Origin: Naegleria gruberi | Lineage: Eukaryota | Direction: 5' to 3' (one strand) | Assembly: GCA_000004985.1 (NCBI GenBank) | Contig: GG738853.1 | Length of the DNA: 64,000 nt | Shown: positions 1 through 64,000 of the stretch, one piece after another | Layout of the letters: every line of letters begins with the position of its first letter | Position numbering within the stretch: position 1 is the stretch's first letter | Made by a program: the position numbers and the translations under genes | The notes under the pieces: generated by a model | The model's database searches: none | Told to the model about the DNA's origin: nothing | What the model saw: the letters and a program-made list of their open reading frames with translations, nothing else

Positions 1-113
1 AGGGCAATTAACAAGGAAGTCTTCCACCACTTTGAGTCATACAAAGGAAATAAGTTTTAATAATTCGGAAGAGGTGGCTGTTATTTAAAAATCGAGAATT
101 ATTTGGGAATGTT

Positions 114-2336
114 ATGTGGATGGTGTTGATTTCGTGTATTGTGATGTTTGTGTCGATGCAACAACTTCAGTCATTCAACAGTGTTGCTGCCGCCTCCGAC
201 AATTCTACATTTAGTTGCAGTGTAATTGTAAATAATCAAGCGAATCAGAGTTTATCGGATAGGAATTGTTTGAATGGGGGTAAATGTGTTTTAGAGAAGG
301 GAATTTGTAATTGTACAAGTGGATTTACAGGATCAAATTGCTCTATTACCATTGTTGCACCTATTCCTCAGAGCACCATTAATGAAACAACAAAAAACGA
401 GACTAATTCAACCTCACTTGATAATACCAAGGATATTATCTCTAATACTACAAATAATAGCACAAATCCAGATAATAATATTGTCACTCCTCCAACTTGG
501 AAATGTGTTCAAGGCGTGAATTGTATATTTGGAAATTGTACTTCAGATGGAAAATTTTGTAATTGTAGTATTGAGGCATTTACAGTGAAAAATGAAACCC
601 TTGTAGATCCATTGGATATGGTTTATTGTAATTATAAGAACTGTCCAAATAATTGCTCAATGAATGGTGTTTGTGATTATAGTACTGGACAGTGCATATG
701 CTCTGAGCCTTATTTCAGTAATGATTGTTCTCTAAAGAATTGTACGGTATCATGCGTGAAAGGACAAGGAGATTGTGACTTTAATACTGGAAAATGCAAA
801 TGTAAAGACCCTTATTTTGGAAAAGATTGTTCCTCAATTCAGTGTGCAGATCCATCATGCAATTCTGTAGGAAGATGTAACCATAAGAAGGGATTGTGTG
901 AATGTGATGCTGACCATTTTGGAGATGCTTGTCAATTTTGGCTTTGTAAGAATAACTGTACACAACATGGATTTTGTAACACCACAACTTCACTGTGTTC
1001 ATGTGTTGGAGCCTGGACAGAAAGAGATTGTGGAGTCAATTCAAACGTTGTGGAGATGGGAAAGATCAAAGAAAGCTCAAGAATTATCGGTACTTTATTT
1101 GTATTCCTCGTCCCAATATCATTAGTTATTGGCTCATATTATGTGACATATTCCTACTTTGGAGGCTATTTCTTTTTGATAGTGGAGATTTTCCAATTCA
1201 TTGGTATAACCAGTTTGATTGGAAGTAATAGCCCAGCTCTCTATTTGAAATATTCCTCGTTTTTTGAGTGGTCAAACTTTTTATTTAGCACTGCTGAATC
1301 TGCTGTTGTTCAATCTGCTGCAGTAGAAATTGGTGATATTGTTGTTCGATCAGTAGAAGAGGAACGATTGCTCCTCTACAAATTAATTGGTATTTCATTT
1401 ATTGATAACTTGTAAGTTTACTCTCATTGAAATATTAATCATCTATTTAGTGTATTGATTACAACCTCAATCGCTATTGCCATTATGATTTCAGTTTCAC
1501 TAATCCTTATCAAAGTTATTAGAGAAAAGTATTCCGTTTACAATAACCAAGATATTGATGTAATGAAGGACAGAATATTCATTGTTTCTATTAGGTTATC
1601 CTTGCTTGTTTATTCTGGTATTAGTTTGAGTACATTTTATCAAATCAAAATGACCTTGCTTTCACAAGCTCCTATTGTGACACTTTTTACTGCTCTCTCA
1701 ATATTTGTGGCATTTGTTCTTGGTTTTCCCTTCTTGGCAAGTGTTGTACTCAAAGCCAACAGTGACAAGATTTGTCAAAATACTACACACAAAGACTCTC
1801 CATTTACTCCTCTCCACAATGAATTCAAACCAGCAACATATCAATTCTTATTAATAGTCCTCATTAAGAAATGCGCATTCTCATTTGTTATTGGATTTTT
1901 TGAGGGTATTGAGTTATTGATTGGTCTATTGTGTCTCCAAGTTACTTATTTATTTATTATTCTGATTCTTAGACCATATACCCAACCTGGAAGAAACACC
2001 ATTCAAATCATGGTTGAAGCTGTCAATTTATTCAACATTGTTGTATTGGTTCTATTCAATGCCTTTCCATTTAACTCATTTGCCTCAAATCTCCTTACCA
2101 TCATTACAATTTTCCTTCACTGCTGTATTATTATCCTTGCTGTTGTCATTTGCATCTTTGAAAAGAAGAGAAATACTGAAACAAATTCTTCTGGCTACAG
2201 AGCTGGTCTTTTAACAGAAGAAGAACTTGAAATTCAAGGAACTCACACCATTTTTGAAAGTGATTCTGAAGATGAAAGAGTCAATAATTTAGATTTACGA
2301 TCTGATTTTCATGAAATTGACCTAGATAATAAATAA
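114..2336 (+). CDS. EGF-repeat multi-pass membrane protein (exons 114..1411, 1451..2336)
   Basis: ORF 114..1415 runs into GTAAGT at 1412, and an acceptor AG lies at 1449-1450. Joining 1411 to 1451 (39-nt intron) restores the frame of ORF 1455..2336. The protein has a hydrophobic N-terminus and about six tenascin-type EGF units (C-x-C-x3-F-x-G-x2-C spacing). Many hydrophobic segments and an acidic tail follow. Confidence 0.7.
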
Positions 2337-2401
2337 ATCTAAACAACAACAATAATAAATAATTGGAAAGTTTAAAAATATTTTTTGTTGAATAATAAAA
2401 A

Positions 2402-2893
2402 ATGTTTGAAAGAACTAGAGTTTGTTTAGGAGGTTTGGTTTGGAAGCAAAAGCGATTCAATCAACTTCGTAAGAGAAGAGCCAGAGAATATCAAAATAGA
2501 GTTTTCAATGTTGAGGTAAGCATTTTGTGATTCCGAGGAGAGGAGTACTTACCCGAAATTTATCAAATTGATTGGAAATTAATTTTATATTTTGGATGAT
2601 AATTATTATTATTTGGAATGGAAAATATGAAATAACAACAATAATAATTGGAATCATTTCGACAATAATACCTGATGATGATGACGAATACTTACTTTTA
2701 TTTGAACAACAATAATTAGGACGAACTTAAACATCCATATGCTAGCTTTGCCCCACTCCAAAGAGATAACGGAACTTTGGCCAACTTTAACATCAACAAT
2801 ACTGCTCACCAAAACGAAGTTATCAATCGTATCAACAATGCTTTGAATTCCTCCATTAATAATTTCACTTCAATCTTCCCACGTAAACAATAA
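2402..2893 (+). CDS. small basic protein of unknown function, 95 aa (exons 2402..2515, 2720..2893)
   Basis: ATG at 2402 opens 38 codons ending at GTAAGC (2516). AG at 2718-2719 is followed by 58 in-frame codons to TAA at 2891-2893. The two pieces join in phase 0 across a 204-nt intron. I recognise no family. Confidence 0.4.
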
Positions 2894-3208
2894 AACCCAA
2901 CAAACTAAGTTACACTAATAAAAATTGTGGATAATTTACTACTTTATAAACGAGGATACGGTGTACTGTGATAATAACAAAAACAATACTTTTATAATTT
3001 AAAATTTAATATTAAAAAAACAAAAAAGATTCGCTTTGGTTTTTTTAAAGCCAAAACATTCCGAGCACAAGAACAACAATATCGACACTGTACATAGAGT
3101 ATTATGATTGTATAAATTCTTCAACAGATCAGAGAGTGGATTAATTTGTTTTTTAAAAACCTGTACAACATCAACATCACTTTCTTCTACATATTGATAA
3201 TAATTATA

Positions 3209-4975
3209 ATGGATAAATTATTTAAATTAACAAATGATGAGTTGGATAGTATTAATCTAGTACAATATAAAAAGAAACTTTATCAATTCTTTAATGTCCA
3301 ACAAAATCCTCATGAAAAATCAGCAATTGCTCTCCATATTGAAAGTGTAATATTACCAACCACACAAAATGTATTAAATTATCCTCCTAAACATATTGGA
3401 GAAATTATAACAGAAACACAATTGATAGATCTGTGGAAGAGAAGATTATTATGTTATTTGTATTTGTTTTATGTGGATAACATTCATCCATTACTGTTTC
3501 AGATTGTTCATCATTTGAATTTCTCTATGAATTATTCTTCATCAATGAGTTTGCAACAGATAATTTGGAGTGGAGCCCAACATTTTCCTCCAGAAAGAAG
3601 AAATTGCATTCTTATTGAACTTAATTTACTATTGAGATTAGTTTCCCTTTCATTTAATATCTCCTCCTCTTCTGAATATATAGCTCTCCATGAAATTTCT
3701 GAATATGTTTCAGAAATTAATCTAAATAATCCTGATATACAATGGTTGAAAAAAGCGACTCTAAATTCACTTTTCTCAAGAGAAAATAGTGATGAAGTGT
3801 ATCTTTTCCAACAAATTCAATTCTTGGCAACATCAACCCTTTTAGCCAAAGTTAATGAATTGAGATTACAACATGATTTATTTTCTCTGAAAGGGACAAA
3901 AAATCATGGATTATTCCCAAAGTTGCTTAATGATAAGCAATTTCCATCTCCTAGCAAGCCAACCTATTTCAATTCACCTCCCTTATCTAATTCATTAGTT
4001 GGATTTGAAGAATCTTTAAATAATACTATCACCATATCTCCACTTTCAAAGTTCGAGGCGAAATTTTATCGACCAACCCCACCACTTTTAGAATTTAATC
4101 CTGATTACGAATTTTTATGGATTAATGATGTCAATACATATTCCACCACTAGTTTCACTAATGAAATGAAACAAAACACTGCAGAATTTAAATTAGATCC
4201 TAAATTAGATATTGATAATACTCATCTATTCTGTCTGTATGAGCTAAACTCTACTAATAAGGGAGGGTTTATGAGCTCAAATCACCAACGAAGTCAGCAA
4301 CAATCATCAGTAAGCTCTTCCGAAACCTCTAATTCCTCACAATCTAGTAATGATGGTTTAGTACTAATGAAGCGAGGAAAGACTACTCAAGAAAACGAAA
4401 TGAACGAGCTGTTTTCCAAGGCTTTCAAACAACAGCTTCAACCAGTGCAGATCAAGTACTTGCTGCAAAACTTTGATAAGCTTACCATGTTAACAGATTT
4501 ACTGACTCCAAATAGACTTACAGATTTGGTAAAAAACAATAGAGAAGTTGCAAGCAAATGTCTTCAAGTATTGATACATTCGAATAATAAGCGTTTGGAT
4601 GAATATCTTTCTGTTCTAGTATCTATTCCAGTATCTCTACAATTATTGGAAGCTGTAAATAATCTGCTAAATAAGACAGACAAAATTACTACAGGGATTT
4701 TCACCAAAAATTTAGAAGATTCCAACAGCTCTTCATATTTACACATTCTTCTAAGGAATTGTATCACACACTGTAATCAATCCATGCAAGATCCTCCATC
4801 TCAAACAAGAAAAGTAAGATTAATTTGTGTTTTCGTTCAAAGGCTTATAAGAGAAGAAATTCTAGTTGTAAACCATGACGATTTCATATTTATGGAACTT
4901 CAAAGTTTCTGTATCGAGTTTATGAAAATTAAGGAAGCAGCAGATCTCTTCCAATTACTGAAAGAAAAGATCTAA
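3209..4975 (+). CDS. CNOT11: CCR4-NOT complex subunit 11 (CNOT11/C2orf29 family)
   Basis: The C-terminal ~180 aa resemble the human CNOT11 C-terminal domain by eye (LTPNRLTDLVKNN..., YLSVLVSIPVSLQLLEAVNNL, RKVRLICVFVQRLIREEI, LQSFCIEFMKIKEAADLFQLLK). The likely start is the in-frame ATG at 3209 (MDKLFKL) inside ORF 3146..4975. Confidence 0.85.
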   Translation: MDKLFKLTNDELDSINLVQYKKKLYQFFNVQQNPHEKSAIALHIESVILPTTQNVLNYPPKHIGEIITETQLIDLWKRRLLCYLYLFYVDNIHPLLFQIVHHLNFSMNYSSSMSLQQIIWSGAQHFPPERRNCILIELNLLLRLVSLSFNISSSSEYIALHEISEYVSEINLNNPDIQWLKKATLNSLFSRENSDEVYLFQQIQFLATSTLLAKVNELRLQHDLFSLKGTKNHGLFPKLLNDKQFPSPSKPTYFNSPPLSNSLVGFEESLNNTITISPLSKFEAKFYRPTPPLLEFNPDYEFLWINDVNTYSTTSFTNEMKQNTAEFKLDPKLDIDNTHLFCLYELNSTNKGGFMSSNHQRSQQQSSVSSSETSNSSQSSNDGLVLMKRGKTTQENEMNELFSKAFKQQLQPVQIKYLLQNFDKLTMLTDLLTPNRLTDLVKNNREVASKCLQVLIHSNNKRLDEYLSVLVSIPVSLQLLEAVNNLLNKTDKITTGIFTKNLEDSNSSSYLHILLRNCITHCNQSMQDPPSQTRKVRLICVFVQRLIREEILVVNHDDFIFMELQSFCIEFMKIKEAADLFQLLKEKI

Positions 4976-4994
4976 TAAAAATTTTCAGAACAAC

Positions 4995-5966
4995 CTAATC
5001 ACTTTCATAATCACTTTCAAAATCGCTGTCAAATTCACCACCAAAGTCATCATCAAAATCAGCAAAAATGTTATCTCTTTTAAGTGCAGATGGATGGGTA
5101 GCATTTCTACGATATTCCACTTTTCCTGAACCTGAAAATGTAGCTCCAATTATTGGTTGACAAGATTTGGATTTCCATTCACCAAGAGGCTTTTCTGAAC
5201 AAAATGCCCTATTCACATAGACAACAAATCTACTTCCCTTAAAATCATACCAAACACTGATAACTCCTCCTCCCATAAGAGGTGCTTGGCAACCATACAT
5301 TATGGAATCCTTAATATTAGTTTCTATCCAGATTACAATTTAAATTATTTTAATAAATCTTACCTGAAACAAATCCAATGTGGAACCCCTTTAAATTTCC
5401 TGTAATTTCAAATTCAAAATAATACCTGTGTGTATCAGATCCATAACTGGTTTGTGATGGCTTAATGGTAAAATCCAAAATTCCACTAGCAACATTACGA
5501 TATGGTCTGACAATAGTGGACTGAACAGTTCCAGACAGTTTTTCTTCATCCTTGAATTTCATAATAGAAAATTGCATATCCAAAAGATTATCAAATAAGT
5601 GTTGAAGGTTATAAAATTTTGCTTCCTCTTTAAATTCATCAATATTTTCCTCATCTCTAACTTTCTCGTAAAACAAGCAACAATCCAAAAAATCCAAGCT
5701 TTGAAATTTCAGATAGAATTTTTCACTAATTAAACTTACATGTATTGAAAAAAGTGGCTTTTTCTCTTTGGTATTTTAATAGTGTTCGTTTTAGAGTTGG
5801 AAAGCAAATTTTCAAAATATTCATAACCTTCAAACCATTCTCTGTTTGCTTCAAAGGTTTTTCCATCATCAAATACTATTTTGACTTGTTCGGAATTAGA
5901 GGATAACAAGTCATCATTCTTTCTCTTCTTGGATGTAGAATCATTAGATAAGGCCTTTCTTTTCAT
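4995..5966 (-). CDS. BTB (KCTD/T1-type) domain protein with beta-rich C-terminal domain and acidic tail (exons 5966..5740, 5698..5364, 5323..4995)
   Basis: Three minus-strand ORFs join in frame through GTAAG donors (5739, 5363) and AG acceptors (5700-5699, 5325-5324). The introns are 41 and 40 nt. The N-terminus reads VKIVFDDGKTFEANREWF...FFQY-I-LDFLD...EAKFYNLQHL, which is T1/BTB-like. The C-terminus is D/E/F rich. Confidence 0.65.
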
Positions 5967-6116
5967 TTTTTTAATTCATATTCTGTAGGAAATTAACAAG
6001 GCACTATTTTGCTGAAAAATTTAGTGCTGATTAATTTCGTGAGAATTTAAATTTTAATTTTGTTTTTATTATGCCATTCTTGGAAATGGTATTTAAATAA
6101 ATAATCTAAAAATGAT

Positions 6117-7922
6117 TTAGTTTGAGACTACGTCATCAATCTTCAAAAGCATTCTAACTAACTCGGTAGATAAAGCGATAGCACTCAATGTTGTCAGTGT
6201 TGGTTGGATAACATTTTCTTCAACCATATCTGAAATCAAACCCTTCTTAACATTGATACCGGCATTCTTTTCACCGTGCATATGTCTATTTTTGAGTTCA
6301 GTAACAATCTTAATTGGTGACAGACCTGCGTTTTCAGCAAGAGTGGTTGGAATGACTTCCAAACTTTCACCGTATTCACGAACACAATATTGAATAGCAC
6401 CTCTGAGAGTCTTTGAGTATTCAACAAGTCCTAGAGAAATTTCAGTTTCTGGAGCAGAACCACCAGCAATGATACTCTTCTTCTTAACCAAACTTCTAAC
6501 AACGCACAAAGCATCATGGAGGGATCTTTCAGCTTCATCGAGCATCAACTTGTTTGAAGATCTAACCAAACAAGTGACAGTCTTACCTTGAGATGGAATA
6601 CCAGTAATCTTGACAATTCTACCATCACCAGTGTTAACTTCTTCAACTAATCCAGCAGATCCGAGCTTTTCCTTCTTGAATGAATCAATAGAAGAAATTG
6701 GCTTACAGTTCAAAGTCTTTGAAATGAATTCAACATCCTTTCTATCAATATCTTGAATGACCATAATACCCATCTTGGCCAAAAAGTGCAATGACATATC
6801 AGTGGTGGCATCTCTCAAAATAGACTTTTGAATCAAGAGAACATTACATCCTTCCTTCTTGATTTGCTTACAGAGATTGAGCAAATAAGCTCTTTCTTCT
6901 CTCAAAATTCTATCAATTTGTGTATAGTCAGTAATGACAACATTGTTTTCCATATCAGTCTTTGGTGGTGACAATTGGAATTGAATCAAACCAATCTTGG
7001 CATCCTTGATAGAAGTTGGACCACCAGCAGACTTTCTAGTACCTTGATCCAAAACCAAACCTTCAATCAATTCAGTTTCTTCAAGAAGACCTCCCAACTT
7101 TTTAACAATCTTGATATCGTTCAAATCTACATTGGATGCATCCTTTGATTCAACAACACGGAGAACAGCATCAACAGCTAATGGAGCCAAAACATCGGCA
7201 TATTGGTAAACAACCTTTGAACTCAAGGAAGTCTTAGCAGACTTAATCATATTTTCACGATCAGTTAAATCCACTTTAGTAGACATATTATCGAGAATTT
7301 CTTCAGCTTTATCCACACACAATTTGAAAGCATCAGAAATTGTAGTTGGGTGAATACCTCTATCGAGCAAGTTTTGACAAGCAGCAAGCAAAGCTCCAGC
7401 CATAACGACAACGGTAGTAGTACCATCACCAGCTTCAATATCTTGTGATTTTGACAAGGAAACTAACATTTTAGCAGCTGGGTGAGTTGGCTTCATCTTA
7501 TCCAAAATTGTTGCACCATCGTTGGTAATAATGACTTCATCTTTAGGGAGGACAATCATCTTATCCATACCCTTTGGTCCTAAACTAGTTCTGACGGAAT
7601 CAGCCAAAGCTATAATAATGTTGATAATAATGCAAAGTTTTCGGATTTGGATGATGATAATGTTGTTGTTGTTGTTAGTGATGATGCAATTCAATGATGA
7701 TGAATAATATCAAATAGATAAGACAAGTTAATCCATCAAACAATCAATCCACAAAAATACAAATGTATAATTAGTTTCAAAGTTATGATTTTGATTCTTA
7801 CCCTTGGCGGCTTCAATATTTGAGTAACGGACATCCTTTCCTCTTTCCTTTTCATTGACATTGGTTTCACCTTTACCTCTTTGGAAGTTTTGTGTTGGAG
7901 TGGCACCTTGTGTTTGAGACAT
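6117..7922 (-). CDS. CCT4: T-complex chaperonin subunit delta (exons 7922..7802, 7609..6117)
   Basis: Exon 1 ([19 protein letters not shown]...RYSNIEAAK) ends at G|GTAAG (donor at 7801). The acceptor TATAG lies at 7611-7610, and phase 1 restores the codon GCT. The result reads [21 protein letters not shown]...ITNDGATIL...GDGTT, matching the CCT delta N-terminal signature. The intron is 192 nt. Confidence 0.93.
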
Positions 7923-8478
7923 TTTTTGTATGTTGATGTATAAAGGCTCCCAGGTGTTGTGATTTGTTAAATTTTTTTAATTTTATTAAATGAGGTACGG
8001 AAGCTTGGCGGAAGTTTGTTGTAATTTGAGAGGTTTTGTATGATGAGTGTATTCAACTCAAGTTGTCTTGTATCGATATTTGCATAGGAAACAATATGGT
8101 TTTGTAGTACAAACACATTCAATGTATTTTGGAATGAGGTTTATTAATTTTGTATGATGAAATAATTTTTTTCTTTACTTTCAGCATTCAAGAATATTCA
8201 TTATTTCAAAGTTTTCTACTACCTTTAAATCAATAATGCTCGTTTAGGAATGTTGGGTAGGATATCAAATTATGGTGTGTTAGCCAAAATACATTCAAAT
8301 TTTTCTTCCTCATGGTCAAGTTGTCAACCATATTAATAACTATTGATAATTTTATGATTATTTACCATTCAGAACTATGAATGTTAGGTCTTGGATGTGG
8401 ACAGTTAGTGAGATTGAAAATAAAGAGATTTCATTCGGTTTGTATTGTTCACATTTAAATTGAGATTTATTGGAAAAT

Positions 8479-9234
8479 TTAGTTTTGATTTTCAAGCCAA
8501 GTTTCCTTGATAATCTTAATAGTATCATTGAAAGTCTTAACAGAGTGACCAACAGTACGTTCGTGTGAGAAAATTTCATAATCATTTCCACCTGGTGAAG
8601 TCTTATCACCAAAGAAGTGAATTTCATCGAAACTATCTTGAACGTATTGTAAGCAGAAAGTCTTATCCCATCCTTCTGGGAAAACATCAAAACTGATTTG
8701 ACCACCAATACTATATTTGAGATTGTAATCCTTAAACTTTTCTTGTAATTGTTGAACAAGTTTGGCTCTGATTTGATGTTGATGATCATACTTTTCATAG
8801 TCATCTCTTTCTTCTTGAGAACAATTTCTTCCGATTGGAGAAACATTGAACATTCCCTTTCTGAATTCAATAAAAGTTCCTCTCTTAACAGGAATATCAA
8901 TATCAGCAAGAGCTCTGAGTGTATAGTTTACAAATTCCTTAATTCTATCCTCTCCGAGATAATCCTTGATAGAAGTAACTTTAATAAGTTTACCTGATCC
9001 ATAAGCAACAAGTCCATTCTCAGAAAATACATAATCAAAATCATTCAAAATATTTTCTCCCATTTGTTCATATTGTTTGGCCAAATCGGAACCACCAACA
9101 ATACCAACAGCAACTCCAGATTGTTTTAATTTCATCAAGGTATCGTACATTTCGGTGGTGACTTTGTTTCTAGGAACAGTCAAGGTTCCATCAACATCGA
9201 ACAAGGCTAAGACTCTCTTGGACATTTTTTTCAT
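8479..9234 (-). CDS. PMM: phosphomannomutase (HAD family, PMM type)
   Basis: Single 251-aa ORF. It has the LFDVDGTLT nucleophile motif, GIVGGSD, and a C-terminus ([14 protein letters not shown]...) typical of eukaryotic PMM. Confidence 0.92.
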
Positions 9235-9607
9235 TTGATTTTTTAATTGTCGTGTTCATTCGATAAGTTTTTAAACAGAAGTGGTAATAGAACAAGAATA
9301 ATAGAAAGACTCTTGTTAGATAAATACTCTCTAAATTCAAGAACACGATTTTCATATTATTTCCACGTGTTTGATATGTCTGATTGGAAGATGATGAATA
9401 CGTTTTCATACGTTGTTTAATTGACAAGCTTGAAGATTCGTGAGAAAGATATCTTATTATTATTGGGAGAACACGTGTGATTCTTAATAAGAATGTTATC
9501 ATCATCGGAAAACAATTAACAATGTATTTACATTTAAAATACCACAAAGATGGTGATGTTTGCTAAGTTTATGTACAAGACCCTATCTATTATTATTTAA
9601 AATTAAT

Positions 9608-9937
9608 TTACTTCTTAGTCTCCAAAGCCTTGGCCAACATGGACTTGAGTTCTTCAACTTCATTCTTCAACTTGGAAATGTCATCGACATTCTTCTTGTT
9701 GTGAGTTTCAAGTTCTTGCTTGACTTGTTTCTTGACTTCTTCAGTCTTGATATCCATCTTCTTTCCTTGTTGATCAGCCCACTTCAACAACAATTCATAG
9801 TCGTGCTTAGCAGCGTACTTTTCTTCTTCAGAAGTTTCCTTTTCATCAACAGACTTTCCTCTGACGATTGGAGTAGCACAGAATCTACCTCTTTGGACAA
9901 TGACGGCAGCTCTTCTAGTAAGATTAATCAAGGACAT
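9608..9937 (-). CDS. small coiled-coil protein with mitochondrial-presequence-like N-terminus; weak resemblance to F1-ATPase inhibitor IF1
   Basis: 109-aa ORF. The N-terminus is basic and amphipathic (MSLINLTRRAAVIVQRGRF). The segment EEEKYAAKHDYELLLKW loosely recalls the IF1 EEERYFR..EQL motif, and the rest is K/E coiled coil. The overlapping plus-strand ORF 9560..9946 looks spurious. Confidence 0.45.
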   Translation of the reverse strand: MSLINLTRRAAVIVQRGRFCATPIVRGKSVDEKETSEEEKYAAKHDYELLLKWADQQGKKMDIKTEEVKKQVKQELETHNKKNVDDISKLKNEVEELKSMLAKALETKK

Positions 9938-10292
9938 TTTTTTTAATTTTTATTGTTGTAAAAATTAAAATTATTTGTGATGGCATAAAACATTAGTTTC
10001 AATTTTGGTACCTAATTATAAATAGTAGTATTATTTGAGTGTAATATTAACAATTATAAATTTATTTAATTGAGAAATTGTTAACAACTTTATTCAATAA
10101 ATTTGTAAAAATTCAAGTTCCAAGTAAGTACTAATTTTTCTAAAATATTATTTTAGAAATTATTGTTGTAATCTTGTTATTATAATAACTGATCAAATTG
10201 AAAAAGACAAAACGTGAGAGAAGAACACATTATCGATTGCACTGGTCGATCAAATATCTCCTCTTTTCAAACACAAATAAAATTACAAAAAA

Positions 10293-11501
10293 ATGTCTCT
10301 AACTAAAACCTCTGTAAATTTACCTTCGGTGTTTGCTATTCGACCTGAGGTTCGCGTAAAGTTTTTTGATCGTAAATATGAACTTGCCCAAAGGTATGGA
10401 GAAGATAATGTGGTAGAAATTTCGGATACACCAAGGACAAGTTCTCAGCAGTCTGTTGTCTACAACAACAAAATGTTTATTTTTGGAGGAAGAAGTGATT
10501 CGGATGATGTATTTATGTATGATATGAACGAGAATGTGATGGAACGTTTATATGTGAAGGGAACACCTCCAAAAATCAGATTGTATCATAGCATGAATCT
10601 TGATATTAGTAGAGATTGTTTCTATCTTTTTGGAGGAGTTTCTACAAAAAATTCATCTTTATATTTTGCTGATTTATTCAAATTTGATCTGCTTAAATTA
10701 TCTTGGGAAGAGATTAGACAGGATTGTACTTCATTTAAAAAAGATTCATTGGCACTTACTCAGCCAAATCTATACACACCTGTTACTGTTCTTGATTCTA
10801 GATCTGGGCATGTTGGTGCCTATAGAGAGTGTTCAGATACTCTTATAGTATTTGGTGGTTTGAAGAATGGAAACAAAACTAATGATCTTCACGTTTTTGC
10901 TTTTAGTGAGAAAAAGTGGTACAAATATACTCCGATCAATAATGATGTTGTTACTCCGAGATCCTATTGCAATGGACAATATTGCAAGGGAAGTGATGAA
11001 TTAATTGTGTTTGGTGGTGACACACCTTCCTCTCTTACTGGTGACACATTTATTTTGAATTTAACTACTCACTTTTGGACAAAACTTATTATTAATAATC
11101 CTTCTGATACAATGCATACATTCCCACCAGTATTTGGTCATACATCAATAATGGTAGATTTTAAAGGACCACCTTTCTTTTTGATTGCATATGGAGGAAC
11201 TTCAAAGAGCTCACTAAATATTTGTTACTTATTGGATATCACCAACAGAAAATGGACATGCCTTAATAGAGACGATATCAACTTTCCAAAATTGAATTGT
11301 TGCTGTTTAGGATTTCATGGAAATTCAATGTTTCTCTATGGTGGAAGAGATGAAAGTGGACAAAAAACCAATACTTTGCACTCTGTTGGTTTACATGTGC
11401 CAAGTGTAATTTTACGAATTTTCCCAAGAATGGACATAATTATAGAGAATCAATTCAAACTTCTGAGTGATATTACTATCAAATATGAGAGTTTATATTA
11501 A
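10293..11501 (+). CDS. Kelch-repeat (beta-propeller) protein
   Basis: 402-aa ORF with repeated Kelch-like units (MFIFGGRSD..., CFYLFGGV..., LIVFGGLKNG..., LIVFGGDTP..., MFLYGGRDE...). Confidence 0.75.
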   Translation: MSLTKTSVNLPSVFAIRPEVRVKFFDRKYELAQRYGEDNVVEISDTPRTSSQQSVVYNNKMFIFGGRSDSDDVFMYDMNENVMERLYVKGTPPKIRLYHSMNLDISRDCFYLFGGVSTKNSSLYFADLFKFDLLKLSWEEIRQDCTSFKKDSLALTQPNLYTPVTVLDSRSGHVGAYRECSDTLIVFGGLKNGNKTNDLHVFAFSEKKWYKYTPINNDVVTPRSYCNGQYCKGSDELIVFGGDTPSSLTGDTFILNLTTHFWTKLIINNPSDTMHTFPPVFGHTSIMVDFKGPPFFLIAYGGTSKSSLNICYLLDITNRKWTCLNRDDINFPKLNCCCLGFHGNSMFLYGGRDESGQKTNTLHSVGLHVPSVILRIFPRMDIIIENQFKLLSDITIKYESLY

Positions 11502-13058
11502 AAGTTCTTTCAAACATTCTTGAGCATCAACAACAAACTTTTCTTCAGTGTATCTATCAGCACTCTTTCTGGCATTTTCTTGAATTTCTTTCATTTCTTC
11601 AGTGTGATATCTTGACAAAATATCATTGATTGCTTGTGAGTATTCCTTTTCAGTTTCAGCCAAGAAACCAGTCTTGTTTGGAGTGACGATATCAGATTTT
11701 GGTCCTCCAGAATTGTGCGAAAGAGTTATCAAACCAGCAGCCATATATTCAACAACACAAATTCCAAAATGTTCATTCCACATTGAGTGAATTCCTATCA
11801 TAGATTCACCAAGCTTTTCTAATAATTGAGAGAATGGAGCGTTAGTGATAATTTCAAATTGGGATGATGGAATTTCCATATCTTGTGCAAGTTTTTTAAG
11901 ATAGTCAACTCTTGCACTATCTTCTTCATTTCTACAACCTCCCAACAGAATAAGTTTGACATCCTTTTTAGAAATTCTTGTACTTCCTCCCAAATCATAT
12001 TCTTCATTTTTTAAGAATGAAGAGAATGCTCTAACTTGCAGAGCATGATCCTTTTCAGGTCTAAATTGACCAACGGACAAAATGTATGGCTTTCTTGTTT
12101 CATGAGCTAATGGAACAGTTGTTAAATGATCAACATTGCATGGAGGATAGACAATTTCAATATTCAAACGAGATTTTTTGATCTTTCTATTTCTTAACCA
12201 CCACAATGATTTAACATGTCCATGAGTCCAAGTGGAATTTACCATAACCATATCACAGAAGTATCCAGCAAAGAAGCCATAGAGAGCTGAGAAAATCTTG
12301 TAATAAGTCAATTTAAGACTTGTTTTTAAAGTACTGTTAGTAACACTGTCATCATTATTGTAAGCTGTCACTCTTTTAACAACTCTTTCCAACATATCAG
12401 TACTAATGGTTGGATAATGAGTATAAGATCCAACCTTACATCCAGCCAATTTAGCAACAAAGTAAGTAAATGGCAATCCATGAGTATCAATGAAAACATC
12501 AGGTGTATAGGTGCTAACAGCTTCCCATCCTAACATGATACTTGCCAAGCTTTGTCCAATAAGTGTTAATCTTGCTTTTGAAGCTGCTTCCAATAAATCT
12601 CTATTATATAAAAACACAACTTGAACAGGTCTATCCAATTCAATATTAAAAATCTTTTTAACCTTATCAGTAAGAATTTTTTCATATTGTTCTTCAGTGA
12701 TATTTTGAAAAGTTCCATTTTCATTAAGAGGTTTTCCAGAAAAGAGAACAACATGAACATCATCTCTCAATTGTTGAAGTGCTTTAATTATCCACCACAA
12801 AACACGTTCTCCTCCGGCACATCCTTCACTATATGGATGCATAAAAGCAACAACAGTTTCATCTTTTGGTGTTCGGAATTTACTTCTACAAGCCTTCTTT
12901 ATCGATGGGAAATAATTTACTCTGAGATAAATAATCACAAAAATTAAACTGATCACACTCAACACTGATTGATACCACATCAAATGAAACAGTGATGATT
13001 TTAAAATAAAATCAGGAATAATTCCCGATAGAAAAGTCTCTGGTGAAAAGAAGGTCAT
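11493..13058 (-). CDS. ALG11: GDP-Man:Man3GlcNAc2-PP-dolichol alpha-1,2-mannosyltransferase (ALG11, GT4)
   Basis: The protein has an N-terminal TM segment. FMHPYSEGCAGGERVLWW and NEHFGICVVEYMAAGLITLSHNSGGPKSDIV match ALG11 signature regions by eye. Confidence 0.87.
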   Translation of the reverse strand: MTFFSPETFLSGIIPDFILKSSLFHLMWYQSVLSVISLIFVIIYLRVNYFPSIKKACRSKFRTPKDETVVAFMHPYSEGCAGGERVLWWIIKALQQLRDDVHVVLFSGKPLNENGTFQNITEEQYEKILTDKVKKIFNIELDRPVQVVFLYNRDLLEAASKARLTLIGQSLASIMLGWEAVSTYTPDVFIDTHGLPFTYFVAKLAGCKVGSYTHYPTISTDMLERVVKRVTAYNNDDSVTNSTLKTSLKLTYYKIFSALYGFFAGYFCDMVMVNSTWTHGHVKSLWWLRNRKIKKSRLNIEIVYPPCNVDHLTTVPLAHETRKPYILSVGQFRPEKDHALQVRAFSSFLKNEEYDLGGSTRISKKDVKLILLGGCRNEEDSARVDYLKKLAQDMEIPSSQFEIITNAPFSQLLEKLGESMIGIHSMWNEHFGICVVEYMAAGLITLSHNSGGPKSDIVTPNKTGFLAETEKEYSQAINDILSRYHTEEMKEIQENARKSADRYTEEKFVVDAQECLKELLI

Positions 13059-13210
13059 TTTTTTTGATGTTTCTAATTAATTTAAGATTTGAAAATTTGG
13101 AGATGTATTTAACATAATTTTAGTGGCACGTGTTTGAATGAAAAACACGAATATCAAGATTTTTGTTTTGTTACAGGTGTTTGTGTTGTTGTTCCTTGTT
13201 ATTCCTCACG

Positions 13211-13465
13211 ATGAGGAGATTATTAGCCAATCTTTATGGCTTGACCTTTATCGAACTTTTTTATCAAAAACTCTCAAATTCCAATCAGACCACTCTAGAC
13301 GCTCTACTGCACTCAATCTTAACCCAAATCCTTCAAATGTTGCACAGAGTCCTTAATTGCCTAAAAGTGTGGTCTCAGGTCGTTATTGATACAAGATACT
13401 TTGATAAACTTACACCTTTTATAATCGAAACCTTTCTCTCACCGTTCAACAGACACCAAGTTTAA
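13211..13465 (+). CDS. possible small helical protein (84 aa), unknown function
   Basis: The ATG at 13211 lies inside ORF 13163..13465 (MRRLLANLYGLTFIELFYQKL...). There is no recognisable family. It sits between the ALG11 start and tRNA-Pro and could be spurious. Confidence 0.25.
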   Translation: MRRLLANLYGLTFIELFYQKLSNSNQTTLDALLHSILTQILQMLHRVLNCLKVWSQVVIDTRYFDKLTPFIIETFLSPFNRHQV

Positions 13466-13487
13466 ATTTCGAAGGTTATTATCGTAA

Positions 13488-13559
13488 GGGACCATGGTCT
13501 AGTGGTATGATTCTCGCTTTGGGTGCGAGAGGCCGTGGGTTCGATTCCCACTGGTCCCC
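13488..13559 (+). tRNA. tRNA-Pro (UGG)
   Basis: 72 nt. The acceptor GGGACCA pairs with TGGTCCC. The D-arm GGTCTAGTGGTATGATT is nearly identical to human tRNA-Pro. The anticodon stem CTCGC/GCGAG carries loop TTTGGGT, and the T-arm is GTGGG-TTCGATT-CCCAC. Confidence 0.92.
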
Positions 13560-13716
13560 TTTCCTTTCATGTAACTTTGAAAATTCCAACTTTAATATGT
13601 TTTGCTTATTGGAATTTTGTATAAAATTCGTGTTATTGCCTTAGTTCAATAAATTTAGTTTAAGGTTTAAATTGAGTTTTTTGGGTACCTCCAATAAAAT
13701 TAATTGTAAAACAATC

Positions 13717-13782
13717 CTCCCATGCCGGGAATTGACCCTCCTGGGTGAAAGCCAGGTATCCTAGCCATTGGACTACACGGGA
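13717..13782 (-). pseudogene. tRNA-Glu (UUC)-like copy with a 6-nt deletion removing the 5' strand of the T-stem
   Basis: It is almost identical to the intact tRNA-Glu at 31313..31384. The exception is that AGGTCCGGGTTCAATT is reduced to AGGGTCAATT. The copy is 66 nt instead of 72, and the T-stem cannot form. Confidence 0.7.
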
Positions 13783-13991
13783 TCTCATTCACAATGAGAA
13801 TATTCTCATTTTATAGATAAATGCTGAAAACTCTCAGATTTTAGAAAACCTCGAGTTCCCCTCTCAAAATAAGACTCAAAAGCCTTAAAAGAATGGTTAT
13901 ACGATCTTGGTACCTGGTAATAAGTACCATCACTGATATTTATCGAAGTGATGAAAATTTGGGTGTACCCAAACGCCTTAATAAAACAAAA

Positions 13992-14109
13992 GACTACAGC
14001 ACCACAGGTTCCCAAGTTGTCTCCAACCTCAGTACTGATGTGGCTCGACGATGCTTAACTTCTCAAATCGGACGGGATGAGGTGCATTCATCGTGATATG
14101 GCCGTAGCC
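13992..14109 (-). rRNA. 5S ribosomal RNA
   Basis: The reverse complement reads GGCTACGGCCATATCACGATGAATGCACCTCATCCCGTCCGATTTGAGAAGTTAAGCATCG...AGTACTGAGGTTGGAGACAACTTGGGAACCTGTGGTGCTGTAGTC. The eukaryotic 5S blocks are conserved (ACGGCCATA, GAAGTTAAGC, AGTACT, TGGGAA). Helix I forms 9 bp between the termini, and a TTTT run follows immediately downstream. Confidence 0.88.
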
Positions 14110-14211
14110 ATTGATAATATCAAAATCTTAATACTGAATAAGAAACCGAATCTTGTACATTAAACATTAATAAGAATAGCGAACTGTTAATTTACGTAAG
14201 CAAAAAAGGAG

Positions 14212-14277
14212 TAGCAAATCTAGGTTTCGATCCTAGGACCTATGGGTTATGAGCCCATCGCGCTGCGCCAATTTGCT
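14212..14277 (-). pseudogene. initiator-type tRNA-Met (CAU)-like copy with truncated D-arm
   Basis: The reverse complement is AGCAAATTGGCGCAGCGCGATGGGCTCATAACCCATAGGTCCTAGGATCGAAACCTAGATTTGCTA. The acceptor, anticodon arm (CAT) and T-arm are intact, and the T-loop is the initiator-type ATCGAAA. Only 10 nt lie between position 9 and the anticodon stem, where about 17 are expected. The copy is 66 nt in total. Confidence 0.6.
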
Positions 14278-14860
14278 TTTCATTTACCTATTAAAATTTA
14301 GTCCAACTTTCAAGCGGTTTAACATGGCCTTTGAGACTTGATCATATTTCTGATTTGTAAGTGTTTCTATATCCATAGTTATCCAATTACATTATTCAAC
14401 ATTCTATCAATCCTCTCTAATCCTAAACAATCACTTCGAATATTAGTTGACTGCCAAGCTCGAATTTGATTCTTAGTCAACAAAATCAATTTGACCGGTT
14501 TAAAAAGTATTTTCCGGTCCTCTCTTCCACCAATCACTCTCTTTACTGACTCGAAAGACGACGTACCTCACAGTTCATACAGTCAAAGACTGTAGCGGGA
14601 CAGTCGCCATATTCCTGGCAGGCTTCCCGTCTAGTAAAATTAATTGAAAAGTTTCAAATTGTTGTAAATCACAACTACACTGTAAATTTGATTCTTTATT
14701 GTTTTAAAGTTGTGCATTTGAAACTCGTTCTTTACAAAGAAGGAATTCTAATATTAAGGTAAAACTAACTTTAAATAATATTTTCAAATACTATACACTT
14801 AATTAAATTTGAAAATATTATTTATATAAATAATAATGAAAAAAAATAAACAATTGGTAT

Positions 14861-16240
14861 TTACATATTTACAGTTTGTTGATTGACTCGTTGTTGAGCT
14901 TGAATTCTTGTTGAGAAACCGTTGAGTCCTCTCTGTTCAACTCTAAATGAAGTGGCACTACAAGCTAATTTCACACTTTCAAATACTTGTTCGCTTGAAA
15001 ATGAAAGTTTGTTGGAAGTATTTGCTGTTGAATTCCTCACAAGTAACTCAGCAACAAAACAAGATAGAAAAGTATCACCAGCTCCAGTTTCGTCCAAAAC
15101 TCTAACTGGTTTGTAGGAAGAGAAATATTTAACAATTGGTGTTGAACTATTTGATCTCAACCTAGGCAAAGACAATTGAATATTTTCTCCTTCGCAAGCA
15201 CAAACACAACCAGATGATCCCATTGTAACTGTTACAATTGGAAATCCATAATTCTTTTGAATATGGTATGCACATTCTTCAGGTGTCATTTCAGAGCTAT
15301 TTGGAATACATTTCTTTGCTTCATCATGATCTAATTTAATGACTGAAATAATCTTACTCAAAGTTTCCAACACTTCCTCTAAATATTCGATAGTATTATG
15401 AGAAACTTGACCACTTTCTGTATCAATTTTTCTCAAATAACCCTGAATATCAGTACAAACTAGAAAATCTGACTGAATTTCTTTAAAAACCTGATTTGTA
15501 AAAGCATTCACAAAGTGATGATCAAACTCTGCAGCTACTGGAACAAAGAGCAATGCTCTAACTTGATGTAATTCTCTAATCATTAAATTAATTGATTCAT
15601 CTTGTTTGAAAATACTTCCTCTATCTCTACAATTCAAGCTTCTACTGTTAGAAGCATTTTCAAGTGAATCAAATGGAGGATATAATAATTCATATTGAGT
15701 TAATTTAGATGATTGATCTTCCTCAACAAGAATCATGTCAAACATTTTCATTCTTTTTAAATGTTTGGCTTCTGACAGATCAGGTTGGAATGTCTTGTGA
15801 AATTGCTTATTAATTATTGGAGATTCACATGCAACCATTGTTATTGAATCATCTTCATTAGCAGCATGTTCCAACCCATTGAAAAACTGACTCAAAATCA
15901 TCACATCATGTTTTCCAATTTTAGTCAATATTTTAGGATGAATTTTAAAATGTTGATTATTAGAATAATACATTTGATTATCAATATTCTTCATATAATG
16001 TTGAAAGGCTAAACATCCAAACATGACTGATCCTCCGAGTGATTTGTTGACTATTTTTCTATATCCTTGATAATGAATTGAATTAGCATCTTCATCGGAA
16101 TTTAATTCTTGTTCAATGTGATGATGTTGTGATGATGAAATACCATTCGGAGTATGTTGGTGATGATCTTTCTCAAAGGTAATAATTGTATCTTGAGTGA
16201 TATTACCAACGAATATTACTTGTTTTTCATTCAACATCAT
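14861..16240 (-). CDS. PfkB-family (ribokinase-like) carbohydrate kinase
   Basis: 459-aa ORF. The N-terminus has VIFVGNITQDTII and the C-terminus has DETGAGDTFLSCFVAELL, the PfkB signature 2 (DTxGAGD). The substrate is not inferable. Confidence 0.72.
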   Translation of the reverse strand: MMLNEKQVIFVGNITQDTIITFEKDHHQHTPNGISSSQHHHIEQELNSDEDANSIHYQGYRKIVNKSLGGSVMFGCLAFQHYMKNIDNQMYYSNNQHFKIHPKILTKIGKHDVMILSQFFNGLEHAANEDDSITMVACESPIINKQFHKTFQPDLSEAKHLKRMKMFDMILVEEDQSSKLTQYELLYPPFDSLENASNSRSLNCRDRGSIFKQDESINLMIRELHQVRALLFVPVAAEFDHHFVNAFTNQVFKEIQSDFLVCTDIQGYLRKIDTESGQVSHNTIEYLEEVLETLSKIISVIKLDHDEAKKCIPNSSEMTPEECAYHIQKNYGFPIVTVTMGSSGCVCACEGENIQLSLPRLRSNSSTPIVKYFSSYKPVRVLDETGAGDTFLSCFVAELLVRNSTANTSNKLSFSSEQVFESVKLACSATSFRVEQRGLNGFSTRIQAQQRVNQQTVNM

Positions 16241-16731
16241 TTTGGAATATTGACTTGCACCACTTGTTCTTTTTTGATTTAAACGAAGGCAATTTGTTTC
16301 ACTGTGTTTACTTGTTGTCGTTTGCTTCTAGTTTTGGTTTTTTTCTATTAATTACCAATATTCAGTTAAGCGTTTTATATTTATTATTGAGGGACTTTTT
16401 CGTGTACCATAAAATAAGAGGGAGCAACAAGTTTGAACTTTGCAACCGATTTTTCAAATGTTCATCAAGGTTTTCTCAAAGTGTGATTGTGGGCCTAGTA
16501 ACTTGTATCTCTTCAATATGAAATAATGTTGGAAGAAGGTTGTTTAGCTATTGAGATCTATTCTTAACTCAATTAGAATCTAATTCTTATTTTATATTTA
16601 TGATAATAATAGGAGTATTGAAGTGTCAGTGTAAAGGCAGAGAAAGAAAGTTTACAATAATTTATACAATAGCTATTCCATTTACTAATCCAATTTTTGA
16701 CAAAATTTTAGAAATTTAATAATCAAAATAA

Positions 16732-17565
16732 ATGAAATTTATTAAAAAAATGTCTGAAAATAATCTGTTGATTGTTCACGCCTTGAGGAAGACTAATAGC
16801 AGCAGCGATAATGCTACTGTAGAATATACACAAGAGGAAATTTTAGAACAAGTGATCGGGATTGATAATTTTGTGAAGGAGAATAATATTAAATTAAAAT
16901 TACAAACTAAATATTATAGTGCTGATATTAATATACATTTTTGGAATGTTGAAAAGGAGAGTGTTTGTCCTTTTGATTGGAAAAGTTCTTCCGTGCAAGT
17001 GATTGTTGGTATTCCTGATTATCAATCGGATATGGTTTTGGAAGCAATTTTAAAATATAGTAATGAGATTGAATCTGGTTTTATTTATCATTTAGAACAA
17101 CCAAATGAAAAACTGGCAAAAGAATCACAATCTTGGTGTGTTGATAACAATTTTGAAATGGTTGTGAAAAATTTTACTGAAGAAAAAACTGATAATGGAA
17201 TTATTGAGGAGAAACAAGGTATTAAACGATTGATGGAAGCTATTGAATGTACAATGTGGCCAGCAATGAATAGAATTGATCCAAAGGCAGTAAAGGCTCA
17301 ACAAGAATCTTCCAAGAAAGAAGAGAAGCCAATCGAACAAATCAAAGATGCTAAAGAATTATTAGGCAGTGAAGCTGAAATTGTGGAAGAGGATGAAAAA
17401 GAAATTGAATCATTCGAACGTCTAATGCATGAAATTCTCAATATTAGAAAGGATAGTAAAACTATTGGAGATGATGAAAGAAAGAAGAGAGCTGAATTGG
17501 CCACCCTCAAACTCTTGTCAATGATGGGAGATGAAGATGAGTATTTATCTGATGAGGATTATTAA
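16732..17565 (+). CDS. AAGAB: alpha/gamma-adaptin-binding protein p34 homologue
   Basis: By eye it resembles human AAGAB at TKYYSADINI, SQSWCVDNNFEMV, GIKRLMEAIECTMWP and ESFERLMHEILNIRK...ERKKRAE...LSDEDY. The start could instead be the second ATG at 16750. Confidence 0.78.
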   Translation: MKFIKKMSENNLLIVHALRKTNSSSDNATVEYTQEEILEQVIGIDNFVKENNIKLKLQTKYYSADINIHFWNVEKESVCPFDWKSSSVQVIVGIPDYQSDMVLEAILKYSNEIESGFIYHLEQPNEKLAKESQSWCVDNNFEMVVKNFTEEKTDNGIIEEKQGIKRLMEAIECTMWPAMNRIDPKAVKAQQESSKKEEKPIEQIKDAKELLGSEAEIVEEDEKEIESFERLMHEILNIRKDSKTIGDDERKKRAELATLKLLSMMGDEDEYLSDEDY

Positions 17566-17644
17566 ACTACTAAAAGTGTAAATAAAGACTTGTCAGTTGA
17601 CTTTCAAGAATGAAAATTGTTTTGAATATAAATTAATTATTTGT

Positions 17645-19483
17645 TTATCTCATATTTCCCATACCACCCATCATTTGTTGTTGTCTTTGTTGATCGTGTT
17701 GATTTTGTTCACTTTCTGGATTCTTGACAGTTTCATCAACTGACAGAACGAGAGTAGCAGCTTCGATCGAGGAAACGAGAGCATTTCTCTTAATGAGAGA
17801 TGGTTCCCAAACAAAGTTGTTAAAATTATCAGCAACATCTTCAGTCTTCATGTCAACACCATACCAAACACCATCCTTGTCTTGATGCTTCTTTCTCAGC
17901 TTATTCAAAATATTTGTAGCATCAAAACCAGCATTTTCAGATAATTGTCTTGGAATAATTTCAAGAGCTTTAGCGAAGGCCAAAATGATTAATTGAGATT
18001 TACCCTTAATACTTCTAGCATGGCTCTTCAAGTGAGCACTGATATCCATTTCAACAGCACCACCACCAGCAACAATTGATGTATTCTTCAAAGTTCTTCT
18101 GACGACCATGATAGCATCGTGCAATGATCTTTCAGCTTCAGCAATGAATTGTTCAGCACCACCACGCAAAACAACAGTAGCAGTCTTGGAGTGAGCACAT
18201 TCAGTGAAAATGTTAAATCTTTCATTACCAACTTGTCTTTCTTCAAAGAGTCCACAAACACCCAAATCAGAATCATTAACCTTTGAGACAGTAGTCAAAA
18301 TCTTAGAACCAGTAGCCTTTGTGACACGGAGCAAATCATCTTCAGCAACACGACCAGCACAGAAAAGTCCTCTATCAGCAAAGTATTGAGTAGCAAGATC
18401 ACCAATGGCCTTCTTGGAAAGGACAATCTTAGCACCACTAGCAACAATCTTTTCCAATTTATCATAAATAATCTTCCATTCAGCATCAACAATAGATTGA
18501 TATTGTTCTGGGTTATTCAACTTGATTTCAGCGTTATCCTTTTCAGCCTTCAATTCAAGTTCAATATTGAGAGTAATAATTTTAGGAGAAATAAACTTCT
18601 TAGGTTGTTGTTCAAAACCAGCATATGAGAAACTCTTCTTGAAAGCAACACCCTTAACGAGGAAAGATTCTTGCATAGAACCACCTGGAACTTGTTTAAC
18701 ACCAATTAAATCAATATCCAAATCATCATCCAATGAAAGAACAGAATCAACAACCATTTCAGAGAAGTGATCGGATTCAATACCACCAATCAATTTAGAT
18801 GAAAGTGATGTTCTGGCAATCTTTCTAAGAAGGTCTCTAGTCTTGTTATTGTCGGTTTTATCAATTTGTACAGCAATTTCTTCCAATCTCTTCAATGCAA
18901 TTCTAAGAGCTTCTCTATAGGCTTTAATGATGAGTTGTGGATGGACACCTTCTTGTATAAATTGTTTGGCTTCCTTCAAGAATTCACCTGCCAAAATTGT
19001 TGTTGTTGTTGTACCATCACCAACTTCACTATCTTGTGATTTAGCAATATCTACTAAAAGTTTAGCTGCTGGATGGACAACATCCAACAATTTAAGAATA
19101 GTGGCACCGTCGTTTGAGATTGTAGCACGACGACCATCGTGTATAAGTTTATCCATTCCTCTAGGACCAAGAGTGGTCTTAATAACATCAACAATAGCAT
19201 AACAAGCGTCAATGTTTGATAAGAGTTGTCCAACACCTTGTGAGGTATCTGTACCATCCTTCAAGAGGATTATGCTAGGTTGCTATAATAATATTCCAAT
19301 ATTATCAATTTGTTGTTGTTGTATATCGAATGATGATGATGAATCCAACAGTTGTTTTCAAAAGAGTTCAAGAAAGTCATCAAAAGTTTTACATTAAAGT
19401 GAGTGTATAAAATCCGTAACATTAATAGGATGAATATTTGTTAACAACTACTCATTCTTCTAACATACCATCATATGAGACAT
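17645..19483 (-). CDS. CCT7: T-complex chaperonin subunit eta (exons 19483..19469, 19282..17645)
   Basis: A 15-nt first exon (ATGTCTCATATGATG) ends at GTATGT (donor at 19468). The acceptor TATAG lies at 19284-19283, in phase 0. The product reads [21 protein letters not shown]...[11 protein letters not shown]...[19 protein letters not shown]...GDGTT, matching human CCT7 closely. The intron is 186 nt. Confidence 0.93.
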
Positions 19484-20129
19484 TTTGTATTCCTAATCTT
19501 TTTGTTGTTGTATCGATTGTACAAAAGGTAGTACTCTGGAGGTTAATAGCAGGGTACTTATTTTTTTCGGATTTGTTTTCCGTGTTTCTTACAAAAATGA
19601 AGGCAAGATGATGAGAGAACATCAACCTACAAAATGTATGACAAGTTAGTTGTTTGTATTATTATTATTAAATAATAGAATAGGCTTGTATTTTGTATGG
19701 TTGAGTTCAACAAGCATATAATCATGTAGGAGAAATTTTGAAGAGGTTAATGGACACTGTAGGATTAGATGATTTTGAATATTATTATGATGACAATTAT
19801 TGTATTTTAAAATCATATTGTTGTTCTTAATAATAGCTGATCTCTTATTGATAATTTTGAGAACATATAAAATTGTTTAAAAAGATGAAGGTCTTTGATC
19901 AATCATATTTAATATTTATTGCTCTATCGTAAAGGTGATGGAAATAAAATCATCTAATTGTCATCACACAATAAAATCTAATTTAAAAAAAAATTATTGT
20001 GATAAAGACAAGAAAATCATCAACAGTTTGTGAGTGTTTATTGCCGATAAAGAGTTGATCATCACATTGTCATCACATCATCATCAGAACAGAATTGAAA
20101 TTATTTATTATTATTAAAAATAGAAGATA

Positions 20130-23100
20130 ATGGATCAATATCAAATTGAATGGAGAACAGCACCCGTTCCTGTTATTGCTCTTGTAAAAAACAAGAGACT
20201 TCATGATGGATTGATTACATGTATTCAAAATAATATTTCTAGAAAGATTAAAATACTTAGCCTCGAGAATGAAAATGAAATAATCAAACCAAAATCAATT
20301 ACTTCCAAATCAAATATTAATTTGTTTGAAAACTTGAGTATGAACTCAATTTTAATATCAAGTAATGTTACTGCTAATTCCGTTATGAATAGTAGTAGTA
20401 GTAATAATAACCAAATATCGTCACCAGTAGTATTAACAAGTCCACCACCTTTACAACCATCATTATCAAGTTCTTCTATCACTTCATCTTCATCATCTAC
20501 ATCTAAAGATTTACCACCACTTCCTTCACATTTGTTAAATAATAATCCTACTAATAGATTTGAAGGAACTAAACCTGCAGGTATATTTAAACGTGGCTGG
20601 TTTAAAAAACATCAAGAATTGATACCAAGTGTTTGTGTAATTATTGTTCATTGGAAATCAGATGAACATTCTACTTGGCGTGCACAAGAAAGTGAAATTG
20701 CTAAAAAAATCTTAGCTGTAAAGGAAACAAGAACAGGAAAAAACACAAAATTTGTTGCAATAATTGTAACAAAGAAATCAACTCCTGTGAGTGAAGTTCA
20801 AGTTGATCCAAACACTTACATGTCAACTGATGATTTTATTTATAATGTCAGAAAAGCAGCTAATTTGGATAGTAAGAATATTATTTTAATGAAAGAATCT
20901 GAAATTAGTGATGATCAATCTTTTAAAACAAAGCTTACAAAACCTATAAAGGAATCTATTGTAAATTACTATAAGGAACAAATGAATATGGTTAAAAAGT
21001 TTAAGAGTGATATTAACAAAACTACTCAACCATATTATTTTGTAAGACATAGAATGAAAGTGGCATTTTACTATGACATTTTGATGAATAGTGGTTTAAC
21101 TACTCAATCGTCTATTCAAAAGATGATTAAATATCTTACACAGGCATATACAGCACTGCAAAATGTGTCAACTACAGATTTTCTTGTAGAGGAAATCAAA
21201 ACTTTGGGAGATATGCTTAATTTTAAACTTTGTTTTATCAAATTATCAGATAAGAAAATTGATATGGCTGTAAAACAATTTTTGAAACACATTTCATGGT
21301 ACAAATTAATTCATGAGGAGGATTATTCATCTAGCTCTATCGATCAATTTAAATTCCATGCAAGAGTTTATTTGCAATACAGAATGATGGGAGAAATTCT
21401 TGAAAGAATTCCACCAAATTTACTTTCACCTGATCAAAGATATCAAAATCCAGGATTTTATTATCAAGCAGCAGCTACACATGCCAAATATAGAAAAACA
21501 TATGCTTCCAATGTATGTGACCTTCACAAGGAATTGGTAGATTCCATATTTGCAGGCAATGAAGAATTGTTAACAAAAATCAAAATTGAAGATTATCACT
21601 ACTTGACTGGATATTATGGTAAAGTGATTGAAATGCCAGAACTTTCAGAAAAATTGAAGGGAAATACTAACGGTATTAATATTAGAAATATCAGAGATAT
21701 TGCTCGTGAGCTAATTCTTGCTAAACATTCAGAAACTATAATTCAAATGTTAACCAATGCTTACAATCACTTCAATGTTAAAAAAGATTCTCAACTTAAA
21801 AGAATGATGTACTATATTGCAAGCAGTATTGCTAGTGAACATTACGAGTCTGGAAACTATGAGAAGAGTAAAGTTTTCTTTGACAAGATTGCCAAACACT
21901 ACAGAAAAGAACAATGGTATGAACTGTTGACAGTAGTGTTACAGAGATCACTGGAATGTTCAAAACAATTGAAACTTTCAAAACAATTTGTTTTACACGC
22001 TCTTGAATTAATTTCAACTTGTAAGTTTAAATGATATAATACTTTTTAACACTAAAATTTCACAGTAATGACAAATCCACTTCAAGAAAAACATCAACAT
22101 TTGAATGATTTATTATTATTTATTAACACACCTGATCAAGTTATTTTACCTCCATTGTCCTCTCCTGTTGTTATAGATATGGACTCTAAAAATGTTTTAT
22201 TCCAACTTAAAACACAATTCAGTGTTCCTTTTGCATCTGTCTACCAACCAATTCAATTTTCAGTTCAAATCACTTCTTATATTCCTTCTGATTTGAGAAT
22301 TTCATCCTTGACAATTTTGTTCAGTGACAAGGAGTATAATATTCATATTCAAGATGGGCAACCAATTCCAATTCCAACATTACCTGATGCTAAAGTGAAA
22401 GAGAGTAATGGTGTTCAACAAGTTAATGAATCAGCTAGTCAATCTGGTGAACCTTTGGATTTGGTTTTGAAGGCAAACTGTCAACCATGTACTTTTAATT
22501 TCCCACTCATAATTAAGCAAAGACAAGATCTTCAATGTTTAGGAGTTTCACTTTCTCTTAAAGGACCAGTTCCAAACCAAGAAATTAGATTCCAGTGGAA
22601 ATTCTTAGATAATGAATATTTCCTAACACTTTTGAAGAGTTACGATTATAGACTTTTCTACTCTGAGGGATTGTTTGTTGAGAGACCTGTTGTGATTATT
22701 ACAGAACCAGAACCTAATCTTTCTCTTTCGTTTGCTCACTTACCTCCAGCTCTTGTAAATGAATATTATAGTATCAGTAAGTTTTCAAGAATTTGAATTA
22801 TTTTTATTAATCCTTGTAAAGAAATAACATTACATTCCAACGATGATCACGTAACTGAAGGAAGGTTGGTCATTGATAACATTCCATCTGTAGAGATTAC
22901 TCACATCTATCAAGATGAATTGGTTCCACTAACAAGCGAGGGTATCAAAGTGCCAGAAATTGTTGCTAATGGAAGTTACAGCGTTATCATTTTCTTGAAA
23001 TGTGAAAAGCCAGGAATCAACAAACTACAGTGTAGAGTCTCTTACGGAACTAAACTTTATCCACAATTAGAAAGAAGTACATCGTTTGATGTTTCTTGTC

Positions 23101-24065
23101 AATATCCATTTGATTCACATTTCCACTTTATGGCTACCAGACAAGCTGAGAGCAAAATTGTAAGAGATGAACAAAGGGATATTGTACTCAATGAGAATGA
23201 AATGATGTTCAGACTCTTACCATCTCAAAGAGTATCATTCTACCAAAAAATTATTAGTAATGTTAGTCAAAATATTTCAGTCTCAGATCCATTTGCCAAG
23301 GACAAGACACAATCAGGATTTTCTTATTTGGAAGGTTTTTCAGTTCTGCAAGCCATTGCTCTTCAAACTTCTCTCAAATGTACTACTCCTTATTCTGTAA
23401 ATTTGGAAGAAGTATCAATTGATTCCTCTGATAAGTTTATGTGTATGACTTCAACTGATTATACCTCTACTCTCTATGCAAACTCTTACAAGACCTATCT
23501 TGAAGATAAGGATGAACATAGTTCTTGTTTTGTAATTGTTCCAAGAGAGATTGGAAAGAATGTTCCTGTTGGAAATATTCGTATTGCACTTAAAAGAGCT
23601 GAACCAATTAATATTGATGAGATTGATCCAATACTTGTAGAGAAATTTAATTTAGCGAGAATTGAATATTCAACTCAACTTCCTCCTCTCAATATTATTG
23701 ATCCAGGTGTTACAGTAAGCTTTTGCTCACCTTTCGAAGCTTTTGTTGGTACTTCTATCAAATGTAGTTTAATTGTTGAGAACAATACACCACAAGTACA
23801 ACAAGTTCAATTATTCGTATCAGAAAATCCAACCTATCAACCATTCTTCTACTCTGGTACTACCAATTTGAGATTTTCTATTTTACCTTATCAAAGTAGA
23901 GAATTGGTTTATAATTTTGTTCCTATCATGACAGGATTAATTGAATTCCCAAAGTTTTCATTAGGAAATTTGAAAAAACAAGTTCACATCCTCAATGATG
24001 ATGAGAAATGGACAATCTACATTCATGAAAAGAATACATTGCCTGAAACTTTTAACATGCAATAA
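20130..24065 (+). CDS. TRAPPC11: TRAPP complex subunit 11 (Gryzun/foie-gras family) (exons 20130..22020, 22066..22776, 22822..24065)
   Basis: Three ORFs join in frame through GTAAGT donors at 22021 and 22777. The acceptors are at 22064-22065 and 22820-22821, and both introns are 45 nt. PAGIFKRGWFKKHQELIPSV, GKNTKFVAIIV, YYFVRHRMKVAFYYD and QNPGFYYQAAATHAKYRK parallel human TRAPPC11. Confidence 0.85.
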
Positions 24066-24121
24066 ACCATCAATCATTTTGACCTTTAATTTAAAATCAA
24101 AAAAAAAGAAACTGAAAAAGA

Positions 24122-25423
24122 ATGAACACTCATTTCAATGATCTTTCCATTGTTTTTGATCAATCATCATCGGAATGTTTTCATTCAATTGACAATAATC
24201 AATTATTATCATCACCATCCACCACCAACTATGAAATGTTAAAAATCAAGATGAAACAAACAAAATATGAAACATTGGAAAATCAAGTAACAAATCTCTT
24301 TGAACAAAAAGAAATTGTCAAACAATTTTGGAAATTGGAAAGAGAATTTAAATATCTATCTCCCAAGGTACCCAATTATCGATCAATTTTATTACAGGTC
24401 ATTAATAGAAGTTCTGGAATGGTATTACAATATGCAACTAATGAATTGAAGAATGATATTCAGGTGGTGACAAGTGCCTTTATGAAAACTGCTCGTTCTA
24501 TTCAATTTGTTTCGAATAAGTATATTGTAATGAAACTTATAAAAGGGACAAGCTATGCTCCACACCGTTTACAATATTTAAGTGAAGAAATGGCAAGAGA
24601 TGATGAAATTATTCTTGCACTTATTTCACTTTCAAAAATTGGAACTGAAAAATTTATTGAACAACTAAAATTGGATTTTCACACAAATTTCAGAATTAAT
24701 CCAAATGTAATAATGAAATGTTTTTTACAATGCCATTGGATGATTAAATTTGCAGATGAATCACTAAGGGACAATGAAGAATTCATGCTAAAGGCAATGG
24801 AAACCTATCCTAAAACATTATACTACATTTCAGATAGATTGAAACTAAACAAGTCATTTATTCTCAAAGCTGTTAACACAAATGGAAGAGTTTATAATTT
24901 TCTTTCTCCTGAATTTCAAAATGATACTGAAATTATTTCAACAGCTGTGAAACGAAATGGATTTATTTTTGCCTCAATACCAAGAAAATTTCACTCCAAT
25001 AAGGAAATTTTATTGAGTGCCTTCATTGATGGATGTGACAGATATAATGGAAACAATTTTTACACAGTCAATGGTCAATATCGATTCATTTTTAAACAAG
25101 TTCCAAAGGCACTGAAAAGCGATAGAGAACTTGCATTGTCACTTGTTCAAAGATTTGGATATTCTATTTATTATTTGAGCAGAGATTTGATTAATGACAG
25201 AGAAATTGTGTTAAAAGCCATTGAAAATTGTTATTTCTCTATTATGGTAGTTTACAAACATATCTTTGTGTATAGAGATGATGAAATTATGAAATTGGCA
25301 GCAAGACAATATCAACCATCGTCATCATTATCACTACAACTTGATAGGAAATTAAGACGAGAAATTGAGGATGAAAAATATTCTAAACGATCTTCATTTT
25401 CATGGAACAAGTATCAGTACTAA
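24122..25423 (+). CDS. DUF4116-repeat protein
   Basis: 433-aa ORF. It carries repeated ~35-aa units of the DUF4116 type (LQYATNELKNDIQVVTSA, LKAVNTNGRVYNFLSPEFQNDTEIISTAVKRNG, LSRDLINDREIVLKAIEN). Confidence 0.7.
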   Translation: MNTHFNDLSIVFDQSSSECFHSIDNNQLLSSPSTTNYEMLKIKMKQTKYETLENQVTNLFEQKEIVKQFWKLEREFKYLSPKVPNYRSILLQVINRSSGMVLQYATNELKNDIQVVTSAFMKTARSIQFVSNKYIVMKLIKGTSYAPHRLQYLSEEMARDDEIILALISLSKIGTEKFIEQLKLDFHTNFRINPNVIMKCFLQCHWMIKFADESLRDNEEFMLKAMETYPKTLYYISDRLKLNKSFILKAVNTNGRVYNFLSPEFQNDTEIISTAVKRNGFIFASIPRKFHSNKEILLSAFIDGCDRYNGNNFYTVNGQYRFIFKQVPKALKSDRELALSLVQRFGYSIYYLSRDLINDREIVLKAIENCYFSIMVVYKHIFVYRDDEIMKLAARQYQPSSSLSLQLDRKLRREIEDEKYSKRSSFSWNKYQY

Positions 25424-25548
25424 GTGAAAATTCGCAATTTATACTTTTTCATAGATTTTTCATAGAGAATGAATCTATGTTATTAATGAGGTAGAAAATC
25501 TCAATAATAAAAAATCCAATTTTTCAATTATTTTTTCTTTAAAAAAAA

Positions 25549-26127
25549 ATGTCAAAACATCGATGGAAATGTGATTTACTTTTGTTATTGTTTATTATTG
25601 TAATTATTGTTATTGGATTGAGTTCAATTCCGATGTGGATTTTTTATTCGAAAGTTGATTCTCAAGCAATGAAAATTCTAAATGATGAAAATTTGTTAAT
25701 TGATGCACTAGTTGAAAATGGAACATTTAATTGTGGAATGGATGTGAATTTATTGGAATATTGCTTTCCACTTGTTAGAATGAATAATTTATTTCCTTTT
25801 CGAATTTCTAATAATTTATTAGAATCTAATTATACCATATTGAGAAGTACTACATTTTACACCTATAAAATACCTCAAAATGGACAATTAATTCAATTAT
25901 ATATTGATAGTAATTCAACGCCTGCAACTTCATTATTTATTACATTTGATAAGAGTGAAAATTTCACAAGTTTACAATTATTTCAAATTTACAATTCTCT
26001 AAAATGGGAAGGAAATGTTTTATTTTTTATTGCATGCATTGCTTGTCTGATTGCATTTGTTGGTTGTTGTGGAGGAAGTGTATGGACTATTTATTATTGT
26101 TGTAATTTGAGAGGTCAATTAAGTTAA
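25549..26127 (+). CDS. two-TM membrane protein with Cys-rich C-terminus, unknown function
   Basis: 192-aa ORF with an N-terminal TM segment (LLLLLFIIVIIVIGL). A C-terminal TM segment is followed by CCGGSVWTIYYCC. I recognise no family. Confidence 0.45.
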   Translation: MSKHRWKCDLLLLLFIIVIIVIGLSSIPMWIFYSKVDSQAMKILNDENLLIDALVENGTFNCGMDVNLLEYCFPLVRMNNLFPFRISNNLLESNYTILRSTTFYTYKIPQNGQLIQLYIDSNSTPATSLFITFDKSENFTSLQLFQIYNSLKWEGNVLFFIACIACLIAFVGCCGGSVWTIYYCCNLRGQLS

Positions 26128-26352
26128 TATTGATTTAATGAGTTTGATTATACTTTGAAAATCCAGTGGAAGTTTCCGTTCAAGAAGATCAAAATTCTTG
26201 ACAGACCTTGTAGCTATTTCAAGTCGAATGTGATCGATACAGATGATAATTATCAATTTTATTAAGGAATGGTTGACAACTCTTTAACAGAAAATAAATA
26301 ATTAGTAAGCTAGGACCTTAGTGCTTCATATTTTTTGATCATCTTTCAAGAA

Positions 26353-26423
26353 GCATTAGTAGTGTAACGGTATCATACCAGCCTTCCAAGCTGGTGACCC
26401 GGGTTCGACTCCCGGCTAATGCA
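26353..26423 (+). tRNA. tRNA-Gly (UCC)
   Basis: 71 nt, GCATTAGTAGTGTAACGGTATCATACCAGCCTTCCAAGCTGGTGACCCGGGTTCGACTCCCGGCTAATGCA. The cloverleaf is canonical with anticodon loop CTTCCAA, and a TTTT run lies ~7 nt downstream. Confidence 0.92.
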
Positions 26424-27026
26424 ATTCAATTTTACAGTTGATAGAAATAAGTTTTTCTCTTTTTTCATTAATTAAAACCTTAAACAGCAGTTCAAAATGA
26501 AATTAATAAAGTGCAAATTGAATAAATTGCTATTATTTGATCCTTTGAAAATTGTAACTGCTCAGAACCACTTGTAGATTCCAAAGTTCATTAAATAATT
26601 AACAGAATTGACTTGTTGAGATTTCTTGTTCTCTAACCAACAAGAAATCTCAGCTACTTAATCTTCACAAAAGAAGAATAAGAAGAATAAGAAAATTATG
26701 AAGGAATTTGTGAGAAAAAACATGTAAACAAATGGTTTCATCTATTGACGAGGATGAGTATGAACAATATTCAATCAATTCTAAATTCTAAATATTTAAT
26801 AAATTGTTTAACGAAATGGATTGATTGTCTGTTGATGGTTTTTGGAGTGCATGAGAGGATTTACACCAGCTGAGCTCTATCTATCTCTTGGATTATTAAG
26901 GCGAGGAATCTACTAACCAATACCCTCAGAAATGGTTTCCAACAACTTGTAAAAAGCACTAATCAATCTTCAAGAAACGGTGCCATTCTTAAAGACATGT
27001 TGATATCAGCTAAACTAAAATTGAAT

Positions 27027-27097
27027 TGCATTAGCCGGGAGTCGAACCCGGGTCACCAGCTTGGAAGGCTGGTATGATACCGTTACACTACTAATGC
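27027..27097 (-). tRNA. tRNA-Gly (UCC), inverted duplicate
   Basis: This is the exact reverse complement of the 26353..26423 tRNA sequence. Confidence 0.92.
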
Positions 27098-28230
27098 TTC
27101 TTGTAAGATGATCAAAAAATATGAACCACCAAGTGGTAGCCATGATAATTTTCATGGAAACAATTATATTTTTTGGTAATTAATTCGATATCCAATACTT
27201 GAACATAGAAATGCGTATGGAACTAATAATTATAATTAATGTTTCAATAAAATATACTTGCTTCCGTATAACATGTCAGATTCCTTTGTTGTCACAGATC
27301 TAACATGTAAAGAAAGATACAAGCAGAGCTGAAAATTACCTTTTTTGTTGTTCTTTCAAAGCGTACAAATGAAATTGAAACTTCATGGGTGAAAAAATTT
27401 TACTGTTTTGCATTCATTCTTTGTTCTAACAGTAAAGATTCCAATAGGTAAATTAACATGTCAATATTGTTGCAATGTGTTGTTATCACCTGGCATAACA
27501 ATATCTGATATTAAATCCATTCTTATGACCATGTTCGTGATGTAAGCTTCAAATGTCATTGTACAAAATTAATCTTGTCATTCCAATTCCAACCATTGAA
27601 CCATATCATGTAAGTTTTAGTTGATTCACAACCTCCCAAAACGAAAGAAATCTCCAAATAATGTTCCATCGCCATTGACAAAAATAGAGCTATTTCGAAG
27701 AGCTTGAAAGATTACTCTCATACAGTTTCGAATAGGATTGCTGCACAGCAAAACTATTGCACAACAAACTTCTTTGCAAAAAAGTATGACTAATAAGCAC
27801 ACAACCAACAACTCTTCTGATTCTCAATTATTTTCCTCATCAATCCCACCTATTCACTTCATTCCACCTACTACTACTGTCATCATTAATACAACTAATG
27901 TAATAACAAACGCAGCGAATGTGAATAATAATAATATGGTAAATGTTGATTTGCTTCTTTCTAATGAGAGTGCCACCAGAAACATTGGTAATTTAGTTCC
28001 GCATGAATTAAATAATTTTTTTCCAATGTGATGATTAATTATGATGACCAATGGAGTCCAGCCTTGCCAATCACATCTGAAAGCCTTGAAGCATACAGAC
28101 AAATGTAAATGTGTATATTATAGGATGCGTGAGAATATCGTACGCATATGTTTCTGCTTTTTTGAATACTAATAATATTCATCAAATGTTAAATTTCTTC
28201 TCGAGATGATGGAAGATAAAACTCCCTTTG

Positions 28231-28405
28231 TAATATTACTCTCTCAACATGTACTTCTAATAAAGTAAACCAAATTACTTTAAACTCTTCAATGTAGTAG
28301 ATCCCAAACATCTTGTTGTACAACTTTTAATATTACACACTCTCTCAACATGTATTTCTAATAAAGTAAAAAACCAAATTACTTTAAACTCTTCAATGTA
28401 GTAGA
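28231..28405. repeat. two direct copies of a ~71-78 bp unit (28231..28301 and 28328..28405)
   Basis: TAATATTAC...CTCTCAACATGTA[C/T]TTCTAATAAAGTAAA..CCAAATTACTTTAAACTCTTCAATGTAGTAGA occurs twice about 97 bp apart in an otherwise non-coding stretch. Confidence 0.8.
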
Positions 28406-28774
28406 GGTAATAGTTAATTACTGGCATTCAACTTATAGTAGTAGATGAATGGTATTATGATGATACTGGAGAGGGTTAGAATCGGTTAGTAGAGAGAATT
28501 GCATTTTGAATAGATTCTATCAAAAATGATAACATAACATGTTTACATTTTGTTTGAATTTTTTTGTCGTCCCAAAACGTCCTGAAAAATATTTTAATGA
28601 AACGTTTACAATTGAATTTCTGTTCCAATTTGGACTATGTGTTTCCAAATCTATTAATAAAATCATATTGTAAAAATCTAGAATACTGTATTGTAATAGT
28701 ACTCTTAACAAATTCCTTAACTTTCTTTAAATAGAGTGAAATAAAAAGATGAATTAAGATTTTTCTAAAAAAAA

Positions 28775-29432
28775 ATGCTCAACAATTCATCATCAGCATT
28801 GTCATCATTAAATTTATCAAGGCTTCTTTTAATAATAGGATTTGCAAGTTTTTATTGCTTGTTTGTTTATTGTGATTTTCCCGTTGATGTTAAAGAATTA
28901 AATATTAAAAATATATATGCAGATGATTCAGTGGATTGTAACGAATTTGATTATTATTATTTCAATGTTCCGAAGGATTTTAAAGTACAACGATTTTATT
29001 TATCATTCCGTTTTACAAATGATGATGAAGATAAGAGTGATAAACCTGCTCTAGCAATTTATTTTAAAATAGGAAAATTAGCAAATGAAACTGATTATGA
29101 TGCAATGACAAATTCACCTGATATTCCAATTGCTTTTGATAAAATTCCACCTGATACTAATTGTTATTTAACTATTGCAGGTAAAGGAATGTGTAAACAA
29201 GGATTTGAAACTACGAATCATTATTATTTTAAAGGATATTTGGATAAACAAGGACCTATTCCAGAGTAAGTTTTTTTTAATGAGAATTAATGAAAAATTG
29301 AAATGTGAAAGTTGGGCATTATTTGTAATTATTATTGGAGGTTCAATTATACTTTGCATTTCTTTGGTTGCTTGTGTATCTGCCTATAGATATTATCAAT
29401 TTAAGAGAAGACATTATGAAGTTTTGGAATAA
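28775..29432 (+). CDS. type I single-pass membrane protein, unknown function (exons 28775..29265, 29312..29432)
   Basis: The donor is GA|GTAAG at 29266 and the acceptor AG is at 29310-29311 (46-nt intron). The phase-2 join gives ...QGPIPD-WALFVIIIGGSIILCISLVACV-SAYRYYQFKRRHYEVLE. The N-terminus has a hydrophobic signal or anchor. Confidence 0.6.
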
Positions 29433-30250
29433 GAATTATTGAAAAATATAATTGAGGATTCTAAATGAGAGCGAGCTGTTGTTTACAAGATGTGATGTTG
29501 TGAAACTAAAAGAGTAAAGTTTATTGACATTAAGCCAACATTATTATTACATACTTTGTTGATCTACCATCAGTTGCAAATTGTAAAAAATCGTAGTGGA
29601 AAATAGTCTGCAGAAACACAAAAAAAAACGAACGTACGAATATATTGATGAACATTCTTACAACACCATCAGTAACGTGGAGATAAATAATAGTTTAAAC
29701 ACCAAACATAAGAAGGGCAATAAGTAAACAACTGGTGGTCCAAAACACCCATTTTTTTATCTGACTAAAGGGGAGATGGATGCAATTAGTAAAGCTGTGG
29801 ATAGTGAAAAGCAGAAGTTGTATCAACAAACAACATTTTAAAATGTAACAACGATAGAAGGATCCACAAGTTTATCAATCATTAAAAGAAATCATCCAAA
29901 TCTCTGTCCTCCCTTTCTTGTTCTTAATCACTATTTTTTTACAAACGAGTTTAGTCTAGACTGCAAAAACCAGACTGCCAATTGGTCACAAAACATTTAA
30001 CAGTATTCTCTCATGAAATTCGAATACATGAATTAAATGAAATGGTTCAGAAAGATATGAATGAAATGATTGATAATGAGAATACTTTGGAAAGCTGAGT
30101 TGATATTTGAATAGTAAATTGAATCAGTTTTCTATCCAAATTTGGAACCTTACATCCAACTATTTTCAGCTTGTCCCAAATGAAAAACAATTCGAAATGG
30201 TTTAAATTAGCACCATCTGGTTGAACTATCCAATCCAACAAAAACAAAAA

Positions 30251-31222
30251 ATGAAAGCAAATCTAATCTTTTCAATTGCAATTCTACTCTTGCTTGCAAT
30301 CCTCTCAGTTCAAGCAAGTGATAGCTATCAAACTAAACCTCCAGTTGTCGTAGTTGACAAGTATCACAAGCCAAAGGTTTGTAAGAGAAAATGCTTAAAG
30401 CATAAGTGGATTAAGAAGTGTTTGAAACATAAACTCGTTGGTCAAAAGAAGGTCTGTGATCAATATGCAATTGTCGGTGCTGGCAAATGTCTCAAACATA
30501 AGAAATATTCCAAATGTGACAAGTACAGTAAGCCAACAAAGAAGTGTGTCTTGCATGCATACAAGATTGTTGGATGTGCCAAGAAGAAGTACTGGAAAGT
30601 TTGCGATTCTTATGGAACTAAGAAGATTTGCATCAAGAAGGGTTTCAAGAAGTTCTGTGCCAAGTACAAGATTATCAACAAGTGTTTCAAGAAGGGTTTC
30701 AAGAAGGTCTGTAAGAAATTCAAGAAGGTTCCAATCAAGAAGTGTGAAAAGAAGAAGATCTGTGACAAGTACACTGTTGATTCTTACAATAAGAAGGTTG
30801 CCAAATGTAGATATGTTAAAAAGTGCAAGATTGTCTCCTGGGCAAAGAAATGTGCCAAGTATAAGAAGGTTAAATACTGTAAGGAAAGAAAATCTTTCAA
30901 GAAGTGTTGTCTCATTAAGAAGAAATTCTTCTGTGCCAAGCATAAGACCATCAAGTTCTGTAAACACAAGAAGACTCTCTCCAAATGTGTCAAATATAAC
31001 AAGAAGAAGTATTGTGCCAAGTCAATTGTCATTCCACCAAGATGTATCAAGAAGAAGTATTATAAGAAGTGTGTGAAACGTTCAAAGGGAAAGAAGATTT
31101 GTAAGAAATTCAAATTAGTTGGTGGAAAGAAGAAGTGTTGCAAGTCAATTAAGAAGAAGATTTGTATCAAGAGAAAGACATGTAAGAAGCCAACAAAACC
31201 AATCGTCAAACCATCCTTGTAA
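30251..31222 (+). CDS. secreted, extremely basic Lys/Cys-rich repeat protein (323 aa)
   Basis: The ATG at 30251 gives MKANLIFSIAILLLLAILSVQA, which is signal-peptide-like. About 300 aa follow, built from K-rich spacers between Cys residues (KCLKHK, KKGFKKFCAKYK, KKGFKKVCKKFKK...). My hand count is ~108 Lys and 32 Cys, with very few D/E. All other frames are open only because of the AAG/CTT bias. Confidence 0.7.
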   Translation: MKANLIFSIAILLLLAILSVQASDSYQTKPPVVVVDKYHKPKVCKRKCLKHKWIKKCLKHKLVGQKKVCDQYAIVGAGKCLKHKKYSKCDKYSKPTKKCVLHAYKIVGCAKKKYWKVCDSYGTKKICIKKGFKKFCAKYKIINKCFKKGFKKVCKKFKKVPIKKCEKKKICDKYTVDSYNKKVAKCRYVKKCKIVSWAKKCAKYKKVKYCKERKSFKKCCLIKKKFFCAKHKTIKFCKHKKTLSKCVKYNKKKYCAKSIVIPPRCIKKKYYKKCVKRSKGKKICKKFKLVGGKKKCCKSIKKKICIKRKTCKKPTKPIVKPSL

Positions 31223-31312
31223 AATAGTTGACAAATTTTTCTCTAATTACCTGTAAAATAACAAGAGAATTAATAAAGTATTGAACTTTAACAAAATTCA
31301 ATGCAAAATATC

Positions 31313-31384
31313 CTCCCATGCCGGGAATTGAACCCGGACCTCCTGGGTGAAAGCCAGGTATCCTAGCCATTGGACTACACGGGA
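31313..31384 (-). tRNA. tRNA-Glu (UUC)
   Basis: The reverse complement is TCCCGTGTAGTCCAATGGCTAGGATACCTGGCTTTCACCCAGGAGGTCCGGGTTCAATTCCCGGCATGGGAG. The cloverleaf is canonical at 72 nt, and a TTTT run lies ~8 nt downstream. Confidence 0.92.
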
Positions 31385-31837
31385 TCTCATTCATGATGAA
31401 AACATTCCCATTTCATAGATAAAACACACAAATTGACCATAATCTGTTGGCACTTGCAGTGAACAACCACTCCCAGTTGCCATCAAGACTGGTTGTAGTT
31501 TCCACTTGATTTTAAATCTTGTTCTCTTAGTATTTACGTTGTACATCGGAGCCTTCATACACGCTCTTTATGTTATTTTAATGAAGGATTAAATAAATTG
31601 ATTTTATTAACATCTAGACTTGTCCCTAGTTGTAAAATGATATACGAGTTAGGCATAGGGCAAGGTTGTGAACATTGTTATGTCCGTGATGATTCGGTCC
31701 TTTTTATTAGATCCGTCATCAAAATAACCATGTCAATAACCATCTTTTTGACATGTTCAAGTTGTTGGTTGGTTACAAACACACACTCATTTAGTCAGTT
31801 TTCAGCAATCAATGAAAAACTATCATCTTTAAAAAAA

Positions 31838-34800
31838 ATGAAAGATAATACTTGGTTCACAACAAGTCTTATCATTCAACTCTTTATATTGTTATTAATA
31901 TGTGTCAGTAGTAGTGATGTAATAACATCAGTCAATGGTCAAACAATTCAAGATGATATTTATATTGTTCCAATTCCAAAAGTAGTAACACCTGAATATG
32001 GATCACTTTCATTAACCCCACAAGTTTATTATTTTAATTCATCATATTCATCCAGTTCATTACAATATTTATATTCCATGTCAGATGGTTCAACATTGAA
32101 AAGTGGCATGTCATTCACATCAAATGGTTTATTTACATTTTATCCAAATCCATCACAAATTGGTCAATTTAATATATTAAGAAATGTATCATATTATAAT
32201 AGTGATAACAAGTTTACAATAATTTCACACACCATTACAATTCAAGTAATTTCATCACCTTCCAATAATGGTAATCAATTACAATTATTATTTTCAGATA
32301 ATTTCACATTTAATTTATCAAATTGGAATTTAATTGATGGAACAATGAAATTACAATCAAATCAATTAAATTTATTCCAAAATAATACAATTTTAACAAG
32401 TGTTAAATATTTTGATATTTTTAATAATAATAATAATGGTTTAACTTTTACTTTTAATTTATTAACTTCATGGACTTCTACAAGAGGTATATTACTATAT
32501 ATAGATAAATTGAATTATTATGAAATTAATTTATCAAATTCACCTTTAACTATTAAACGTTATTTAAATGGTGAATTAACAATTGTATTACAAAGTACTA
32601 AATTATTACAAGTTCATACTTCAAATTATTATTCAAGTTATAAATTATTTTTACAATTTACTAAAAATGGAATTTTAATCAATTTGGCTAAAATTGGAAC
32701 ATTATCAAGTGATTATTATTTAAATGTAATTGATAATTTTACTAATATGGAATTATTTAAAAATATTAAATTTGGATTTTTTGATAAAAGTGCATCTTCA
32801 CCAACTGTGTCCACTTTTAAAGTTTTACAATTTCAAGTTTTTAATGGAAAATTAATTCACACCAGACAAGCACAAACTTATCATGTTGATGCAACTAATG
32901 GAAATGATTTAAATGATGGGTTAACAAAATCAACTGCTTTAAAAACATTAAATACAGCTCAATATCAATTATTACCTGATGATACTTTACTAGTTTATGA
33001 TTCTATTTATAGAGAAAGTTTCCAAATTAATAGAGAAGCATCAATTTATCATCCAATTACAATTAAAGCAGTTAATCAACCAACTACTACAACTACCACA
33101 TTTACAACAACACCATATACTCATACATCAATTATTGATGGTTCACTTGTATTAGATAATTCTAAATTAACTAAAATTAGTAATAGTAACATTTATCAAA
33201 CCTATATTAAATTTACACCAGATGTAGTTTATTTAAATGGTGTGAAAATGAGTTTAGCAATGAAACCACTTCCAGCTGATTTACAAGATGAATATTTTAC
33301 AGATAATTATATTCATCCATTAAATAATTCAAAATTTCATCTGATAATTTATTAATTTATTTAAAATTAGATGAAATGTTTAAATATGATTCATTTGGTA
33401 ATAGAGTTTCAGATAATTATTGGAATGGTGCTGATTTATATCATTATTATTATGGAGCTAATATTGTTTTCACACGTAGAATTTTATCTTACAATGCATC
33501 AACCAATACTATTGGAATGGAATATAGAGATTCTATATGGGGACAATTAATTATTTCAACAAGTGATTTCTATGCTATTGGTAATCATGTTGGTTGTTTT
33601 TCACAAGCTAATCAATATGTTTCCTCTAATAATCAAATATCAGTTTCATTGAGTAGTGATCCATATTATATTCAATCTAATTCTCTATTATTAGAAGTAT
33701 CATCTCTCTCGAATGGTATTAAATTTACAAATGGAATGGAAGGTATTAGAGTTCAAGGATTAATGATTAGAAAATTCACAAGTGATGGAATTCAATGTTC
33801 TTCTCAATGTAATAATATTGTTCAACTAAATATAATGGTGGATCAGGTGTCAGTTTCACATCCTCTCAAAACATACTCATTGATGGAGGTGAACATTCAC
33901 AAAATTTCAATAATGGAATTAATTTTGGAGGTGGAATGAAAGATTCAACTATTGAAAATTCCTACGTTCATGAAAATGTCAATAATGGTATTTGGGTAGG
34001 TAATGGTGGTTCCAATCTATTCTATTGTTGGAATATTCTATTAAAATCTAATAAGGTTGGACCACATTTTAGTCAACGTCTCCATCCAGATAATATTCAA
34101 TTAGCTAGTTCACATAATGTAACATTAGATTCTAATATTCTCATTCAATCAGGTGGTGATCAAAATATGTGGATGGAACAAAATGGTCTCGTCACATTTA
34201 AAAGAAATATTTTCATTAATGGACCACTTGGTTTAAATCATGCATTGAATTTAGTATTAATTAATAATATATTTTATCAATCATGGATGAGATATTCATT
34301 TAAATTTGAAAATTATGTTACTTATAGTTCACTTGTTGGTTTACAAAGTGTTTTAGATTGGAATCAAATGTTTAATAGTTTAAATAGTAGTACTACTACC
34401 ATTAATGGAAATGATTTACCTAATATACTTGTTTGGAAAGATTTAAATTTACAAATATCAAATAGAATTAAATCATATTCATCTTTTAATTTATTAACTA
34501 ATTCAGATAAAAATGATTTAATTAATCATTTAAATAATATTATTAATAATACTTTATTTATGAAAGAACATAAAGATTTAGTATTACCTTTATTAGGAAA
34601 ATCAAATGTTGCATATCCATATTGGACTGCAATTACTAAACGTGGATTATTAGATAATTCAACAGGTCAATTCAATTTAATGACAAGTGACATTTCAATC
34701 ATTGAAGAAGTTAGAGGTTTAACACGTGCTATTTTAGATGAATTAGTTTTTGATGGAATTTTATCAAAATCTTTAATGACATTTTATCCAAGAATTGTTT

Positions 34801-35336
34801 CAATTAAGAATAATGCATTTATTAATTCAAATTTACAATTACCAAATTCATCTTATAGTTTATTACCATATTGGGATTCAGATTTTAATTATATTGAACA
34901 AGGAACACCTTATCATGCAAATATTTGGAAAACATTGACTGGACCTAATACTATATTTGAAACATCATTGACCAATACTACTTTCTATTTTAAGAATATG
35001 ACATTGTATGATTTCCATTTAAATTGTAATAATCAAAATATTTCATTAATTGATAGAGGAATTAATGTTGGTGAATTTTATAATGATAAAGCACCTGACA
35101 TTGGTGCCTATGAATCTAATTGTAATAATAATAATTTAAATCCACAACCATCATCAACAACAAAACCTTCAACATCTGTAAATTCACCACAACCATCAAA
35201 ATCACCACAACCAAATAATTCAAAAATTGTTTCACTTGGTTCATCAATTAATGTTGGAGGAGGTATTGGTAGTGGTTTAATATTGATTGGATGGATAATG
35301 GTGATGATGGTTGTTGTACTCAACACAATGTTTTAA
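31838..35336 (+). CDS. large secreted/membrane-anchored right-handed parallel beta-helix protein; reading frame interrupted twice
   Basis: The start reads MKDNTWFTTSLIIQLFILLLICVSS, a signal-like sequence. The mid-region has the bacterial-style entry motif YHVDATNGNDLNDGLTKSTALKTLNTAQ...DTLLVYDSIYRESFQI. Beta-helix turns follow (NGGSGVSFTSSQNILIDGG..NNGINFGGGMKDSTIENSYVHENVNNGIWVGNGG), then a P/S-rich stalk and a C-terminal TM segment. The frame changes within 33328..33355 and within 33816..33835, with no GT-AG intron available at either site. Confidence 0.6.
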
Positions 35337-35704
35337 TAAATTTATTGTTCTAATCCAAAAATGTTTGATTTTCCACAAAAGTAAATACTAATAATTTAGA
35401 AATTTTGTAAAGTTAATCTCAATCAAGAAGTGTAATCTATGTTCATCCAATATATATGCCTAACCAATCAACAAGATTATCAATCTGATGATCATTCAAT
35501 AAGTATCTTCTCCACAATGTATGGTCACTTCAGGGTATCTATTGATTTTTTTTTCTTATTGGTTTATTTTATCAAAATTTCCAATAATAGACCACAGCCA
35601 TCTAAAAAGGATGATAATCTGTTTTTGTTCTTGAGAAAAAAACTGTTAAGCCGTCTCTTTGAAAACCAAATAGAAAAAAATCACATTATATTCTGTATCA
35701 TAAA

Positions 35705-37176
35705 ATGTCTGTCGTCGTTCCAAAGGATGTTCCTACATTGGGTATTTTAGTTGGTGGTGGTCCAGCCCCAGGTATGTATTCTGTGTTGTATTCATAAATA
35801 ATAATAGTTGTGATGATTTTAATGTCATGATGATGCTGATGTAAATTTAACCTTACATACAAAATTTTGATCATTTCTATTATGATGTATTTCCGTGATT
35901 CCTATGATGATTAATATTTCCTATTAACAATTGAATAATCATTTACATATCTTTTAATTTAGGTATTAACGGAGTTATCAGTTCTGTTACTATTGAAGCA
36001 ATTAATAATGGATATCGTGTTTTGGGATTCTTGGAAGGTTTTAATTATTTGATTGCTCAAGATGATTCTAAAATTGTTGAATTGACCATTGATGCAGTTT
36101 CTCGTATTCACTTTGAAGGTGGAAGTATTTTGAAGACTTCACGTGCTAATCCAACTAAGAAGGCTGAAGATTTGACCAAGTGTGTCAAACAATTACAAAA
36201 ATTCAATGTTTCTCTTTTAGTTACAATTGGTGGTGATGATACTGCATTCAGTAGTATGAGTATTGCTAAGGCTGCTAATAATGAAATTCACGTTTGTCAC
36301 GTTCCAAAGACTATTGATAACGATTTACCATTGCCATATGGTATTCCAACATTTGGTTATGAAACTGCTCGTGAATTTGGTGCTTCTGTTGTTCGTAGTT
36401 TAATGTCAGATGCTCAAACTGCTTCACGTTATTTCATTGTTGTTGCTATGGGTAGACAAGCTGGTCATTTGGCTTTGGGTATTGGTAAATCTGCTGGTGC
36501 TCATTTAACTTTAATTCCAGAAGAATTCACCAATGAAGCTGGTGAAATTCAAGTTACTTTTAAGAGAATTTGTGATCTTATTGAATCAAGTATTATTAAG
36601 AGATTAGCTTTGGGTAAAGATCATGGTGTCATTATCTTGGCTGAAGGTTTATTGGAATACATGTCAACTGAAGAATTGAAACAAGCATTCGGAAATCAAT
36701 TGAAATATGATGCTCACGATCACATTATGTTGGCTGAATTGGATTTCGGACGTCTTGTTCGTGATGAAATGAGAGATCGTGTCTCTAAACGTGGATTGAA
36801 ATTTGCTTTCACTGAAAAGAATTTGGGTTATGAATTGAGATGTGTTTCTCCAAATGCTTTTGATCGTGAATATACTCGTGATTTGGGTAATGGCGCTGCT
36901 CGTTATTTATTATCTGGTGGTAATGGTGCTTTGATTAGTGTTCAAGGTGATAAGATGGTTCCAATGAATTTCGAAGATTTGAAGAATCCAAAGACTGGTA
37001 AGACTCGTACTCGTCAAGTTGATATTAAGAGTGAAGGTTTCCAAGTTGCTAAGAGATATATGATTCGTTTGACTTCTAAGGATTTGAATGATCAAGAATT
37101 CCTTGCTCGTTTGGCTCAAGCTGCCAAGATGTCTGTAACTGAATTTGTTGAAACTTATGGATATTTGGTTCAATAA
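35705..37176 (+). CDS. pfp: phosphofructokinase, predicted pyrophosphate-dependent type (exons 35705..35771, 35963..37176)
   Basis: Exon 1 (MSVVVPKDVPTLGILVGGGPAPG) ends at G|GTATGT. The acceptor AG is at 35961-35962 in phase 1 (191-nt intron), and the sequence continues INGVISSVTIEAINNGYRVLGF. The PFK motifs TIGGDDTAFS and VPKTIDNDL are present. The product is ~426 aa. Confidence 0.88.
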
Positions 37177-37353
37177 TTTGAATAACTTGTAAATAATAAT
37201 AATAATAACAATCAATAACATTTGAAACTCTCTTTTAATTCATAAATTGGTCAATCGATTAAGAACAATGAATCCAATTAAAAACGTTTTAAACAATTCA
37301 ACAGTTAGAAAATTCCCGCCATCCCGCAACCAAACTTTTGAAAAAATAAAAAA

Positions 37354-40300
37354 ATGCAAACAAACGAAGGCTCGGGATCAGAAATGTCTTCTTCCTCATC
37401 ATCAACATCATCCGCTGCCCAACAACAACTGCAGCAACAAGAACAACAATATAACGAACAAGGTGAAGATTTTCCTTCTCTTTTTATTCGTGCTGCTTCC
37501 TTCTCCTCTTCATCAGAGTCTGACGACATAATTCCTAATCATCAACAACATACCACCCAACCAATCAAAACATATGAATCCAAGATTAATTATGAACATC
37601 AAATGGTAATTGATAATGAAGAATCGGAATTAAACTTATCGCCAAGGAGAAGTTCTAGAAAGAAAACGCCAAAAAAACAATTCAGTCCAACCCACAAAGA
37701 GCAATCTGATAAAAAAACTACACCTTCTAAAATACAGATTCCACCATCACCAATACAATCACAAGTTATTCAACATGATTATCCATTTGGAGAACCTTGG
37801 ACACAAGAAGAACTTTCAACTTTTTTAGAAGGGTTCAACAAGTATAAAACTGATTGGGGTATGATCAAACCACTTTTACCAAGTAGAAGTGTTTCTATGA
37901 TTAATTCACTTTACGAAACTCACAAAAGATTTATTGAAGCAGACTGTGGTTTAGATGTGAAAAAATTACAATTTCATGATATTCACTTGGATTACATATC
38001 ATTCAAACAACAACAAATGATTCCATCTCCTCAACCACAACAATTCCAACAACTTCCACCACAACCTATTCCACCAAGAGCAAAGAATTCTGCTAGAAAA
38101 CGTTTGCAAGATGAATTTGATGCCATCTCATCACCTAAGAAGAAAGGTTCACCAAGACAACGTTTTTCAAAAACCTCTAAAATAATACCTACCACCAGTA
38201 ATTCAAATACCCTAATTCCAAACTTTAAAAGAAAACAAAAAATAATAATGGAACAATTACCACTTGAAGTAATTGAATCATTCCAATCAGATTCAGATAC
38301 TGTAACATTAACAAGCTCTCAAAGTTCTCTTTCTGTTTCAAATACTGAAAGTCAACCAACTTCACCACCTCCACCACAATCCCTTCAATCTCCATTATCA
38401 CCAACAAGTGATCTTTCCTCTTTCACAGCAGCTATTGGAATGTTATCACCTGATAGTAAAAAGAATTATGAAAAGAACAAAATGTTACCAATCAAACTAA
38501 GAAAGAAGGGTACTCACGGTAATCCTTTGCTAAAATATATTCAAATTGCTAATGGAGATCAAAATGATACAGAATTGTTAGAATCAGCTCAAAATGCTGG
38601 AATGAAAATTGTAAAAATACTATCAAGAAAGAAAACAAGAACATTTTGCTCAAGTGAATGGTTTTACCCAACGATAGACTTTGGATTTTTCGAAAAGAAT
38701 GAATTTTTGGAATGCTTATCTTGCTTGGATGAACCATATAGAAATAGAAAATCCTTTAAAAAATCAGAACTTAAAGGTTTAAGAGCAGAAATGTGTAAAA
38801 AGTTTGGTAAACCAAGAAGATTTTCTCAAGCTTATTTAAAACAAGAAAGAGCCAAGCTGGAAATGAATAGAAGTTTTGCTAGAGAATACTATCAAAAGTT
38901 TAAACAAGTATATCAACTCTCTCAAGATAATCAACCATTTGTTCCTCCTCCAGTCATTATGGACTACCCACTTGTATCTGAACTTCAATTTATTGAAAGA
39001 TTGGCTGCTCCATTTAAAAAGAACGATCAAGTTTTGGTTTTAAATCCAGAAACCCAACATGTACAACTTGCTACAATAATGGATGATATTCCTCATTCAA
39101 AAACAGATTATAGAGTTAAATTTTTATACACTAAAGAGGAACGTATAGTCCAAGATACAGAAATTATGCAATTAGGAACTGTTTCAGTATTACCAGTTCA
39201 AAGAAGAGTACCAGAAATGTTCAGACCTGTCATTCAAGATGGAATTCTCCCACCACAAACTCCACCAAGAAAAAGCAATTATAGTTTCCTCTCAGGTGAT
39301 AATAATTTGAACAATAGTATGTTATCTGCATCCTCACCACATTCCCCATTCTTTTCGAATAATCATCCAATTTTCCAAAGTCCTCCGTCATCAGCCAATG
39401 ATATTCATGATAATGGGGCTTCATTACAAACCCCAACAAAGAAACAAAAACTGGATGGTGGGTTAATGTCACCAAGTAATATATTTGCAAGTCCAAATAT
39501 GGAGAGTCATGAATTTTCTAATCCATTATCCTCTCCACAACACGGATTTGCTCAAAATCAACCACCTCCAGTTATGGCTACTGGTATTGTTGATCTTTCA
39601 AATCCATCTCAAGAAGTTGTTAGAAATATTTCCAAATGCATATTTTTATTAAGAAAGAAACATGAACACATGGTATTATTTAAAAATTTGAATGAAAAGG
39701 CGAGACATGCCATGATGAAACACTCTTTAGCTATGGCCTCATCTAATACATCAGAAGAAGGATCAAGCTCTTCTGTGACTCCAATAATATTTCAAAAATC
39801 ATTCTGTATTGAATATACCAAATTGGTACTTGATTTGAGTAAGATTAATAATGAATTGGAAGTTTTATTACCTCAAGTTAGAAGCTACAGTTCAACTCCA
39901 AATTATGCAACAACTAATTATCCTATCCATAGTATTTTTTCTCAATCAATCACAAAACAATCAACTTTCCTTTTCCAAAAACAAACAAATGGACCAGCAA
40001 GACAACAAATGTGTCAAGATATATTTGAGTCAAATAGAAATCATGCTAAAGATATTGTAAATTGTGTAATGGCTCAATTATTAACACAACTTCCATCCAC
40101 TACCTCTGAAAATGGTAAAACACTTTCATCAAATGTTATACAAACATGTCATGGAAAGATTGGAGATTGTATTGCTTTACTATTGCATTTAAGAGCTTGT
40201 AGTATTAATCTTGGTATTTTAGAAAATAATGATATTGATCTAATGCTTGATGCTGGTTTAATGGCATTGAAAGAACCAAATCAATCTGATGAAATATCTC

Positions 40301-40356
40301 AATATATTACTTTCATCAAGGATACTTTCTTGAGGACAAGAAATGATGAACAATAA
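37354..40356 (+). CDS. LIN9: LIN-9 / ALWAYS EARLY family protein (SANT/Myb-like + DIRP domain; MuvB/DREAM core subunit)
   Basis: A SANT-like segment reads EPWTQEELSTFLEGFNKYKTDWGMI...MINSLYETHKRF. A DIRP-like segment reads SSEWFYPTIDFGFFEKNEFLECL...LKGLRAEMCKKFGKPRRFSQAYLKQERAKLE. The flanks are long and low-complexity. Confidence 0.72.
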   Translation: MQTNEGSGSEMSSSSSSTSSAAQQQLQQQEQQYNEQGEDFPSLFIRAASFSSSSESDDIIPNHQQHTTQPIKTYESKINYEHQMVIDNEESELNLSPRRSSRKKTPKKQFSPTHKEQSDKKTTPSKIQIPPSPIQSQVIQHDYPFGEPWTQEELSTFLEGFNKYKTDWGMIKPLLPSRSVSMINSLYETHKRFIEADCGLDVKKLQFHDIHLDYISFKQQQMIPSPQPQQFQQLPPQPIPPRAKNSARKRLQDEFDAISSPKKKGSPRQRFSKTSKIIPTTSNSNTLIPNFKRKQKIIMEQLPLEVIESFQSDSDTVTLTSSQSSLSVSNTESQPTSPPPPQSLQSPLSPTSDLSSFTAAIGMLSPDSKKNYEKNKMLPIKLRKKGTHGNPLLKYIQIANGDQNDTELLESAQNAGMKIVKILSRKKTRTFCSSEWFYPTIDFGFFEKNEFLECLSCLDEPYRNRKSFKKSELKGLRAEMCKKFGKPRRFSQAYLKQERAKLEMNRSFAREYYQKFKQVYQLSQDNQPFVPPPVIMDYPLVSELQFIERLAAPFKKNDQVLVLNPETQHVQLATIMDDIPHSKTDYRVKFLYTKEERIVQDTEIMQLGTVSVLPVQRRVPEMFRPVIQDGILPPQTPPRKSNYSFLSGDNNLNNSMLSASSPHSPFFSNNHPIFQSPPSSANDIHDNGASLQTPTKKQKLDGGLMSPSNIFASPNMESHEFSNPLSSPQHGFAQNQPPPVMATGIVDLSNPSQEVVRNISKCIFLLRKKHEHMVLFKNLNEKARHAMMKHSLAMASSNTSEEGSSSSVTPIIFQKSFCIEYTKLVLDLSKINNELEVLLPQVRSYSSTPNYATTNYPIHSIFSQSITKQSTFLFQKQTNGPARQQMCQDIFESNRNHAKDIVNCVMAQLLTQLPSTTSENGKTLSSNVIQTCHGKIGDCIALLLHLRACSINLGILENNDIDLMLDAGLMALKEPNQSDEISQYITFIKDTFLRTRNDEQ

Positions 40357-40471
40357 AAATTTGATGTCTTTTTAATTCTCTTCCCGCCATTTTAAAAAAT
40401 AACTGTTTTCTAAATTACAACTTTCAGCGCCAAAATTTTAATTTAGCTTTAAAAAAAAATTAAGGGTCTGA

Positions 40472-42607
40472 ATGTCATCATCATCTTCGTCAAGTAGAGA
40501 AGGGAAAATTAAGAAAAGCCTTCCACCTAAGATACACCAATCTCCAAATAGCAGCAGCAGTAGCAGTAGCAGCTATGGTAGTGATGATAGTTTTACTACA
40601 AATTCATCACTAGTAACTTCTAGTTTGGCTGCAGATTCGGAAGAAATTAATTATGCTGCTAATACATCAACAAGTCATTTGACAACAACACACCGTTCCG
40701 GAAGTGGATCTGATTCTGATTCTGAATTTCTACCATCTTCAAAACCACAAATTCCACCTTCAAATAAGAATATTTTCAATCCACCTTCATCAATATCATC
40801 TGAAAAACCACCTTTACATTATGTTCATAAGCATTACCATCACTATACTGATACAAGCCAAAATTCAAAATTATCTGGAGCTTCACAATCCTTGAGATCA
40901 TCTGTTTCCACCTCAACTAGTTCTTCCTCAAAGATTCATCAAACAAATATTGATAGTATATCCTCATCATCTCTTTCTTCTTCTTCAAGGAGAATGGGAC
41001 AAGGAGTAGCGCCACCATCTTCAACTTTATCAAGTACAATTCTTACAAATACCACGGCTGCCTCGCCACCAATGCAACACGACAGTAAAGCTATTTTGTC
41101 TGCTCTTCAGTCACTGCAAGAAAAGATCAAAACATTGCAAACAAGAGTTGATGAATTGGAAAGAGAAAAAGTTGAACAAAGGCATAGATATGAACAGGAA
41201 CTGTTTTCACTCAAAATGAAGTTAGAAAGTGAAAGAGATTCCTACAAGGAACAATTGGATATCACTCGTACTGAATGTAAAAGATATAGTGATAAATTGA
41301 CTGAAACTGAAAAGGAGCTAACTCAATGTAAAGATTCTAGAAGAGAAATCAGTACCAATAATAGTAAATCTCAACAGAGAACTCTTGAGCTTGAAAGAAA
41401 ATCCAATACACTTGAAACAGAATTGCTAGATCTTAAAGAAAATCACTCTAGGTTGAATAATCTTTATGAACAATCTTTGAATAAGATTGAAGAACTCCAA
41501 TCTAATTTGGTTAAATATCATAGAAGAAAGGAGAGATTAGAAGTTGAAAAGAAAGAGCTTGATACTGCTCTTAAGGAAATGATTGACCTTCACCAACAAT
41601 TTGTTAATCAAACACTAGGAGAACAAACTACTCAAAACCATATGTCTTCATCTCAACACATTCATCATCAACAACAACAATATGTTTCAAATAATCATCA
41701 CAATCATGTCCATAATTCAAACACTATCAAATCATCTCCTATGGTTCAACAACCAGCTATAATACCACAACAAACAATAAGCCCACCACCTAGATCATCC
41801 TCCCCAACAATGGATAAGAAAAAGAAGAAGTTAGCAAGCTTGGCACGTCCTAAATCTGCTGGTGTTCTCCAACCAACAATAAGCTCTTCAAGAAAGAAAA
41901 GAAGAGAACAAACTTCTAAGAGAATGACAGCTGTTCACTACTCAACCAATCAAATTCCTGTGAGTAGTTCCGCCCAACAACAACTACAACAACCATATGT
42001 TAATCAATCTGCTACAAATATAATTTCTAAGCTTTCCTTAAATAAGAACCTTCATGAGAGACTTAAAAAGTCCAATAACAATACTGCACCACCTTTCTTG
42101 CCTAATAGCTTTAACAGCAATTCTAGGACCTTCCACGCTGCAGGACAAGCTCAGAATCTTCTAAGCACAACAGTTGGAATTGGTAAAAAAGAATCCACAA
42201 ATTATTACGGAGCCAACGAACACGCTCAGGACAGAGAGCATATTCAAGTTCTGAGAGAGGTTGATGCATTCAACAGTGGTGAAGAAATAAGGGATTGTAT
42301 CGCTCAACTCGAAGAAGAATATTTACAATCTCAGGAACAGTACAAGCTCTACTTGAGTAAGCTGTCTGAACCAGAAGTGAATATTGATTTTGTCAAGGAA
42401 CAACTCAAATATTTGACAGAGTCAATGGATAGAAAGAATAAGCAACTGAATACTTTGAAGACTTATCATTTGAGTGTTTGCGAAAGAATTCGAGATGCAA
42501 CATCACCACCAAAAATTAGGGGTAGTGAAAAGAGAGTTCAAGCTCTTCGATTGTTTAATGACTTGAGAAAATTACAACAGCAAGGAACTGTTGCAAATCA
42601 CTGCTAG
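40472..42607 (+). CDS. CEP57: CEP57-like coiled-coil protein
   Basis: SKAILSALQSLQEKIKTLQTRVDELEREK resembles the CEP57 centrosome-localisation domain. The C-terminal IAQLEEEYLQSQEQYKLYL...MDRKNKQLNTLK resembles its microtubule-binding region. The remainder is Ser-rich and low-complexity. Confidence 0.55.
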   Translation: MSSSSSSSREGKIKKSLPPKIHQSPNSSSSSSSSYGSDDSFTTNSSLVTSSLAADSEEINYAANTSTSHLTTTHRSGSGSDSDSEFLPSSKPQIPPSNKNIFNPPSSISSEKPPLHYVHKHYHHYTDTSQNSKLSGASQSLRSSVSTSTSSSSKIHQTNIDSISSSSLSSSSRRMGQGVAPPSSTLSSTILTNTTAASPPMQHDSKAILSALQSLQEKIKTLQTRVDELEREKVEQRHRYEQELFSLKMKLESERDSYKEQLDITRTECKRYSDKLTETEKELTQCKDSRREISTNNSKSQQRTLELERKSNTLETELLDLKENHSRLNNLYEQSLNKIEELQSNLVKYHRRKERLEVEKKELDTALKEMIDLHQQFVNQTLGEQTTQNHMSSSQHIHHQQQQYVSNNHHNHVHNSNTIKSSPMVQQPAIIPQQTISPPPRSSSPTMDKKKKKLASLARPKSAGVLQPTISSSRKKRREQTSKRMTAVHYSTNQIPVSSSAQQQLQQPYVNQSATNIISKLSLNKNLHERLKKSNNNTAPPFLPNSFNSNSRTFHAAGQAQNLLSTTVGIGKKESTNYYGANEHAQDREHIQVLREVDAFNSGEEIRDCIAQLEEEYLQSQEQYKLYLSKLSEPEVNIDFVKEQLKYLTESMDRKNKQLNTLKTYHLSVCERIRDATSPPKIRGSEKRVQALRLFNDLRKLQQQGTVANHC

Positions 42608-42723
42608 TCAATGTATATCATCTATCAATGTTCAAGAGAGAACTTTAAATAAAGAAAGCATTTAAAAATTTACAACCTTGTAAATATTTCAATGGTTATC
42701 AAGTCTTCTATGCATTCAAGTAT

Positions 42724-42764
42724 AGATGTAAAAACGTTCAGCAGCTGCTAACGTTTTTACATCT
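42724..42764. repeat. 41-nt near-perfect palindrome in the 3' region of the CEP57-like gene
   Basis: The sequence is AGATGTAAAAACGTT-C-AGCAGCTGCT-AACGTTTTTACATCT. It has 15-bp outer arms and a self-complementary 10-nt core, with a single unpaired C. Confidence 0.85.
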
Positions 42765-43110
42765 GTGTTGTATCTCCCATCCTTCTCTCTCACTATTATC
42801 TAATATCTGAAAAGGACATCAAAAGAGTCATTTTTGGCTCCTAGCCTTAGTTTTATTTAAAAAAATAGCTCTACTACAGCATCAGCAGGTTTTTTTGAGC
42901 ACCAGCTACAACAAACTAGTACAAAACCTTCCTAACTTTCTCTAACTCTAAATTGTACAAAGTATGTAATATTATTAATTTAATAGTAGTGATTGTAATG
43001 ATTATCTTTATATTCCGTTATTTAAATAATTTTGCACTTCATCTTTTTCATCATCATTAATACAACAACAATAATAATAACAATAACAACAATAATAACA
43101 AAACAATAGA

Positions 43111-44299
43111 ATGTCTACTCCGACAATGACAGCAGAGTTTGACGATAGTCATTTAACTACGTTTAAATTTGGACAGTCTGATGCTCATATGCATGACTCA
43201 CTCGATCCTTCCCAATGGAAAATAACAGATTTTGAATTGTTAGAAATTATTGGTACTGGTACTTTTGGTAGTGTTAGATTAGTTAAACATAAACATACAC
43301 AACAATACTATGCTATGAAAATTATTAAAAAGTATGATGTAATTAGAATGAAACAAGTAGAACATATCATTAGTGAGAAGAATATTCTCTCTCAAGTTGA
43401 TCATCCTTTCATTGTTAGACTTTATAGAACATTCCAAGATGAAAATTATTTATTCATGATTATGGAATATGTGTGCGGAGGTGAATTGTTTTCACATTTG
43501 AGACGTGTTGGTAAATTCCCTAATGATGTTGCAAAGTTTTATGCTGCTGAAATTATTTTAGCTATGGAATATCTTCATATGAAGAATATTGTTTATCGTG
43601 ATTTGAAACCAGAAAATGTTTTATTAGATAATGATGGTCATGTAAAAATTACTGATTTTGGTTTTGCTAAGAAGGTTCTTGACCGTACGTGGACTTTATG
43701 TGGTACTCCTGAATATTTAGCGTAGGTTTTTATTAATCTCTTAATATTTAAATTACTCTTTAATCTCTTAATCATAATGATAATACTCTTAATCATTCTG
43801 ATAATCTAAATCATCTAATTATTTTATTATGAATAGTCCTGAAATTATTCAATCTAAGGGTCATGGTAAAGCTGTTGACTGGTGGGCATTAGGTATTCTT
43901 ATTTATGAAATGTTAGTTGGTTATCCACCATTCTTTGATGATTCACCTTTCAAAATTTATGAAAAGATTTTACAAGGAAAGGTTGAATTTCCAAGATTTA
44001 TGGATCCAATGGCTCGTGATTTAATTAAACGTCTCTTAACTACAGATAAGATGAAACGTTTGGGTAATTTGAAAGGAGGTGCTGCTGATATTAAGGAACA
44101 CAAATGGTTTAAGGGTGTTGATTGGGATGAATTATATAATAGACAAATTGCATCTCCAATTCCTGTCAAGATTAGTTTTGCAGGTGATTCTAGATACTTT
44201 GAAACTTATCCGGAATCTCAAGATCATTGTATTCACCACACTGGTACTCCACATCAACAATTATCTGCTGATGTTCAAGCTCTATTTGATGGTTTTTAA
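43111..44299 (+). CDS. cAMP-dependent protein kinase catalytic subunit (AGC kinase) (exons 43111..43721, 43837..44299)
   Basis: Kinase motifs [26 protein letters not shown] and GTPEYLA|PE are present. The donor is GC|GTAGGT at 43722 and the acceptor AG is at 43835-43836 (115-nt intron, phase 2 restoring GCT). The AGC tail has the terminal FDGF hydrophobic motif. Confidence 0.9.
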
Positions 44300-45977
44300 T
44301 TTTTATTAAATGTATGTGAGAATACTGTATATACATCAAATAAAGTTATACATATTGTCACTGTACTTTTACTAAACAAGGTTTTAAACACTTGTTTCCA
44401 TTCATTTGTAAATAATGATTGAATAGTTTTCAAATCAATAACAATGTCAATAAAACACCAAAATCTAATCCATTCACAACCCCAATCTAATTCAATTGGA
44501 ATTCTAATGACTTGTTCCCTTGTTAATGATGGTGGTGAGGTTGGTGATGGTGATTCATCATGATTTTTATCATTATTCATTGTTTCATCTCCATTTGTTG
44601 TAGCAGTAGTAGTTGAATCATTTCCATTCACCGTCATTGTATCATCATTATTTTCATTATAATAAGAATTATCAAATTCAATTGACCATCTAGATCTAAA
44701 ACCAATACTAAATAAATATAATTGTTCATAAAATTTTGAAGTCATGTAATAAAATAGAGTATTATAAAATTTTCCATACGATTGAAATAAACCTCCAACA
44801 GAATGTTCAGCAGTTGCAACTTGTAAATCAATGAAATAACGTAAAATTTTAGAAATTTGAACAAGAATATTTCTACACTTGTTAATTAAATGAATAATTC
44901 TATTCAATTTTGATAAATAATTCATATTATTAGAATTTTTATAATTATTTAAAATTCTCAATTCAGGTAAAAGTTCATTATCTAAAATAGGAGGTGGTGG
45001 TAATTCAACTTTAGAAAAAACTTCTTGTTGATCATAATATTCTTTCCATTTTTGTAAAAATACTTGTTGTGAATTTTCTGAAAAAGGAGTCCATAATAAA
45101 CCTCTTTTTGTTAAAGAAATATTAAAATCATTTAATAAATTTGATCTAATTTGTAAACTATATCCTTTTATAGAAGTAGAAATTCCATAAATTAATTTTT
45201 TAAAATTATGAAAATTCATAATTGATAAACTTAAATATAAATATCTTGCTAAATAAGGAATATAAAATTTTCTTCTTAACATTAATTTAGTAATAAAATC
45301 TTTAATTTTCATTTGATATCCAAAATTAGTAGATAATTTATATTTACCAAAAATAAAACCAATATAATTAATTAAAATTAAATATAATTTTGATTTTTCA
45401 TTAAAAGGTTTATGTAAATGTAATTTAAATATACCATATATATATTTCATATCTAAATATTTAAATAATTTTTTAAAATAATTTTTAAAATAATTTATAT
45501 TTTTTTCATTTAATTTAATTTTATATTTAAATGTTTCTCTATTTGTATAATTTTCATTTCCAATATTAGAATTAAATGTATTATAAAAGGAAGTATATTG
45601 ATTATATTCTTCTTCTTGTTCTCTTTGCATTTCTTCAATATCATCATCTTGATAATAAATATTATTTCCATCTTTGGTAATATTATATATATCATAATGA
45701 TATTCACTTCCAATTGAATATCCTATTTTTTTATCTAATTGAATAAAACTTTATATATTTTATAATAATATTTAAAAATTATATTTAATTAATATTAAAA
45801 TTATATTTAATTAATATTATATTTAAATTAAAAAAAAACATACTTTATAGGTATTTGTAAATTATGAGTAGGATAACATCTCATTGAAATATCAAATGTA
45901 GCATATTCTAAATCCCATGGATGTGTATCTTCATAAGAATCCCAATTTAATGATGCATTTAATTTATATATTTCCAT
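44296..45977 (-). CDS. very AT-rich protein of unknown function (exons 45977..45844, 45748..44296)
   Basis: Exon 1 (MEIYKLNASLNWDSYEDTHPWDLEYATFDISMRCYPTHNLQIPI) ends at AA|GTATGT (donor at 45843). The acceptor AG is at 45750-45749. The phase-2 join (AAT) continues FIQLDKKIGYSIG...EEMQREQ into ORF 44296..45630. The intron is 95 nt. I recognise no family. Confidence 0.5.
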
Positions 45978-46411
45978 TTTTTAATATTATTATTAATATT
46001 AATATATTATTATATTATTATTAGTATGTTATCAATTAGTTATATTGTTGAATTATGTTATTATATTGTTTGTTACATGAATTCCGAGAGTATGATCATT
46101 ATTTGTTGTTGTTGTTGTTGTTGTTGTAAATATAACAATAGAAGTGATGTTATTTTTTTCACGTATTAATGAAGGCTTGTTTCTAATTCAACATTATTAT
46201 CATCATAATAAAGTTTCAATGAATAATTTAAAGAAGAAATAAACATTGGAATTCAAATGTCCAAGTCTAGACTTGAGAATAATTGAATGGCCATTAGAAA
46301 GAATTTTCATGACATTATTCCCGCCATAAATTAAATCTACAGTTGTTTTATTCAAATATTAAAAAAAAAGTGTAAATAATTGAGGAGGGAAATTTTAAGA
46401 AAATAATAATA

Positions 46412-46687
46412 ATGGACAATCAAGTGTTGTATTCAGCAGAACAAATTCAAATTCCCAATGATTTAGGAGAAGTTCTTAAACAATATACAAAGGATGCTAT
46501 CAGAGCCTCACCAGCTGATTTGATCCGATGGAGTGCAAAGTAAGTATTATTATTCCATATAATCAATAATTTAGCCTTCCTTACATGAAACAGTTATTTT
46601 GCAACCAAGACTAATAAACCACTTCCATTCCCTAATGTTCCTCTCACTAACACTACCCCTACTAGTACTACTGCTCAAAGTAAATAA
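46412..46687 (+). CDS. small RIIa (PKA-RII dimerisation/docking)-domain protein; 3' exon structure unresolved
   Basis: Exon 1 (46412..46540) reads MDNQVLYSAEQIQIPNDLGEVLKQYTKDAIRASPADLIRWSAK, followed by GTAAGT. This matches the RIIa pattern IPxxLxxLLxxxTxxxxRxxPxDLxxFxxxYF. With the AG at 46592-46593, a canonical phase-0 join gives only LFCNQD then stop (46614). The attractive continuation YFATKTNKPLPFPNV... (to 46687) is offset by 1 nt. Confidence 0.5.
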
Positions 46688-46880
46688 TAGAAATATTAAT
46701 AGCAAAATGACGTTTGTTGCCAACTCACACAATGTAAATATCTCGAAAACATCTTCCTAATAATATATCATTGCCCAACAATGCATATTGTTCAATACAG
46801 CAAATAACTGTAATTGTCTTGCAAAACACGTATTGGTGATTTCATCATTCAATTTGAAAATAAAAATAGCAAACAAAAAA

Positions 46881-48453
46881 ATGAAAATATTTAAACTTTT
46901 AATTGTATTATTATTTTTGATTTCATCAATAGTACTTGTTGCTAATTGTTCAGATGCTACTTCAACTGCTGGTAGTGAAAATATAGAAATTAAAAGTAAA
47001 TTAAATGATCAACAAAATACATATACACAAGATTCATTATTGGGAAATGGTATTTTAACTGGAATTAAAAAGGATGGAACAATTGATAGTATTATTGCTC
47101 AATATAAACAATTAGATAATGAATATATTAAATCTAATAATATTGATAATGGTGATGAAAAGAAGGAAGATATTACAATTGAAAATCCATCAGTAACAAC
47201 TCCTACAACACCTACTACTACACCAACAACAACAACACCACCTATTGATATTACAACACCATCATTACCTAGTACTGTTAATAATCCAATTGATGAAAAA
47301 CCAAAAGATATTGAATTGCCACCATTGGAAGAAAAGAAATCATCAACTGAATCATCAAAACCAACAGTTGATACTCCAACAACAACAACAAAAACAACAA
47401 CAACTACTACTACAACTCCATTACAAGATAAACCTGGAAAGGAAGAAGAATCAGCTGCTGAACAAAAATTGAGAGAAGAAATTAGTAAACTTAAGGCTAA
47501 ACTTGAAGAAATTCAAAAGAAGGAACAAGAAAAGTCAACACCAACAGCACCAATTGAAAAACAAAATAAGCCTATTACAATTGAAAATCCATCACCAGTA
47601 ATAACTCCTACAACAACAACAACTCAACCAAAGGCTGAAAAATCAATTGAAACTACTAAACCATCTACAACTACTACTACTACACCTTCTAAACCATCTA
47701 CAACTACAACTACAACTATTCCATCTAAAATTGATAATAAGAGTAGTACTCCAAGTAAACAGACAACATCATCTACTACTAGTAAAACATCGACAACAAC
47801 AACAACTCCTAATACTACTACTAACAAATCAACAACAACAACTACACCAACAAACAAACAATCATCATCTACTACTAGTAGCAGTTCATCATCAACAAGT
47901 AAATCATCTTCCAAATCAAAGAATAAGTCTACAACAAGTAGTACAACAAGTAAGAATAAGACTAAACCATCAAGTACTTCTCCAACTACCAACAACAAAC
48001 AATCATCATCTGCTAGTACTACTTCTACAACTCCGACAACAAAAACTCCAACAACAACAACAACTCCAAGTAACAAACAATCATACTACCACTGGTTCTA
48101 CTACTACTACTTCCAATACTAATAAACCAAGTAGTACTACTTCTACAACAACAACTCCAAGTAACAAACAACCAATTCAACCTAATAAGAATACAGTTGT
48201 ACGTCCAACACTTAAAGAAGAAGAAGAAAAGAATAATGGAATATCACAAGTATTTATATTTGGATTTGGTATAATTCTATTTTTAGTAATTATTGCAATT
48301 TTCTTTTTATTTATGAGAAAGAGAAAACCAACATTAAAATATGAACCAGTTTCACAATATGAAAATGATTCAATTCAAAATAATGATAATTCCATTGTTG
48401 AATTAGATGATAAACATAAAGTAATTAATGAACCTGTTGATTTGGAAATTTAA
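46881..48453 (+). CDS. mucin-like Thr/Ser/Pro-rich type I membrane protein; apparent +1 frame change near 48084
   Basis: A signal peptide (MKIFKLLIVLLFLISSIVLVANC) is followed by long T/S/P tracts. The Thr-rich reading switches from the frame of ORF 46788..48122 to that of ORF 47647..48453 around CAATCAT|ACTACC. The latter ORF supplies a TM segment (VFIFGFGIILFLVIIAIFFLF) and a cytoplasmic tail. Confidence 0.6.
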
Positions 48454-48846
48454 ATAAATTCAAATATTATATATTACAATTATTATGTTATGTGTGTGTA
48501 TTTATTATTATTATAAAGTATTATTAATGGAGTGTGTGTATATTACAGTTAATCTAATATCAATGATTCAATCAAATAATTACATAAAAAAATTAACAAT
48601 AAAAAAAATGTCCAATCAACATGATTCCGATTCCAATTCATCATCATCATCATCTAAACAACAATTACATCATGATTCAAATAATTCAAATAATTCAAAT
48701 AATTCAAATAATATAATACAAATAATAATAATTCAAATATAAAAAAAACAAGATTTGAACGTGAAATTGAATCATTAACAAAACAAACGATTGAATTAGA
48801 AAATGTAGAAAATAAATTAAAACAATTATTTCCACAAGAATATGCA

Positions 48847-49299
48847 ATGAATAATTCAAACAAATTTGAAAATGATCAAATATTAAGACATCAAGATCCA
48901 ACTGTTAAATATTTTACTTTAATTGGAGGTTCAATTGGTGCAATTTCAAGTGCTTATTTACTTTATCAACCAATTGATAAATTTGGAAGATTATTTTTTA
49001 AACAATTTACTTCAAATTATAGAATTAGATATTATTTTACAATTCCAACTTTTACTTTTTTAACAATTACTATAAGTGGTATTTTATCAGGTTTATATCC
49101 ATATGGTACACATAGAATTATGAAATTTTTAAATAATCAATTTAATATTGATGTTAATGATAATTTTGATGATTTTTTAATTTCTGGTTTACCTTTAACT
49201 AAAAATGATTTACTTTCTCATTTAAATAAATTTAATAATAATAATAATAATAAATTAATTATTAATAATTTAATTATAATAAAATTAAAATTAAATTAA
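48847..49299 (+). CDS. small membrane protein, unknown function; may extend 5' to ATG 48608 across a frame change at 48712..48742
   Basis: ORF 48847..49299 has two or three hydrophobic segments. Its frame stays open upstream to 48712 (YNTNNNNSNIKKTRFEREIESLTKQTIELENVENKLKQLFPQEYAM). There it abuts ORF 48485..48742 (MSNQHDSDSNSSS... from 48608) in another frame. Confidence 0.45.
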   Translation: MNNSNKFENDQILRHQDPTVKYFTLIGGSIGAISSAYLLYQPIDKFGRLFFKQFTSNYRIRYYFTIPTFTFLTITISGILSGLYPYGTHRIMKFLNNQFNIDVNDNFDDFLISGLPLTKNDLLSHLNKFNNNNNNKLIINNLIIIKLKLN

Positions 49300-49319
49300 T
49301 ATTATGTTTAAAATTATTT

Positions 49320-50420
49320 TTATTTATTTAAATTAATATATTTAACATTTAATTCAATACCATTATTACTTTGATTTCTAAAAATGGAATTAAAATTATC
49401 ATTTTTTAAATTATTTGAATAATCAAATGCAATTCCCATACTTTCAGTACTAAAAGTATAACCAAATTCTAATTGATCATAATCAGTAACTTTACATGAT
49501 AAACATCCAATTTTTCTTTCATTTGTAAAATTAATTAAATTACCATAAATAGAAAATAAAGCTTGTTCCATTGGAATTTCAAATATTTTATCAACTAGAT
49601 AATTTGACATTTGATTTAACATGATATCTTCACCAATTCCACTAAAATTACTTGCAATTTGTATAAAATTATCATTATCACTATCTTGTACATATTTAGT
49701 ATCTGAATAACATCCACTTCCATATATAGAAGCTTCACCAATTCTACCTGAATATTTTAATGATATTCCACCACTACTAACACCTGATGATAATATTCCA
49801 TTATAATATATTATACATCCAACTGTATCATATNNNNNNNNNNNNNNNNNNNNNNNNNNNNNNNNNNNNNNNNNNNNNNNNNNATTATTTAAATTATTTA
49901 TATTATTATTACCATTTATATTATTATTATTAAAATTATAAATAGATGAAAAACATAAACATGCATCACATTCAACTAAACCATTTCTATTTAAATTACT
50001 ACCATATCCAGCATTTGTAAATGGTGAATTTTCTAAAATAGAAATAGCATATGAACATGCATTTAAACATTTTTTTATTTTTTCATTTTCATCATTTTTA
50101 TTTATAAATTTACTATTATTTAAATTATTTAAATTATTAAAATATTGATTAATAGTTTGTTGTATAGATTGTTTCATTAAATTTCTATATAAATTATTAT
50201 TATTAATAGAATGATATCCTGCTCCACAATGAACTGCAATAAAATATACATCATCTTCATCTTCATCATCTTTTAAATCATTATTTAAATCATTATTTAA
50301 ATTATTATATTCTATTATTTCATTATTATTATTATTATCTTGTTGTTGTTGAATAGATAAAGATGATGATGATGAATTATTCCGATCAACATGTTGATGA
50401 TGATTAACTTGTTCACTCAT
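49320..50420 (-). CDS. TASP1: taspase-1 / asparaginase-2 family Ntn-hydrolase (interrupted by an assembly gap)
   Basis: FIAVHCGAGYHS, NAGYGSNLNRNGLVECDA and YDTVGCIIYYNGILSSGVSSGGISLKYSGRIGEASIYGSGCY match the family. This includes the DTVG autoprocessing/nucleophile Thr motif. The likely start is MSEQVNHHQH at 50420. N-rich insertions are present. Confidence 0.75.
   Translation of the reverse strand: MSEQVNHHQHVDRNNSSSSSLSIQQQQDNNNNNEIIEYNNLNNDLNNDLKDDEDEDDVYFIAVHCGAGYHSINNNNLYRNLMKQSIQQTINQYFNNLNNLNNSKFINKNDENEKIKKCLNACSYAISILENSPFTNAGYGSNLNRNGLVECDACLCFSSIYNFNNNNINGNNNINNLNNXXXXXXXXXXXXXXXXXYDTVGCIIYYNGILSSGVSSGGISLKYSGRIGEASIYGSGCYSDTKYVQDSDNDNFIQIASNFSGIGEDIMLNQMSNYLVDKIFEIPMEQALFSIYGNLINFTNERKIGCLSCKVTDYDQLEFGYTFSTESMGIAFDYSNNLKNDNFNSIFRNQSNNGIELNVKYINLNK
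49834..49883. other. assembly gap (50 N)
   Basis: A run of exactly 50 n characters lies inside the taspase-like CDS. Confidence 0.99.
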
Positions 50421-50582
50421 TTTTTTAAAGTTTATAATAGAAAAAAACAAATTGTAACACACAACTATTTCAAATTTAATTTTATTACATTTTCAATACA
50501 TACAATACTTTTAATACATATGATTCAGATTACAAAATATATAAATAAATATATAAACACATAATAATAAATATATAAAATA

Positions 50583-51836
50583 TTATTGTAAAATATTATA
50601 CATTAATAATTCTAAAATATTTGTAATTAAAATAACATGTTTACAACTTTGTATATTTTTAGAATCACATACTAATAATGGTAATTGATAATTAATAGCT
50701 AATTCAATAGAATTATTTAATAAATTTAAATGATTATTATTTAAATATTTAATTAAATTATTTTCATTTTCATTATTAAAAGTATTTAATAACATTATTT
50801 CCATTACATCTAATTGTTCTTCATCATCTTTAAATTTACTACCAATTAATGAATTTGATTTTACTTTTAATCCATTTATAGATTCATTTGTATCTAATTT
50901 CCATATTGGTATATTTAATAAATTATTTAAATTTTCATTAAATAAATAAATTACATAAGTTTTACCTGAATATAAATTTGCTGAAAATATTGATTTTCTT
51001 GAATGTGGTGATTTTATACCACCATGATCTTGAAATGATATTTGTATATATTTACTATTATTATTATTATTATTATTACTATTTATAGAATTATTTAAAT
51101 TATTAAATTCAATTAAATTATTATTATTATTAATAAATAATTCAAATGATTTCATTACAATTCTAAAATCAATAGTTTGATCATATTTATTAAAATCTTG
51201 ATCAATTTTATCACAAATATTATTAACAAATTTAGATTTACCTGTTTTAGAATTACCTTTTACATGAATTCTAAAAAATAAATTAGTTAAATCATCTGAT
51301 CTATTATTAAATTGTGTTTTTGTAATTTCTTTAAATTTAAAATAATATTTTGTAATTGTTTGACATAAAATTCTTTCATTTTTTAAATTATTTAATTTTA
51401 AATTTTTAATTTTATCAGAATTAAATGGAAAATATAATATTCCAATTTCATTTTTTAATAAATATTTCCATATTTGATCACATGGTGTTTTTATTTCATT
51501 ATTTAAATTATTATTTAAAATAGATTGACCACAAATATATTCATACCAATCTTTATTTAACATTGATAATAATGTTAATTCATAAGTATTTAAAAATGAT
51601 ATTATTTCAAATGTCATTTCATGTGTTAAATCAAAATTATTATTAAATATAAATGAAATTGTTTTAATTGATGTACTTGTTGTTGTAGTTGTTGTACTTG
51701 TAGTTGTAGTAGTAGTTGTATTATTATCATTATTATCATTGTTATCATTGTTAATAGTAGTTGTATTATTATCAATTAAATGATGATCGGAAGGATCTTC
51801 TTGTTGATCAATAATAATATGATTATTGTTGATCAT
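50583..51836 (-). CDS. F-box-like protein with a divergent P-loop (small-GTPase-like) region
   Basis: The N-terminus has N/T-rich tracts. An F-box-like segment follows (LTHEMTFEIISFLNTYELTLLSMLNKDWYEYI), then a Walker-A-like KGNSKTGKSKF and a possible DxxG (QDHGG). The coding sequence is very AT-rich. Confidence 0.45.
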   Translation of the reverse strand: MINNNHIIIDQQEDPSDHHLIDNNTTTINNDNNDNNDNNTTTTTTTSTTTTTTSTSIKTISFIFNNNFDLTHEMTFEIISFLNTYELTLLSMLNKDWYEYICGQSILNNNLNNEIKTPCDQIWKYLLKNEIGILYFPFNSDKIKNLKLNNLKNERILCQTITKYYFKFKEITKTQFNNRSDDLTNLFFRIHVKGNSKTGKSKFVNNICDKIDQDFNKYDQTIDFRIVMKSFELFINNNNNLIEFNNLNNSINSNNNNNNNSKYIQISFQDHGGIKSPHSRKSIFSANLYSGKTYVIYLFNENLNNLLNIPIWKLDTNESINGLKVKSNSLIGSKFKDDEEQLDVMEIMLLNTFNNENENNLIKYLNNNHLNLLNNSIELAINYQLPLLVCDSKNIQSCKHVILITNILELLMYNILQ

Positions 51837-53308
51837 TTTTTTTTAATTTGATAGAGAAATGTGTGGATTGTATGAGTAGAAGAAATTGTACAAAGAATAA
51901 TAAGAACATGGAACAATTACATGTTCAGTGTTCAACATATCCTCAAAAGCATTTAAAGGAAAACAGCTGTTTTGTGACATCAATTGCTGGTGGTTTCTTG
52001 CATGGATTCGTATATAAGTGGCTCTTATGAGTCCTCAATCCATGATTCTGCTTATTGTTCCAACTGAACCAAAGAATAAGGATGTTAATCATTCAGTTGT
52101 AAATTACTGAAAAGTTTTCTGAATTGGAAGAACATTAAAAGGTCAAACATTTAGAAGATCAAATTCAAATTGAGAAAAAGATAAGAACAAGAAGGATAGA
52201 CAAGAGGAAGCCAGACATAAGAAGGATGTAGAAGACAGAAAGAAGAAGGAAGAGGAAGATCGTTTGAGAAAAGCCCAATTAGAAGAGGATGATTAGAAGA
52301 TGAAAGAAAGAGAAAAGCCTAAATTGAAGAAGAACGTAGGAGAAAGGCAGATTTGGAAGAGGAAAACAAGAAGAGCAACCTGCTCAAGAGGAAGAGGAAA
52401 AGAAAAAGGTTAAATGAGTGAGGTCATGAAAGATCTCCTTTCCAAGTCTGCAACAGAAGTACTCGTTATCAATCATTTGAAGGAATTAACGTCGATTACA
52501 AGGCCTCATTCATCATCATTTTTTGGAAAATACTTTAATAGCTTGGTTTTGTAAACTTTGGAGAGGATCGCAATTTTGGCGTCGATTTGATGTAAATGGA
52601 ACCACAAGGATTGAGCACAAATATTCGTTATGGTAAACAAAATCATTATGTTATCAAACAAACTAGCCGTTCCATTTTAAAATGTAGATTTCGTCTAGAT
52701 GGAACCACCAAAGGTGAGTCAACACGTGCCGATTTCACAACATATTACAATCGTTCCAAGCTGTTGGCCAATCGACAAATTAGCACATAATTTCATAATA
52801 GCGCAATATGATTATTTCACCTACCATTTGGACTACTCATAATTTATCCTTATAATAGAGTTACTTATCTTAACCACTTTGATTTTGTATTCTACTCTTC
52901 TGTTAAAAATATTTGATGATCCTTGGATTCTGTTACTGGTAGTACACTTACACTAAATACTTACGTTGTCTGTCCTGCATGTCTGTTCTGCGACCATTCT
53001 ATGAAGTTTCAAAATGAATTGTGTAAATAATATGCCAATGTCAGAAAAGCAAAGCAACAATTCGATATGTAAAGTTTAAAACAAAATTGAACGCATATGT
53101 ATTCAGAGATATGGTATCTTTAACAATCTTCAGTAGTTATTTTGTTTTACACACTTACACAATTTTGTAGATTCAGTAATGCATTTCTACTCACAAATGA
53201 GAACTGTACTGATTAACGAAGCTGACCCTCCAAACCAATAAAGAAAAATTGAATATTTTGTTTATTTTATTCCGAAAGTTCTAAGTCAATGGTTTTCCAT
53301 TTGGCCAA

Positions 53309-54415
53309 TCAGGCATCTTCATCTTCTTTATATTGAAAGTCTTTGTTGTGATCTTTTAATTGGTTCATTTCACTCAAGTATTTTGTTCCTTCATCACCAA
53401 TATAGTTGTTGTTAATATAAAGATACATTATTTCTTTCAATTCACTTATGTATTTAACTCCTTCATCTCTAATCTTATTGTAGGAAATATCAAGATGGGT
53501 CAATTGTTTCAATCCACTCAAATATTTAATTCCTTCATCACCAATGTCATTACAAGAAATATCAAGATCCATTAATTGTTTCAATTCACATAAATATTTA
53601 GCTCCCTCATCACCAATTTGATTGTTAGAAATATTAAGAAGTATTAAATGTTTTAATTCACTTAAATATTTTGCTCCTTCATTTCCAATTTGATTGTTAT
53701 TAATATAAAGATCAGTTAATTGTTTCAATTCTCCAATATATTTAGATCCTTCATCACCTATACGATTATCTTGAATATTAAGATAGGTCAATTGTTTTAA
53801 TTCACTTAAATATTTTGCTCCTTCATCATCAATATTATTTTTATCAATAATAAGAATGGTCAATTGTTTCAATTCACTTATATATTTTGATCCTTTAGCA
53901 CCAATATTATTTTTATCAATAATAAGAAAAGTTAATTGTTTCAATTCACTTAAATATTTAGCTCCATATTCAGAAATACCATTATTACGAATATCAAGAG
54001 TGGTCAATTGTTTCAATTCACTTATAAATCTAACACCCTCATCACCTATATAACTATCATAAATATGAAGTTTTTTTAATTGTTTCAATTCACTTAAATG
54101 ATTTAATGCTTCTCCTTCTTTAATTCTAATTTTAAGTTTTGTTAATGATTTCATCATTTTTAATTTTTTAACAGTATTAATAGTGCTGGCAGTAGTACTA
54201 ACATGAAGATTACAACATGTTGATAAAATAACATTCAACCACTGTTTAGATACCAATGTACAATTCAAGATAATAAAATTAAAATCATCAAAGAAGGAAA
54301 TTATTTCATATATTATATCATTATGAAATTTATAATCATTGTGTGACAAGTTCTCCATCCTTGTTTGAACCATGTTAGTTGAATGTTGTGTACACAATGT
54401 TGGGAGTTTTTCCAT
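53309..54415 (-). CDS. F-box + leucine-rich-repeat (RNI-like) protein
   Basis: The N-terminus is F-box-like (NDIIYEIISFFDDFNFIILNCTLVSKQWLNVI). About ten 24-aa repeats follow, of the form (L)xIxxNxIGDEGAKYLSELKQLT. Confidence 0.82.
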   Translation of the reverse strand: MEKLPTLCTQHSTNMVQTRMENLSHNDYKFHNDIIYEIISFFDDFNFIILNCTLVSKQWLNVILSTCCNLHVSTTASTINTVKKLKMMKSLTKLKIRIKEGEALNHLSELKQLKKLHIYDSYIGDEGVRFISELKQLTTLDIRNNGISEYGAKYLSELKQLTFLIIDKNNIGAKGSKYISELKQLTILIIDKNNIDDEGAKYLSELKQLTYLNIQDNRIGDEGSKYIGELKQLTDLYINNNQIGNEGAKYLSELKHLILLNISNNQIGDEGAKYLCELKQLMDLDISCNDIGDEGIKYLSGLKQLTHLDISYNKIRDEGVKYISELKEIMYLYINNNYIGDEGTKYLSEMNQLKDHNKDFQYKEDEDA

Positions 54416-55396
54416 TTTTTTTTAATAATGTTGTGATTGATCAACCAAGTTTATTATTATATATGGTCAACTCAACATTCAAATTAAAGATCAATTACAC
54501 AATATCAATGACTATAATTTAGATATTTAAATATGCTACATTCTATTTATTCAAGTTAAATTATCATCATGATGGTTTTAATGTTATTATTCGGATCTGT
54601 TTAAATTTTTGAATTAATTGAAAAATCCAAACTTTAGAACTCAATCAATGGGGAAAAAGAGAATGTCTAGTTTCTCCATATCATATTCCAATGTACCAAT
54701 GTATAATTTGATTCATTGAAAAGTGAAAAGTTTCTCTGCCAAATATTATGGAAATTGGAAGTGATTGTTTATATTTATTACTTATTTTAATAGTTAGGCC
54801 TTCTTTGAGCATTTGATAAGAGAGCACTCTCCAAGTTGCCAATTCCATTTTATTAATTTAATGTAATTGTTACAATATAAAGATTTGATTTTTTAAATTT
54901 ATACTATTATATAATAGTATTTTAATGCACTTATGCATGACATGATATGAAATTATTATTTCAACAAATCACTTTACATATTTAGTGCATGCATATTAAT
55001 CAAGTATTAATAAGGACCCTTAGATATTTTTATTAATAATTGATCATCACTCTATTATTCCTAAAAAGCTCTCATCATTAAAAATTAACATTTATATTTT
55101 ATCACATCTTAAACTTCTTAATATCCAAGAATGACTTAATAGTTAGGACTATTATTTAACTGAACCTTATCGATAGGCCCAAATAAGTACTAAATATCAA
55201 ACAAAATGAATAACGCGAAATTTTCTCGCTTTTTAAATTGATTGGTTGTTTTAATCACAGATTACAATGATTTTCACAACGCAAGCACTCCGTTATCATA
55301 TCATTCGACAAAGGTCACCTTTTGAAAAATCGCTTTACGGACTCTAATTTGGAGCGTTCACATTCCACTCTACACCTCAACAATAATATAAAAAAA

Positions 55397-57232
55397 ATGT
55401 TCAAATCAATTGCTCAACCAATTATCAAGAAGGCTAATCAAACAACACCAATTAAATCTGCTGTTGTTCAATCTAGATTCCTCAGCAAGGTTGTTAAAGA
55501 TGCCAAGACTGCTGTTCAAGATATTCCTGATGGTGCTACACTGTATGTATTAATATAATTTATTAATTTATTAATTTTTATAAATATATATTAATATTAA
55601 TATGATGATGATTGATCAATATGATGATGATATTACTATTATATTACAATCTATTATCTAAACACTCCCATAACCACTAAACTATAATCTAAAATCACAC
55701 CAATCTACTATTTAAACTACTTATCTACACTTAATCACACCAATCTAAATCACCAATCTACAATCTACAATCTACACTAAATCTACAATCTAAACACAAT
55801 GTAAAAACTCTCTTAATATTATTTAAATAGTTGTGTTGGTGGATTTGGTTTATCTGGTACACCACAAAAATTGATTGAAGCCTTGAGAGATTTGGGTAGT
55901 AAAAATTTAACAATTGTTTCAAATAATTGTGGTGTTGATGATTGGGGATTAGGATTATTATTATCTAATGGACAAATTAAAAGAATGGTTTCATCCTATG
56001 TTGGTGAAAATGCAACATTTGAAAAATTATATTTAGGAGGACATTTAGAAGTTGAATTACTTCCACAAGGTACATTAGCTGAAAAGTTAAGAGCTGGTGG
56101 TGCTGGTATTCCTGCATTCTTTACACCTACTGCTGTTGGTACTGTTATTCAAGAAGGTGGTTTTGCTATTAAATTTAAACCAAATTCAAAGGAAATTGAA
56201 ATTGCTTCTAAACCAAGAGAAGTTAGAGAATTTAATGGTAGAAAATATTTAATGGAAGAATGGATTAGAGGTGATTTTGCTTTAATTAAGGGATGGAAAG
56301 CTGATGAACATGGTAATGTTGTTTTTAGAAGAACTGCTAGAAATTTCAATCCAATGTGTGGTCAAGCTGGTAAAATTTGTATTGTTGAAGTTGAAGAATT
56401 AGTTAAACCAGGTGAAATTGATCCAGATCATGTTCATTTACCAGGTGTTTTTGTTGATAGAATTTATTTAGCTGAACCATATGAAAAGAGAATTGAAAAG
56501 AGAACTCTTTCTAAACCTACTGATGCTAATTCATCATCATCATCTTCTACTTCTTCAAATGATCCATCAAAATGGGATACACGTGAACGTATTGTTAGAA
56601 GAACTGCATTAGAATTCCAAGATGGAATGTATGTTAATTTAGGTATTGGTATTCCAACACTTGCATCCAATCATTTACCAAAAGGTGTTACCATTACTTT
56701 ACAATCTGAAAATGGTATTTTAGGTATGGGACCATATCCAACACCTGGTAATGAACATGCTGATTTGATTAATGCAGGTAAAGAAACAATTACAACATTA
56801 CCTGGATCATCAACATTTTCTTCATCTGATTCATTTGGTATTATTAGAGGTGGTCATATTGATTTGACTGTTTTGGGTGCTTTACAAGTATCTGAAAGTG
56901 GTGATTTAGCCAATTGGATTATTCCAGGTAAAATGGTTAAAGGTATGGGTGGTGCTATGGATTTAGTTTCATCTGGTTCACGTGTTGTTGTTACAATGGA
57001 ACATACTGCTAAGGGTAATTCTCCAAAGATTTTGAAATCATGTTCTTTACCTTTAACTGGTAAACAAGTTGTTAATAGAATTATTACTGAATTGGCTGTA
57101 TTTGATGTTACTCCACAAGGTTTAGTTTTAATTGAACATTTCCCTGGTGTTACTGTTGATGAAATTAAATCAAAGACTGAAGCTAACTTTATTGTTTCTG
57201 ATCAATTGAAGGAAATGCAATTTGTTCAATAA
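55397..57232 (+). CDS. OXCT1: succinyl-CoA:3-ketoacid CoA-transferase (SCOT) (exons 55397..55542, 55831..57232)
   Basis: Exon 1 is a mitochondrial-presequence-like [15 protein letters not shown]...VQDIPDGAT, ending at CT|GTATGT. The acceptor AG is at 55829-55830 (288-nt intron), and phase 2 restores CTT. The sequence continues [18 protein letters not shown]... and is collinear with human OXCT1 throughout (SSYVGEN, SENG, GGAMDLV). Confidence 0.93.
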
Positions 57233-57313
57233 ATTTATAATTTTTATTTAATTTTAATACTAATATTTAATAATATTTGACTGTTTTAATAATAATTTTT
57301 TAAATTTGAAATT

Positions 57314-58447
57314 TTATTGAATTGGAATGTATTCTTCTTCATGTTGTTGAGGTGGATGTTGTAGTGATGGAATAATTAGTGTTGAAATTGACTTGTTATT
57401 TTTATAATAATAAAATTGAATAGCAATAATAAAACTAAATAATAAAGTAAAAATACTTCCTAAAATGTAAGGAAATGTTGAAACTACATCCATTGTATTT
57501 GTAATATAAAATAATATTATACTTATTAAATACAATACTTGTGTTAATGTATCAATAATAAACATTAATAACTATAAATATATTTAATAATTAATCATAA
57601 TTAAATTAATTTTGTTAAAAATAATTAAATAAATAAATTTAAAACAAATTATTTCAAAACTTACAGATAAACCTTCAACACTCTTCTTTTTATAATTTTT
57701 AATAATTTGTGGAATGTATGCAATAATATAACAAGTACATGATATATATGAAATTATAATTCCAATTATATTTGCAATTTCATTATCATTATTAATAATT
57801 GAAGTATTACATAATTTTACAGTACTGCTACCATCACCACTACTACTACTAATAAATATATTAAAAAATAATAATAAAACAAATAAAGAAATAATCCAAT
57901 GTGAATTTAATTGATTATATTTTAATTGATTAAATTTTTTTAAAATAAAATTAAAAAATAAAATAAATAATTTTTCATAATAACAATATTGAGTAATAAT
58001 TAAAATATCCATAAAAACATAATAAATAGCTAAATATAATTGAGTAGGTAATTGATTTGTTAAAATACAACCAATTAAATTAGTAACATCACCAATCATC
58101 CAAATAAGGAATAAATAAATTGATAAACCTTTTGCAGATTTAAATACAAAATTTTTAATAACTTGTGGAAATAAACTAATCATACTTGTTAATATACTTA
58201 ATAATCCTAATATATAACTTGTTATTTCATTTGTTTCATAAAAACATTCTCTAAATATTAATGCAATAAATTCATTATAATGATTATTTCCTTTTTTAGT
58301 AGGTAAACATTGACATAAAAATGATGAAAATAATATTTCTTGATTATTTTCATTATTATTATTTAATAAAAATGTTTCATTATTAAATAATATAGGTAAT
58401 GATGATGATGATGATGAATAAAATGATAAAAATTGTTTACTATTCAT
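57314..58447 (-). CDS. PQ-loop repeat transporter (PQLC2/Ypq-like) (exons 58447..57665, 57571..57314)
   Basis: Two PQ-loops are present: LFPQVIKNFVFKSAKGLSIYLFLIWMIGDVTNLIG and YIPQIIKNYKKKSVEGLSVS. The donor TCT|GTAAGT is at 57664 and the acceptor TATAG is at 57573-57572, in phase 0 (93-nt intron). The likely start is MNSKQF at 58447. Confidence 0.8.
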
Positions 58448-58497
58448 TTCAGTGCATTTTTTTAAAAAAATCTTTACAATAAAATTATTTTTTATTA

Positions 58498-59004
58498 TCA
58501 TAATATTATCATCAATATTATCATTAACATATTATTATTATTAGATATAATATTATTATTATTTTCAATATTAATAGTAAAATCATCATGATAATAAGGA
58601 CCAAATAAATCTCTAAATAAAGCATATGAACATAATTTAGTAGTATAATATGTTTTTAAATAAAAATTAGATAATGGTAATGATATTTGATAAAATAAAA
58701 ATCCAAATGTTAATCCAGTTGATATTTGTGTTAGAGTATTAATATATTTATTAGATATCTTTTTAAATGATTTTTGAAATATAAATAAAGATGAAAATGT
58801 TCCGATTATTGAAAATGGATATTTAATTAATGTTGAATATCCATCTTGTGGTATTTTAATCATTAATGATGTTAAATAGGCTCTTTTTGTATATTTATAT
58901 TTACTATTATTATTATTATTATTATTATTGGATGATGATGATGGTATTGTTGTTGTTATTGATGATGATTTGAGTTGTTGTTGTGTAGTTGAATTATTTT
59001 CCAT
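58498..59004 (-). CDS. small hydrophobic protein, unknown function (could instead belong to the neighbouring gene model)
   Basis: 168-aa ORF with an N/S-rich N-terminus and two or three hydrophobic segments. It lies 55 bp downstream of the PDE stop and 50 bp upstream of the PQ-loop ATG. Confidence 0.35.
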   Translation of the reverse strand: MENNSTTQQQLKSSSITTTIPSSSSNNNNNNNNSKYKYTKRAYLTSLMIKIPQDGYSTLIKYPFSIIGTFSSLFIFQKSFKKISNKYINTLTQISTGLTFGFLFYQISLPLSNFYLKTYYTTKLCSYALFRDLFGPYYHDDFTINIENNNNIISNNNNMLMIILMIIL

Positions 59005-59059
59005 TTTTTATTATTGAATTATGAAAAGATAAATTGATTGTGTGTGTTTATTATTTATA

Positions 59060-61939
59060 TTATAAATCTTCTTCTTCAAGAGGATCTGAATGTTTATGTT
59101 CTGTTGTTGTGGTATTGTGATTAGAATGTTCAAGACTTGAATCATTCTTTTCCTCATTATCATTATGAGGTGGTTGTTCAATGGTAATATCTTGATGTTT
59201 TGTATCCTCAGCCTTAACAATGTGATGTTCCTTCTTTGTATCATCAATTTCATGAACATCATTGAGAGGACTATCATCTCTATTAGTTTTAATAATTTTA
59301 TAATTCTCTTCATATTGAATAATATTTAAACCAGTTTGTTGATGAACATGTTCCAACACTAAAGGTAAAGTTAATTGAGTTGATTTTGTTAAATCTTGCA
59401 TTGTTAAATGATTGGATTGAATTTGTTTCTTAATTAATTCAGTTTCTTCAGGTTTAAAATCAAATAATAAATTAAATAGAGGCATTACAATAAATTCAAT
59501 AAAACCAGTTTGACATTTTGGTACATTTTGAGTATTTCTATCCATAAAAGGTGAAATATCAATTTTTAAATTTCTTTCAGTATCACCCTGATTATAAAAT
59601 TCAGTCATTACTCTATTAACCCATTTACCATAAACTTGATATGATTTTGTTGGATTTGAAACATCTGCACATTTAATTATTACTTTTAATAAGGCTAATA
59701 AACATTCCTTTCTTTCAATACTAAACTTTTCCTTATTAAATATATCATTGGATTTAATTTGACCAACAATTAAGAAATGTTGACTTATATCTGTTGCTAA
59801 TATCATTTCAACTATTAATTCTCTTAAATATTCATATTGATTACTTGACATATTTACAAATATATTAAATTCTTCCTTTCCTAGTATTTTAAATAAATTA
59901 TAACAATGAAAATTTTCTAAAATTGAACGATCATTAAACATGATTGCCTTTTCACTTCTTGTTTTCTTTTCAAATAAATTTGTAACTCCTGGATGACAAA
60001 CATCATGAGCTAAACATGCAACAACTAATGCTAATATATCTAATGGTACTAGATTGAAATTTAAATTATTTTCTAATGTAAAATTATTAAATTGAATAGA
60101 TTGAGATGATTGTGACTGTGATTGTGTTGATTGTGATTGAGATTGAGGTGAATGAGGTGAAGATGGACTTGTATGTGAAAAACATTTAACATATAAACTA
60201 ATAGCAGTTTGAACAACATCAGTTGCATGACAATTATTATGATATGGATTATTAAAATAATTAGATTCTACTTGTTTTAAGAATTTCTTCAAAGTACCAA
60301 TTGGTATATTCAATGGTCCAATTAAATCAAATGTTTGAAATATATATAAACATGTATAATATAATGGTTCACCTTCTGCAATCTTATTAAATTCAAATAC
60401 ATCAAATTTAAAATAATCCAATAAATTTTCTTTTAAATATTCCTTAACTTTCAATGGAATATCATCCTTAGGTACAATTGCTAATGAATCTTTGGCACTC
60501 TTTCTACCTATTGAACTCATTTCTTTTAAATAATTTGTAAATACTAATGCTTTAGTATATGCCTTAATACGTTTCTTCCATGATAAATCTGTACTATCTT
60601 CAACAAGTGATCCATGTAATACTTCAGATGATAACCATTTTTGTGTTTCAGAATCATGTTCATCTGATATTAAAATATCTTTAACAGTTGATTTAACTCC
60701 CATATTATGTGATGATGCTTTTGATACTAATAAACTTGCTAATGGTGATTTTGTTGAATTGGTGGCTGTTGGATCTGTTAAAATTAATTCAATTCTTGAA
60801 ACTAATTGTCTCACTTCATCATTTTCATGAGCTTTTAAAGAAGATATCAATTCAGTTAAATTACTACTAGTAGCACCACCTTTAGAATGATGATCATTAG
60901 ATACACTTGCTGTTATTGGTTGTGATGGTGGAGCTAAATCTTCTGGTGTAATTGGAGTATGTGGATCATCTTCAATTTTCTTAATATCATCACCCAGAAA
61001 TCCATCCTCTTCTTCATTAACATCTTGATTTGATGATCTTTGAGAAGATAAATGTAAAACTTCAACAGTTAAATTCTTTTCAGATTCTTGTTTTAATTTT
61101 AATTCCAAACTATGTTGTCTTTCTAAATCATCCTTCTTTTCAGAATCAAATTTTTGTTTCTGCAATTTTGAATATTTTGTAATCATCATAAAAGTATCTC
61201 TAATGTTAATATCAATATTATGTTTTAGAGGATATAAATGTAATGCAATTGTAATAACTTTTCCAACATCATTTTTCAATTTTTGGAAAACTTCAATTGA
61301 TTCATCTGGTTGAGGTTCAATTGTTAATTCTGAATTAAGAACACAATTTTGAACTGATAGAATAAATAAAGATAATTGTTCCTTTTCATTCGATGGACTA
61401 TCTTCAAATACCATAAATTTATCTTGATGAATACTTTCAGCATCTCTAATATGATAATAAAACTTATCTAAACCATCAGATAGAGAATAAATAACAATAT
61501 TCTTATCTACATTTGAAAATACACAAAACATAAAATCACTCTCCATTAATTGATGAGTGTTATAAGCAATTACCTCATCCATTCTATATAATACTCTCAT
61601 TAAATCTGTTTCCTTATCTTGATGTAAATCTTTACATGTTATATATCTTAGTGATTTTCCTTTTGGTATTTCAACTATAACAGAAGATTCAAAGGCTTCA
61701 TTGGATGAAGTGGTATCTTCCTTCTTTTCTTCTGCTTCATCCTTTATATTTGAAATTGGTTGAACAAGTGTAGATTGTGCTTTTTCATCCCTTGTTGATC
61801 GTTCTTGATGTGCTATTGTTGTAGTTGCTGATTTCCCCACATCTTGTGGTACATCATTGTCTTTATAACGATCATGACTATTTTGCTGAGGTTGAACACT
61901 ATTTGTTGTTGCACATCCAGCTGCATTACCCATTTTCAA
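59060..61939 (-). CDS. class I 3',5'-cyclic-nucleotide phosphodiesterase
   Basis: The C-terminal catalytic domain has YHNNCHATDVVQTA, LAHDVCHPGVTN, ILATDISQHF and IKCADVSNPTK (the HD metal-binding set). The N-terminal region is long and unassigned. Confidence 0.88.
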   Translation of the reverse strand: MKMGNAAGCATTNSVQPQQNSHDRYKDNDVPQDVGKSATTTIAHQERSTRDEKAQSTLVQPISNIKDEAEEKKEDTTSSNEAFESSVIVEIPKGKSLRYITCKDLHQDKETDLMRVLYRMDEVIAYNTHQLMESDFMFCVFSNVDKNIVIYSLSDGLDKFYYHIRDAESIHQDKFMVFEDSPSNEKEQLSLFILSVQNCVLNSELTIEPQPDESIEVFQKLKNDVGKVITIALHLYPLKHNIDINIRDTFMMITKYSKLQKQKFDSEKKDDLERQHSLELKLKQESEKNLTVEVLHLSSQRSSNQDVNEEEDGFLGDDIKKIEDDPHTPITPEDLAPPSQPITASVSNDHHSKGGATSSNLTELISSLKAHENDEVRQLVSRIELILTDPTATNSTKSPLASLLVSKASSHNMGVKSTVKDILISDEHDSETQKWLSSEVLHGSLVEDSTDLSWKKRIKAYTKALVFTNYLKEMSSIGRKSAKDSLAIVPKDDIPLKVKEYLKENLLDYFKFDVFEFNKIAEGEPLYYTCLYIFQTFDLIGPLNIPIGTLKKFLKQVESNYFNNPYHNNCHATDVVQTAISLYVKCFSHTSPSSPHSPQSQSQSTQSQSQSSQSIQFNNFTLENNLNFNLVPLDILALVVACLAHDVCHPGVTNLFEKKTRSEKAIMFNDRSILENFHCYNLFKILGKEEFNIFVNMSSNQYEYLRELIVEMILATDISQHFLIVGQIKSNDIFNKEKFSIERKECLLALLKVIIKCADVSNPTKSYQVYGKWVNRVMTEFYNQGDTERNLKIDISPFMDRNTQNVPKCQTGFIEFIVMPLFNLLFDFKPEETELIKKQIQSNHLTMQDLTKSTQLTLPLVLEHVHQQTGLNIIQYEENYKIIKTNRDDSPLNDVHEIDDTKKEHHIVKAEDTKHQDITIEQPPHNDNEEKNDSSLEHSNHNTTTTEHKHSDPLEEEDL

Positions 61940-62635
61940 ACTATTAAAACCTAGAGTGAGTTAGAAGTTATATATTATTTTGATGATAATAATGTTGATA
62001 ATATACAGTGGTTGCAATACGTTTGAATCCACTGAAAGAAGAGACTCTGCAAAGCCTTTAAACTTGTTTTTTTAATCTCTACATATTTGTAACGATTTGT
62101 AGTTTGTGGGCGGGAAAAAATACTTTACTGTTTTGGATTGTCCACCTTGTACGTATTGGTCATTGAGAATCTATAAGGTACAACAATGTTTGAAATAGTC
62201 ATGGATTGGTTTGTCTCTCTAATCACATCTAGTTGTCACATCGATGAAGATCACTTGAACTTGCAACATTTAAAGAATGAAATCTCTCTATGGTTTTGGA
62301 TATTTAGCTAATTGATATAAACTCTCCAATTAATAACAACTGTTTAATAAATATCTGATGATGAGGTGGTACGTGGTTAATACTTGTTGATCTCAAAATT
62401 AAGAAAGGAGAGAGAAAATTATCAAATAATAAGTAGTGTTAAAGTTGTAAATGACCGTTTATATATTACACGAGTAATACCCATACCTAATTTGAAATTA
62501 TGAAAATATGATTAATAAGGTAATTTCTTAATAAATCAATATATAAAAAAATTAAAGAATTTTTAAGGTTCTTCCCCTCACTGATTATTTTCCATAATAT
62601 ATTCATCTATCATCATCATCACACTTAATAATTAA

Positions 62636-64000
62636 ATGATCAAAATATTAAATCCTCTATTACTATGCCTATTAATATTATTATTTCTAATTAATAATAT
62701 TAAATGTGCATCATTTACAACAAGTTATTCAATGAAAACATGTTCATTATCAAATTCATTATTATCCAATTCTAATAGTGATATATTTACATCTACATCT
62801 ACTACATCATCTGGATGTTCCTCATCATCAACATTTCAAATTGCCATTAAATTTGGAGATGAAGGAGTTCCACGTGATTTAAAACTCTCACTCTCAAAAG
62901 ATGATAAAATTCAAAATAGTTTAGATTCAACTGATTTTTATTCATTATCTAATGATATTATTATTAAAATAGAAAGAACTGATTTAAAAGTATCATATCC
63001 ATTAACTTTTATTAAAACATTAAAAAATTCATATGAAACTATTGAAACAAGTGTTAAAGATTGTAATAATTTAAATAATAATAATATGGATGAATATTCT
63101 AAATGTTGTGGACCCTATTATTATAATGATAATTCAAATTCAAATTTAAATTCAAATAAATATTATAATATTAGAAAATTAAATTATAATACTACCAATT
63201 ATAATCAATATGAAATTGGAAAATCACAATTACAATATTATATTCAATTTACAATACAACAATTAGATTTAAAATATAGTTTAATGTTATCAAATAATCA
63301 AAAATCATTAATTTTTAAAGGAATTAAAATTTCAATTGAAAATGATTTTTTAAAATTAACAAATTTAGATTTTTATTATTTAACACATTATTATATTATA
63401 CCTGAAAATCAATTAGATGGTTTTGTAATTCCTAAAAATTTAATTAATAAAGATATAAATAAAATTGGAATTACTAAAGAAATTTATAAAAATAATATTA
63501 ATTGTAATGATGAATTAGGTGATATAGTTACCATATTAGGAAATAATAATATATATGATCAATTTTATAGTTTTAGATCTAAATTTTTATTAAATTTAAT
63601 TGATGATTGTTATTTTAAAGATAAAAATCAAAATTTAATTAATTTTAATTGTGTAAAAACTATTAAAAATACAATTTTAATTAATTTACCATTTGGAGAT
63701 TCAAATTCATTTTCATTATTAAAATTAAAATCAAATCCAAATATAGTATCAAAAGGTTCTTTTAAAATTGATAATTATTTAATTTCTATTTATTTAGATA
63801 TTTTTAATAATATTGAATCTGATGGTTTAGTTGAAATTACTTTAATTGATTGTTGTATTTTACAAAATAATAATTTTATTTGTAATGTATGTTTTTTTAT
63901 TAATATATTTTTAATTTAATTATTTTTATATTTTATTTAATATTTTTATTTAATTATTAAATATAGAAAACATCAAGTCAATTTACTCAAAAAAGAATAT
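62636..64000 (+). CDS. secreted/membrane protein with HAP2/GCS1-like ectodomain features; CDS probably continues past the window (exon 62636..63886, then 63967..>64000)
   Basis: A signal peptide (MIKILNPLLLCLLILLFLINNIKCA) is present. Segments parallel the HAP2 ectodomain by eye: IKIERTDLKVSYPLTFIK...ETSVKDC; YEIGKSQLQYYIQFTIQ; YYIIPEN...INKIGITKEIYKNNINC. AAT|GTATGT at 63887 and TATAG at 63965-63966 suggest an 80-nt intron. Confidence 0.45.

What the first reader, a model, noticed from the sequence alone, without database searches (positions are those of the whole stretch)
13488..14277. Compact Pol III cluster: 5S rRNA embedded among tRNA genes, two of which carry precise internal deletions
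Four Pol III-type genes lie within 790 bp. They are tRNA-Pro(UGG), a tRNA-Glu(UUC) copy, a 118-nt 5S rRNA and an initiator-type tRNA-Met copy. The tRNA-Glu copy is missing 6 nt, which removes the 5' strand of the T-stem and affects the B-box region. The 5S gene has good helix I pairing and a T4 terminator. The tRNA-Met copy has a D-arm 7 nt too short, missing the 3' half of the D-arm, while every other arm is intact. The 5S gene here is dispersed and tRNA-linked rather than part of an rDNA unit. The two damaged tRNAs each lose one structural arm cleanly. They may be pseudogenes, assembly errors, or tRNA-derived elements with another role.
Basis: partly seen in the sequence, partly recalled or inferred. 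Interest (0 to 1): 0.55.

Follow-up and report, generated by a model that had tools for sequence, protein, structure and literature searches.

The report
Naegleria 5S gene with damaged tRNAs
This is an ordinary small cluster of RNA polymerase III genes in the amoeba Naegleria gruberi, made up of a good 5S rRNA gene, a good tRNA-Pro gene and two tRNA gene copies that each carry a small crippling internal deletion and are most likely young pseudogenes.

Summary
The window is Naegleria gruberi nuclear DNA. They are tRNA-Pro(UGG), 62 bits and intact; a tRNA-Glu(UUC) copy, 39 bits; a 5S rRNA, 105 bits; and an initiator tRNA-Met copy, 53 bits.

Two details need correcting:
- The Glu lesion is two events, 5 nt + 1 nt or 6 nt + one substitution. 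It removes the 5' T-stem strand.
- The Met copy is 6 nt short, not 7. It has lost the D-loop, and both D-stem halves remain.

A dispersed 5S gene is normal here. Published data list 279 scattered 5S genes and 924 tDNAs in N. gruberi, whose large rDNA sits on a plasmid.

The Glu copy arose by DNA-level duplication. Its flanks have diverged about 23% from those of the intact paralogue, while the body is 66/66 identical outside the lesion. The damage is therefore recent.

Related loci show no conserved cluster and no tRNA linkage (L001-L003, L018, L019, L008). No initiator with a shortened D-loop was found in the metagenomes.

Best reading: young tRNA pseudogenes in a Pol III gene cluster. An assembly artefact could not be tested. 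Interest is low.

The parts
13488..13559 (+). tRNA-Pro(UGG), intact, 72 nt
   Evidence: ARAGORN. Rfam RF00005 62.4 bits. A-box 10/11 and B-box 11/11. There is only TTTCCTTT directly downstream, and the first T4 run is about 41 nt further on.
13717..13782 (-). tRNA-Glu(UUC) copy, 66 nt. The 5' strand of the T-stem is lost through a 5+1 nt lesion. It is a probable young pseudogene.
   Evidence: RF00005 38.9 bits, with three T-stem pairs marked broken. ARAGORN does not call it. It is 66/66 identical to the intact gene at 31313-31384 outside the lesion. A-box 9/11 and B-box 9/11.
13714..13821 (-). Duplication unit shared with the intact tRNA-Glu locus (31310-31423). It is the tRNA body plus about 40 nt of 5' flank, which contains TATAAAA near -30 and an 18-nt palindrome at 13793-13810. 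MAFFT extends the 3' flank similarity to about 13689.
   Evidence: blastn 88.6% over 114 nt. MAFFT alignment. The 5' flank differs at 8 of 41 positions, and the next 41 nt upstream are unrelated.
13708..13711 (-). T4 run 6-9 nt after the tRNA-Glu copy, a candidate Pol III terminator
   Evidence: Downstream sequence gattgTTTTac. The intact paralogue has gataTTTTgc at the same place.
13991..14109 (-). 5S rRNA gene, full length
   Evidence: RF00001 105.4 bits, model 1-120, no broken pairs. It has 1 mismatch to a Naegleria-like environmental 5S in L008.
13983..13991 (-). TTTT-G-TTTT run at the 3' end of the 5S gene, a candidate Pol III terminator
   Evidence: Read from the sequence.
14212..14277 (-). 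Initiator-type tRNA-Met(CAU) copy, 66 nt. The D-loop is reduced from 7 nt to 1 nt and all stems are intact. It is a probable young pseudogene.
   Evidence: RF00005 53.3 bits, with a 6-nt model deletion in the D-loop. ARAGORN calls it with the anticodon at position 27. Initiator marks can be read from the sequence: A1:U72, GGG/CCC in the anticodon stem, and T-loop AUCGAAA. A-box 9/11 and B-box 10/11.
14202..14207 (-). T6 run 5-10 nt after the tRNA-Met copy and 93 nt before the 5S start, a candidate Pol III terminator separating the two genes
   Evidence: Downstream sequence ctccTTTTTTgc.
31313..31384 (-). Intact tRNA-Glu(UUC) paralogue used as the reference for the damaged copy
   Evidence: ARAGORN. 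RF00005 67 bits.

Best explanation
This intergenic stretch of the Naegleria gruberi nuclear genome holds four independent RNA polymerase III transcription units.

The 5S rRNA gene and tRNA-Pro(UGG) are ordinary working genes. The 5S is one of the several hundred dispersed chromosomal 5S copies this organism needs, because its large rRNA genes sit on a plasmid.

The two same-strand neighbours of the 5S are copies of tRNA-Glu(UUC) and initiator tRNA-Met that were once functional. Each has recently suffered a small deletion. The Met copy lost its D-loop. The Glu copy lost the 5' T-stem strand and one T-loop base.

Both lesions remove one partner of the D-loop/T-loop 'elbow' that every cytosolic tRNA needs for folding, processing and use on the ribosome. 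The products are therefore expected to be non-functional, which makes these young pseudogenes in a tDNA family that evolves by DNA-level duplication and loss.

Shown here: the gene identities, the lesions, the paralogous flank homology, the intact stems, and the residual A/B boxes and T-runs. Inferred: that the lesions are real in the organism, that they abolish tRNA function, and that the copies may still bind TFIIIC and be transcribed into unstable RNA.
For: Organism: a window ORF is 100% identical to an N. gruberi protein.

Lesions:
- The Glu copy matches the intact paralogue at 66 of 66 positions outside the lesion.
- In the Met copy all four stems are perfectly paired, and re-inserting 6 nt restores a canonical 72-nt cloverleaf.

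Duplication with flanks:
- The Glu pair is 88.6% identical over 114 nt, and the similarity stops abruptly beyond that.
- The Gly pair is 99% identical over 110 nt.
- As a control, the tRNA-Val genes next to the PfkB orthologues of N. lovaniensis and N. fowleri have identical bodies and unrelated flanks. Flank similarity therefore marks paralogy, not a shared promoter.

Timing: the flanks have diverged about 23%. If the body had been neutral since duplication, the chance of no substitution in 66 sites is 3e-4 or less. The inactivation is therefore recent.

Background: 924 tDNAs (PMC2888827) and 279 dispersed 5S genes (PMC3369914 Table S1) fit a large, fast-turning-over Pol III gene complement.

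Lack of conservation:
- There is no tRNA/5S cluster at the regions fetched around the PfkB and DIRP orthologues of N. lovaniensis and N. fowleri.
- No initiator tRNA with a D-loop of 1-4 nt was found in 241 million metagenome records.

Microhomology: an AG..AG repeat flanks the inferred 6-nt Met deletion, and GG..GG flanks the 5-nt Glu deletion. This fits replication slippage. It is read from the sequence, and for Met it assumes the canonical AGUGGAA D-loop.
Against: - Both damaged copies are otherwise pristine. They are also exactly the two same-strand neighbours of the 5S, while the four other tRNAs in the window are intact. Given 2 damaged of 6, that placement has a 1 in 15 chance. This is a mild hint of either an artefact or a shared cause.
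- No read-level or second-assembly check was possible, because N. gruberi DNA is not in the contig collection.
- No intact N. gruberi initiator tRNA was available for comparison, so the Met deletion is inferred from the Rfam model and the yeast initiator sequence.
- Ongoing gene conversion or continuing selection could also keep the bodies identical.
Confidence: 0.7

Rival explanations
1. The deletions are not in the organism, or not in all its haplotypes. They would be sequencing, cloning or assembly artefacts at two strong hairpins, or one allele of a polyploid strain, and both tRNA genes would really be intact.
For: Both lesions lie inside G+C-rich hairpins, the D-arm GCGC/GCGC and the T-arm CCGGG/CCCGG. 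Everything else in both genes is perfect. The Glu lesion looks like two nearby errors. The scaffold contains at least one gap, at 49834-49883.
Against: Losses of 5-6 nt are large for base-calling compression. From my own knowledge, the reference was built from multi-fold Sanger shotgun data from independent clones, which makes a consensus error at two sites 430 bp apart unlikely. The other four tRNAs in the window, which have equally strong hairpins, are intact.
Confidence: 0.12
2. The two damaged tRNAs are retained tRNA-like elements. Their A and B boxes still recruit TFIIIC and TFIIIB, and so help or insulate transcription of the adjacent 5S gene. Trypanosomatid snRNA genes use neighbouring tRNA or tRNA-like boxes in this way. 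It would matter in an organism reported to lack TFIIIA.
For: - Both copies keep A-box 9/11 and B-box 9-10/11 matches and T-run terminators.
- They are the immediate same-strand neighbours of the 5S, at 102 nt upstream and 208 nt downstream.
- Naegleria belongs to Discoba, as do the trypanosomatids in which tRNA-like boxes drive snRNA genes (PMC4950102).
- PMC3369914 reports no TFIIIA in N. gruberi.
- The bodies carry no substitutions despite diverged flanks.
Against: - The geometry differs from the trypanosomatid rule of a divergent tRNA with box A about 104 bp from the gene. Here the tRNA-Met copy is co-oriented, and its box A is about 160 nt from the 5S start.
- The close Naegleria-like 5S locus L008 has no tRNA and no B-box match of 10/11 or better anywhere in its 1964 nt.
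- With 279 dispersed 5S genes, tRNA linkage at this copy is not needed to explain 5S expression. PMC3369914 reports an internal control region and a TATA box in N. gruberi 5S genes.
- The cluster is absent from the regions fetched around the PfkB and DIRP orthologues in sister species.
Confidence: 0.08
3. The 66-nt RNAs are functional miniaturised tRNAs or tRNA-derived small RNAs. They would have a reduced D-arm or T-arm, like the arm-reduced tRNAs of animal mitochondria.
For: Minimum-free-energy folds of both keep a four-arm cloverleaf with a mini-arm. Met has a 3-bp D-stem with a 3-nt loop. Glu has a 3-bp T-stem with a 6-nt loop. ARAGORN accepts the Met copy.
Against: From established knowledge, no cytosolic tRNA lacking the G18G19 / T-loop elbow contacts is known to work. 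An intact tRNA-Glu(UUC) with the same sequence lies 17.5 kb away. No initiator with a shortened D-loop was seen in the metagenome scan. ARAGORN rejects the Glu copy.
Confidence: 0.03
4. The tRNA-Met copy and the 5S form a dicistronic Pol III unit, as in Yarrowia lipolytica. The 5S would be transcribed from the tRNA promoter and then cut out.
For: The tRNA-like gene lies 5' of the 5S on the same strand. There is a precedent in Yarrowia (PMC2566860).
Against: A T6 run lies 5 nt after the tRNA copy, and the spacer is 102 nt, against 4-7 nt with no terminator in Yarrowia. The tRNA part lacks the elbow normally needed for RNase P/Z processing.
Confidence: 0.02

Closest known systems
Dispersed chromosomal 5S rRNA genes of Naegleria gruberi (279 putative copies, PMC3369914 Table S1)
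   Same: A 5S gene of about 118-119 nt that lies outside any rDNA unit. It has an A+T-rich upstream region and a T-run terminator, and it stands alone rather than in a tandem array.
   Different: This copy has tRNA-type genes within 102 and 208 nt. The other close Naegleria-like copy seen here (L008) has none. It also carries T instead of A at position 24, in loop B.
tRNA pseudogenes and birth-and-death evolution of eukaryotic tDNA families (PMC2888827)
   Same: Paralogous tDNA copies duplicated together with short flanks. Some copies are inactivated by small lesions. The tDNA count is high (924) and the genes are locally clustered.
   Different: Both damaged copies carry a single localised lesion and no point substitutions, so they are unusually young. 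They also sit on either side of a 5S gene.
Trypanosomatid snRNA/7SL genes driven by the A and B boxes of a neighbouring tRNA or tRNA-like element (PMC4950102)
   Same: A Discoba lineage, a Pol III gene with a degenerate tRNA-like element about 100 nt upstream, and A and B boxes retained.
   Different: In trypanosomatids the companion is divergently oriented, with box A about 104 bp from the gene, and the dependent genes are snRNAs. Here the element is co-oriented, has its own terminator, lies next to a 5S gene, and no dependence is shown.
Yarrowia lipolytica dicistronic tRNA-5S rRNA genes (PMC2566860)
   Same: Dispersed 5S genes, some lying directly 3' of a tRNA gene on the same strand. This is a possible TFIIIA-independent route.
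   Different: The Yarrowia spacer is 4-7 nt with no terminator, and the leader tRNA is functional. Here the spacer is 102 nt with a T6 run, and the tRNA is damaged.

Membership tests
5S rRNA (Rfam RF00001) | Full-length match to the covariance model above the gathering score, with all helices paired | tested here: met
   105.4 bits against a gathering score of 38, model positions 1-120, no non-canonical pairs flagged.
5S rRNA (Rfam RF00001) | Pol III terminator (T-run) at the 3' end | tested here: met
   TTTT-G-TTTT at 13983-13991.
5S rRNA (Rfam RF00001) | Transcribed and incorporated into ribosomes | not testable with these tools
   No expression data are available. There is 1 mismatch to an environmental Naegleria-like 5S.
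Functional cytosolic tRNA (Rfam RF00005; canonical cloverleaf) | Four paired stems, including a 5-bp T-stem with a 7-nt T-loop | tested here: not met
   In the Glu copy the 5' T-stem strand is absent and three T-stem pairs are marked broken, giving 38.9 bits against 67 for the intact paralogue. It is met for tRNA-Pro.
Functional cytosolic tRNA (Rfam RF00005; canonical cloverleaf) | D-loop of 7-11 nt carrying G18 G19 for the elbow contact with the T-loop | tested here: not met
   In the Met copy the D-loop is reduced to 1 nt between GCGC and GCGC, and cmscan shows *[6]* against *[0]*.
Eukaryotic initiator tRNA-Met | CAU anticodon, A1:U72, three G:C pairs at the foot of the anticodon stem, and A54/A60 in the T-loop (AUCGAAA) | tested here: met
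   Read directly from 14212-14277 (-): AGCAAAU...AUUUGCUA, AUGGG-CUCAUAA-CCCAU, CUAGG-AUCGAAA-CCUAG.
tRNA pseudogene arising from a DNA-level paralogue | Homology to a functional paralogue that extends into the flanks, plus a disabling lesion | tested here: met
   For Glu there is a 114-nt homology including about 40 nt of 5' flank. It was not testable for Met because no intact N. gruberi copy was available.
tRNA pseudogene arising from a DNA-level paralogue | The lesion is really present in the genome, not an assembly error | not testable with these tools
   The N. gruberi genome and its reads are absent from the searchable collections.
Yarrowia-type dicistronic tRNA-5S gene | The 5S starts 4-7 nt after tRNA nucleotide 73, with no intervening T-run | tested here: not met
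   The spacer is 102 nt, with a T6 run at 14202-14207.
Trypanosomatid-type companion tRNA promoter | A divergently oriented tRNA or tRNA-like element with box A about 104 bp from the dependent gene | tested here: not met
   The Met copy is on the same strand as the 5S, and its box A (14260-14270) is about 150-160 nt from the 5S start.
Trypanosomatid-type companion tRNA promoter | Transcription of the dependent gene requires the companion's A and B boxes | not testable with these tools
   This needs mutagenesis or reporter assays. Indirectly, the Naegleria-like 5S locus L008 has no companion.

The most novel reading that the evidence does not exclude
In Naegleria, which is reported to lack a recognisable TFIIIA, some dispersed 5S genes may be flanked by deliberately disabled tRNA genes. 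Their surviving A and B boxes would act as TFIIIC landing pads that boost or insulate 5S transcription. That would be a co-oriented heterolobosean counterpart of the tRNA-like promoter elements of trypanosomatid snRNA genes.
Probability: 0.06. Interest if true: 0.6.

Novelty: new member of a known kind. Interest (0 to 1): 0.15.

Why it matters
It matters little beyond annotation. It shows that two of the six tRNA-like calls in this window should be flagged as probable pseudogenes. It also shows that N. gruberi tDNA families spread by DNA-level duplication together with short flanks, and that its dispersed 5S genes can land in Pol III gene clusters. It would only say something new about Pol III promoter evolution in Discoba if the damaged copies recurred next to many 5S genes genome-wide.

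Tried and rejected
- Independent assembly check. Exact-protein look-ups of both flanking genes (PfkB-like, ALG11-like) found no N. gruberi contig, so the deletions could not be cross-checked.
- Synteny. I fetched the regions around the PfkB and DIRP orthologues in N. lovaniensis and N. fowleri (L001-L003, L018-L020). Rfam scans of L001-L003, L018 and L019 found only a tRNA-Val next to PfkB, with no 5S and no cluster. The locus is not conserved, and the comparison gives no information on the lesions.
- Metagenome scan for any initiator tRNA with a D-loop of 1-4 nt: 0 hits.
- Viral-contig scan for the Glu deletion junction: 0 hits.
- Metagenome scan with a 26-nt 5S segment: 14 contigs. Only one is Naegleria-like (L008), and none carries a tRNA.
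- Scans of GTDB genomes and viral contigs for a Naegleria-specific 5S segment: 0 hits.
- Low-threshold Rfam scans of the region and of the whole window found no further degenerate tRNA, 5S or snRNA genes.
- Repeat and bacterial-type promoter/terminator scans of 13300-14500 gave only chance-level matches.
- Dicistronic tRNA-5S and trypanosomatid companion-tRNA models were considered and rejected on geometry.
- Retroposition of mature tRNA was rejected for the Glu copy. Its homology runs about 40 nt upstream of the gene and there is no poly-A.
- The Cell 2010 genome paper is not held.

Full report
**What is there**

The window is nuclear DNA of the amoeboflagellate Naegleria gruberi. A 1000-aa ORF at 37354-40356 and the 459-aa ORF at 14861-16240 are each 100% identical to NCBI N. 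gruberi proteins on a 695,587-bp scaffold. The window has 29% G+C and is gene-dense.

| Gene | Coordinates | Strand | Rfam score |
|---|---|---|---|
| tRNA-Pro(UGG) | 13488-13559 | + | 62.4 bits |
| tRNA-Glu(UUC)-like copy | 13717-13782 | - | 38.9 bits, T-stem pairs flagged broken, not called by ARAGORN |
| Full-length 5S rRNA | 13991-14109 | - | 105.4 bits, E 4e-22 |
| Initiator-type tRNA-Met copy | 14212-14277 | - | 53.3 bits |

A permissive Rfam scan of the whole window adds nothing further. The rest of the window holds four intact tRNAs: tRNA-Pro, an inverted pair of tRNA-Gly(UCC), and tRNA-Glu(UUC) at 31313-31384.

**The lesions**

*Glu copy.* Against the intact tRNA-Glu 17.5 kb away, the copy is identical at all 66 retained positions. 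The segment AGGAGG-TCCGG-G-T-TCAATT has become AGGAGGGTCAATT.
- That requires 5 nt + 1 nt, or 6 nt + one substitution. It is not one clean 6-nt cut.
- It removes the 5' strand of the T-stem and one T-loop base.

*Met copy.* It carries every initiator hallmark: A1:U72, GGG/CCC in the anticodon stem, and T-loop AUCGAAA. All four stems are perfectly paired.
- Between the two GCGC halves of the D-stem only one base remains. cmscan reports a 6-position deletion.
- Re-inserting GTGGAA gives a textbook 72-nt cloverleaf.

Each lesion removes one partner of the D-loop/T-loop elbow. Minimum-free-energy folds still draw a cloverleaf with a mini-arm. From established tRNA biology, a cytosolic tRNA without G18/G19 or without a T-arm is not expected to be processed or used.

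**Promoter and terminator signals**

- All four genes are followed by T-runs. The Met copy has T6 at 5 nt. The 5S ends in T4-G-T4. The Glu copy has T4 at 6 nt. tRNA-Pro has only TTTCCTTT, with a T4 run 41 nt further on.
- The damaged copies still match the A-box at 9/11 and the B-box at 9/11 (Glu) and 10/11 (Met).
- They may therefore still bind TFIIIC and be transcribed. This is inference only.

**Context in this organism**

- Naegleria keeps its 18S/5.8S/28S genes on an extrachromosomal plasmid (PMC12482156).
- A published survey lists 279 putative 5S genes in N. gruberi. Its Table S1 shows them scattered over many scaffolds. The same survey reports an internal control region and a TATA box, but no recognisable TFIIIA (PMC3369914).
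- Another survey counts 924 tDNAs (PMC2888827).
- A dispersed 5S is therefore the norm here, not an oddity.
- With those counts and a genome of about 41 Mb (my own knowledge), four Pol III genes within 790 bp is not a chance event. About 0.0025 such clusters are expected genome-wide. Local clustering of Pol III genes is, however, a common eukaryotic pattern.

**How the copies arose**

- The damaged Glu copy and the intact gene share 114 nt at 88.6% identity. This covers the body, about 40 nt of 5' flank and about 25 nt of 3' flank, and the similarity then stops abruptly.
- The two tRNA-Gly genes share 110 nt at 99% identity.
- As a control, the tRNA-Val genes next to the PfkB orthologues of N. 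lovaniensis and N. fowleri have identical bodies but unrelated flanks. Flank similarity therefore marks DNA-level paralogous duplication, not a conserved promoter.
- The Glu flanks have diverged by about 23%, while the body has no substitution. If the copy had drifted neutrally since duplication, the chance of that is 3e-4 or less.
- The copy was therefore under selection, or gene conversion, until recently, and the lesion is young. The pristine stems of the Met copy tell the same story.

**Comparative searches**

- The cluster is absent from the regions fetched around the PfkB and DIRP orthologues of N. lovaniensis and N. fowleri.
- A scan of 241 million metagenome records for any initiator tRNA with a D-loop of 1-4 nt found nothing.
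- A 5S-segment scan found 14 contigs. One (L008) has a 5S with a single mismatch to this one and is taken to be Naegleria. The others belong to other protists. None has a tRNA nearby, and L008 has no B-box match of 10/11 or better.
- Linkage of 5S to tRNA or tRNA-like elements is therefore not a general Naegleria rule, as far as this small sample shows.

**Known systems considered**

- Yarrowia dicistronic tRNA-5S genes have 4-7 nt spacers and no terminator (PMC2566860). Here the spacer is 102 nt and contains a T6 run, so this locus is not a member.
- Trypanosomatid snRNA genes use a divergent tRNA or tRNA-like element with box A about 104 bp away (PMC4950102). Here the element is co-oriented and its box A is about 160 nt away, so this locus is not a member.
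- That resemblance is the only route to something new. Both damaged copies are exactly the two same-strand neighbours of the 5S, which has a 1 in 15 chance given two damaged of six. Both also keep their boxes. I rate that reading at about 6%.

**What could not be done**

The artefact or single-haplotype explanation therefore remains open, at about 12%.

**Verdict**

This is a real and correctly located cluster of four Pol III genes. The 5S and tRNA-Pro are ordinary. The two short tRNAs are most likely recent pseudogenes, produced in a fast-turning-over tDNA complement. Novelty and interest are both low.

Noticed in passing
window 26325-26434 (+) and 27016-27125 (-): Two identical tRNA-Gly(UCC) genes form an inverted pair. 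Their homology is 99% over 110 nt and includes 28 nt of 5' flank and 11 nt of 3' flank, which points to a very recent inverted duplication about 600 bp apart.
   Followed up: partly
window 13783-13823 and 31385-31425 (- strand): The tRNA-Glu paralogues share a family-specific 5' flank of about 40 nt, with a TATA-like box (TATAAAA or TATGAAA) near -30. The damaged copy alone has a perfect 18-nt palindrome, AATGAGAATATTCTCATT, at 13793-13810.
   Followed up: partly
L001 9735-9808 (N. lovaniensis) and L003 1469-1542 (N. fowleri): A tRNA-Val(AAC) gene lies just upstream of the PfkB-like gene in both species but not in N. gruberi. The tRNA bodies are 74/74 identical and the flanks show no similarity.
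   Followed up: partly
window 14086 (position 24 of the 5S, loop B): This 5S copy has T where the Naegleria-like contig L008 and 11 of the 12 full-length environmental 5S copies compared have A (L014 also has T). It may be a minor variant copy.
   Followed up: no
L004-L007, L009-L013, L015, L016 (VFQM/VFQO metagenome contigs): An unidentified protist with about 35% G+C carries many solitary, dispersed 5S genes. They show 26-30 mismatches to Naegleria, and each sits on its own contig with unrelated flanks and no tRNA.
   Followed up: no
window 48000-52000, gap 49834-49883: A 50-N scaffold gap lies inside a very A+T-rich stretch (G+C 18-20%).
   Followed up: no
window 17645-40356 versus L018 4439-13765: In N. 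lovaniensis and N. fowleri the TCP-1 chaperonin and DIRP genes are about 4 kb apart (TCP1-ELP6-PFK-DIRP). In N. gruberi they are about 18 kb apart, and the extra interval carries three tRNA genes. The local gene order has been rearranged or expanded.
   Followed up: no
window 13560-13603: tRNA-Pro(UGG) has no run of four or more T until about 41 nt downstream, with only TTTCCTTT directly after the gene. Every other Pol III gene in the window has a T4-T6 run within 10 nt.
   Followed up: no

What the first reader, a model, noticed from the sequence alone, without database searches (positions are those of the whole stretch)
30251..31222. Secreted poly-cationic Lys/Cys repeat protein with no obvious family
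A signal peptide is followed by ~300 aa that are about one-third lysine (~108 by hand count). There are 32 cysteines spaced mostly 6-12 residues apart, and almost no acidic residues. Recurring modules include KKGFKK[F/V]C and KCLKHK. An even Cys number together with a signal peptide suggests a disulfide-knotted extracellular polycation. Possible roles are an antimicrobial or bacteriolytic factor for a bacterivorous amoeba, a wall or cyst matrix component, or a nucleic-acid or polyanion binder. I do not recognise it as a known family.
Basis: partly seen in the sequence, partly recalled or inferred. Interest (0 to 1): 0.7.

Follow-up and report, generated by a model that had tools for sequence, protein, structure and literature searches.

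The report
Giant lysine-rich disulfide-laddered hairpin protein
A real, conserved Naegleria gene encodes a secreted protein that is one-third lysine, and its cysteines are spaced as a mirror image around a central turn, which suggests the chain folds back on itself into a long, disulfide-stapled, very positively charged ribbon of a kind not described before; its role in the amoeba is still unknown.

Summary
Window 30251-31222 (+) is an intron-less 323-codon ORF with 108 Lys, 32 Cys, 9 Asp+Glu and a classical signal peptide.

It is a real gene. The dN/dS against an environmental ortholog is 0.14. A 45-50% identical N. gruberi paralog keeps 28 of 32 Cys. There is no DNA tandem repeat, and the gene has the strongest codon bias in the window.

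It belongs to a small, uncharacterised, Naegleria-wide family (N. gruberi, N. fowleri, N. lovaniensis, plus a few environmental sequences). The family has no Pfam hit and no PDB sequence or fold match.

The new point is that the Cys spacing is mirror-symmetric about residues ~177-178. Fifteen Cys in the N-arm (44-171) each have a counterpart in the C-arm (186-311). Irregular spacings, insertions and Cys losses change together at mirrored positions in relatives. AlphaFold predicts all-beta arms whose strands and breaks are mirror images.

Best reading: one giant two-stranded antiparallel hairpin with ~15 disulfide rungs and net charge about +104, acting as a stiff polyanion binder. The exact disulfide map and the biological role (prey or bacterial binding versus wall or matrix) are inferred, not shown.

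The parts
30251..31222 (+). Complete single-exon coding sequence, 323 aa plus TAA stop. It is a secreted Lys/Cys-rich protein and a member of an uncharacterised Naegleria family.
   Evidence: define the ORF. Searches give the homologs. One search gives dN/dS 0.14. One search shows the strongest G/C-ending codon bias in the window (AAG 0.77, TTC 0.91, GC3 0.49).
30251..30316 (+). Signal peptide, aa 1-22 (MKANLIFSIAILLLLAILSVQA). The predicted cut lies between A22 and S23.
   Evidence: Hydropathy and the -3/-1 rule. The feature is conserved in all full-length relatives. The cleavage site is inferred because SignalP was not available.
30317..30379 (+). Mature N-terminal tail, aa 23-43, carrying D-x-Y motifs (SDSY, VDKY) and prolines.
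   Evidence: DSY or DTY lies 1-8 residues after the predicted cut in all Naegleria members. AF2 pLDDT is below 50 here.
30380..30763 (+). N-arm, aa 44-171, with 15 Cys (44, 48, 57, 69, 80, 89, 99, 109, 118, 127, 136, 145, 154, 165, 171).
   Evidence: Spacing list. AF2 strands E48-63, 66-75, 80-92, 96-109, 123-130, 136-143, 145-171.
30764..30805 (+). Hairpin turn or tip, aa 172-185 (DKYTVDSYNKKVAK). This is the mirror centre of the Cys pattern.
   Evidence: Cys pair sums are 353-357, giving a centre at ~177-178. Both AF2 runs place the turn of a long hairpin here. TVDSY is conserved in the paralogs.
30806..31183 (+). C-arm, aa 186-311, with 15 mirrored Cys (186, 192, 201, 210, 219, 228, 237, 246, 255, 265, 274, 284, 296, 305, 311) plus 2 extra Cys in CC doublets (220, 297).
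   Evidence: Spacings read backwards from the C-terminal end mirror those of the N-arm. AF2 strands E186-213, 249-261, 265-277, 281-290, 293-308 have the same lengths as their N-arm counterparts.
31184..31219 (+). C-terminal Lys/Pro tail, aa 312-323 (KKPTKPIVKPSL). It has no hydrophobic GPI-type or retention signal.
   Evidence: Sequence. It is variable in relatives: N. fowleri P0008 has four tandem IDSYKP-like units here.

Best explanation
The gene encodes a secreted protein of a Naegleria-specific family.

**Proposed fold.** After signal-peptide removal, the ~300-residue chain folds back on itself at the DKYTVDSYNKK turn (aa 172-185). The N-arm (aa 44-171) then runs antiparallel to the C-arm (aa 186-311) as a very long two-stranded beta ribbon. 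Each of 15 N-arm cysteines faces a C-arm counterpart.

**Proposed disulfide map (ladder).** The simplest connectivity is 44-311, 48-305, 57-296/297, 69-284, 80-274, 89-265, 99-255, 109-246, 118-237, 127-228, 136-219/220, 145-210, 154-201, 165-192 and 171-186. The conserved open end (aa 44-109 with 246-311) contains facing Gly/Pro kinks and may be compact rather than straight.

**Proposed mechanism.** About 108 lysines project from this stapled, protease-resistant scaffold (net charge about +104). The molecule would act as a stiff multivalent polycation that binds polyanionic surfaces or polymers electrostatically.

**What is shown.** The gene is real and under purifying selection. The Cys pattern is mirror-symmetric and co-varies between the arms. 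The protein is predicted all-beta with mirrored strands, carries a signal peptide, and conserves charge.

**What is inferred.** That the cysteines are oxidised, the exact pairing, and the binding target.

**Commitment on role.** I take the most likely target to be the anionic envelopes of bacterial prey, either in phagosomes or outside the cell (binding, agglutination, permeabilisation; ~0.35). A structural role in the cyst wall, surface matrix or adhesive is almost as likely (~0.3).
For: **Real gene.**
- dN/dS is 0.14 (dS ~1) against the 73%-identical ortholog on L002.
- 28 of 32 Cys are conserved in the 45-50% identical N. gruberi paralog P0003, and 60 of 163 non-K/C columns are identical.
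- There is no DNA tandem repeat.
- The gene has the strongest G/C-ending codon bias of the window's ORFs of at least 250 codons.

**Mirror symmetry of spacing.**
- Read inward from the termini, the N-arm spacings are 4,9,12,11,9,10,10,9,9,9,9,9,11,6 and the C-arm spacings are 6,9,12,10,9,10,9,9,9,9,9,9,9,6.
- Mean |difference| is 0.43 for the mirror pairing against 1.14 for a direct-repeat pairing. None of 20000 shuffles did as well.
- The same test gives 0-1 of 20000 for L002, P0007, P0008, P0020, P0021, P0014 and P0016.

**Co-variation at mirrored positions.**
- The window protein has segments 12/12 and 11/10 where P0003 has 9/9 and 9/9: LVGQKK and LVGGKK were lost together.
- N. fowleri P0008 and P0021 lack both Cys of one rung (segments 17/18) where N. 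lovaniensis P0007 has 11+6 / 9+9.
- P0007 and P0020 carry insertions in both arms at the same rung (15-17 / 21), where N. fowleri has 9/9.
- P0008 lacks the two tip rungs in both arms.
- P0014 has 11/11 and 13/13 where P0016 has 9/9 and 11/9.
- P0003 lacks both C44 and C311.
- Ladder-Cys counts are equal in the two arms in the members tallied rung by rung, although the number differs: 15+15 in the window protein and P0008, 18+18 in P0007.

**AlphaFold2.**
- With 3 sequences it gives a confident hairpin E148-176/E181-210 (pLDDT 78-88).
- With 13 sequences mean pLDDT is 68, with blocks of 83-94 at aa 50-100 and 250-310.
- That model is all-beta. Strand pairs have matching lengths (16/16, 10/10, 13/13, 14/13, 27/28) and breaks at mirrored places, with i+j = 356-358.

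**Secretion.** A signal peptide is present with no other hydrophobic segment.

**Charge is the selected property.** Of the 108 Lys columns, P0003 has K at 60 and R at 18. All Naegleria members carry +58 to +104.
Against: - **No coordinates could be inspected.** From the DSSP strand limits, the AF2 register (i+j = 356-358) puts the Gly/Pro kinks of the two arms exactly opposite each other. It puts the mirrored Cys directly opposite only at the tip (171/186, 165/192). In the conserved head they are offset by about 3 residues (Cys sums 353-355). So the model supports antiparallel arms but does not itself show Cys-Cys contacts.
- **AF2 confidence is limited.** pTM is only 0.26, and aa 111-124 and 214-246 are low confidence.
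- **A spacing of 9 is awkward for a flat ladder.** Successive rungs would alternate faces and alternate H-bonded and non-H-bonded sites, which needs bulges.
- **Two Cys per protein fall outside the ladder.** In the window protein these are 220 and 297.
- **Rungs are not strictly homologous across clades.** Sequence homology between the window clade and the P0007 clade implies a slip of two rungs near the tip.
- **The hairpin is not amphipathic.** There is no period-2 hydrophobic signal, unlike membrane-active beta-hairpin peptides.
- **There are no expression, proteomic or localisation data**.
- **The more distant relatives are only +30**, so extreme charge is not a family-wide property.
- **The ortholog on L002 has an in-frame TGA**.
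Confidence: 0.55

Rival explanations
1. The architecture is the same, but the role is structural. The protein is a cross-linkable polycationic rod of the cyst wall, surface coat or substrate adhesive. It would be assembled through its conserved ends, its D-x-Y tyrosines and the two non-ladder cysteines, and it would glue acidic wall polymers together.
For: - The open end ('head') is the best conserved part across the family, and its length and kinks are invariant.
- D-x-Y motifs cluster at the mature N-terminus, at the tip, in paired insertions, and as four tandem IDSYKP-like units at the C-terminus of N. fowleri P0008.
- Tyr makes up 4-12% of family members.
- The window protein, its ortholog L002, P0003 and P0008 each keep two Cys outside the ladder, and between paralogs these are gained and lost as pairs: the window protein has 220 and 297, P0003 has 77 and 223.
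- Purifying selection (0.14) and the lack of amphipathicity fit a building block better than a fast-evolving membrane-active peptide.
Against: - Frequent K-to-R replacement (18 of 108 Lys columns) argues that charge is selected, not Lys-specific cross-linking chemistry.
- Strong codon bias is more typical of abundant vegetative proteins, although this is only an inference.
- No carbohydrate-binding domain is detectable.
- No stage-specific expression data are available.
Confidence: 0.3
2. The cysteines do not form an N-arm-to-C-arm ladder. Either neighbouring Cys pair locally (a string of ~9-residue loops), or the mirrored arms belong to two chains of an antiparallel dimer, or the ribbon folds at its kinks and the disulfides link stacked segments.
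For: - The AF2 register places mirrored Cys about 3 residues out of opposition in the head, and places Gly/Pro kinks exactly opposite.
- Local pairs such as 89-99 and 274-284 would face each other across the short breaks at 93-95 and 278-280.
- The pairwise gain and loss of the 'extra' Cys (220/297 versus 77/223) suggests contacts between distant rungs, meaning a rod that folds back on itself.
Against: - Purely local pairing gives no reason for equal Cys numbers in the two arms, mirrored irregular spacings, or compensating indels.
- Single-rung correlated losses fit direct rungs: the equivalents of P0007 C180 and C269 in N. fowleri, and C44 with C311 in P0003.
- An antiparallel dimer would satisfy the same constraints and cannot be excluded.
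Confidence: 0.2
3. The protein is a polyprotein precursor. It is cut at its many dibasic sites into small cationic Cys-containing antimicrobial peptides, by analogy with the multipeptide precursors of naegleriapores (own knowledge, not checked here).
For: - There are dozens of KK and KR sites.
- The sequence has quasi-repeats of ~9 residues.
- The organism is a bacterivore.
Against: - The units are not repeated peptides. Position-specific, non-repeating conservation runs along the whole length.
- Long-range mirrored co-variation shows that the two halves constrain each other.
- Fragments would stay linked if the rungs exist.
- There are no spacer or propeptide segments.
Confidence: 0.07
4. It is not a functional gene. 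The ORF is a by-product of AAG-rich sequence or a decaying pseudogene.
For: - The ortholog on L002 has an in-frame TGA in place of Gly108.
- The N. gruberi reference model for this locus (NAEGRDRAFT_76199) covers only the last 137 aa, fused to an unrelated SAM/PB1 N-terminus.
- No expression data were found.
Against: - dN/dS is 0.14 with dS ~1.
- 28 of 32 Cys are kept in a 45-50% identical paralog.
- Relatives exist in three Naegleria species.
- There is no tandem DNA repeat.
- The gene has the strongest codon bias in the window.
Confidence: 0.02

Closest known systems
Disulfide-cyclised beta-hairpin antimicrobial peptides (protegrin, tachyplesin, gomesin, arenicin, theta-defensin 'cystine ladder'), as defined in PMC13001179
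   Same: The inferred principle is the same: one antiparallel beta hairpin stapled by cross-strand disulfides, carrying net positive charge and exported through the secretory pathway. This is the best analogy for how the protein might work, as a protease-resistant cationic scaffold that binds anionic microbial surfaces.
   Different: - Size: about 128 residues per arm and ~15 rungs, against 11-25 residues in total and 1-4 disulfides.
- Charge: about +104, against +1 to +8.
- Basic residue: Lys-based (108 K, 6 R), whereas the class is Arg-enriched.
- Amphipathicity: no amphipathic period-2 pattern.
- Homology: no sequence similarity.
- Conclusion: not a member.
Uncharacterised Naegleria proteins NAEGRDRAFT_67458, NAEGRDRAFT_66117 and NAEGRDRAFT_76199 (N. 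gruberi); FDP41_004030 and FDP41_008345 (N. fowleri); C9374_009239 (N. lovaniensis)
   Same: These are true homologs (E 2.8e-145 to 5e-19). They share the signal peptide, the D-x-Y start, the conserved head with the 4/10/12/11/9/10 versus 7/9/12/10/9/10 Cys spacings, the mirrored arms, and the cationic charge.
   Different: - The window protein is the most extreme member: 36% Lys and +104, against +58 to +87.
- It has a short tip (turn of 15 residues against 24-41) and 15 rungs against 15-18.
- None of these proteins has a name, a described function or a mention in the searchable literature.
Elongated disulfide-ladder proteins built from serial modules: TNF-receptor cysteine-rich domains, granulins, the Tenebrio antifreeze beta-helix (own knowledge, not tested)
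   Same: They are rod-like extracellular proteins in which regularly spaced disulfides form the rungs of a ladder along the long axis.
   Different: - In those proteins each disulfide links Cys that are close in sequence within one module.
- Here the pattern implies global, nested pairing of the first half of the chain with the second half.
- There is no sequence or fold match.
Lys/Tyr/Cys-rich secreted adhesive and wall precursors: mussel foot proteins, trematode eggshell precursors, tyrosine-rich oocyst-wall proteins (own knowledge, not tested)
   Same: They share a secreted route and a composition very rich in Lys with recurrent Tyr motifs next to Pro and Lys (DSYKP). A role in adhesion or a hardened wall is possible.
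   Different: - There is no homology.
- Those proteins are largely disordered and rely on DOPA or dityrosine chemistry.
- Here the dominant feature is an ordered Cys scaffold, and Lys is freely exchanged for Arg.

Membership tests
Uncharacterised Naegleria secreted Cys-ladder family (no Pfam entry) | Significant full-length sequence similarity to the other members | tested here: met
   - (window protein as query): P0003 E 7.5e-57, P0001 E 2.7e-84.
- (profile of the window protein with P0001 and P0003): N. lovaniensis P0007 E 3e-21, N. fowleri P0008 E 5e-19.
- One search gives the organisms.
Uncharacterised Naegleria secreted Cys-ladder family (no Pfam entry) | Signal peptide, conserved head spacing (C-x3-C-x8/9-C-x11-C-x10-C ... 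C-x9-C-x11-C-x8-C-x5/6-C) and equal numbers of ladder Cys in both arms | tested here: met
Beta-hairpin antimicrobial peptides (definition in PMC13001179) | [quoted passage not shown] | tested here: inconclusive
   Antiparallel arms are supported by the mirror spacing and by AF2. The disulfides are inferred and were not observed.
Beta-hairpin antimicrobial peptides (definition in PMC13001179) | Length 11-25 residues and net charge +1 to +8 | tested here: not met
   The mature chain is about 300 residues with net charge about +104.
Beta-hairpin antimicrobial peptides (definition in PMC13001179) | Arg enriched over Lys, and an amphipathic hairpin | tested here: not met
   K=108 against R=6. There is no period-2 hydrophobicity signal (z = -0.4).
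Cystine-knot ('disulfide-knotted') proteins | One disulfide threads the ring closed by two others, meaning non-nested connectivity within a compact ~30-residue core | tested here: not met
   The mirror-symmetric pattern implies nested (ladder) pairs spread over 270 residues. No knottin or growth-factor Pfam hit was found. The connectivity itself is inferred.
Metallothioneins | Cytosolic, no signal peptide, Cys in C-x-C / C-C / C-x-x-C clusters, ~30% Cys | tested here: not met
   A signal peptide is present. Cys is 10-11% with a modal spacing of 9, and there are only two CC doublets. No Pfam hit.
Saposin-like pore formers of Naegleria (naegleriapores) | SapB-type alpha-helical domain with 6 Cys | tested here: not met
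   No Pfam SapB hit even at E<=10. The protein is predicted all-beta.
Any solved structure or fold | Sequence or fold similarity to a PDB entry | tested here: not met
   - PDB profile search: best E 0.037, an unrelated phosphatase.
- Foldseek against PDB: best E 1.4, the stem hairpins of the lysenin pore.
- The AFDB libraries were not available.

The most novel reading that the evidence does not exclude
This would be a previously undescribed protein architecture. A single chain is zipped onto itself over ~128 residues per arm by ~15 nested disulfide rungs, giving a two-stranded beta ribbon tens of nanometres long (about 40 nm if straight) that displays more than 100 positive charges. The quasi-periodic 9-residue ladder would tolerate whole-rung insertions, deletions and slippage during evolution. 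It would serve Naegleria as an extracellular polyanion-binding effector (prey killing or agglutination) or as a wall or adhesive building block. The pairwise turnover of the two extra cysteines hints at a second-order fold in which the ribbon doubles back on itself.
Probability: 0.5. Interest if true: 0.8.

Novelty: categorically new. Interest (0 to 1): 0.7.

Why it matters
- **Structure.** If the mirrored ladder is real, it is a new way to build a long, stiff, protease-resistant extracellular rod from one small gene. It would also be a natural, genetically encoded 'poly-lysine on a scaffold'. That interests structural biology (a limit case for two-stranded beta ribbons and oxidative folding), protein design and antimicrobial or adhesive materials.
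- **Naegleria biology.** The family is shared by N. gruberi, N. lovaniensis and the pathogen N. fowleri, and it has no relatives in host organisms. A role in feeding, adhesion or cyst-wall formation would therefore be a lineage-specific handle for diagnosis or intervention.
- **Visibility in proteomics.** With 36% Lys, trypsin would cut the protein into very short peptides. Standard proteomics would probably miss it, which may explain why nobody has noticed it.
- **Annotation.** The reference N. gruberi annotation holds this gene only as the tail of a chimeric model.

Tried and rejected
- **Known domains.** Pfam found nothing for the protein at E<=10 and nothing for six relatives.
- **Genomic DNA of the named homologs.** Exact-product look-ups failed for the window protein, P0001, P0002 and P0003. 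Only L001 (P0016) and L002 (P0005) were retrievable.
- **Wider homology.** A family-profile word search was swamped by Lys-rich words and returned 5 proteins. A search with the non-Lys-rich relative P0014 found only itself. Two of the 17 profile hits (P0013, P0017) look like unrelated repeat proteins.
- **Literature.** None of the locus tags or accessions of the six named homologs occurs in the searchable full text or in the supplements of one N. fowleri multi-omics paper. An N. fowleri secreted-protein study does not list them. Searches for Naegleria with lysine-rich or cysteine-rich, and for cyst-wall transcriptomes, found nothing relevant.
- **Tandem DNA repeat or AAG microsatellite origin.** Rejected.
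- **Direct duplication of the two halves.** It fits the spacings worse than the mirror pairing (mean difference 1.14 against 0.43), and no genetic mechanism produces reversed protein sequence.
- **Alpha-helical hairpin.** Rejected because the prediction is all-beta and a spacing of 9 does not keep Cys on one helical face.
- **Choosing the strand register from cross-strand residue classes.** Not discriminating: there are 17-25 K-K pairs in every register.
- **Gene neighbourhood.** It gives no functional hint: TRAPPC11-like, DUF4116, phosphofructokinase, tRNA genes.
Full report
**1.
- Window 30251-31222 (+) is an ATG-initiated open frame of 323 codons plus stop.
- The translation has 108 Lys, 32 Cys, 7 Asp, 2 Glu and 6 Arg. 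KCLKHK occurs three times and KKGFKK[FV]C twice.
- The first 22 residues (MK, an 18-residue hydrophobic core, then V-Q-A before S23) are a textbook secretory signal. They are conserved in every full-length relative.
- There is no second hydrophobic segment, no N-glycosylation sequon and no retention or GPI-type C-terminus (read from the sequence).
- The mature chain is ~300 aa, ~35 kDa, pI ~10.1, with net charge about +104.
- Cys spacing is far more regular than chance. Fourteen of 31 intervals equal 9 and 24 lie in 8-12; none of 20000 shuffles reached either count. Fourier analysis gives a period of 9.3 with z = 11.

**2. It is a real gene, not an AAG-repeat by-product.**
- The DNA has no tandem repeat beyond a 12-nt x 2.8 array, only degenerate short similarities.
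- A Logan contig (L002, run SRR32051688) carries a colinear ortholog that is 73% identical in protein and 80% in DNA. Nei-Gojobori dN = 0.14, dS = 0.98 and dN/dS = 0.14.
- That copy has one in-frame TGA where the window has GGA (Gly108). This is either an error or a recent nonsense allele.
- The N. gruberi paralog NAEGRDRAFT_67458 (P0003, 45-50% identity) keeps 28 of the 32 Cys. It keeps a basic residue at 78 of the 108 Lys columns (60 K, 18 R), and 60 of 163 other columns are identical.
- The gene has the strongest G/C-ending codon preference of the window's ORFs of at least 250 codons: AAG 0.77, TTC 0.91, ATC 0.42, GC3 0.49, against mostly 0.02-0.3 elsewhere. In AT-rich protist genomes this usually marks abundant expression, but here it is only an inference.
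- The long ORFs on the opposite strand and in another frame are shadows of the AAG-rich frame.

**3. Who has it.**
- Two very large searches found very few relatives: 3 proteins among 5.8 billion, and 17 hits among 1.84 billion cluster representatives with a three-sequence profile, two of which look spurious.
- Source look-ups show the named members are all Naegleria proteins:

| Species | Locus tag | Session id | Note |
|---|---|---|---|
| N. gruberi | NAEGRDRAFT_67458 | P0003 | paralog, 301 aa |
| N. gruberi | NAEGRDRAFT_66117 | P0020 | 475 aa |
| N. gruberi | NAEGRDRAFT_76199 | P0002 | chimeric model |
| N. lovaniensis | C9374_009239 | P0007 | 430 aa |
| N. fowleri | FDP41_004030 | P0008 | 379 aa |
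| N. fowleri | FDP41_008345 | P0021 | 368 aa |

- P0002 matches the last 137 residues of the window protein at 96% identity, but these are fused to an unrelated SAM/PB1 N-terminus that is absent from the window. It is therefore a chimeric model, and the window comes from N. gruberi or a very close relative.
- The remaining hits are environmental fragments (soil catalogue, ENA, JGI, Logan). They include P0014 and P0016/P0022, which are much less Lys-rich. P0016 lies next to Ras-type GTPase genes on a 6.4-kb contig and carries an extra N-terminal Cys-repeat region.
- None of the locus tags or accessions appears in the searchable literature.
- There is no Pfam family for this protein or six relatives, no PDB sequence match and no fold match.

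**4. The main new finding: the cysteine pattern is a mirror image.**
- The 32 Cys comprise 15 in aa 44-171, 15 counterparts in aa 186-311, and two extra Cys in CC doublets (220, 297).
- Pairing outermost with outermost gives position sums of 353-357, meaning one centre at aa ~177-178 inside DKYTVDSYNKK.
- Read inward from the two termini, the intervals are 4,9,12,11,9,10,10,9,9,9,9,9,11,6 (N-arm) and 6,9,12,10,9,10,9,9,9,9,9,9,9,6 (C-arm). The irregular intervals match (12/12, 11/10, 10/10, 6/6).
- Mean |difference| is 0.43 for the mirror pairing against 1.14 for a direct-repeat pairing. None of 20000 permutations of the interval list did as well.
- The same test gives 0-1 of 20000 for the L002 ortholog, P0007, P0008, P0020, P0021, P0014 and P0016.
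- P0003 fails the crude test only because two extra Cys break the register.

**5. The arms co-vary.**
- (a) The window protein has 12/12 and 11/10 where P0003 has 9/9 and 9/9. LVGQKK in the N-arm and LVGGKK in the C-arm were lost together, as were two residues of IVGAGK and one of KRSKGKK.
- (b) Both N. fowleri proteins lack both Cys of one rung (intervals 17 and 18) where N. lovaniensis P0007 has 11+6 and 9+9.
- (c) P0007 and P0020 carry insertions in both arms at the same rung (15-17 and 21 residues). Both insertions contain PDPY or DSY..DTY, and N. fowleri has 9/9 there.
- (d) P0008 lacks the two tip rungs in both arms, whereas P0021 and P0007 have them in both.
- (e) P0014 has 11/11 and 13/13 where its relative P0016 has 9/9 and 11/9.
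- (f) P0003 lacks both C44 and C311.
- Where I tallied the rungs by hand, ladder-Cys numbers are equal in the two arms although the number differs: 15+15 in the window protein and P0008, 17+17 in P0021, 18+18 in P0007.
- No genetic mechanism generates reversed protein sequence. A structural constraint, in which the two halves lie antiparallel and each Cys needs its counterpart, is therefore the only explanation I can offer.

**6. Structure prediction agrees on the topology but not fully on the register.**
- With three sequences, AlphaFold2 was poor overall (pLDDT 43) but confident (78-88) about one long hairpin, E148-176/E181-210, centred on the same turn.
- With 13 family sequences mean pLDDT rose to 68, with blocks of 83-94 for aa 50-100 and 250-310 and 81-84 around aa 150-170 and 190-200.
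- That model is all-beta. N-arm strands 48-63, 66-75, 80-92, 96-109 and 145-171 are matched by C-arm strands 293-308, 281-290, 265-277, 249-261 and 186-213. Lengths are equal (16/16, 10/10, 13/13, 14/13, 27/28), with breaks at mirrored places.
- I could not read coordinates. From the strand limits the model's register is i+j = 356-358.
- That register puts C171/C186 and C165/C192 directly opposite. It also puts the conserved kinks opposite each other (G64-Q65 with G291-G292, and S93-K94-P95 with P262-P263-R264).
- In the head, however, the mirrored Cys (sums 353-355) sit about three residues out of opposition.
- Cross-strand residue statistics do not discriminate between registers.
- So the antiparallel two-arm topology is supported by two independent lines of evidence. 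The direct rung-by-rung disulfide map is the simplest reading and is supported by the single-rung correlated losses in (b) and (f), but it is not demonstrated.
- pTM is 0.26, and aa 111-124 and 214-246 are low confidence. The overall shape (straight rod, kinked, or doubled back) is therefore open.

**7. Anatomy that follows.**
- Signal peptide: aa 1-22.
- Flexible D-x-Y/Pro tail: aa 23-43.
- Conserved, kinked 'head' made of both chain ends: aa 44-109 with 246-311.
- A 'stalk' of 9-residue rungs whose number varies between relatives.
- A variable tip: aa 172-185 here, and 24-41 residues in other members.
- Lys/Pro tail: aa 312-323.
- If fully extended, 128 residues per arm would span roughly 40 nm (my estimate from ~3.3 Å per residue).
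- The hydrophobicity profile shows no period-2 or period-3.6 amphipathicity. Lys dominates positions 2, 4 and 7 of the 9-mer, and aromatic or aliphatic residues occupy positions 1, 3, 5, 6 and 8.

**8. Function.**
- What can be said from evidence: the protein enters the secretory pathway, and positive charge rather than lysine chemistry is conserved (K-to-R swaps; +58 to +104 in all Naegleria members). The scaffold would be stiff and protease-resistant if oxidised. The most defensible mechanism is therefore multivalent electrostatic binding of polyanions.
- I commit to bacterial prey envelopes as the most likely target (~0.35). The reasons are that Naegleria is a bacterivore, the inferred codon bias suggests high vegetative expression, the selected property is charge, and the closest working analogy is the disulfide-stapled cationic beta-hairpin peptides.
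- By the class definition in PMC13001179 (11-25 aa, +1 to +8, Arg-rich, amphipathic), this protein is not a member of that class.
- A structural role in the cyst wall, surface matrix or adhesion is nearly as likely (~0.3). The best-conserved part is the head, D-x-Y motifs mark the ends and the paired insertions, N. fowleri P0008 ends in four tandem IDSYKP-like units, and several members keep two non-ladder Cys.
- Rejected or unlikely: a polyprotein precursor (the conservation is non-repetitive and long-range), a metallothionein-like metal binder (signal peptide and Cys pattern), and a spurious ORF.

**9. Novelty and limits.**
- The sequences of several relatives are public but unnamed and undiscussed. 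The window's full-length gene is not represented by a correct model in the N. gruberi reference.
- I know of no described protein with a globally mirrored Cys pattern of this length, and the tools found none. I therefore rate the architecture as categorically new.
- The caveat is that the disulfides, the shape, the expression and the function are all still inferences. With 36% Lys the protein would be nearly invisible to tryptic proteomics, so its absence from published proteomes says little.

Noticed in passing
window 44000-64000: This block is compositionally distinct. GC falls to 0.18-0.22, and long ORFs have almost no G/C at third positions (GC3 0.02-0.11). Examples are 49320-50420(-), 50583-51836(-), 62636-63919(+) and 44296-45630(-). 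The left half of the window has GC3 of 0.2-0.3. The origin is unknown; it could be a different gene class, a mobile or viral insertion, or an assembly join.
   Followed up: no
window 31313-31384 (-), 13488-13559 (+), 14211-14277 (-), 26353-26423 (+), 27027-27097 (-): The window holds five tRNA genes. tRNA-Glu(UUC) lies only 91 nt downstream of the target gene's stop, on the opposite strand. Two tRNA-Gly(UCC) copies lie on opposite strands about 600 nt apart.
   Followed up: no
P0002 (N. gruberi NAEGRDRAFT_76199) against window 30809-31219: The reference gene model is probably chimeric. Its last 137 aa are 96% identical to the C-terminal part of the window protein. Its first ~300 aa form a SAM/PB1-domain protein that is not encoded anywhere in the window. 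The full-length gene therefore seems to be missing from the reference annotation.
   Followed up: partly
L002:290-1264 (Logan contig SRR32051688_570309): This is a colinear ortholog of the target gene with a single in-frame TGA where the window has GGA (Gly108). The rest of the frame is intact, all ladder Cys except C44 are kept, and the extra C297 is also lost. It could be a sequencing error, a nonsense allele or a young pseudogene.
   Followed up: partly
window protein aa 219/220 and 296/297; P0003 C77 and C223; P0008 CC 61/62 and 284/285: These members each have two Cys outside the mirrored ladder, and between paralogs they are replaced as a pair. P0003 lost both C220 and C297 and gained C77 and C223. 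Their positions are roughly symmetric about rungs 6-7.5, near the facing Pro kinks (aa 93-95 and 262-264). If the two extras bond to each other, the ribbon would have to double back on itself there.
   Followed up: partly
window protein aa 145-219 compared with P0007 aa 154-308: Sequence homology and rung counting disagree near the tip. By sequence, window C201-C210 (AKYKKVKYC) matches P0007 C260-C269 (DRYDNVKFC), and window C186 matches P0007 C206, which is an N-arm Cys there. The window clade therefore seems to have lost two C-arm rung Cys and two N-arm tip Cys and re-zipped with a slip of two rungs. This suggests the periodic ladder tolerates slippage.
   Followed up: partly
L001:3836-5977 (P0016) and P0022: An environmental relative carries a ~390-aa N-terminal extension in front of the ladder domain. 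The extension is made of about seven 4-Cys repeats (C-P-x6-9-C-x-x-G-...-C-x4-C). It has no Pfam match, and the gene sits next to Ras-family GTPase genes.
   Followed up: no
window 6117-7568 (-): This is the only other long ORF in the window with a comparably strong preference for AAG (0.82) and TTC (0.80), suggesting another highly expressed gene. It was not identified.
   Followed up: no
window 20130-24065 and 36256-37176: The neighbouring genes are ordinary housekeeping genes. They are Foie-gras/Gryzun (TRAPPC11-like, apparently split over ORFs 20130-22034 and 23130-24065), a DUF4116 repeat protein (24122-25423) and a phosphofructokinase fragment (36256-37176). They give no functional link to the target.
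   Followed up: yes

What the first reader, a model, noticed from the sequence alone, without database searches (positions are those of the whole stretch)
31838..35336. Bacterial-style parallel beta-helix surface protein gene broken by two frame changes
The ~1150-aa product has a eukaryotic signal peptide and a C-terminal TM anchor. Its core looks like bacterial right-handed beta-helix (pectate-lyase-fold) proteins, with the entry motif Y-HVDATNGNDLNDG-T...A..T...A followed by repeated NG-I turns. That makes it a candidate for ancient horizontal acquisition. The frame shifts within 33328..33355 (CAAAATTT context) and within 33816..33835 (CTAAATATAA context). No GT-AG intron is available at either site. 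The gene is therefore either a decaying pseudogene or carries homopolymer indel errors.
Basis: partly seen in the sequence, partly recalled or inferred. Interest (0 to 1): 0.5.

Follow-up and report, generated by a model that had tools for sequence, protein, structure and literature searches.

The report
Recently broken bacterial-derived beta-helix surface gene
This is a Naegleria gruberi gene for a secreted, membrane-anchored beta-helix protein whose family most likely came from bacteria before Naegleria and Willaertia split; this copy carries two small, very recent frame-breaking deletions that the public annotation hides behind three invented introns.

Summary
Window 31838..35336 (+) is one roughly 1165-codon gene read in three frames, with breaks at about 33331-33337 and 33816-33831. 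The window is Naegleria gruberi NEG-M. The public protein for this locus (P0001, "predicted protein", 1093 aa) is reproduced exactly by removing three "introns" of 119, 38 and 60 nt, and all three delete conserved coding sequence.

An intact paralogue (P0002, about 65% identity) runs collinearly through both breaks. Break 1 is a net -1 loss at an A4T3 run in a loop of variable length. Break 2 is a 13-nt deficit in a beta-helix rung whose length is constant in 18 of the 19 other aligned family members (the 19th lacks this region), so it is not a homopolymer miscall.

All three segments keep zero stops, GC3 of 8-12%, 40 of 41 family-conserved residues and no rate acceleration. The breaks are therefore very recent: a young pseudogene or null allele is most likely, and assembly error is less likely.

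The horizontal-transfer idea is supported. The only eukaryotic relatives identified are in Naegleria gruberi and Willaertia magna (one clade, 100% bootstrap). The nearest other relatives are full-length collinear bacterial proteins (Phycisphaerae MAG, 32% identity, E 2e-107), mostly encoded in exopolysaccharide loci. It is ordinary as a pseudogene and modestly interesting as a horizontal-transfer family.

The parts
31838..33334 (+). Coding segment 1 (frame 2), residues 1-499. Contains the signal peptide (31838..~31915), an Ig-like domain, a ConA-like jelly roll (from ~32285), the beta-helix entry motif YHVDATNGNDLNDG (32879..32920) and the first rungs.
   Evidence: 68% identical to P0002. GC3 0.084, no stops.
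33331..33337 (+). Break 1: A4T3 run where frame 2 changes to frame 1 (net -1). The locus is 4 nt shorter than the paralogue here, in a loop whose length varies across the family.
33353..33355 (+). Premature TAA reached in frame 2 if the sequence is translated as it stands. The product would be about 505 aa and lack most of the beta-helix.
33334..33822 (+). Coding segment 2 (frame 1), residues 500-662: middle beta-helix rungs.
   Evidence: 61% identical to P0002. GC3 0.092, no stops.
33816..33831 (+). Break 2: frame 1 changes to frame 0. There are 20 nt between Cys TGT (33808-10) and Tyr TAT (33831-33), where 18 of the 19 other aligned family members have 11 codons (P0008 lacks this region). 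That is a 13-nt deletion removing part of a beta-helix strand (P0002 ~646-650).
   Evidence: In one search the query is contiguous at residues 648/649 while the subject HSPs overlap by 13 nt.
33825..35336 (+). Coding segment 3 (frame 0) including the stop codon, residues 663-1165. Contains the conserved NNGIW (33975..34001), HPDN.Q (34077..34100) and QNMW (34155..34172) motifs, a helical insert, the C-terminal DFHL...APDIGAYE module (to 35114), a Ser/Pro-rich stalk and a hydrophobic tail (35265..35321).
33252..33370 (+). Spurious 119-nt 'intron' of the public gene model (5' GTTTAGCAAT). It deletes 39 codons that are conserved in the paralogue.
33809..33846 (+). Spurious 38-nt 'intron' of the public gene model, bridging break 2.
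33996..34055 (+). Spurious in-frame 60-nt 'intron' of the public model. It deletes GNGGSNLFYCWNILLKSNKV, which is conserved in eukaryotic and bacterial relatives.

Best explanation
The locus is one of at least four Naegleria gruberi copies of a surface-protein family confined, as far as I could identify, to Heterolobosea.

Architecture: signal peptide, Ig-like domain, ConA-like lectin domain, right-handed parallel beta-helix, helical insert, C-terminal 'DIGAYE' module, Ser/Pro stalk and C-terminal hydrophobic anchor (TM or GPI signal).

Origin: the family's ancestor was probably acquired from bacteria before Naegleria and Willaertia diverged. In bacteria the collinear homologues are encoded inside Wzx/Wzy-type exopolysaccharide loci. 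This points to an extracellular glycan-binding or glycan-processing role (inferred).

This copy: it was functional until very recently and now carries two real frame-disrupting deletions. One is a 1-nt loss in an A4T3 run. The other is a 13-nt loss inside a beta-helix strand, compatible with slippage between two ATTGTT microhomologies.

As written, translation stops at 33353-55 after about 505 aa, without the conserved groove motifs. The copy is therefore a young pseudogene, or a null allele captured in the reference haplotype. The public protein (1093 aa) is an annotation artefact that bridges the breaks with false introns.
For: Shown:
- Collinear alignment with the intact paralogue through both breaks.
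- A 13-nt deficit where 18 of the 19 other aligned members, eukaryotic and bacterial, share one spacing; the 19th (P0008) lacks this region. The site lies in a high-confidence strand of the model.
- The public model is reproduced exactly by removing 119-, 38- and 60-nt segments of conserved coding sequence.
- NEG-M was Sanger-sequenced (PMC9928731, Table 1).

Recency:
- No stops in 666 downstream codons, against a nonsense target of 126 site-equivalents. This gives a 95% upper bound of 0.024 neutral substitutions per site since break 1.
- GC3 of 8-12% in each segment's own frame.
- Window-specific and P0002-specific replacements are equal in every segment.
- 40 of 41 family-conserved residues are kept.

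Family and origin:
- Exhaustive phmmer search with names.
- NJ tree with 100% support for the Heterolobosea clade and for its grouping with the full-length bacterial set.
- Phycisphaerae MAG contig of 245 kb.
- Bacterial gene neighbourhoods.
- Eukaryotic neighbours in the window: PFK, a DIRP/Myb protein, Gryzun-like and a tRNA-Glu.

Fold.
Against: - No reads, transcripts or second N. gruberi assembly could be consulted. An assembly or consensus error cannot be excluded, especially for break 1.
- The complete absence of other decay is also what two sequence errors in a live gene would look like.
- The 13-nt event could be a 12-nt real in-frame deletion plus a 1-nt error.
- The ATTGTT microhomology is reconstructed from paralogue residues and codon bias.
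- The function is inferred only from fold and bacterial gene context.
Confidence: 0.62

Rival explanations
1. The gene is intact in the organism. Both frame changes are errors of the reference assembly (a miscalled base in A4T3 and a local consensus or assembly deletion), so the true product is a functional protein of about 1170 aa.
For: - All three segments are perfectly open, with strong codon bias, no rate acceleration and conserved motifs.
- Break 1 lies in a short homopolymer pair.
- At least two other N. gruberi family loci also have odd gene models. This could reflect general assembly or annotation trouble in this AT-rich family.
Against: - The genome was Sanger-sequenced.
- Loss of 13 nt is not a typical base-calling error.
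- Two independent errors within 500 nt of one gene would be needed.
- JGI's modellers needed three artificial introns, not two.
Confidence: 0.28
2. The public gene model is right. Naegleria splices out 33252..33370, 33809..33846 and 33996..34055 and makes the 1093-aa protein.
For: All three segments have GT..AG ends, and removing them restores one frame that matches the database protein exactly.
Against: - The removed segments encode residues conserved in the paralogue. For the second and third segments the residues are conserved in bacterial relatives too.
- The removed segments show the same coding GC3 bias as the rest of the gene.
- One 'intron' is only 38 nt and another is in-frame with no stop.
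- The splice would excise strands of the beta-helix core.
Confidence: 0.04
3. Two programmed -1 ribosomal frameshifts (or transcript-level slippage) restore the full-length protein.
For: Both shifts go in the same direction (-1), and the downstream frames are intact.
Against: - There is no X XXY YYZ slippery heptamer in the zero frame at either site (direct reading).
- The paralogue and 17 of the 18 other aligned homologues encode these regions in a single frame (P0008 lacks the break-2 region).
- At break 2, 13 nt of conserved rung are simply missing.
Confidence: 0.01

Closest known systems
N. gruberi paralogue P0002 ('predicted protein', 1130 aa) and the public model of this locus, P0001 (1093 aa)
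   Same: P0002 has the same domain order from signal peptide to C-terminal hydrophobic tail. It is about 65% identical and is the sister of the window gene with 100% bootstrap.
   Different: P0002 reads in a single frame through both break sites. P0001 is this locus with 72 conserved residues removed by false introns.
Bacterial 'right-handed parallel beta-helix repeat-containing protein' MBE0535468.1 (Phycisphaerae MAG49) and its metagenomic relatives P0007, P0010, P0012, P0013, P0014
   Same: Collinear over roughly 900 residues: Ig-like, ConA-like, beta-helix, helical insert and the C-terminal DFHL..DIGxxE module. Identity is 28-34% and E-values run from 1e-71 to 1e-125. They share the invariant NNGIW, HPDN.Q, QNMW and NN..R motifs.
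   Different: The bacterial proteins end in LamG, Ig or other modules instead of a Ser/Pro stalk plus hydrophobic tail. They are encoded in Wzx/Wzy/EpsI exopolysaccharide loci.
Beta-helix carbohydrate-active enzymes of known structure: BT_1002 glycoside hydrolase (5MQP), XylC (3VST), Klebsiella K1 capsule lyase (7W1C), and the GH110, GH87 and GH136 families
   Same: [quoted passage not shown] Foldseek E-values are 1e-13 to 1e-6 against the model of the paralogue.
   Different: Only 7-12% sequence identity. There is no sequence-level hit to any PDB chain. Catalytic residues were not compared, so neither the enzyme class nor activity itself is established.
Pectate lyases (PL9 Pel9A-like PF22842; PelN NF041899)
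   Same: The N-terminal cap and entry region (YxVD..G.D.N.G) resembles them. PelN scores 33.5 bits on P0002 residues 336-436. PF22842 is precomputed on the bacterial relatives.
   Different: The score is far below the equivalog cut-off (33.5 vs 740). PF22842 was not detected on the Naegleria proteins.

Membership tests
Right-handed parallel beta-helix (Pfam PF13229, pectin-lyase fold) | Profile match at or above the Pfam gathering score | tested here: inconclusive
   The stitched window protein scores 16.9 bits against a cut-off of 25.9. Paralogue P0002 scores 25.9, equal to the cut-off. 18 of 20 aligned family members match, with a best E-value of 2e-30.
Right-handed parallel beta-helix (Pfam PF13229, pectin-lyase fold) | Three-dimensional beta-helix of stacked rungs | tested here: met
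   The AF2 model of P0002 (pLDDT 82.5, pTM 0.79) shows repeated short strands over residues 340-810. Foldseek matches beta-helix hydrolases and lyases, with a top E-value of 1.2e-13. The result is transferred to the window gene by about 65% identity.
Pectate lyase (PelN equivalog NF041899) | Score above the curated equivalog cut-off | tested here: not met
   33.5 bits against a cut-off of 740. Only the cap region (residues 336-436) matches.
Pectate lyase (PelN equivalog NF041899) | Ca2+-binding acidic cluster and catalytic Arg/Lys base | not tested
   No residue-level superposition was made.
Heterolobosean/bacterial Ig-ConA-beta-helix-DIGAYE family (unnamed) | Collinear full-length alignment and retention of the family's conserved residues | tested here: met
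   The window gene keeps 40 of 41 invariant or near-invariant residues.
Pseudogene (unitary, non-processed) | Frame disruption inside conserved coding sequence | tested here: met
   There are two net -1 lesions. A premature TAA falls at 33353-55.
Pseudogene (unitary, non-processed) | Relaxed constraint (extra stops, accelerated or unbiased substitution) | tested here: not met
   There are no further stops. Lineage-specific changes are equal between the window gene and P0002. GC3 bias is kept. If the lesions are real, they are very young.
Pseudogene (unitary, non-processed) | Lesions confirmed by independent reads; no full-length transcript | not testable with these tools
   No N. gruberi reads, ESTs or second assembly could be reached. 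Exact-product look-ups found nothing.
Bacterium-to-eukaryote horizontal gene transfer | Nearest non-self relatives are bacterial; eukaryotic distribution is narrow | tested here: met
   Of the 31 representatives with E<1e-30, every eukaryotic one identified is N. gruberi or Willaertia magna. The rest are Phycisphaerae or metagenomic proteins in bacterial gene contexts. N. fowleri, N. lovaniensis and N. clarki could not be checked explicitly.
Bacterium-to-eukaryote horizontal gene transfer | Phylogeny: a monophyletic eukaryotic clade branching among bacterial sequences | tested here: met
   NJ tree, 806 columns, 200 bootstraps. Heterolobosea has 100% support, and it groups with the full-length bacterial set at 100% against more distant outgroups presumed bacterial (unnamed metagenomic proteins). 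This is a distance method only and the root is assumed.
Bacterium-to-eukaryote horizontal gene transfer | Not contamination: integrated in the host chromosome with host-like features | tested here: met
   The gene is flanked by PFK, a DIRP/Myb protein, Gryzun-like and a tRNA-Glu. It has 24-26% GC with extreme AT3, a eukaryote-type signal peptide and anchor, and copies in two genera.
Secreted, membrane-anchored surface protein | N-terminal signal peptide and C-terminal anchor | tested here: inconclusive
   Kyte-Doolittle analysis finds only two hydrophobic windows, residues 4-33 and 1139-1165. The tail ends 4 residues before the stop. No dedicated signal-peptide or GPI predictor was available.

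The most novel reading that the evidence does not exclude
A whole multi-domain, exopolysaccharide-locus beta-helix protein of unknown activity was transferred from a bacterium (the only named close relative is from a Phycisphaerae MAG, Planctomycetota) into the common ancestor of Naegleria and Willaertia. There it gained a eukaryotic signal peptide and a stalk plus anchor, and it now evolves by birth and death as a cell-surface glycan-processing family. This locus would be a copy caught within about 2% neutral divergence of its inactivation.
Probability: 0.5. Interest if true: 0.4.

Novelty: new member of a known kind. Interest (0 to 1): 0.3.

Why it matters
- It corrects a public gene model. 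The database protein for this locus lacks 72 conserved residues and hides two frame breaks, so anyone using it for comparative or structural work is misled.
- It adds a well-delimited bacterium-to-Heterolobosea transfer: a complete collinear architecture found in two genera, followed by lineage-specific duplications.
- It flags an uncharacterised bacterial beta-helix family that is a recurrent component of Wzx/Wzy/EpsI exopolysaccharide loci.
- None of this changes a general principle. Young pseudogenes and bacterial carbohydrate-enzyme transfers into phagotrophic protists are both common.

Tried and rejected
- Word-indexed protein searches. The full stitched protein returned only P0001 and P0002. 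A full-length family alignment added only two distant hits, P0158 and P0159. A clean core alignment returned nothing. Low-complexity words probably swamped the candidate lists, so these gave no taxonomic survey.
- Exact-product look-ups of P0001, P0002 and the window ORFs, hoping for independent assemblies or the paralogue's DNA. None is on record. dN/dS and direct reconstruction of the deleted 13 nt were therefore impossible.
- GTDB genome scan. An alignment mixing eukaryotes and bacteria had no usable conserved stretch. The bacterial-only alignment recovered only the Phycisphaerae MAG.
- Scans of JGI metagenomes for close relatives and of viral contigs for a possible giant-virus intermediate. 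Neither found anything.
- Sequence search of the PDB found no hit.
- Literature searches. No paper was found describing this family in Naegleria. The trypanosomatid DGF-1 beta-helix 'rib' family was considered, but its authors report no match in N. gruberi.
- Programmed frameshifting was rejected for lack of slippery sites and because sequence is missing at break 2.
Full report
**What is there**

The window is AT-rich eukaryotic DNA. Between 31838 and 35336 on the + strand lie three abutting ORFs:
- 31838..33355 in frame 2
- 33376..33939 in frame 1
- 33936..35336 in frame 0

Reading across the joins gives one continuous protein of about 1165 residues. A database search identified the organism and the locus. 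A Naegleria gruberi "predicted protein" of 1093 aa (P0001) is identical to the stitched product except for three internal gaps. A second N. gruberi protein of 1130 aa (P0002) is about 65% identical over its full length.

tblastn of the intact paralogue P0002 against the window gives exactly three HSPs:
- 31838-33331 in frame 2
- 33337-33831 in frame 1
- 33819-35234 in frame 3

They cover query residues 1-488, 492-648 and 649-1107. At this base composition, the chance that the three segments stay open by accident is 1.5e-20, 3e-7 and 1e-20. The wrong frames of the same segments hold 8 to 79 stops each. GC3 is 8-12% in each segment's own frame. The frame changes are therefore real features of this sequence, located inside a genuine coding region.

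**The public annotation**

Removing 33252..33370 (119 nt), 33809..33846 (38 nt) and 33996..34055 (60 nt) and translating reproduces P0001 exactly.

They are still not credible introns:
- They delete 39, about 12 and 20 codons that align residue for residue with the paralogue. The second and third also align with bacterial relatives.
- One is only 38 nt long.
- One is in-frame and contains no stop.

They are devices of the gene modeller to obtain an open frame.

**Nature of the two lesions**

Break 1 lies in TCAAAATTTCATC (33331-33337). Relative to P0002 the locus is 4 nt short, which is one codon plus one base. The site is a loop whose length varies across the family. A single-base loss in A4 or T3 explains it.

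Break 2 is different:
- In the family alignment, every other member with this region has the same spacing, C-x4-(I/V)-x-N-x5-N-G. That is 18 of the other 19 aligned sequences, from Naegleria, Willaertia and bacteria. The exception, P0008, lacks the region.
- The window has 20 nt where these members have 33, which is a 13-nt deficit.
- tblastn shows the same thing independently. Query residues 648 and 649 are contiguous while the two subject HSPs overlap by 13 nt.
- In the structural model of the paralogue, the missing residues belong to a high-confidence strand of a beta-helix rung (E642-647 and E650-652).

Given the gene's extreme AT3 codon usage, the paralogue-like ancestor ...I-V-I-S-N-C-S... 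would read ATTGTT-ATTTCTA-ATTGTT. Loss of one repeat plus the spacer is exactly 13 nt and yields the observed AATATTGTTCAACT. This microhomology model is an inference, because the paralogue's DNA was not obtainable.

A 13-nt loss is not a homopolymer miscall, and the NEG-M reference was Sanger-sequenced (PMC9928731, Table 1).

**How old are the lesions?**

Several measures agree that they are young:
- Downstream of break 1 there are 666 codons with no stop, although 126 site-equivalents could mutate to a stop. This puts a 95% upper bound of about 0.024 neutral substitutions per site on the time since inactivation.
- With any of six outgroups, the count of window-specific replacements is no higher than the count of P0002-specific ones in all three segments. 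With the Phycisphaerae outgroup, for example, it is 50 against 54.
- The window gene keeps 40 of the 41 invariant or near-invariant family residues. 32 of the 41 lie downstream of break 1.

So the gene was under normal constraint for essentially all of its history. Either the lesions are very young (a new pseudogene, or a null allele in the haplotype that was assembled), or they are not in the organism at all.

I weight real lesions at about 0.6 and assembly error at about 0.3. The reasons for favouring real lesions are the 13-nt event, the sequencing chemistry and the need for two independent errors. Only reads can settle this.

**What the protein is**

Pfam finds the right-handed beta-helix family. 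P0002 scores exactly at the threshold (25.9 bits). The stitched product scores below it (16.9 bits). 18 of 20 aligned relatives match clearly.

An AlphaFold model of P0002, built on a 20-sequence family alignment (pLDDT 82.5, pTM 0.79), shows these parts in order:
- an N-terminal signal helix
- an Ig-like sandwich
- a ConA-like jelly roll (about residues 140-330)
- a long beta-helix (about 340-810)
- a helical insert (about 820-960)
- a small C-terminal module ending in the APDIGxYE motif
- a disordered Ser/Pro-rich stalk
- a terminal hydrophobic helix

Foldseek matches the helix to beta-helix glycoside hydrolases and polysaccharide lyases: BT_1002 (5MQP) at E 1e-13, XylC, the Klebsiella K1 capsule lyase, and members of GH110, GH87 and GH136. 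It matches the jelly roll to legume lectins.

Only two hydrophobic windows exist, one at each end. The protein ends 4 residues after the second. A GPI-attachment signal is therefore at least as likely as a transmembrane anchor; this is an inference.

**Origin**

An exhaustive phmmer search with P0002 found 353 relatives, 31 of them at E<1e-30. Look-ups of these gave the following:
- Four Willaertia magna proteins (about 34-37% identity, full length) plus one W. magna fragment.
- Three further N. gruberi gene models.
- Proteins of bacterial or metagenomic origin that are collinear over about 900 residues. One of these, P0009, shares a 90% cluster with MBE0535468.1 from a Phycisphaerae MAG on a 245-kb contig (32% identity, E 2e-107).

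The five gene neighbourhoods examined for the collinear relatives are typically bacterial. Four are Wzx/Wzy-type polysaccharide loci, three of them with EpsI. The fifth sits beside a GH78 rhamnosidase and Dus.

A neighbour-joining tree (806 columns, 200 bootstraps) gives 100% support for each of these groupings:
- Naegleria + Willaertia as one clade.
- Each genus as monophyletic, meaning independent duplications in each.
- The window gene and P0002 as sisters.
- The eukaryotic clade together with the full-length bacterial set, against more distant outgroups presumed bacterial (unnamed metagenomic proteins).

In the window the gene sits among ordinary eukaryotic genes: phosphofructokinase, a DIRP/Myb protein, a Gryzun-like protein and a tRNA-Glu. 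Its codon usage is extremely AT-biased. Contamination is therefore excluded.

Three caveats apply:
- The tree is distance-based and its root is assumed.
- I could not explicitly search N. fowleri, N. lovaniensis, N. clarki or other eukaryotes.
- The direction of transfer is inferred from breadth of distribution.

**Mechanism**

Shown:
- The intact family members are secreted, anchored, multi-domain proteins with a lectin-like domain and a beta-helix.
- The helix carries invariant polar motifs (NNGIW, HPDN.Q, QNMW, NN..R) shared with bacterial proteins encoded in exopolysaccharide loci.

Inferred:
- They bind or process an extracellular glycan at the amoeba's surface.
- As written, the window copy would produce a secreted fragment of about 505 aa with the Ig and ConA domains and a few rungs. 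It would lack the conserved groove and the anchor, so it is a null for the family's function.

**Verdict**

- Break 2 is a 13-nt deletion.
- The lesions are very recent.
- The annotation hides them with false introns.
- The closest named bacterial relative is a Phycisphaerae (Planctomycetota) protein, and most collinear relatives lie in exopolysaccharide loci.
- The transfer predates the Naegleria-Willaertia split.

As biology it is a new example of two familiar things, so interest is modest.

Noticed in passing
not in window (N. gruberi XP_002674965/NAEGRDRAFT_69936, XP_002674964/NAEGRDRAFT_69935, XP_002669211/NAEGRDRAFT_75844): Other N. gruberi copies of the family also have damaged-looking gene models. 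Two adjacent models (528 aa and 277 aa) together cover one family gene with a gap between them. A third (1877 aa) lacks the beta-helix rungs at about 612-830 and is fused to about 800 unrelated residues. Only P0002 looks intact, which suggests birth-and-death turnover or systematic mis-annotation.
   Followed up: partly
L002, L004/L005, L006, L007 (bacterial contigs): The full-length bacterial homologues are recurrent members of Wzx/Wzy polysaccharide biosynthesis loci. Neighbours include a flippase, Wzy, glycosyltransferases, hexapeptide acyltransferases, DegT aminotransferase and sulfotransferase with APS kinase. EpsI is adjacent in three of the five loci. This beta-helix family appears to be uncharacterised.
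   Followed up: partly
window 31313..31384 (-): A tRNA-Glu (anticodon TTC) lies about 450 nt upstream of the gene's start codon. The minus-strand ORF 31206..31394 is just the translation of this tRNA.
   Followed up: yes
window 30221..31222 (+): This ORF encodes a 333-aa, extremely Lys/Cys-rich repetitive product (CxKxK-type repeats) with a hydrophobic N-terminus. It has no Pfam match.
   Followed up: partly
window 31838..35336 vs neighbours: The gene's GC3 (8-12%) is about half that of neighbouring genes (19-25%). Its overall GC (24-26%) is below the local 30-36%. The cause is unknown; it could be low expression or family-specific bias.
   Followed up: no
window 44000..52000 and 58000..64000: These are long stretches of very low GC (0.18-0.22), some with strong negative GC skew (to -0.27 at 48-50 kb). 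They were not examined.
   Followed up: no
window 37354..40356 (+), 24122..25423 (+): The neighbouring ORFs encode a DIRP/Myb (LIN-9-like) protein and a protein with five DUF4116 repeats. These are ordinary eukaryotic genes that confirm the chromosomal context.
   Followed up: yes

What the first reader, a model, noticed from the sequence alone, without database searches (positions are those of the whole stretch)
62636..64000. HAP2/GCS1-like gamete-fusogen candidate lacking the canonical Cys-rich segment
Several blocks line up by eye with the HAP2 ectodomain. These are the early C...C pair, K[V]SYPL[T]F...E...C, YE[I]G...LQ[Y]xIxFTIQ, and xNKIG...Y...C within an xxIIPxN context. The region between KCCGPYY and YEIG is only ~40 aa and N-rich. 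Canonical HAP2 has ~75-80 aa there, including GFCCxC and the fusion loops, and the Cys of the C[D/N]KIG motif is here Ile. This could be a divergent or degenerate fusogen paralogue, or the assignment may be wrong. It is relevant to cryptic sexuality in amoebae. The gene runs off the window end.
Basis: inference. Interest (0 to 1): 0.6.

Follow-up and report, generated by a model that had tools for sequence, protein, structure and literature searches.

The report
Divergent second HAP2-like fusogen gene
The end of this Naegleria gruberi window holds the first exon of a real gene, apparently missing from the annotation, for a very divergent relative of HAP2, the membrane-fusion protein that merges gametes; it belongs to a small uncharacterised subfamily shared by several unrelated amoebae.

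Summary
The window is Naegleria gruberi, not a dictyostelid. At 62636-63886(+) there is an intact 417-codon first exon. It is followed by an 80-nt GTATGT...ATAG intron and by an in-frame second exon that runs off the window.

By sequence alone the link to HAP2 is weak:
- Pfam PF10699 finds nothing on this fragment.
- BLASTP against a canonical HAP2 gives E 0.018.

An exhaustive search found about ten relatives, in Willaertia, N. fowleri, Pharyngomonas, Anaeramoeba, Balamuthia and environmental samples. A profile comparison added Dictyostelium DDB_G0290351.

The link to HAP2 becomes clear at family level:
- The family consensus hits PF10699 at 50 bits (E 2e-13).
- A profile-profile comparison with canonical HAP2 gives 92% probability.

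So the HAP2-like reading is supported.

The "missing Cys-rich segment" is only partly right. KCC aligns with the FCC of GFCCxC. The domain-II tip is shortened on both sides. The Ile in place of the Cys before NKIG is shared by the whole family, so it is not decay.

A canonical HAP2 (EFC41606.1) is reported elsewhere in the genome. This gene is therefore a second, divergent paralogue. Its function has not been tested.

The parts
62636..63886 (+). Exon 1 of the HAP2-like gene: codons 1-417, covering the signal peptide and the N-terminal two-thirds of a class II fusogen ectodomain (domains I and II by fold match).
   Evidence: Intact ORF. An HMM built from 10 homologues without this sequence scores it 201.8 bits, E 4.4e-61; the best of 500 shuffles scores 6.3 bits. 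The AF2 model matches HAP2 first.
62636..62710 (+). Predicted signal peptide, MIKILNPLLLCLLILLFLINNIKCA (aa 1-25).
   Evidence: Hydrophobic core followed by a small-residue site; AF2 models residues 7-21 as a helix. Homologues with complete N-termini have an equivalent segment. This is an inference: no signal-peptide predictor was run.
62744..62815 (+). S/T/N-rich low-complexity insertion (aa 37-60) between the two N-terminal Cys residues, C36 and C61. It is absent from the homologues.
   Evidence: Alignment; pLDDT below 50 for residues 38-62.
62987..63037 (+). KVSYPLTFIKTLKNSYE block (aa 118-134). It corresponds to the YPL...[K/N]P.E strand of canonical HAP2 and to the family motif Y.LT....NAYE.
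   Evidence: hhalign alignments; family alignment.
63062..63172 (+). Putative domain-II tip and membrane-contact region (aa 143-179): C143, C157-C158 (KCC, aligned to the FCC of GFCCxC), a Tyr cluster YYY...YY, and an N/S-rich insert found only in N. gruberi.
   Evidence: hhalign places KCC on the FCC of GFCCSC. The tip is shorter than in canonical HAP2 on both sides. pLDDT dips at 147-150 and 170-172. Its role as a fusion loop is an inference.
63188..63196 (+). N185-T-T sequon. The Asn is nearly invariant in the family (N.T.YN), so this is probably a conserved N-glycosylation site just after the tip.
   Evidence: N185 conserved in 90% or more of sequences.
63209..63259 (+). YEIGKSQLQYYIQFTIQ block (aa 192-208). 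It aligns with Y.GYELGAASLQFEIAITV of Chlamydomonas HAP2.
63416..63505 (+). DGFVIPKNLINKDINKIGITKEIYKNNINC (aa 261-290). This is the counterpart of the classic HAP2-GCS1 motif (...G.ECDKIGVGY..F......C), with Ile in place of the first Cys.
   Evidence: C290 is invariant in the family. The residue before NKIG is I/V/P/T/L in every family member and never Cys.
63554..63577 (+). YDQFYSFR (aa 307-314). This family signature contains the invariant Q309 and F313 and aligns with the (C)L..QLEDLR segment of canonical HAP2.
63794..63856 (+). LDIFNNIESDGLVEITLIDCC (aa 387-407). This family signature (FLD..N..D..G..EV.P..CC) contains the invariant N391, C406 and C407.
63887..63966 (+). Intron 1: 80 nt, GTATGT...ATAG, phase 0.
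   Evidence: The spliced reading ...FICN|KTSSQF... keeps the conserved Cys (C416) and continues as in the homologues. There is no transcript evidence.
63967..64000 (+). Start of exon 2 (KTSSQFTQKRI...). The gene runs off the window. In all full-length homologues, domain III, a Cys-rich EGF-like stem, one transmembrane helix and a basic tail follow.
   Evidence: homologue architecture.

Best explanation
This is the 5' part of a functional N. gruberi gene. It encodes a type I membrane glycoprotein of the HAP2/GCS1 (class II fusogen, 'fusexin') superfamily. It is a second, strongly divergent paralogue alongside the canonical HAP2 reported elsewhere in the genome.

It belongs to a conserved subfamily of 640-810-residue proteins found in:
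- Heterolobosea: Naegleria, Willaertia, Pharyngomonas
- Anaeramoeba
- Amoebozoa: Balamuthia, and Dictyostelium DDB_G0290351

The subfamily keeps the HAP2 domain I/II beta scaffold and the NKIG block. It has a cut-down domain-II tip, with three Cys residues where canonical HAP2 has about seven, and an aromatic patch.

Inferred mechanism, not shown here: like HAP2, the protein sits on the cell surface and inserts the aromatic tip of domain II into the partner membrane. It then trimerises and folds domain III and the stem back, pulling the two membranes together. The most likely setting is fusion of mating cells, acting with or alongside canonical HAP2. This is how the second HAP2 paralogues of Plasmodium, Leishmania and Dictyostelium are reported to act.
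For: **The gene is real.**
- It has a 417-codon ORF with a chance probability of 4.5e-20 given its composition, plus canonical splice signals.
- It keeps all residues that are invariant in the family alignment.

**Family membership.**
- The exhaustive phmmer search found Willaertia KAL9651225.1 (E 2e-38), N. fowleri XP_044567128.1 (E 8e-21) and others.
- The family HMM built without the window sequence scores it 201.8 bits.
- D. discoideum DDB_G0290351 joins the family at hhalign Prob 99.8%, E 2.9e-28.

**Link to HAP2.**
- The family consensus hits PF10699 at 50.4 bits, E 1.8e-13.
- P0008 passes the Pfam gathering score.
- hhalign against canonical HAP2 gives Prob 92%, E 6.6e-7.
- The only weak PDB sequence hit besides a transmembrane-region match is T. 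cruzi HAP2, and the motifs are collinear.

**Fold.**
- Foldseek: the top eight matches are HAP2, at about E 1e-12.

**Architecture of full-length homologues.** Signal peptide, ectodomain, Cys-rich stem, one transmembrane helix, basic tail.

**Precedent.** Second HAP2-related genes needed for mating are reported in Dictyostelium, Plasmodium and Leishmania (PMC4910948, PMC10630298).

**Canonical HAP2 is a separate gene.** EFC41606.1 sits in orthogroup OG0000563. No N. gruberi protein matched exon 1 in the exhaustive search.
Against: - The fragment itself has no Pfam HAP2 hit at E<=10, even after its low-complexity inserts were removed. Most family members also fail Pfam.
- The signature Cys motifs are reduced. 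The third Cys of GFCCxC, the downstream tip cysteines and the Cys of CNKIG are all missing. The tip may therefore not work as a fusion loop. In N. gruberi it also carries a polar N/S-rich insert.
- Domain III, the stem and the transmembrane anchor were not seen for this gene.
- The AF2 model rests on only 11 sequences. The network was probably trained on at least the earliest HAP2 structure (5MF1, released 2017; training date from memory).
- There is no expression or functional data for any family member. Sex has never been observed in Naegleria (own knowledge).
- GC3 of 3.4% suggests low expression or relaxed codon selection.
Confidence: 0.75

Rival explanations
1. The protein has a HAP2-like class II fold but is not itself a fusogen. 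It would be a surface recognition, adhesion or regulatory partner that has lost membrane-insertion activity, for example a chaperone or receptor for canonical HAP2.
For: The domain-II tip is drastically shortened and has lost most of the cysteines that shape the canonical fusion loops. The N. gruberi tip carries a polar N/S-rich insert. How Dictyostelium HgrB acts next to HgrA is likewise unresolved.
Against: An aromatic pair ([YF][FY]) after the CC is kept in most members. Viral class II proteins fuse membranes with very short loops (established knowledge). The stem, transmembrane helix and basic tail typical of fusogens are kept in the homologues.
Confidence: 0.17
2. The gene is a decaying pseudogene or relic copy of HAP2. 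This would explain the extreme AT bias, the low-complexity inserts, the lost cysteines and the absence from the annotation.
For: GC3 is 3.4%, and there are N-rich inserts at aa 37-60, 144-153 and 162-176. No annotated N. gruberi protein matches it.
Against: A 417-codon stop-free ORF has P about 4.5e-20 under this composition. All family-invariant residues are kept. The 'lost' cysteines are lost in every member across three eukaryotic supergroups, so they are ancestral to the subfamily. The splice signals are intact and exon 2 is in frame. Another nearby window ORF shows a similar AT bias: ORF 50583-51836 has GC3 3.6%.
Confidence: 0.04
3. The gene is an envelope gene from an endogenous virus or retroelement (class II Env, as in Atlas virus or the proposed origin of EFF-1), not a HAP2 paralogue. 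It could have spread among amoebae by horizontal transfer.
For: The taxonomic spread is patchy and centred on amoebae. The model also matches bunyavirus Gc, Atlas Env and many RNA-virus glycoproteins at Foldseek E 1e-9 to 1e-11.
Confidence: 0.04

Closest known systems
Canonical HAP2/GCS1 (Pfam PF10699; structures 5MF1, 6E18, 6DBS Chlamydomonas; 5OW3 Arabidopsis; 5OW4 T. cruzi; 7S0K C. merolae)
   Same: - Collinear motif blocks: N-terminal C...C, YPL, CC, YE.G..LQ, NKIG...C, QL/QF..R.
- In the homologues, a type I membrane layout with a Cys-rich stem.
- The family consensus passes the Pfam threshold.
   Different: - About 11-13% identity in the structural alignments and 20% by BLASTP.
- The fragment itself is not detected by Pfam.
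- The domain-II tip is roughly halved, with 3 Cys instead of about 7.
- The third Cys of GFCCxC is missing, as is the Cys before NKIG.
- It occurs alongside a canonical HAP2 in Naegleria and Dictyostelium, so it is a paralogue and not the orthologue.
Second HAP2-related genes of other protists: Dictyostelium HgrB (DDB_G0281923), Plasmodium HAP2p, Leishmania HAP2-2
   Same: Each is a divergent extra HAP2-like gene next to a canonical one. Each is reported as needed for mating (PMC4910948, PMC10630298).
   Different: HgrB is about 1650 aa, with its HAP2 motif at 496-556 and its TM at 1586-1608. This family is 640-810 aa with the NKIG block near residue 240-280. I found no sequence evidence linking this family to those paralogues, because I had no sequences of theirs to test. 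The Dictyostelium member of this family is a different gene, DDB_G0290351.
Uncharacterised homologues: Willaertia magna KAL9651225.1, N. fowleri FDP41_011345 (XP_044567128.1), Pharyngomonas kirbyi EP00761_P010576, Anaeramoeba flamelloides KAJ3423586.1/KAJ6234649.1, Balamuthia mandrillaris KAL6066032.1, D. discoideum DDB_G0290351
   Same: They are the same subfamily: 18-31% identity to the window protein in the family alignment, shared signatures (NAYE, KCC, N.T.YN, EGFLVP, INKIGI, YDQF..FR, FLD..N..G..EV.P..CC) and a shared short tip.
   Different: The N. gruberi copy has extra N/S-rich inserts. There is no synteny with the Willaertia or N. fowleri loci. All are annotated 'hypothetical' except one Anaeramoeba entry, which UniProt names a HAP2 domain protein.
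Viral class II fusion proteins (bunyavirus Gc, flavivirus E, alphavirus E1), C. elegans EFF-1, archaeal Fusexin1
   Different: The structural scores are clearly lower than for HAP2, and there is no sequence-profile similarity.

Membership tests
HAP2/GCS1 (PF10699) | Significant match to the Pfam HAP2-GCS1 profile (gathering score 27.4 bits) | tested here: inconclusive
   The window fragment has no hit at E<=10, with or without its low-complexity inserts. The family consensus scores 50.4 bits, E 1.8e-13. P0008 scores 43.8 bits and P0005 20.2 bits; the other members have no hit. The fragment lacks the C-terminal third of the profile region.
HAP2/GCS1 (PF10699) | Class II fusogen fold, closest to HAP2 (domains I and II) | tested here: met
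   [not shown]
HAP2/GCS1 (PF10699) | Domain III, stem and a single C-terminal transmembrane anchor (type I topology) | not testable with these tools
   These parts lie beyond base 64000. Attempts to fetch the flanking N. gruberi DNA failed. All full-length homologues have them.
HAP2/GCS1 (PF10699) | Conserved cysteine signatures GFCCxC and C[D/N]K[IV]G | tested here: not met
   Only the CC pair is kept (KCC aligned to FCC). The Cys before NKIG is Ile here and is non-Cys in all family members.
HAP2/GCS1 (PF10699) | Hydrophobic or amphipathic fusion loops at the domain-II tip | tested here: inconclusive
   The tip is short and has a conserved aromatic pair. In N. gruberi it reads GPYYY...KYY around a polar insert. 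Model confidence is low at 147-150 and 170-172.
HAP2/GCS1 (PF10699) | Gamete-specific expression and a requirement for gamete fusion | not testable with these tools
   No expression or genetic data were available for any family member.
Short-tip HAP2-like subfamily (Willaertia KAL9651225.1 / N. fowleri FDP41_011345 / D. discoideum DDB_G0290351) | Significant match to a profile of the other members, and retention of the invariant residues | tested here: met
   201.8 bits, E 4.4e-61, against 6.3 bits for the best of 500 shuffles. phmmer E 2e-38 to the Willaertia protein in a library of 1.84 billion proteins. The alignment invariants Q209, C290, Q309, F313, C325, C339, N391, C406 and C407 are all present.

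The most novel reading that the evidence does not exclude
The gene marks an ancient second HAP2 clade that has not been recognised. It has a short tip and few cysteines, and most members escape Pfam. It is present in Discoba, Metamonada and Amoebozoa, including the genetically tractable Dictyostelium (DDB_G0290351). It would either go back to early eukaryotes or have spread between amoebae. It would work as a partner or alternative fusogen in cell-cell fusion. This would give Naegleria a two-fusogen mating system and would add a third HAP2-related gene to Dictyostelium.
Probability: 0.3. Interest if true: 0.7.

Novelty: new variant of a known kind. Interest (0 to 1): 0.55.

Why it matters
HAP2 is the most widespread gamete fusogen. 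It is also the main molecular marker used to argue for hidden sex in protists such as Naegleria.

This gene shows that N. gruberi carries a second HAP2-fold gene. Exon 1 at least is missing from the annotated proteome, and routine domain scans do not see it. Surveys of 'sex genes' that rely on Pfam or annotated proteomes will therefore undercount fusogens.

The subfamily's stripped-down domain-II tip is a natural experiment on how little fusion-loop structure a class II fusogen needs.

One member, DDB_G0290351, is in Dictyostelium discoideum, where knockouts and mating assays are routine. The function of the whole subfamily can therefore be tested directly.

Tried and rejected
**Early assumption dropped**
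- I first assumed a dictyostelid origin because of the AT-rich, N-rich sequence. An exact match to N. gruberi proteins ruled this out.

**Searches that found little or nothing**
- Single-sequence Pfam and PDB searches of the fragment found nothing useful.
- Single-sequence AlphaFold was useless, with pLDDT 35.8.
- All three word-index homologue searches were swamped by low-complexity words and returned almost nothing. In the third I masked low complexity and appended a segment of the neighbouring PDE gene, hoping to fish out the annotated neighbour. It failed.

**Extending the sequence past 64000**
- Exact look-ups found no record for the PDE ORF, the two PQ-loop ORFs or the LRR ORF.
- Nine PDE start variants (eight alternative ATG starts plus the full TTG ORF) are not in the protein collection.
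- My spliced CoA-transferase model is exactly XP_002680449.1, but it has no positional record.
- The rest of the gene therefore stays unseen.

**Context checks**
- No other copy of the family was seen among ORFs of 120 aa or more in 43.5-52.5 kb, and no homeobox motif anywhere in the window.
- There is no synteny with the Willaertia, N. fowleri or Dictyostelium loci.
- The idea that the Dictyostelium relative is HgrB was rejected on gene ID and size.
- The idea of a giant-virus origin got no support from the viral structure library.
- The AlphaFold DB fold library was not available.
Full report
**Origin of the window**

The window is from Naegleria gruberi strain NEG-M, not from a dictyostelid.
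- ORF 14864-16240(-) is identical to XP_002680588.1 (NAEGRDRAFT_57217), on a 695,587-bp scaffold.
- My spliced model 55397-55542 + 55831-57229 is identical to the CoA transferase XP_002680449.1.

The genes upstream of the finding are ordinary:
- an LRR protein (53312-54415, -)
- the CoA transferase (+)
- a PQ-loop protein (57587-59004, -)
- a class I cyclic-nucleotide phosphodiesterase (59063-61933, -), transcribed divergently from the gene in question

**The observation**

An ATG at 62636 opens a reading frame that runs for 417 codons to a GTATGT donor at 63887. An 80-nt intron ends in ATAG at 63966. Exon 2 resumes in phase 0 at 63967 (KTSSQFTQKRI) and leaves the window.

The exon is 17% GC, with GC3 of 3.4%. 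Under that composition a stop-free run of 417 codons has probability about 4.5e-20.

The product has these features:
- It starts with a hydrophobic signal-like segment.
- It is rich in N, I, L, S and K.
- It has 13 cysteines.

**Direct sequence tests**

Direct tests of the fragment are weak.
- Pfam gives no family at E<=10. This holds even after I cut out the three low-complexity inserts.
- A phmmer search of PDB sequences gives nothing relevant.
- The word-index protein search returns nothing, not even a self-hit.
- Single-sequence AlphaFold is uninformative, with pLDDT 35.8.

**Relatives**

An exhaustive phmmer scan of 1.84 billion cluster representatives found 11 hits at E<=1e-3, one of which (P0007) matches only a low-complexity stretch.

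| Protein | Source | E-value |
|---|---|---|
| KAL9651225.1 | Willaertia magna | 2e-38 (32% identity) |
| FDP41_011345 / XP_044567128.1 | N. fowleri | 8e-21 |
| transcript-derived protein | Pharyngomonas kirbyi | 2.6e-5 |
| two proteins | Anaeramoeba flamelloides | 6.4e-7 (representative P0009) |
| KAL6066032.1 | Balamuthia mandrillaris | 2.6e-6 |
| several proteins | environmental and Logan assemblies | 5e-16 to 4e-6 |

UniProt names one of the Anaeramoeba proteins a GCS1/HAP2 domain protein.

No hit is from N. gruberi, and none exceeds 32% identity. The N. gruberi proteome is in that collection. So at least exon 1 of this gene is absent from the annotated proteome.

The alignment shows shared signatures:
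- Y.LT....NAYE
- KCC
- N.T.YN
- EGFLVP
- INKIGI
- YDQF..FR
- LEL
- KLFG.P
- FLD..N..G..EV.P..CC

All columns that are invariant in this alignment (which includes the window sequence) are by definition present in the window protein.

An HMM built from ten homologues without the window sequence scores it 201.8 bits, E 4.4e-61. The best of 500 shuffles scores 6.3 bits.

Full-length members share one architecture:
- signal peptide
- ectodomain of about 450 aa
- Cys-rich EGF-like stem
- one transmembrane helix
- basic tail

By profile comparison the uncharacterised D. discoideum protein DDB_G0290351 (776 aa) also belongs to the family: hhalign Prob 99.8%, E 2.9e-28, 459 columns.
- It is neither hgrA (DDB_G0276069) nor hgrB (DDB_G0281923), which is about 1650 aa.
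- Pfam does not recognise it.
- No paper in the held library mentions it.

**Link to HAP2**

*Pfam at family level.* The HMM consensus of the family hits PF10699 (HAP2-GCS1) at 50.4 bits, E 1.8e-13. The match covers consensus residues 133-451 and profile positions 153-489 of 515. Member P0008 passes the gathering score by itself (43.8 bits) and P0005 reaches 20.2 bits.

*Canonical HAP2 sequences used for comparison.*
- The supplement of the Naegleria pangenome paper (PMC9928731) lists a 399-aa representative sequence for its HAP2 orthogroup OG0000563.
- I cannot tell whether that sequence is a Naegleria protein or the Tetrahymena HAP2 it is named after.
- Either way it is canonical. It contains GFCCSC and ECDKIGVGY, scores 260 bits on PF10699, and matches the HAP2 crystal structures at E 1e-27 to 1e-41.
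- I combined it with fragments of T. cruzi and Chlamydomonas HAP2 read from the PDB alignments.

*Comparisons.*
- Family profile against the 399-aa sequence: hhalign Prob 82.9%, E 9e-6.
- Family profile against the three-species canonical alignment: Prob 92.0%, E 6.6e-7, 225 collinear columns from the N-terminal Cys to the QL/QF..R block.
- BLASTP of the window protein against the canonical sequence: E 0.018 over the same collinear path.
- Family profile against PDB sequences: the only hit besides a transmembrane-region match is T. cruzi HAP2. It is not significant (E 1.2), but the motifs line up again.

**Structure**

With the 11-sequence alignment, AlphaFold2 gives a mostly beta model with mean pLDDT 76.2 and pTM 0.59.

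| Search | Best matches | Next best |
|---|---|---|
| Foldseek vs PDB | Top eight all HAP2 ectodomains (Arabidopsis 5OW3, C. merolae 7S0K, Chlamydomonas 6DBS/5MF1/6E18), E 1.5e-12 to 5e-10 | Hantavirus and phlebovirus Gc, Atlas virus Env, flavivirus E, alphavirus E1, archaeal Fsx1, EFF-1 |
| Viral structure library | RNA-virus class II glycoproteins only | No giant-virus proteins |

The fold evidence therefore places the protein in the class II fusogen superfamily, nearest to HAP2.

There are three caveats:
- The model is a prediction.
- The alignment behind it is shallow.
- The network was probably trained on at least the earliest HAP2 structure (5MF1, released 2017; training date from memory).

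**What differs from canonical HAP2**

- The alignments put KCC on the FCC of GFCCxC. The Cys-rich segment is therefore not missing but cut down.
- About 21 residues lie between the YE block and the CC, against about 41 in canonical HAP2.
- Between the CC and the YE.G block there are 18-33 residues, against about 41-56.
- The tip has three cysteines instead of about seven.
- The Cys of C[D/N]KIG is replaced in every member, by I, V, P, T or L.
- Because these traits are shared across three eukaryotic supergroups, they define a subfamily. They are not decay of this one gene.
- Special to N. gruberi are N/S-rich inserts at aa 37-60, 144-153 and 162-176. The last of these sits inside the putative membrane-contact tip, flanked by YYY and YY.

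**Paralogy**

- The pangenome study assigns N. gruberi EFC41606.1 and N. fowleri KAF0982544.1/KAF0982545.1 to the canonical HAP2 orthogroup.
- The N. fowleri relative of the window gene is a different protein, KAF0982415.1.
- That study also lists a second 'HAP2' orthogroup, OG0010275, with one N. gruberi member. I could not identify that member. It could be a downstream partial model of this very gene.
- Second, divergent HAP2-related genes needed for mating are reported in Dictyostelium (HgrB), Plasmodium and Leishmania (HAP2-2).
- The window gene is best filed as a new variant of that known theme.

**Mechanism**

*Shown or directly computed:*
- The ORF is intact and spliced.
- The protein belongs to the subfamily.
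- The subfamily is homologous to HAP2 at profile level.
- The predicted domain I/II fold is HAP2-like.

*Inferred from established knowledge of class II fusogens:*
- The protein is displayed on the surface as a type I protein.
- The aromatic tip inserts into the partner membrane.
- The protein trimerises and domain III and the stem fold back.
- It has a role in fusion of mating cells next to canonical HAP2.

*Rivals:*
- a non-fusogenic HAP2-fold partner or recognition protein (about 0.17)
- a pseudogene (about 0.04)
- a captured viral envelope gene (about 0.04)

**Limits**

- I could not obtain sequence beyond base 64000. Domain III, the stem and the anchor of this gene are therefore inferred from homologues.
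- There is no synteny with the Willaertia, N. fowleri or Dictyostelium loci. Orthology as opposed to paralogy within the subfamily stays open.
- No expression data were available.

**Verdict**

The HAP2-like interpretation is supported, with corrections on three points: the organism, what is actually 'missing', and 'degenerate'.

The gene is a real, apparently unannotated, divergent HAP2-fold paralogue belonging to a conserved but uncharacterised subfamily. Interest is moderate, at 0.55.

Noticed in passing
L001:12660-13169 (+) (Willaertia magna JBEGDK010000073.1), 461 bp downstream of the closest homologue at L001:10001-12199: In Willaertia the HAP2-like gene is followed directly, on the same strand, by a 169-aa gene with a TALE homeodomain (PF05920; ...TEKQITNWFINNRGR). 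A fusogen-like gene next to a small homeodomain gene recalls mating-type or zygote-programme gene clusters such as the Dictyostelium mat locus and Chlamydomonas GSP1/GSM1. The N. fowleri and Dictyostelium loci show no such neighbour. The N. gruberi sequence downstream of 64000 could not be read.
   Followed up: partly
L002:10001-12677 (D. discoideum chromosome 5, CM000154.2: 3890601-3893277): DDB_G0290351 is annotated 'hypothetical protein' and Pfam does not see it. It is a clear member of this HAP2-like subfamily (hhalign Prob 99.8%). It is a third HAP2-related gene in Dictyostelium, besides hgrA and hgrB. No paper in the held library mentions it.
   Followed up: partly
window 62636-63886: No protein in the 15-billion-sequence collection is 50% or more identical to this exon's product, although the N. 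gruberi proteome is included. The gene, or at least its first exon, seems to be missing from the public N. gruberi annotation.
   Followed up: partly
window 49834-49883: A run of 50 N (an assembly gap) lies inside ORF 49320-50462(-), which is shown with X residues.
   Followed up: no
window 44000-52000 and 58000-64000: Two blocks have very low GC (0.18-0.22, against about 0.30-0.34 elsewhere). Their ORFs have GC3 of about 3-8% and long N-rich tracts, for example 50583-51836(-) and 44296-45630(-), and have no Pfam match. The target gene lies in the second block.
   Followed up: no
window 46878-48453 (+): There is a Thr/Ser/Pro-rich, mucin-like secreted protein ORF with a signal peptide. An overlapping frame ends in a transmembrane-like segment. 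This is probably a spliced or frameshifted surface glycoprotein gene.
   Followed up: no
window 37354-40356 (+): A 1000-aa protein with Myb and DIRP domains. It resembles LIN-9/ALY, a component of the DREAM cell-cycle complex.
   Followed up: no
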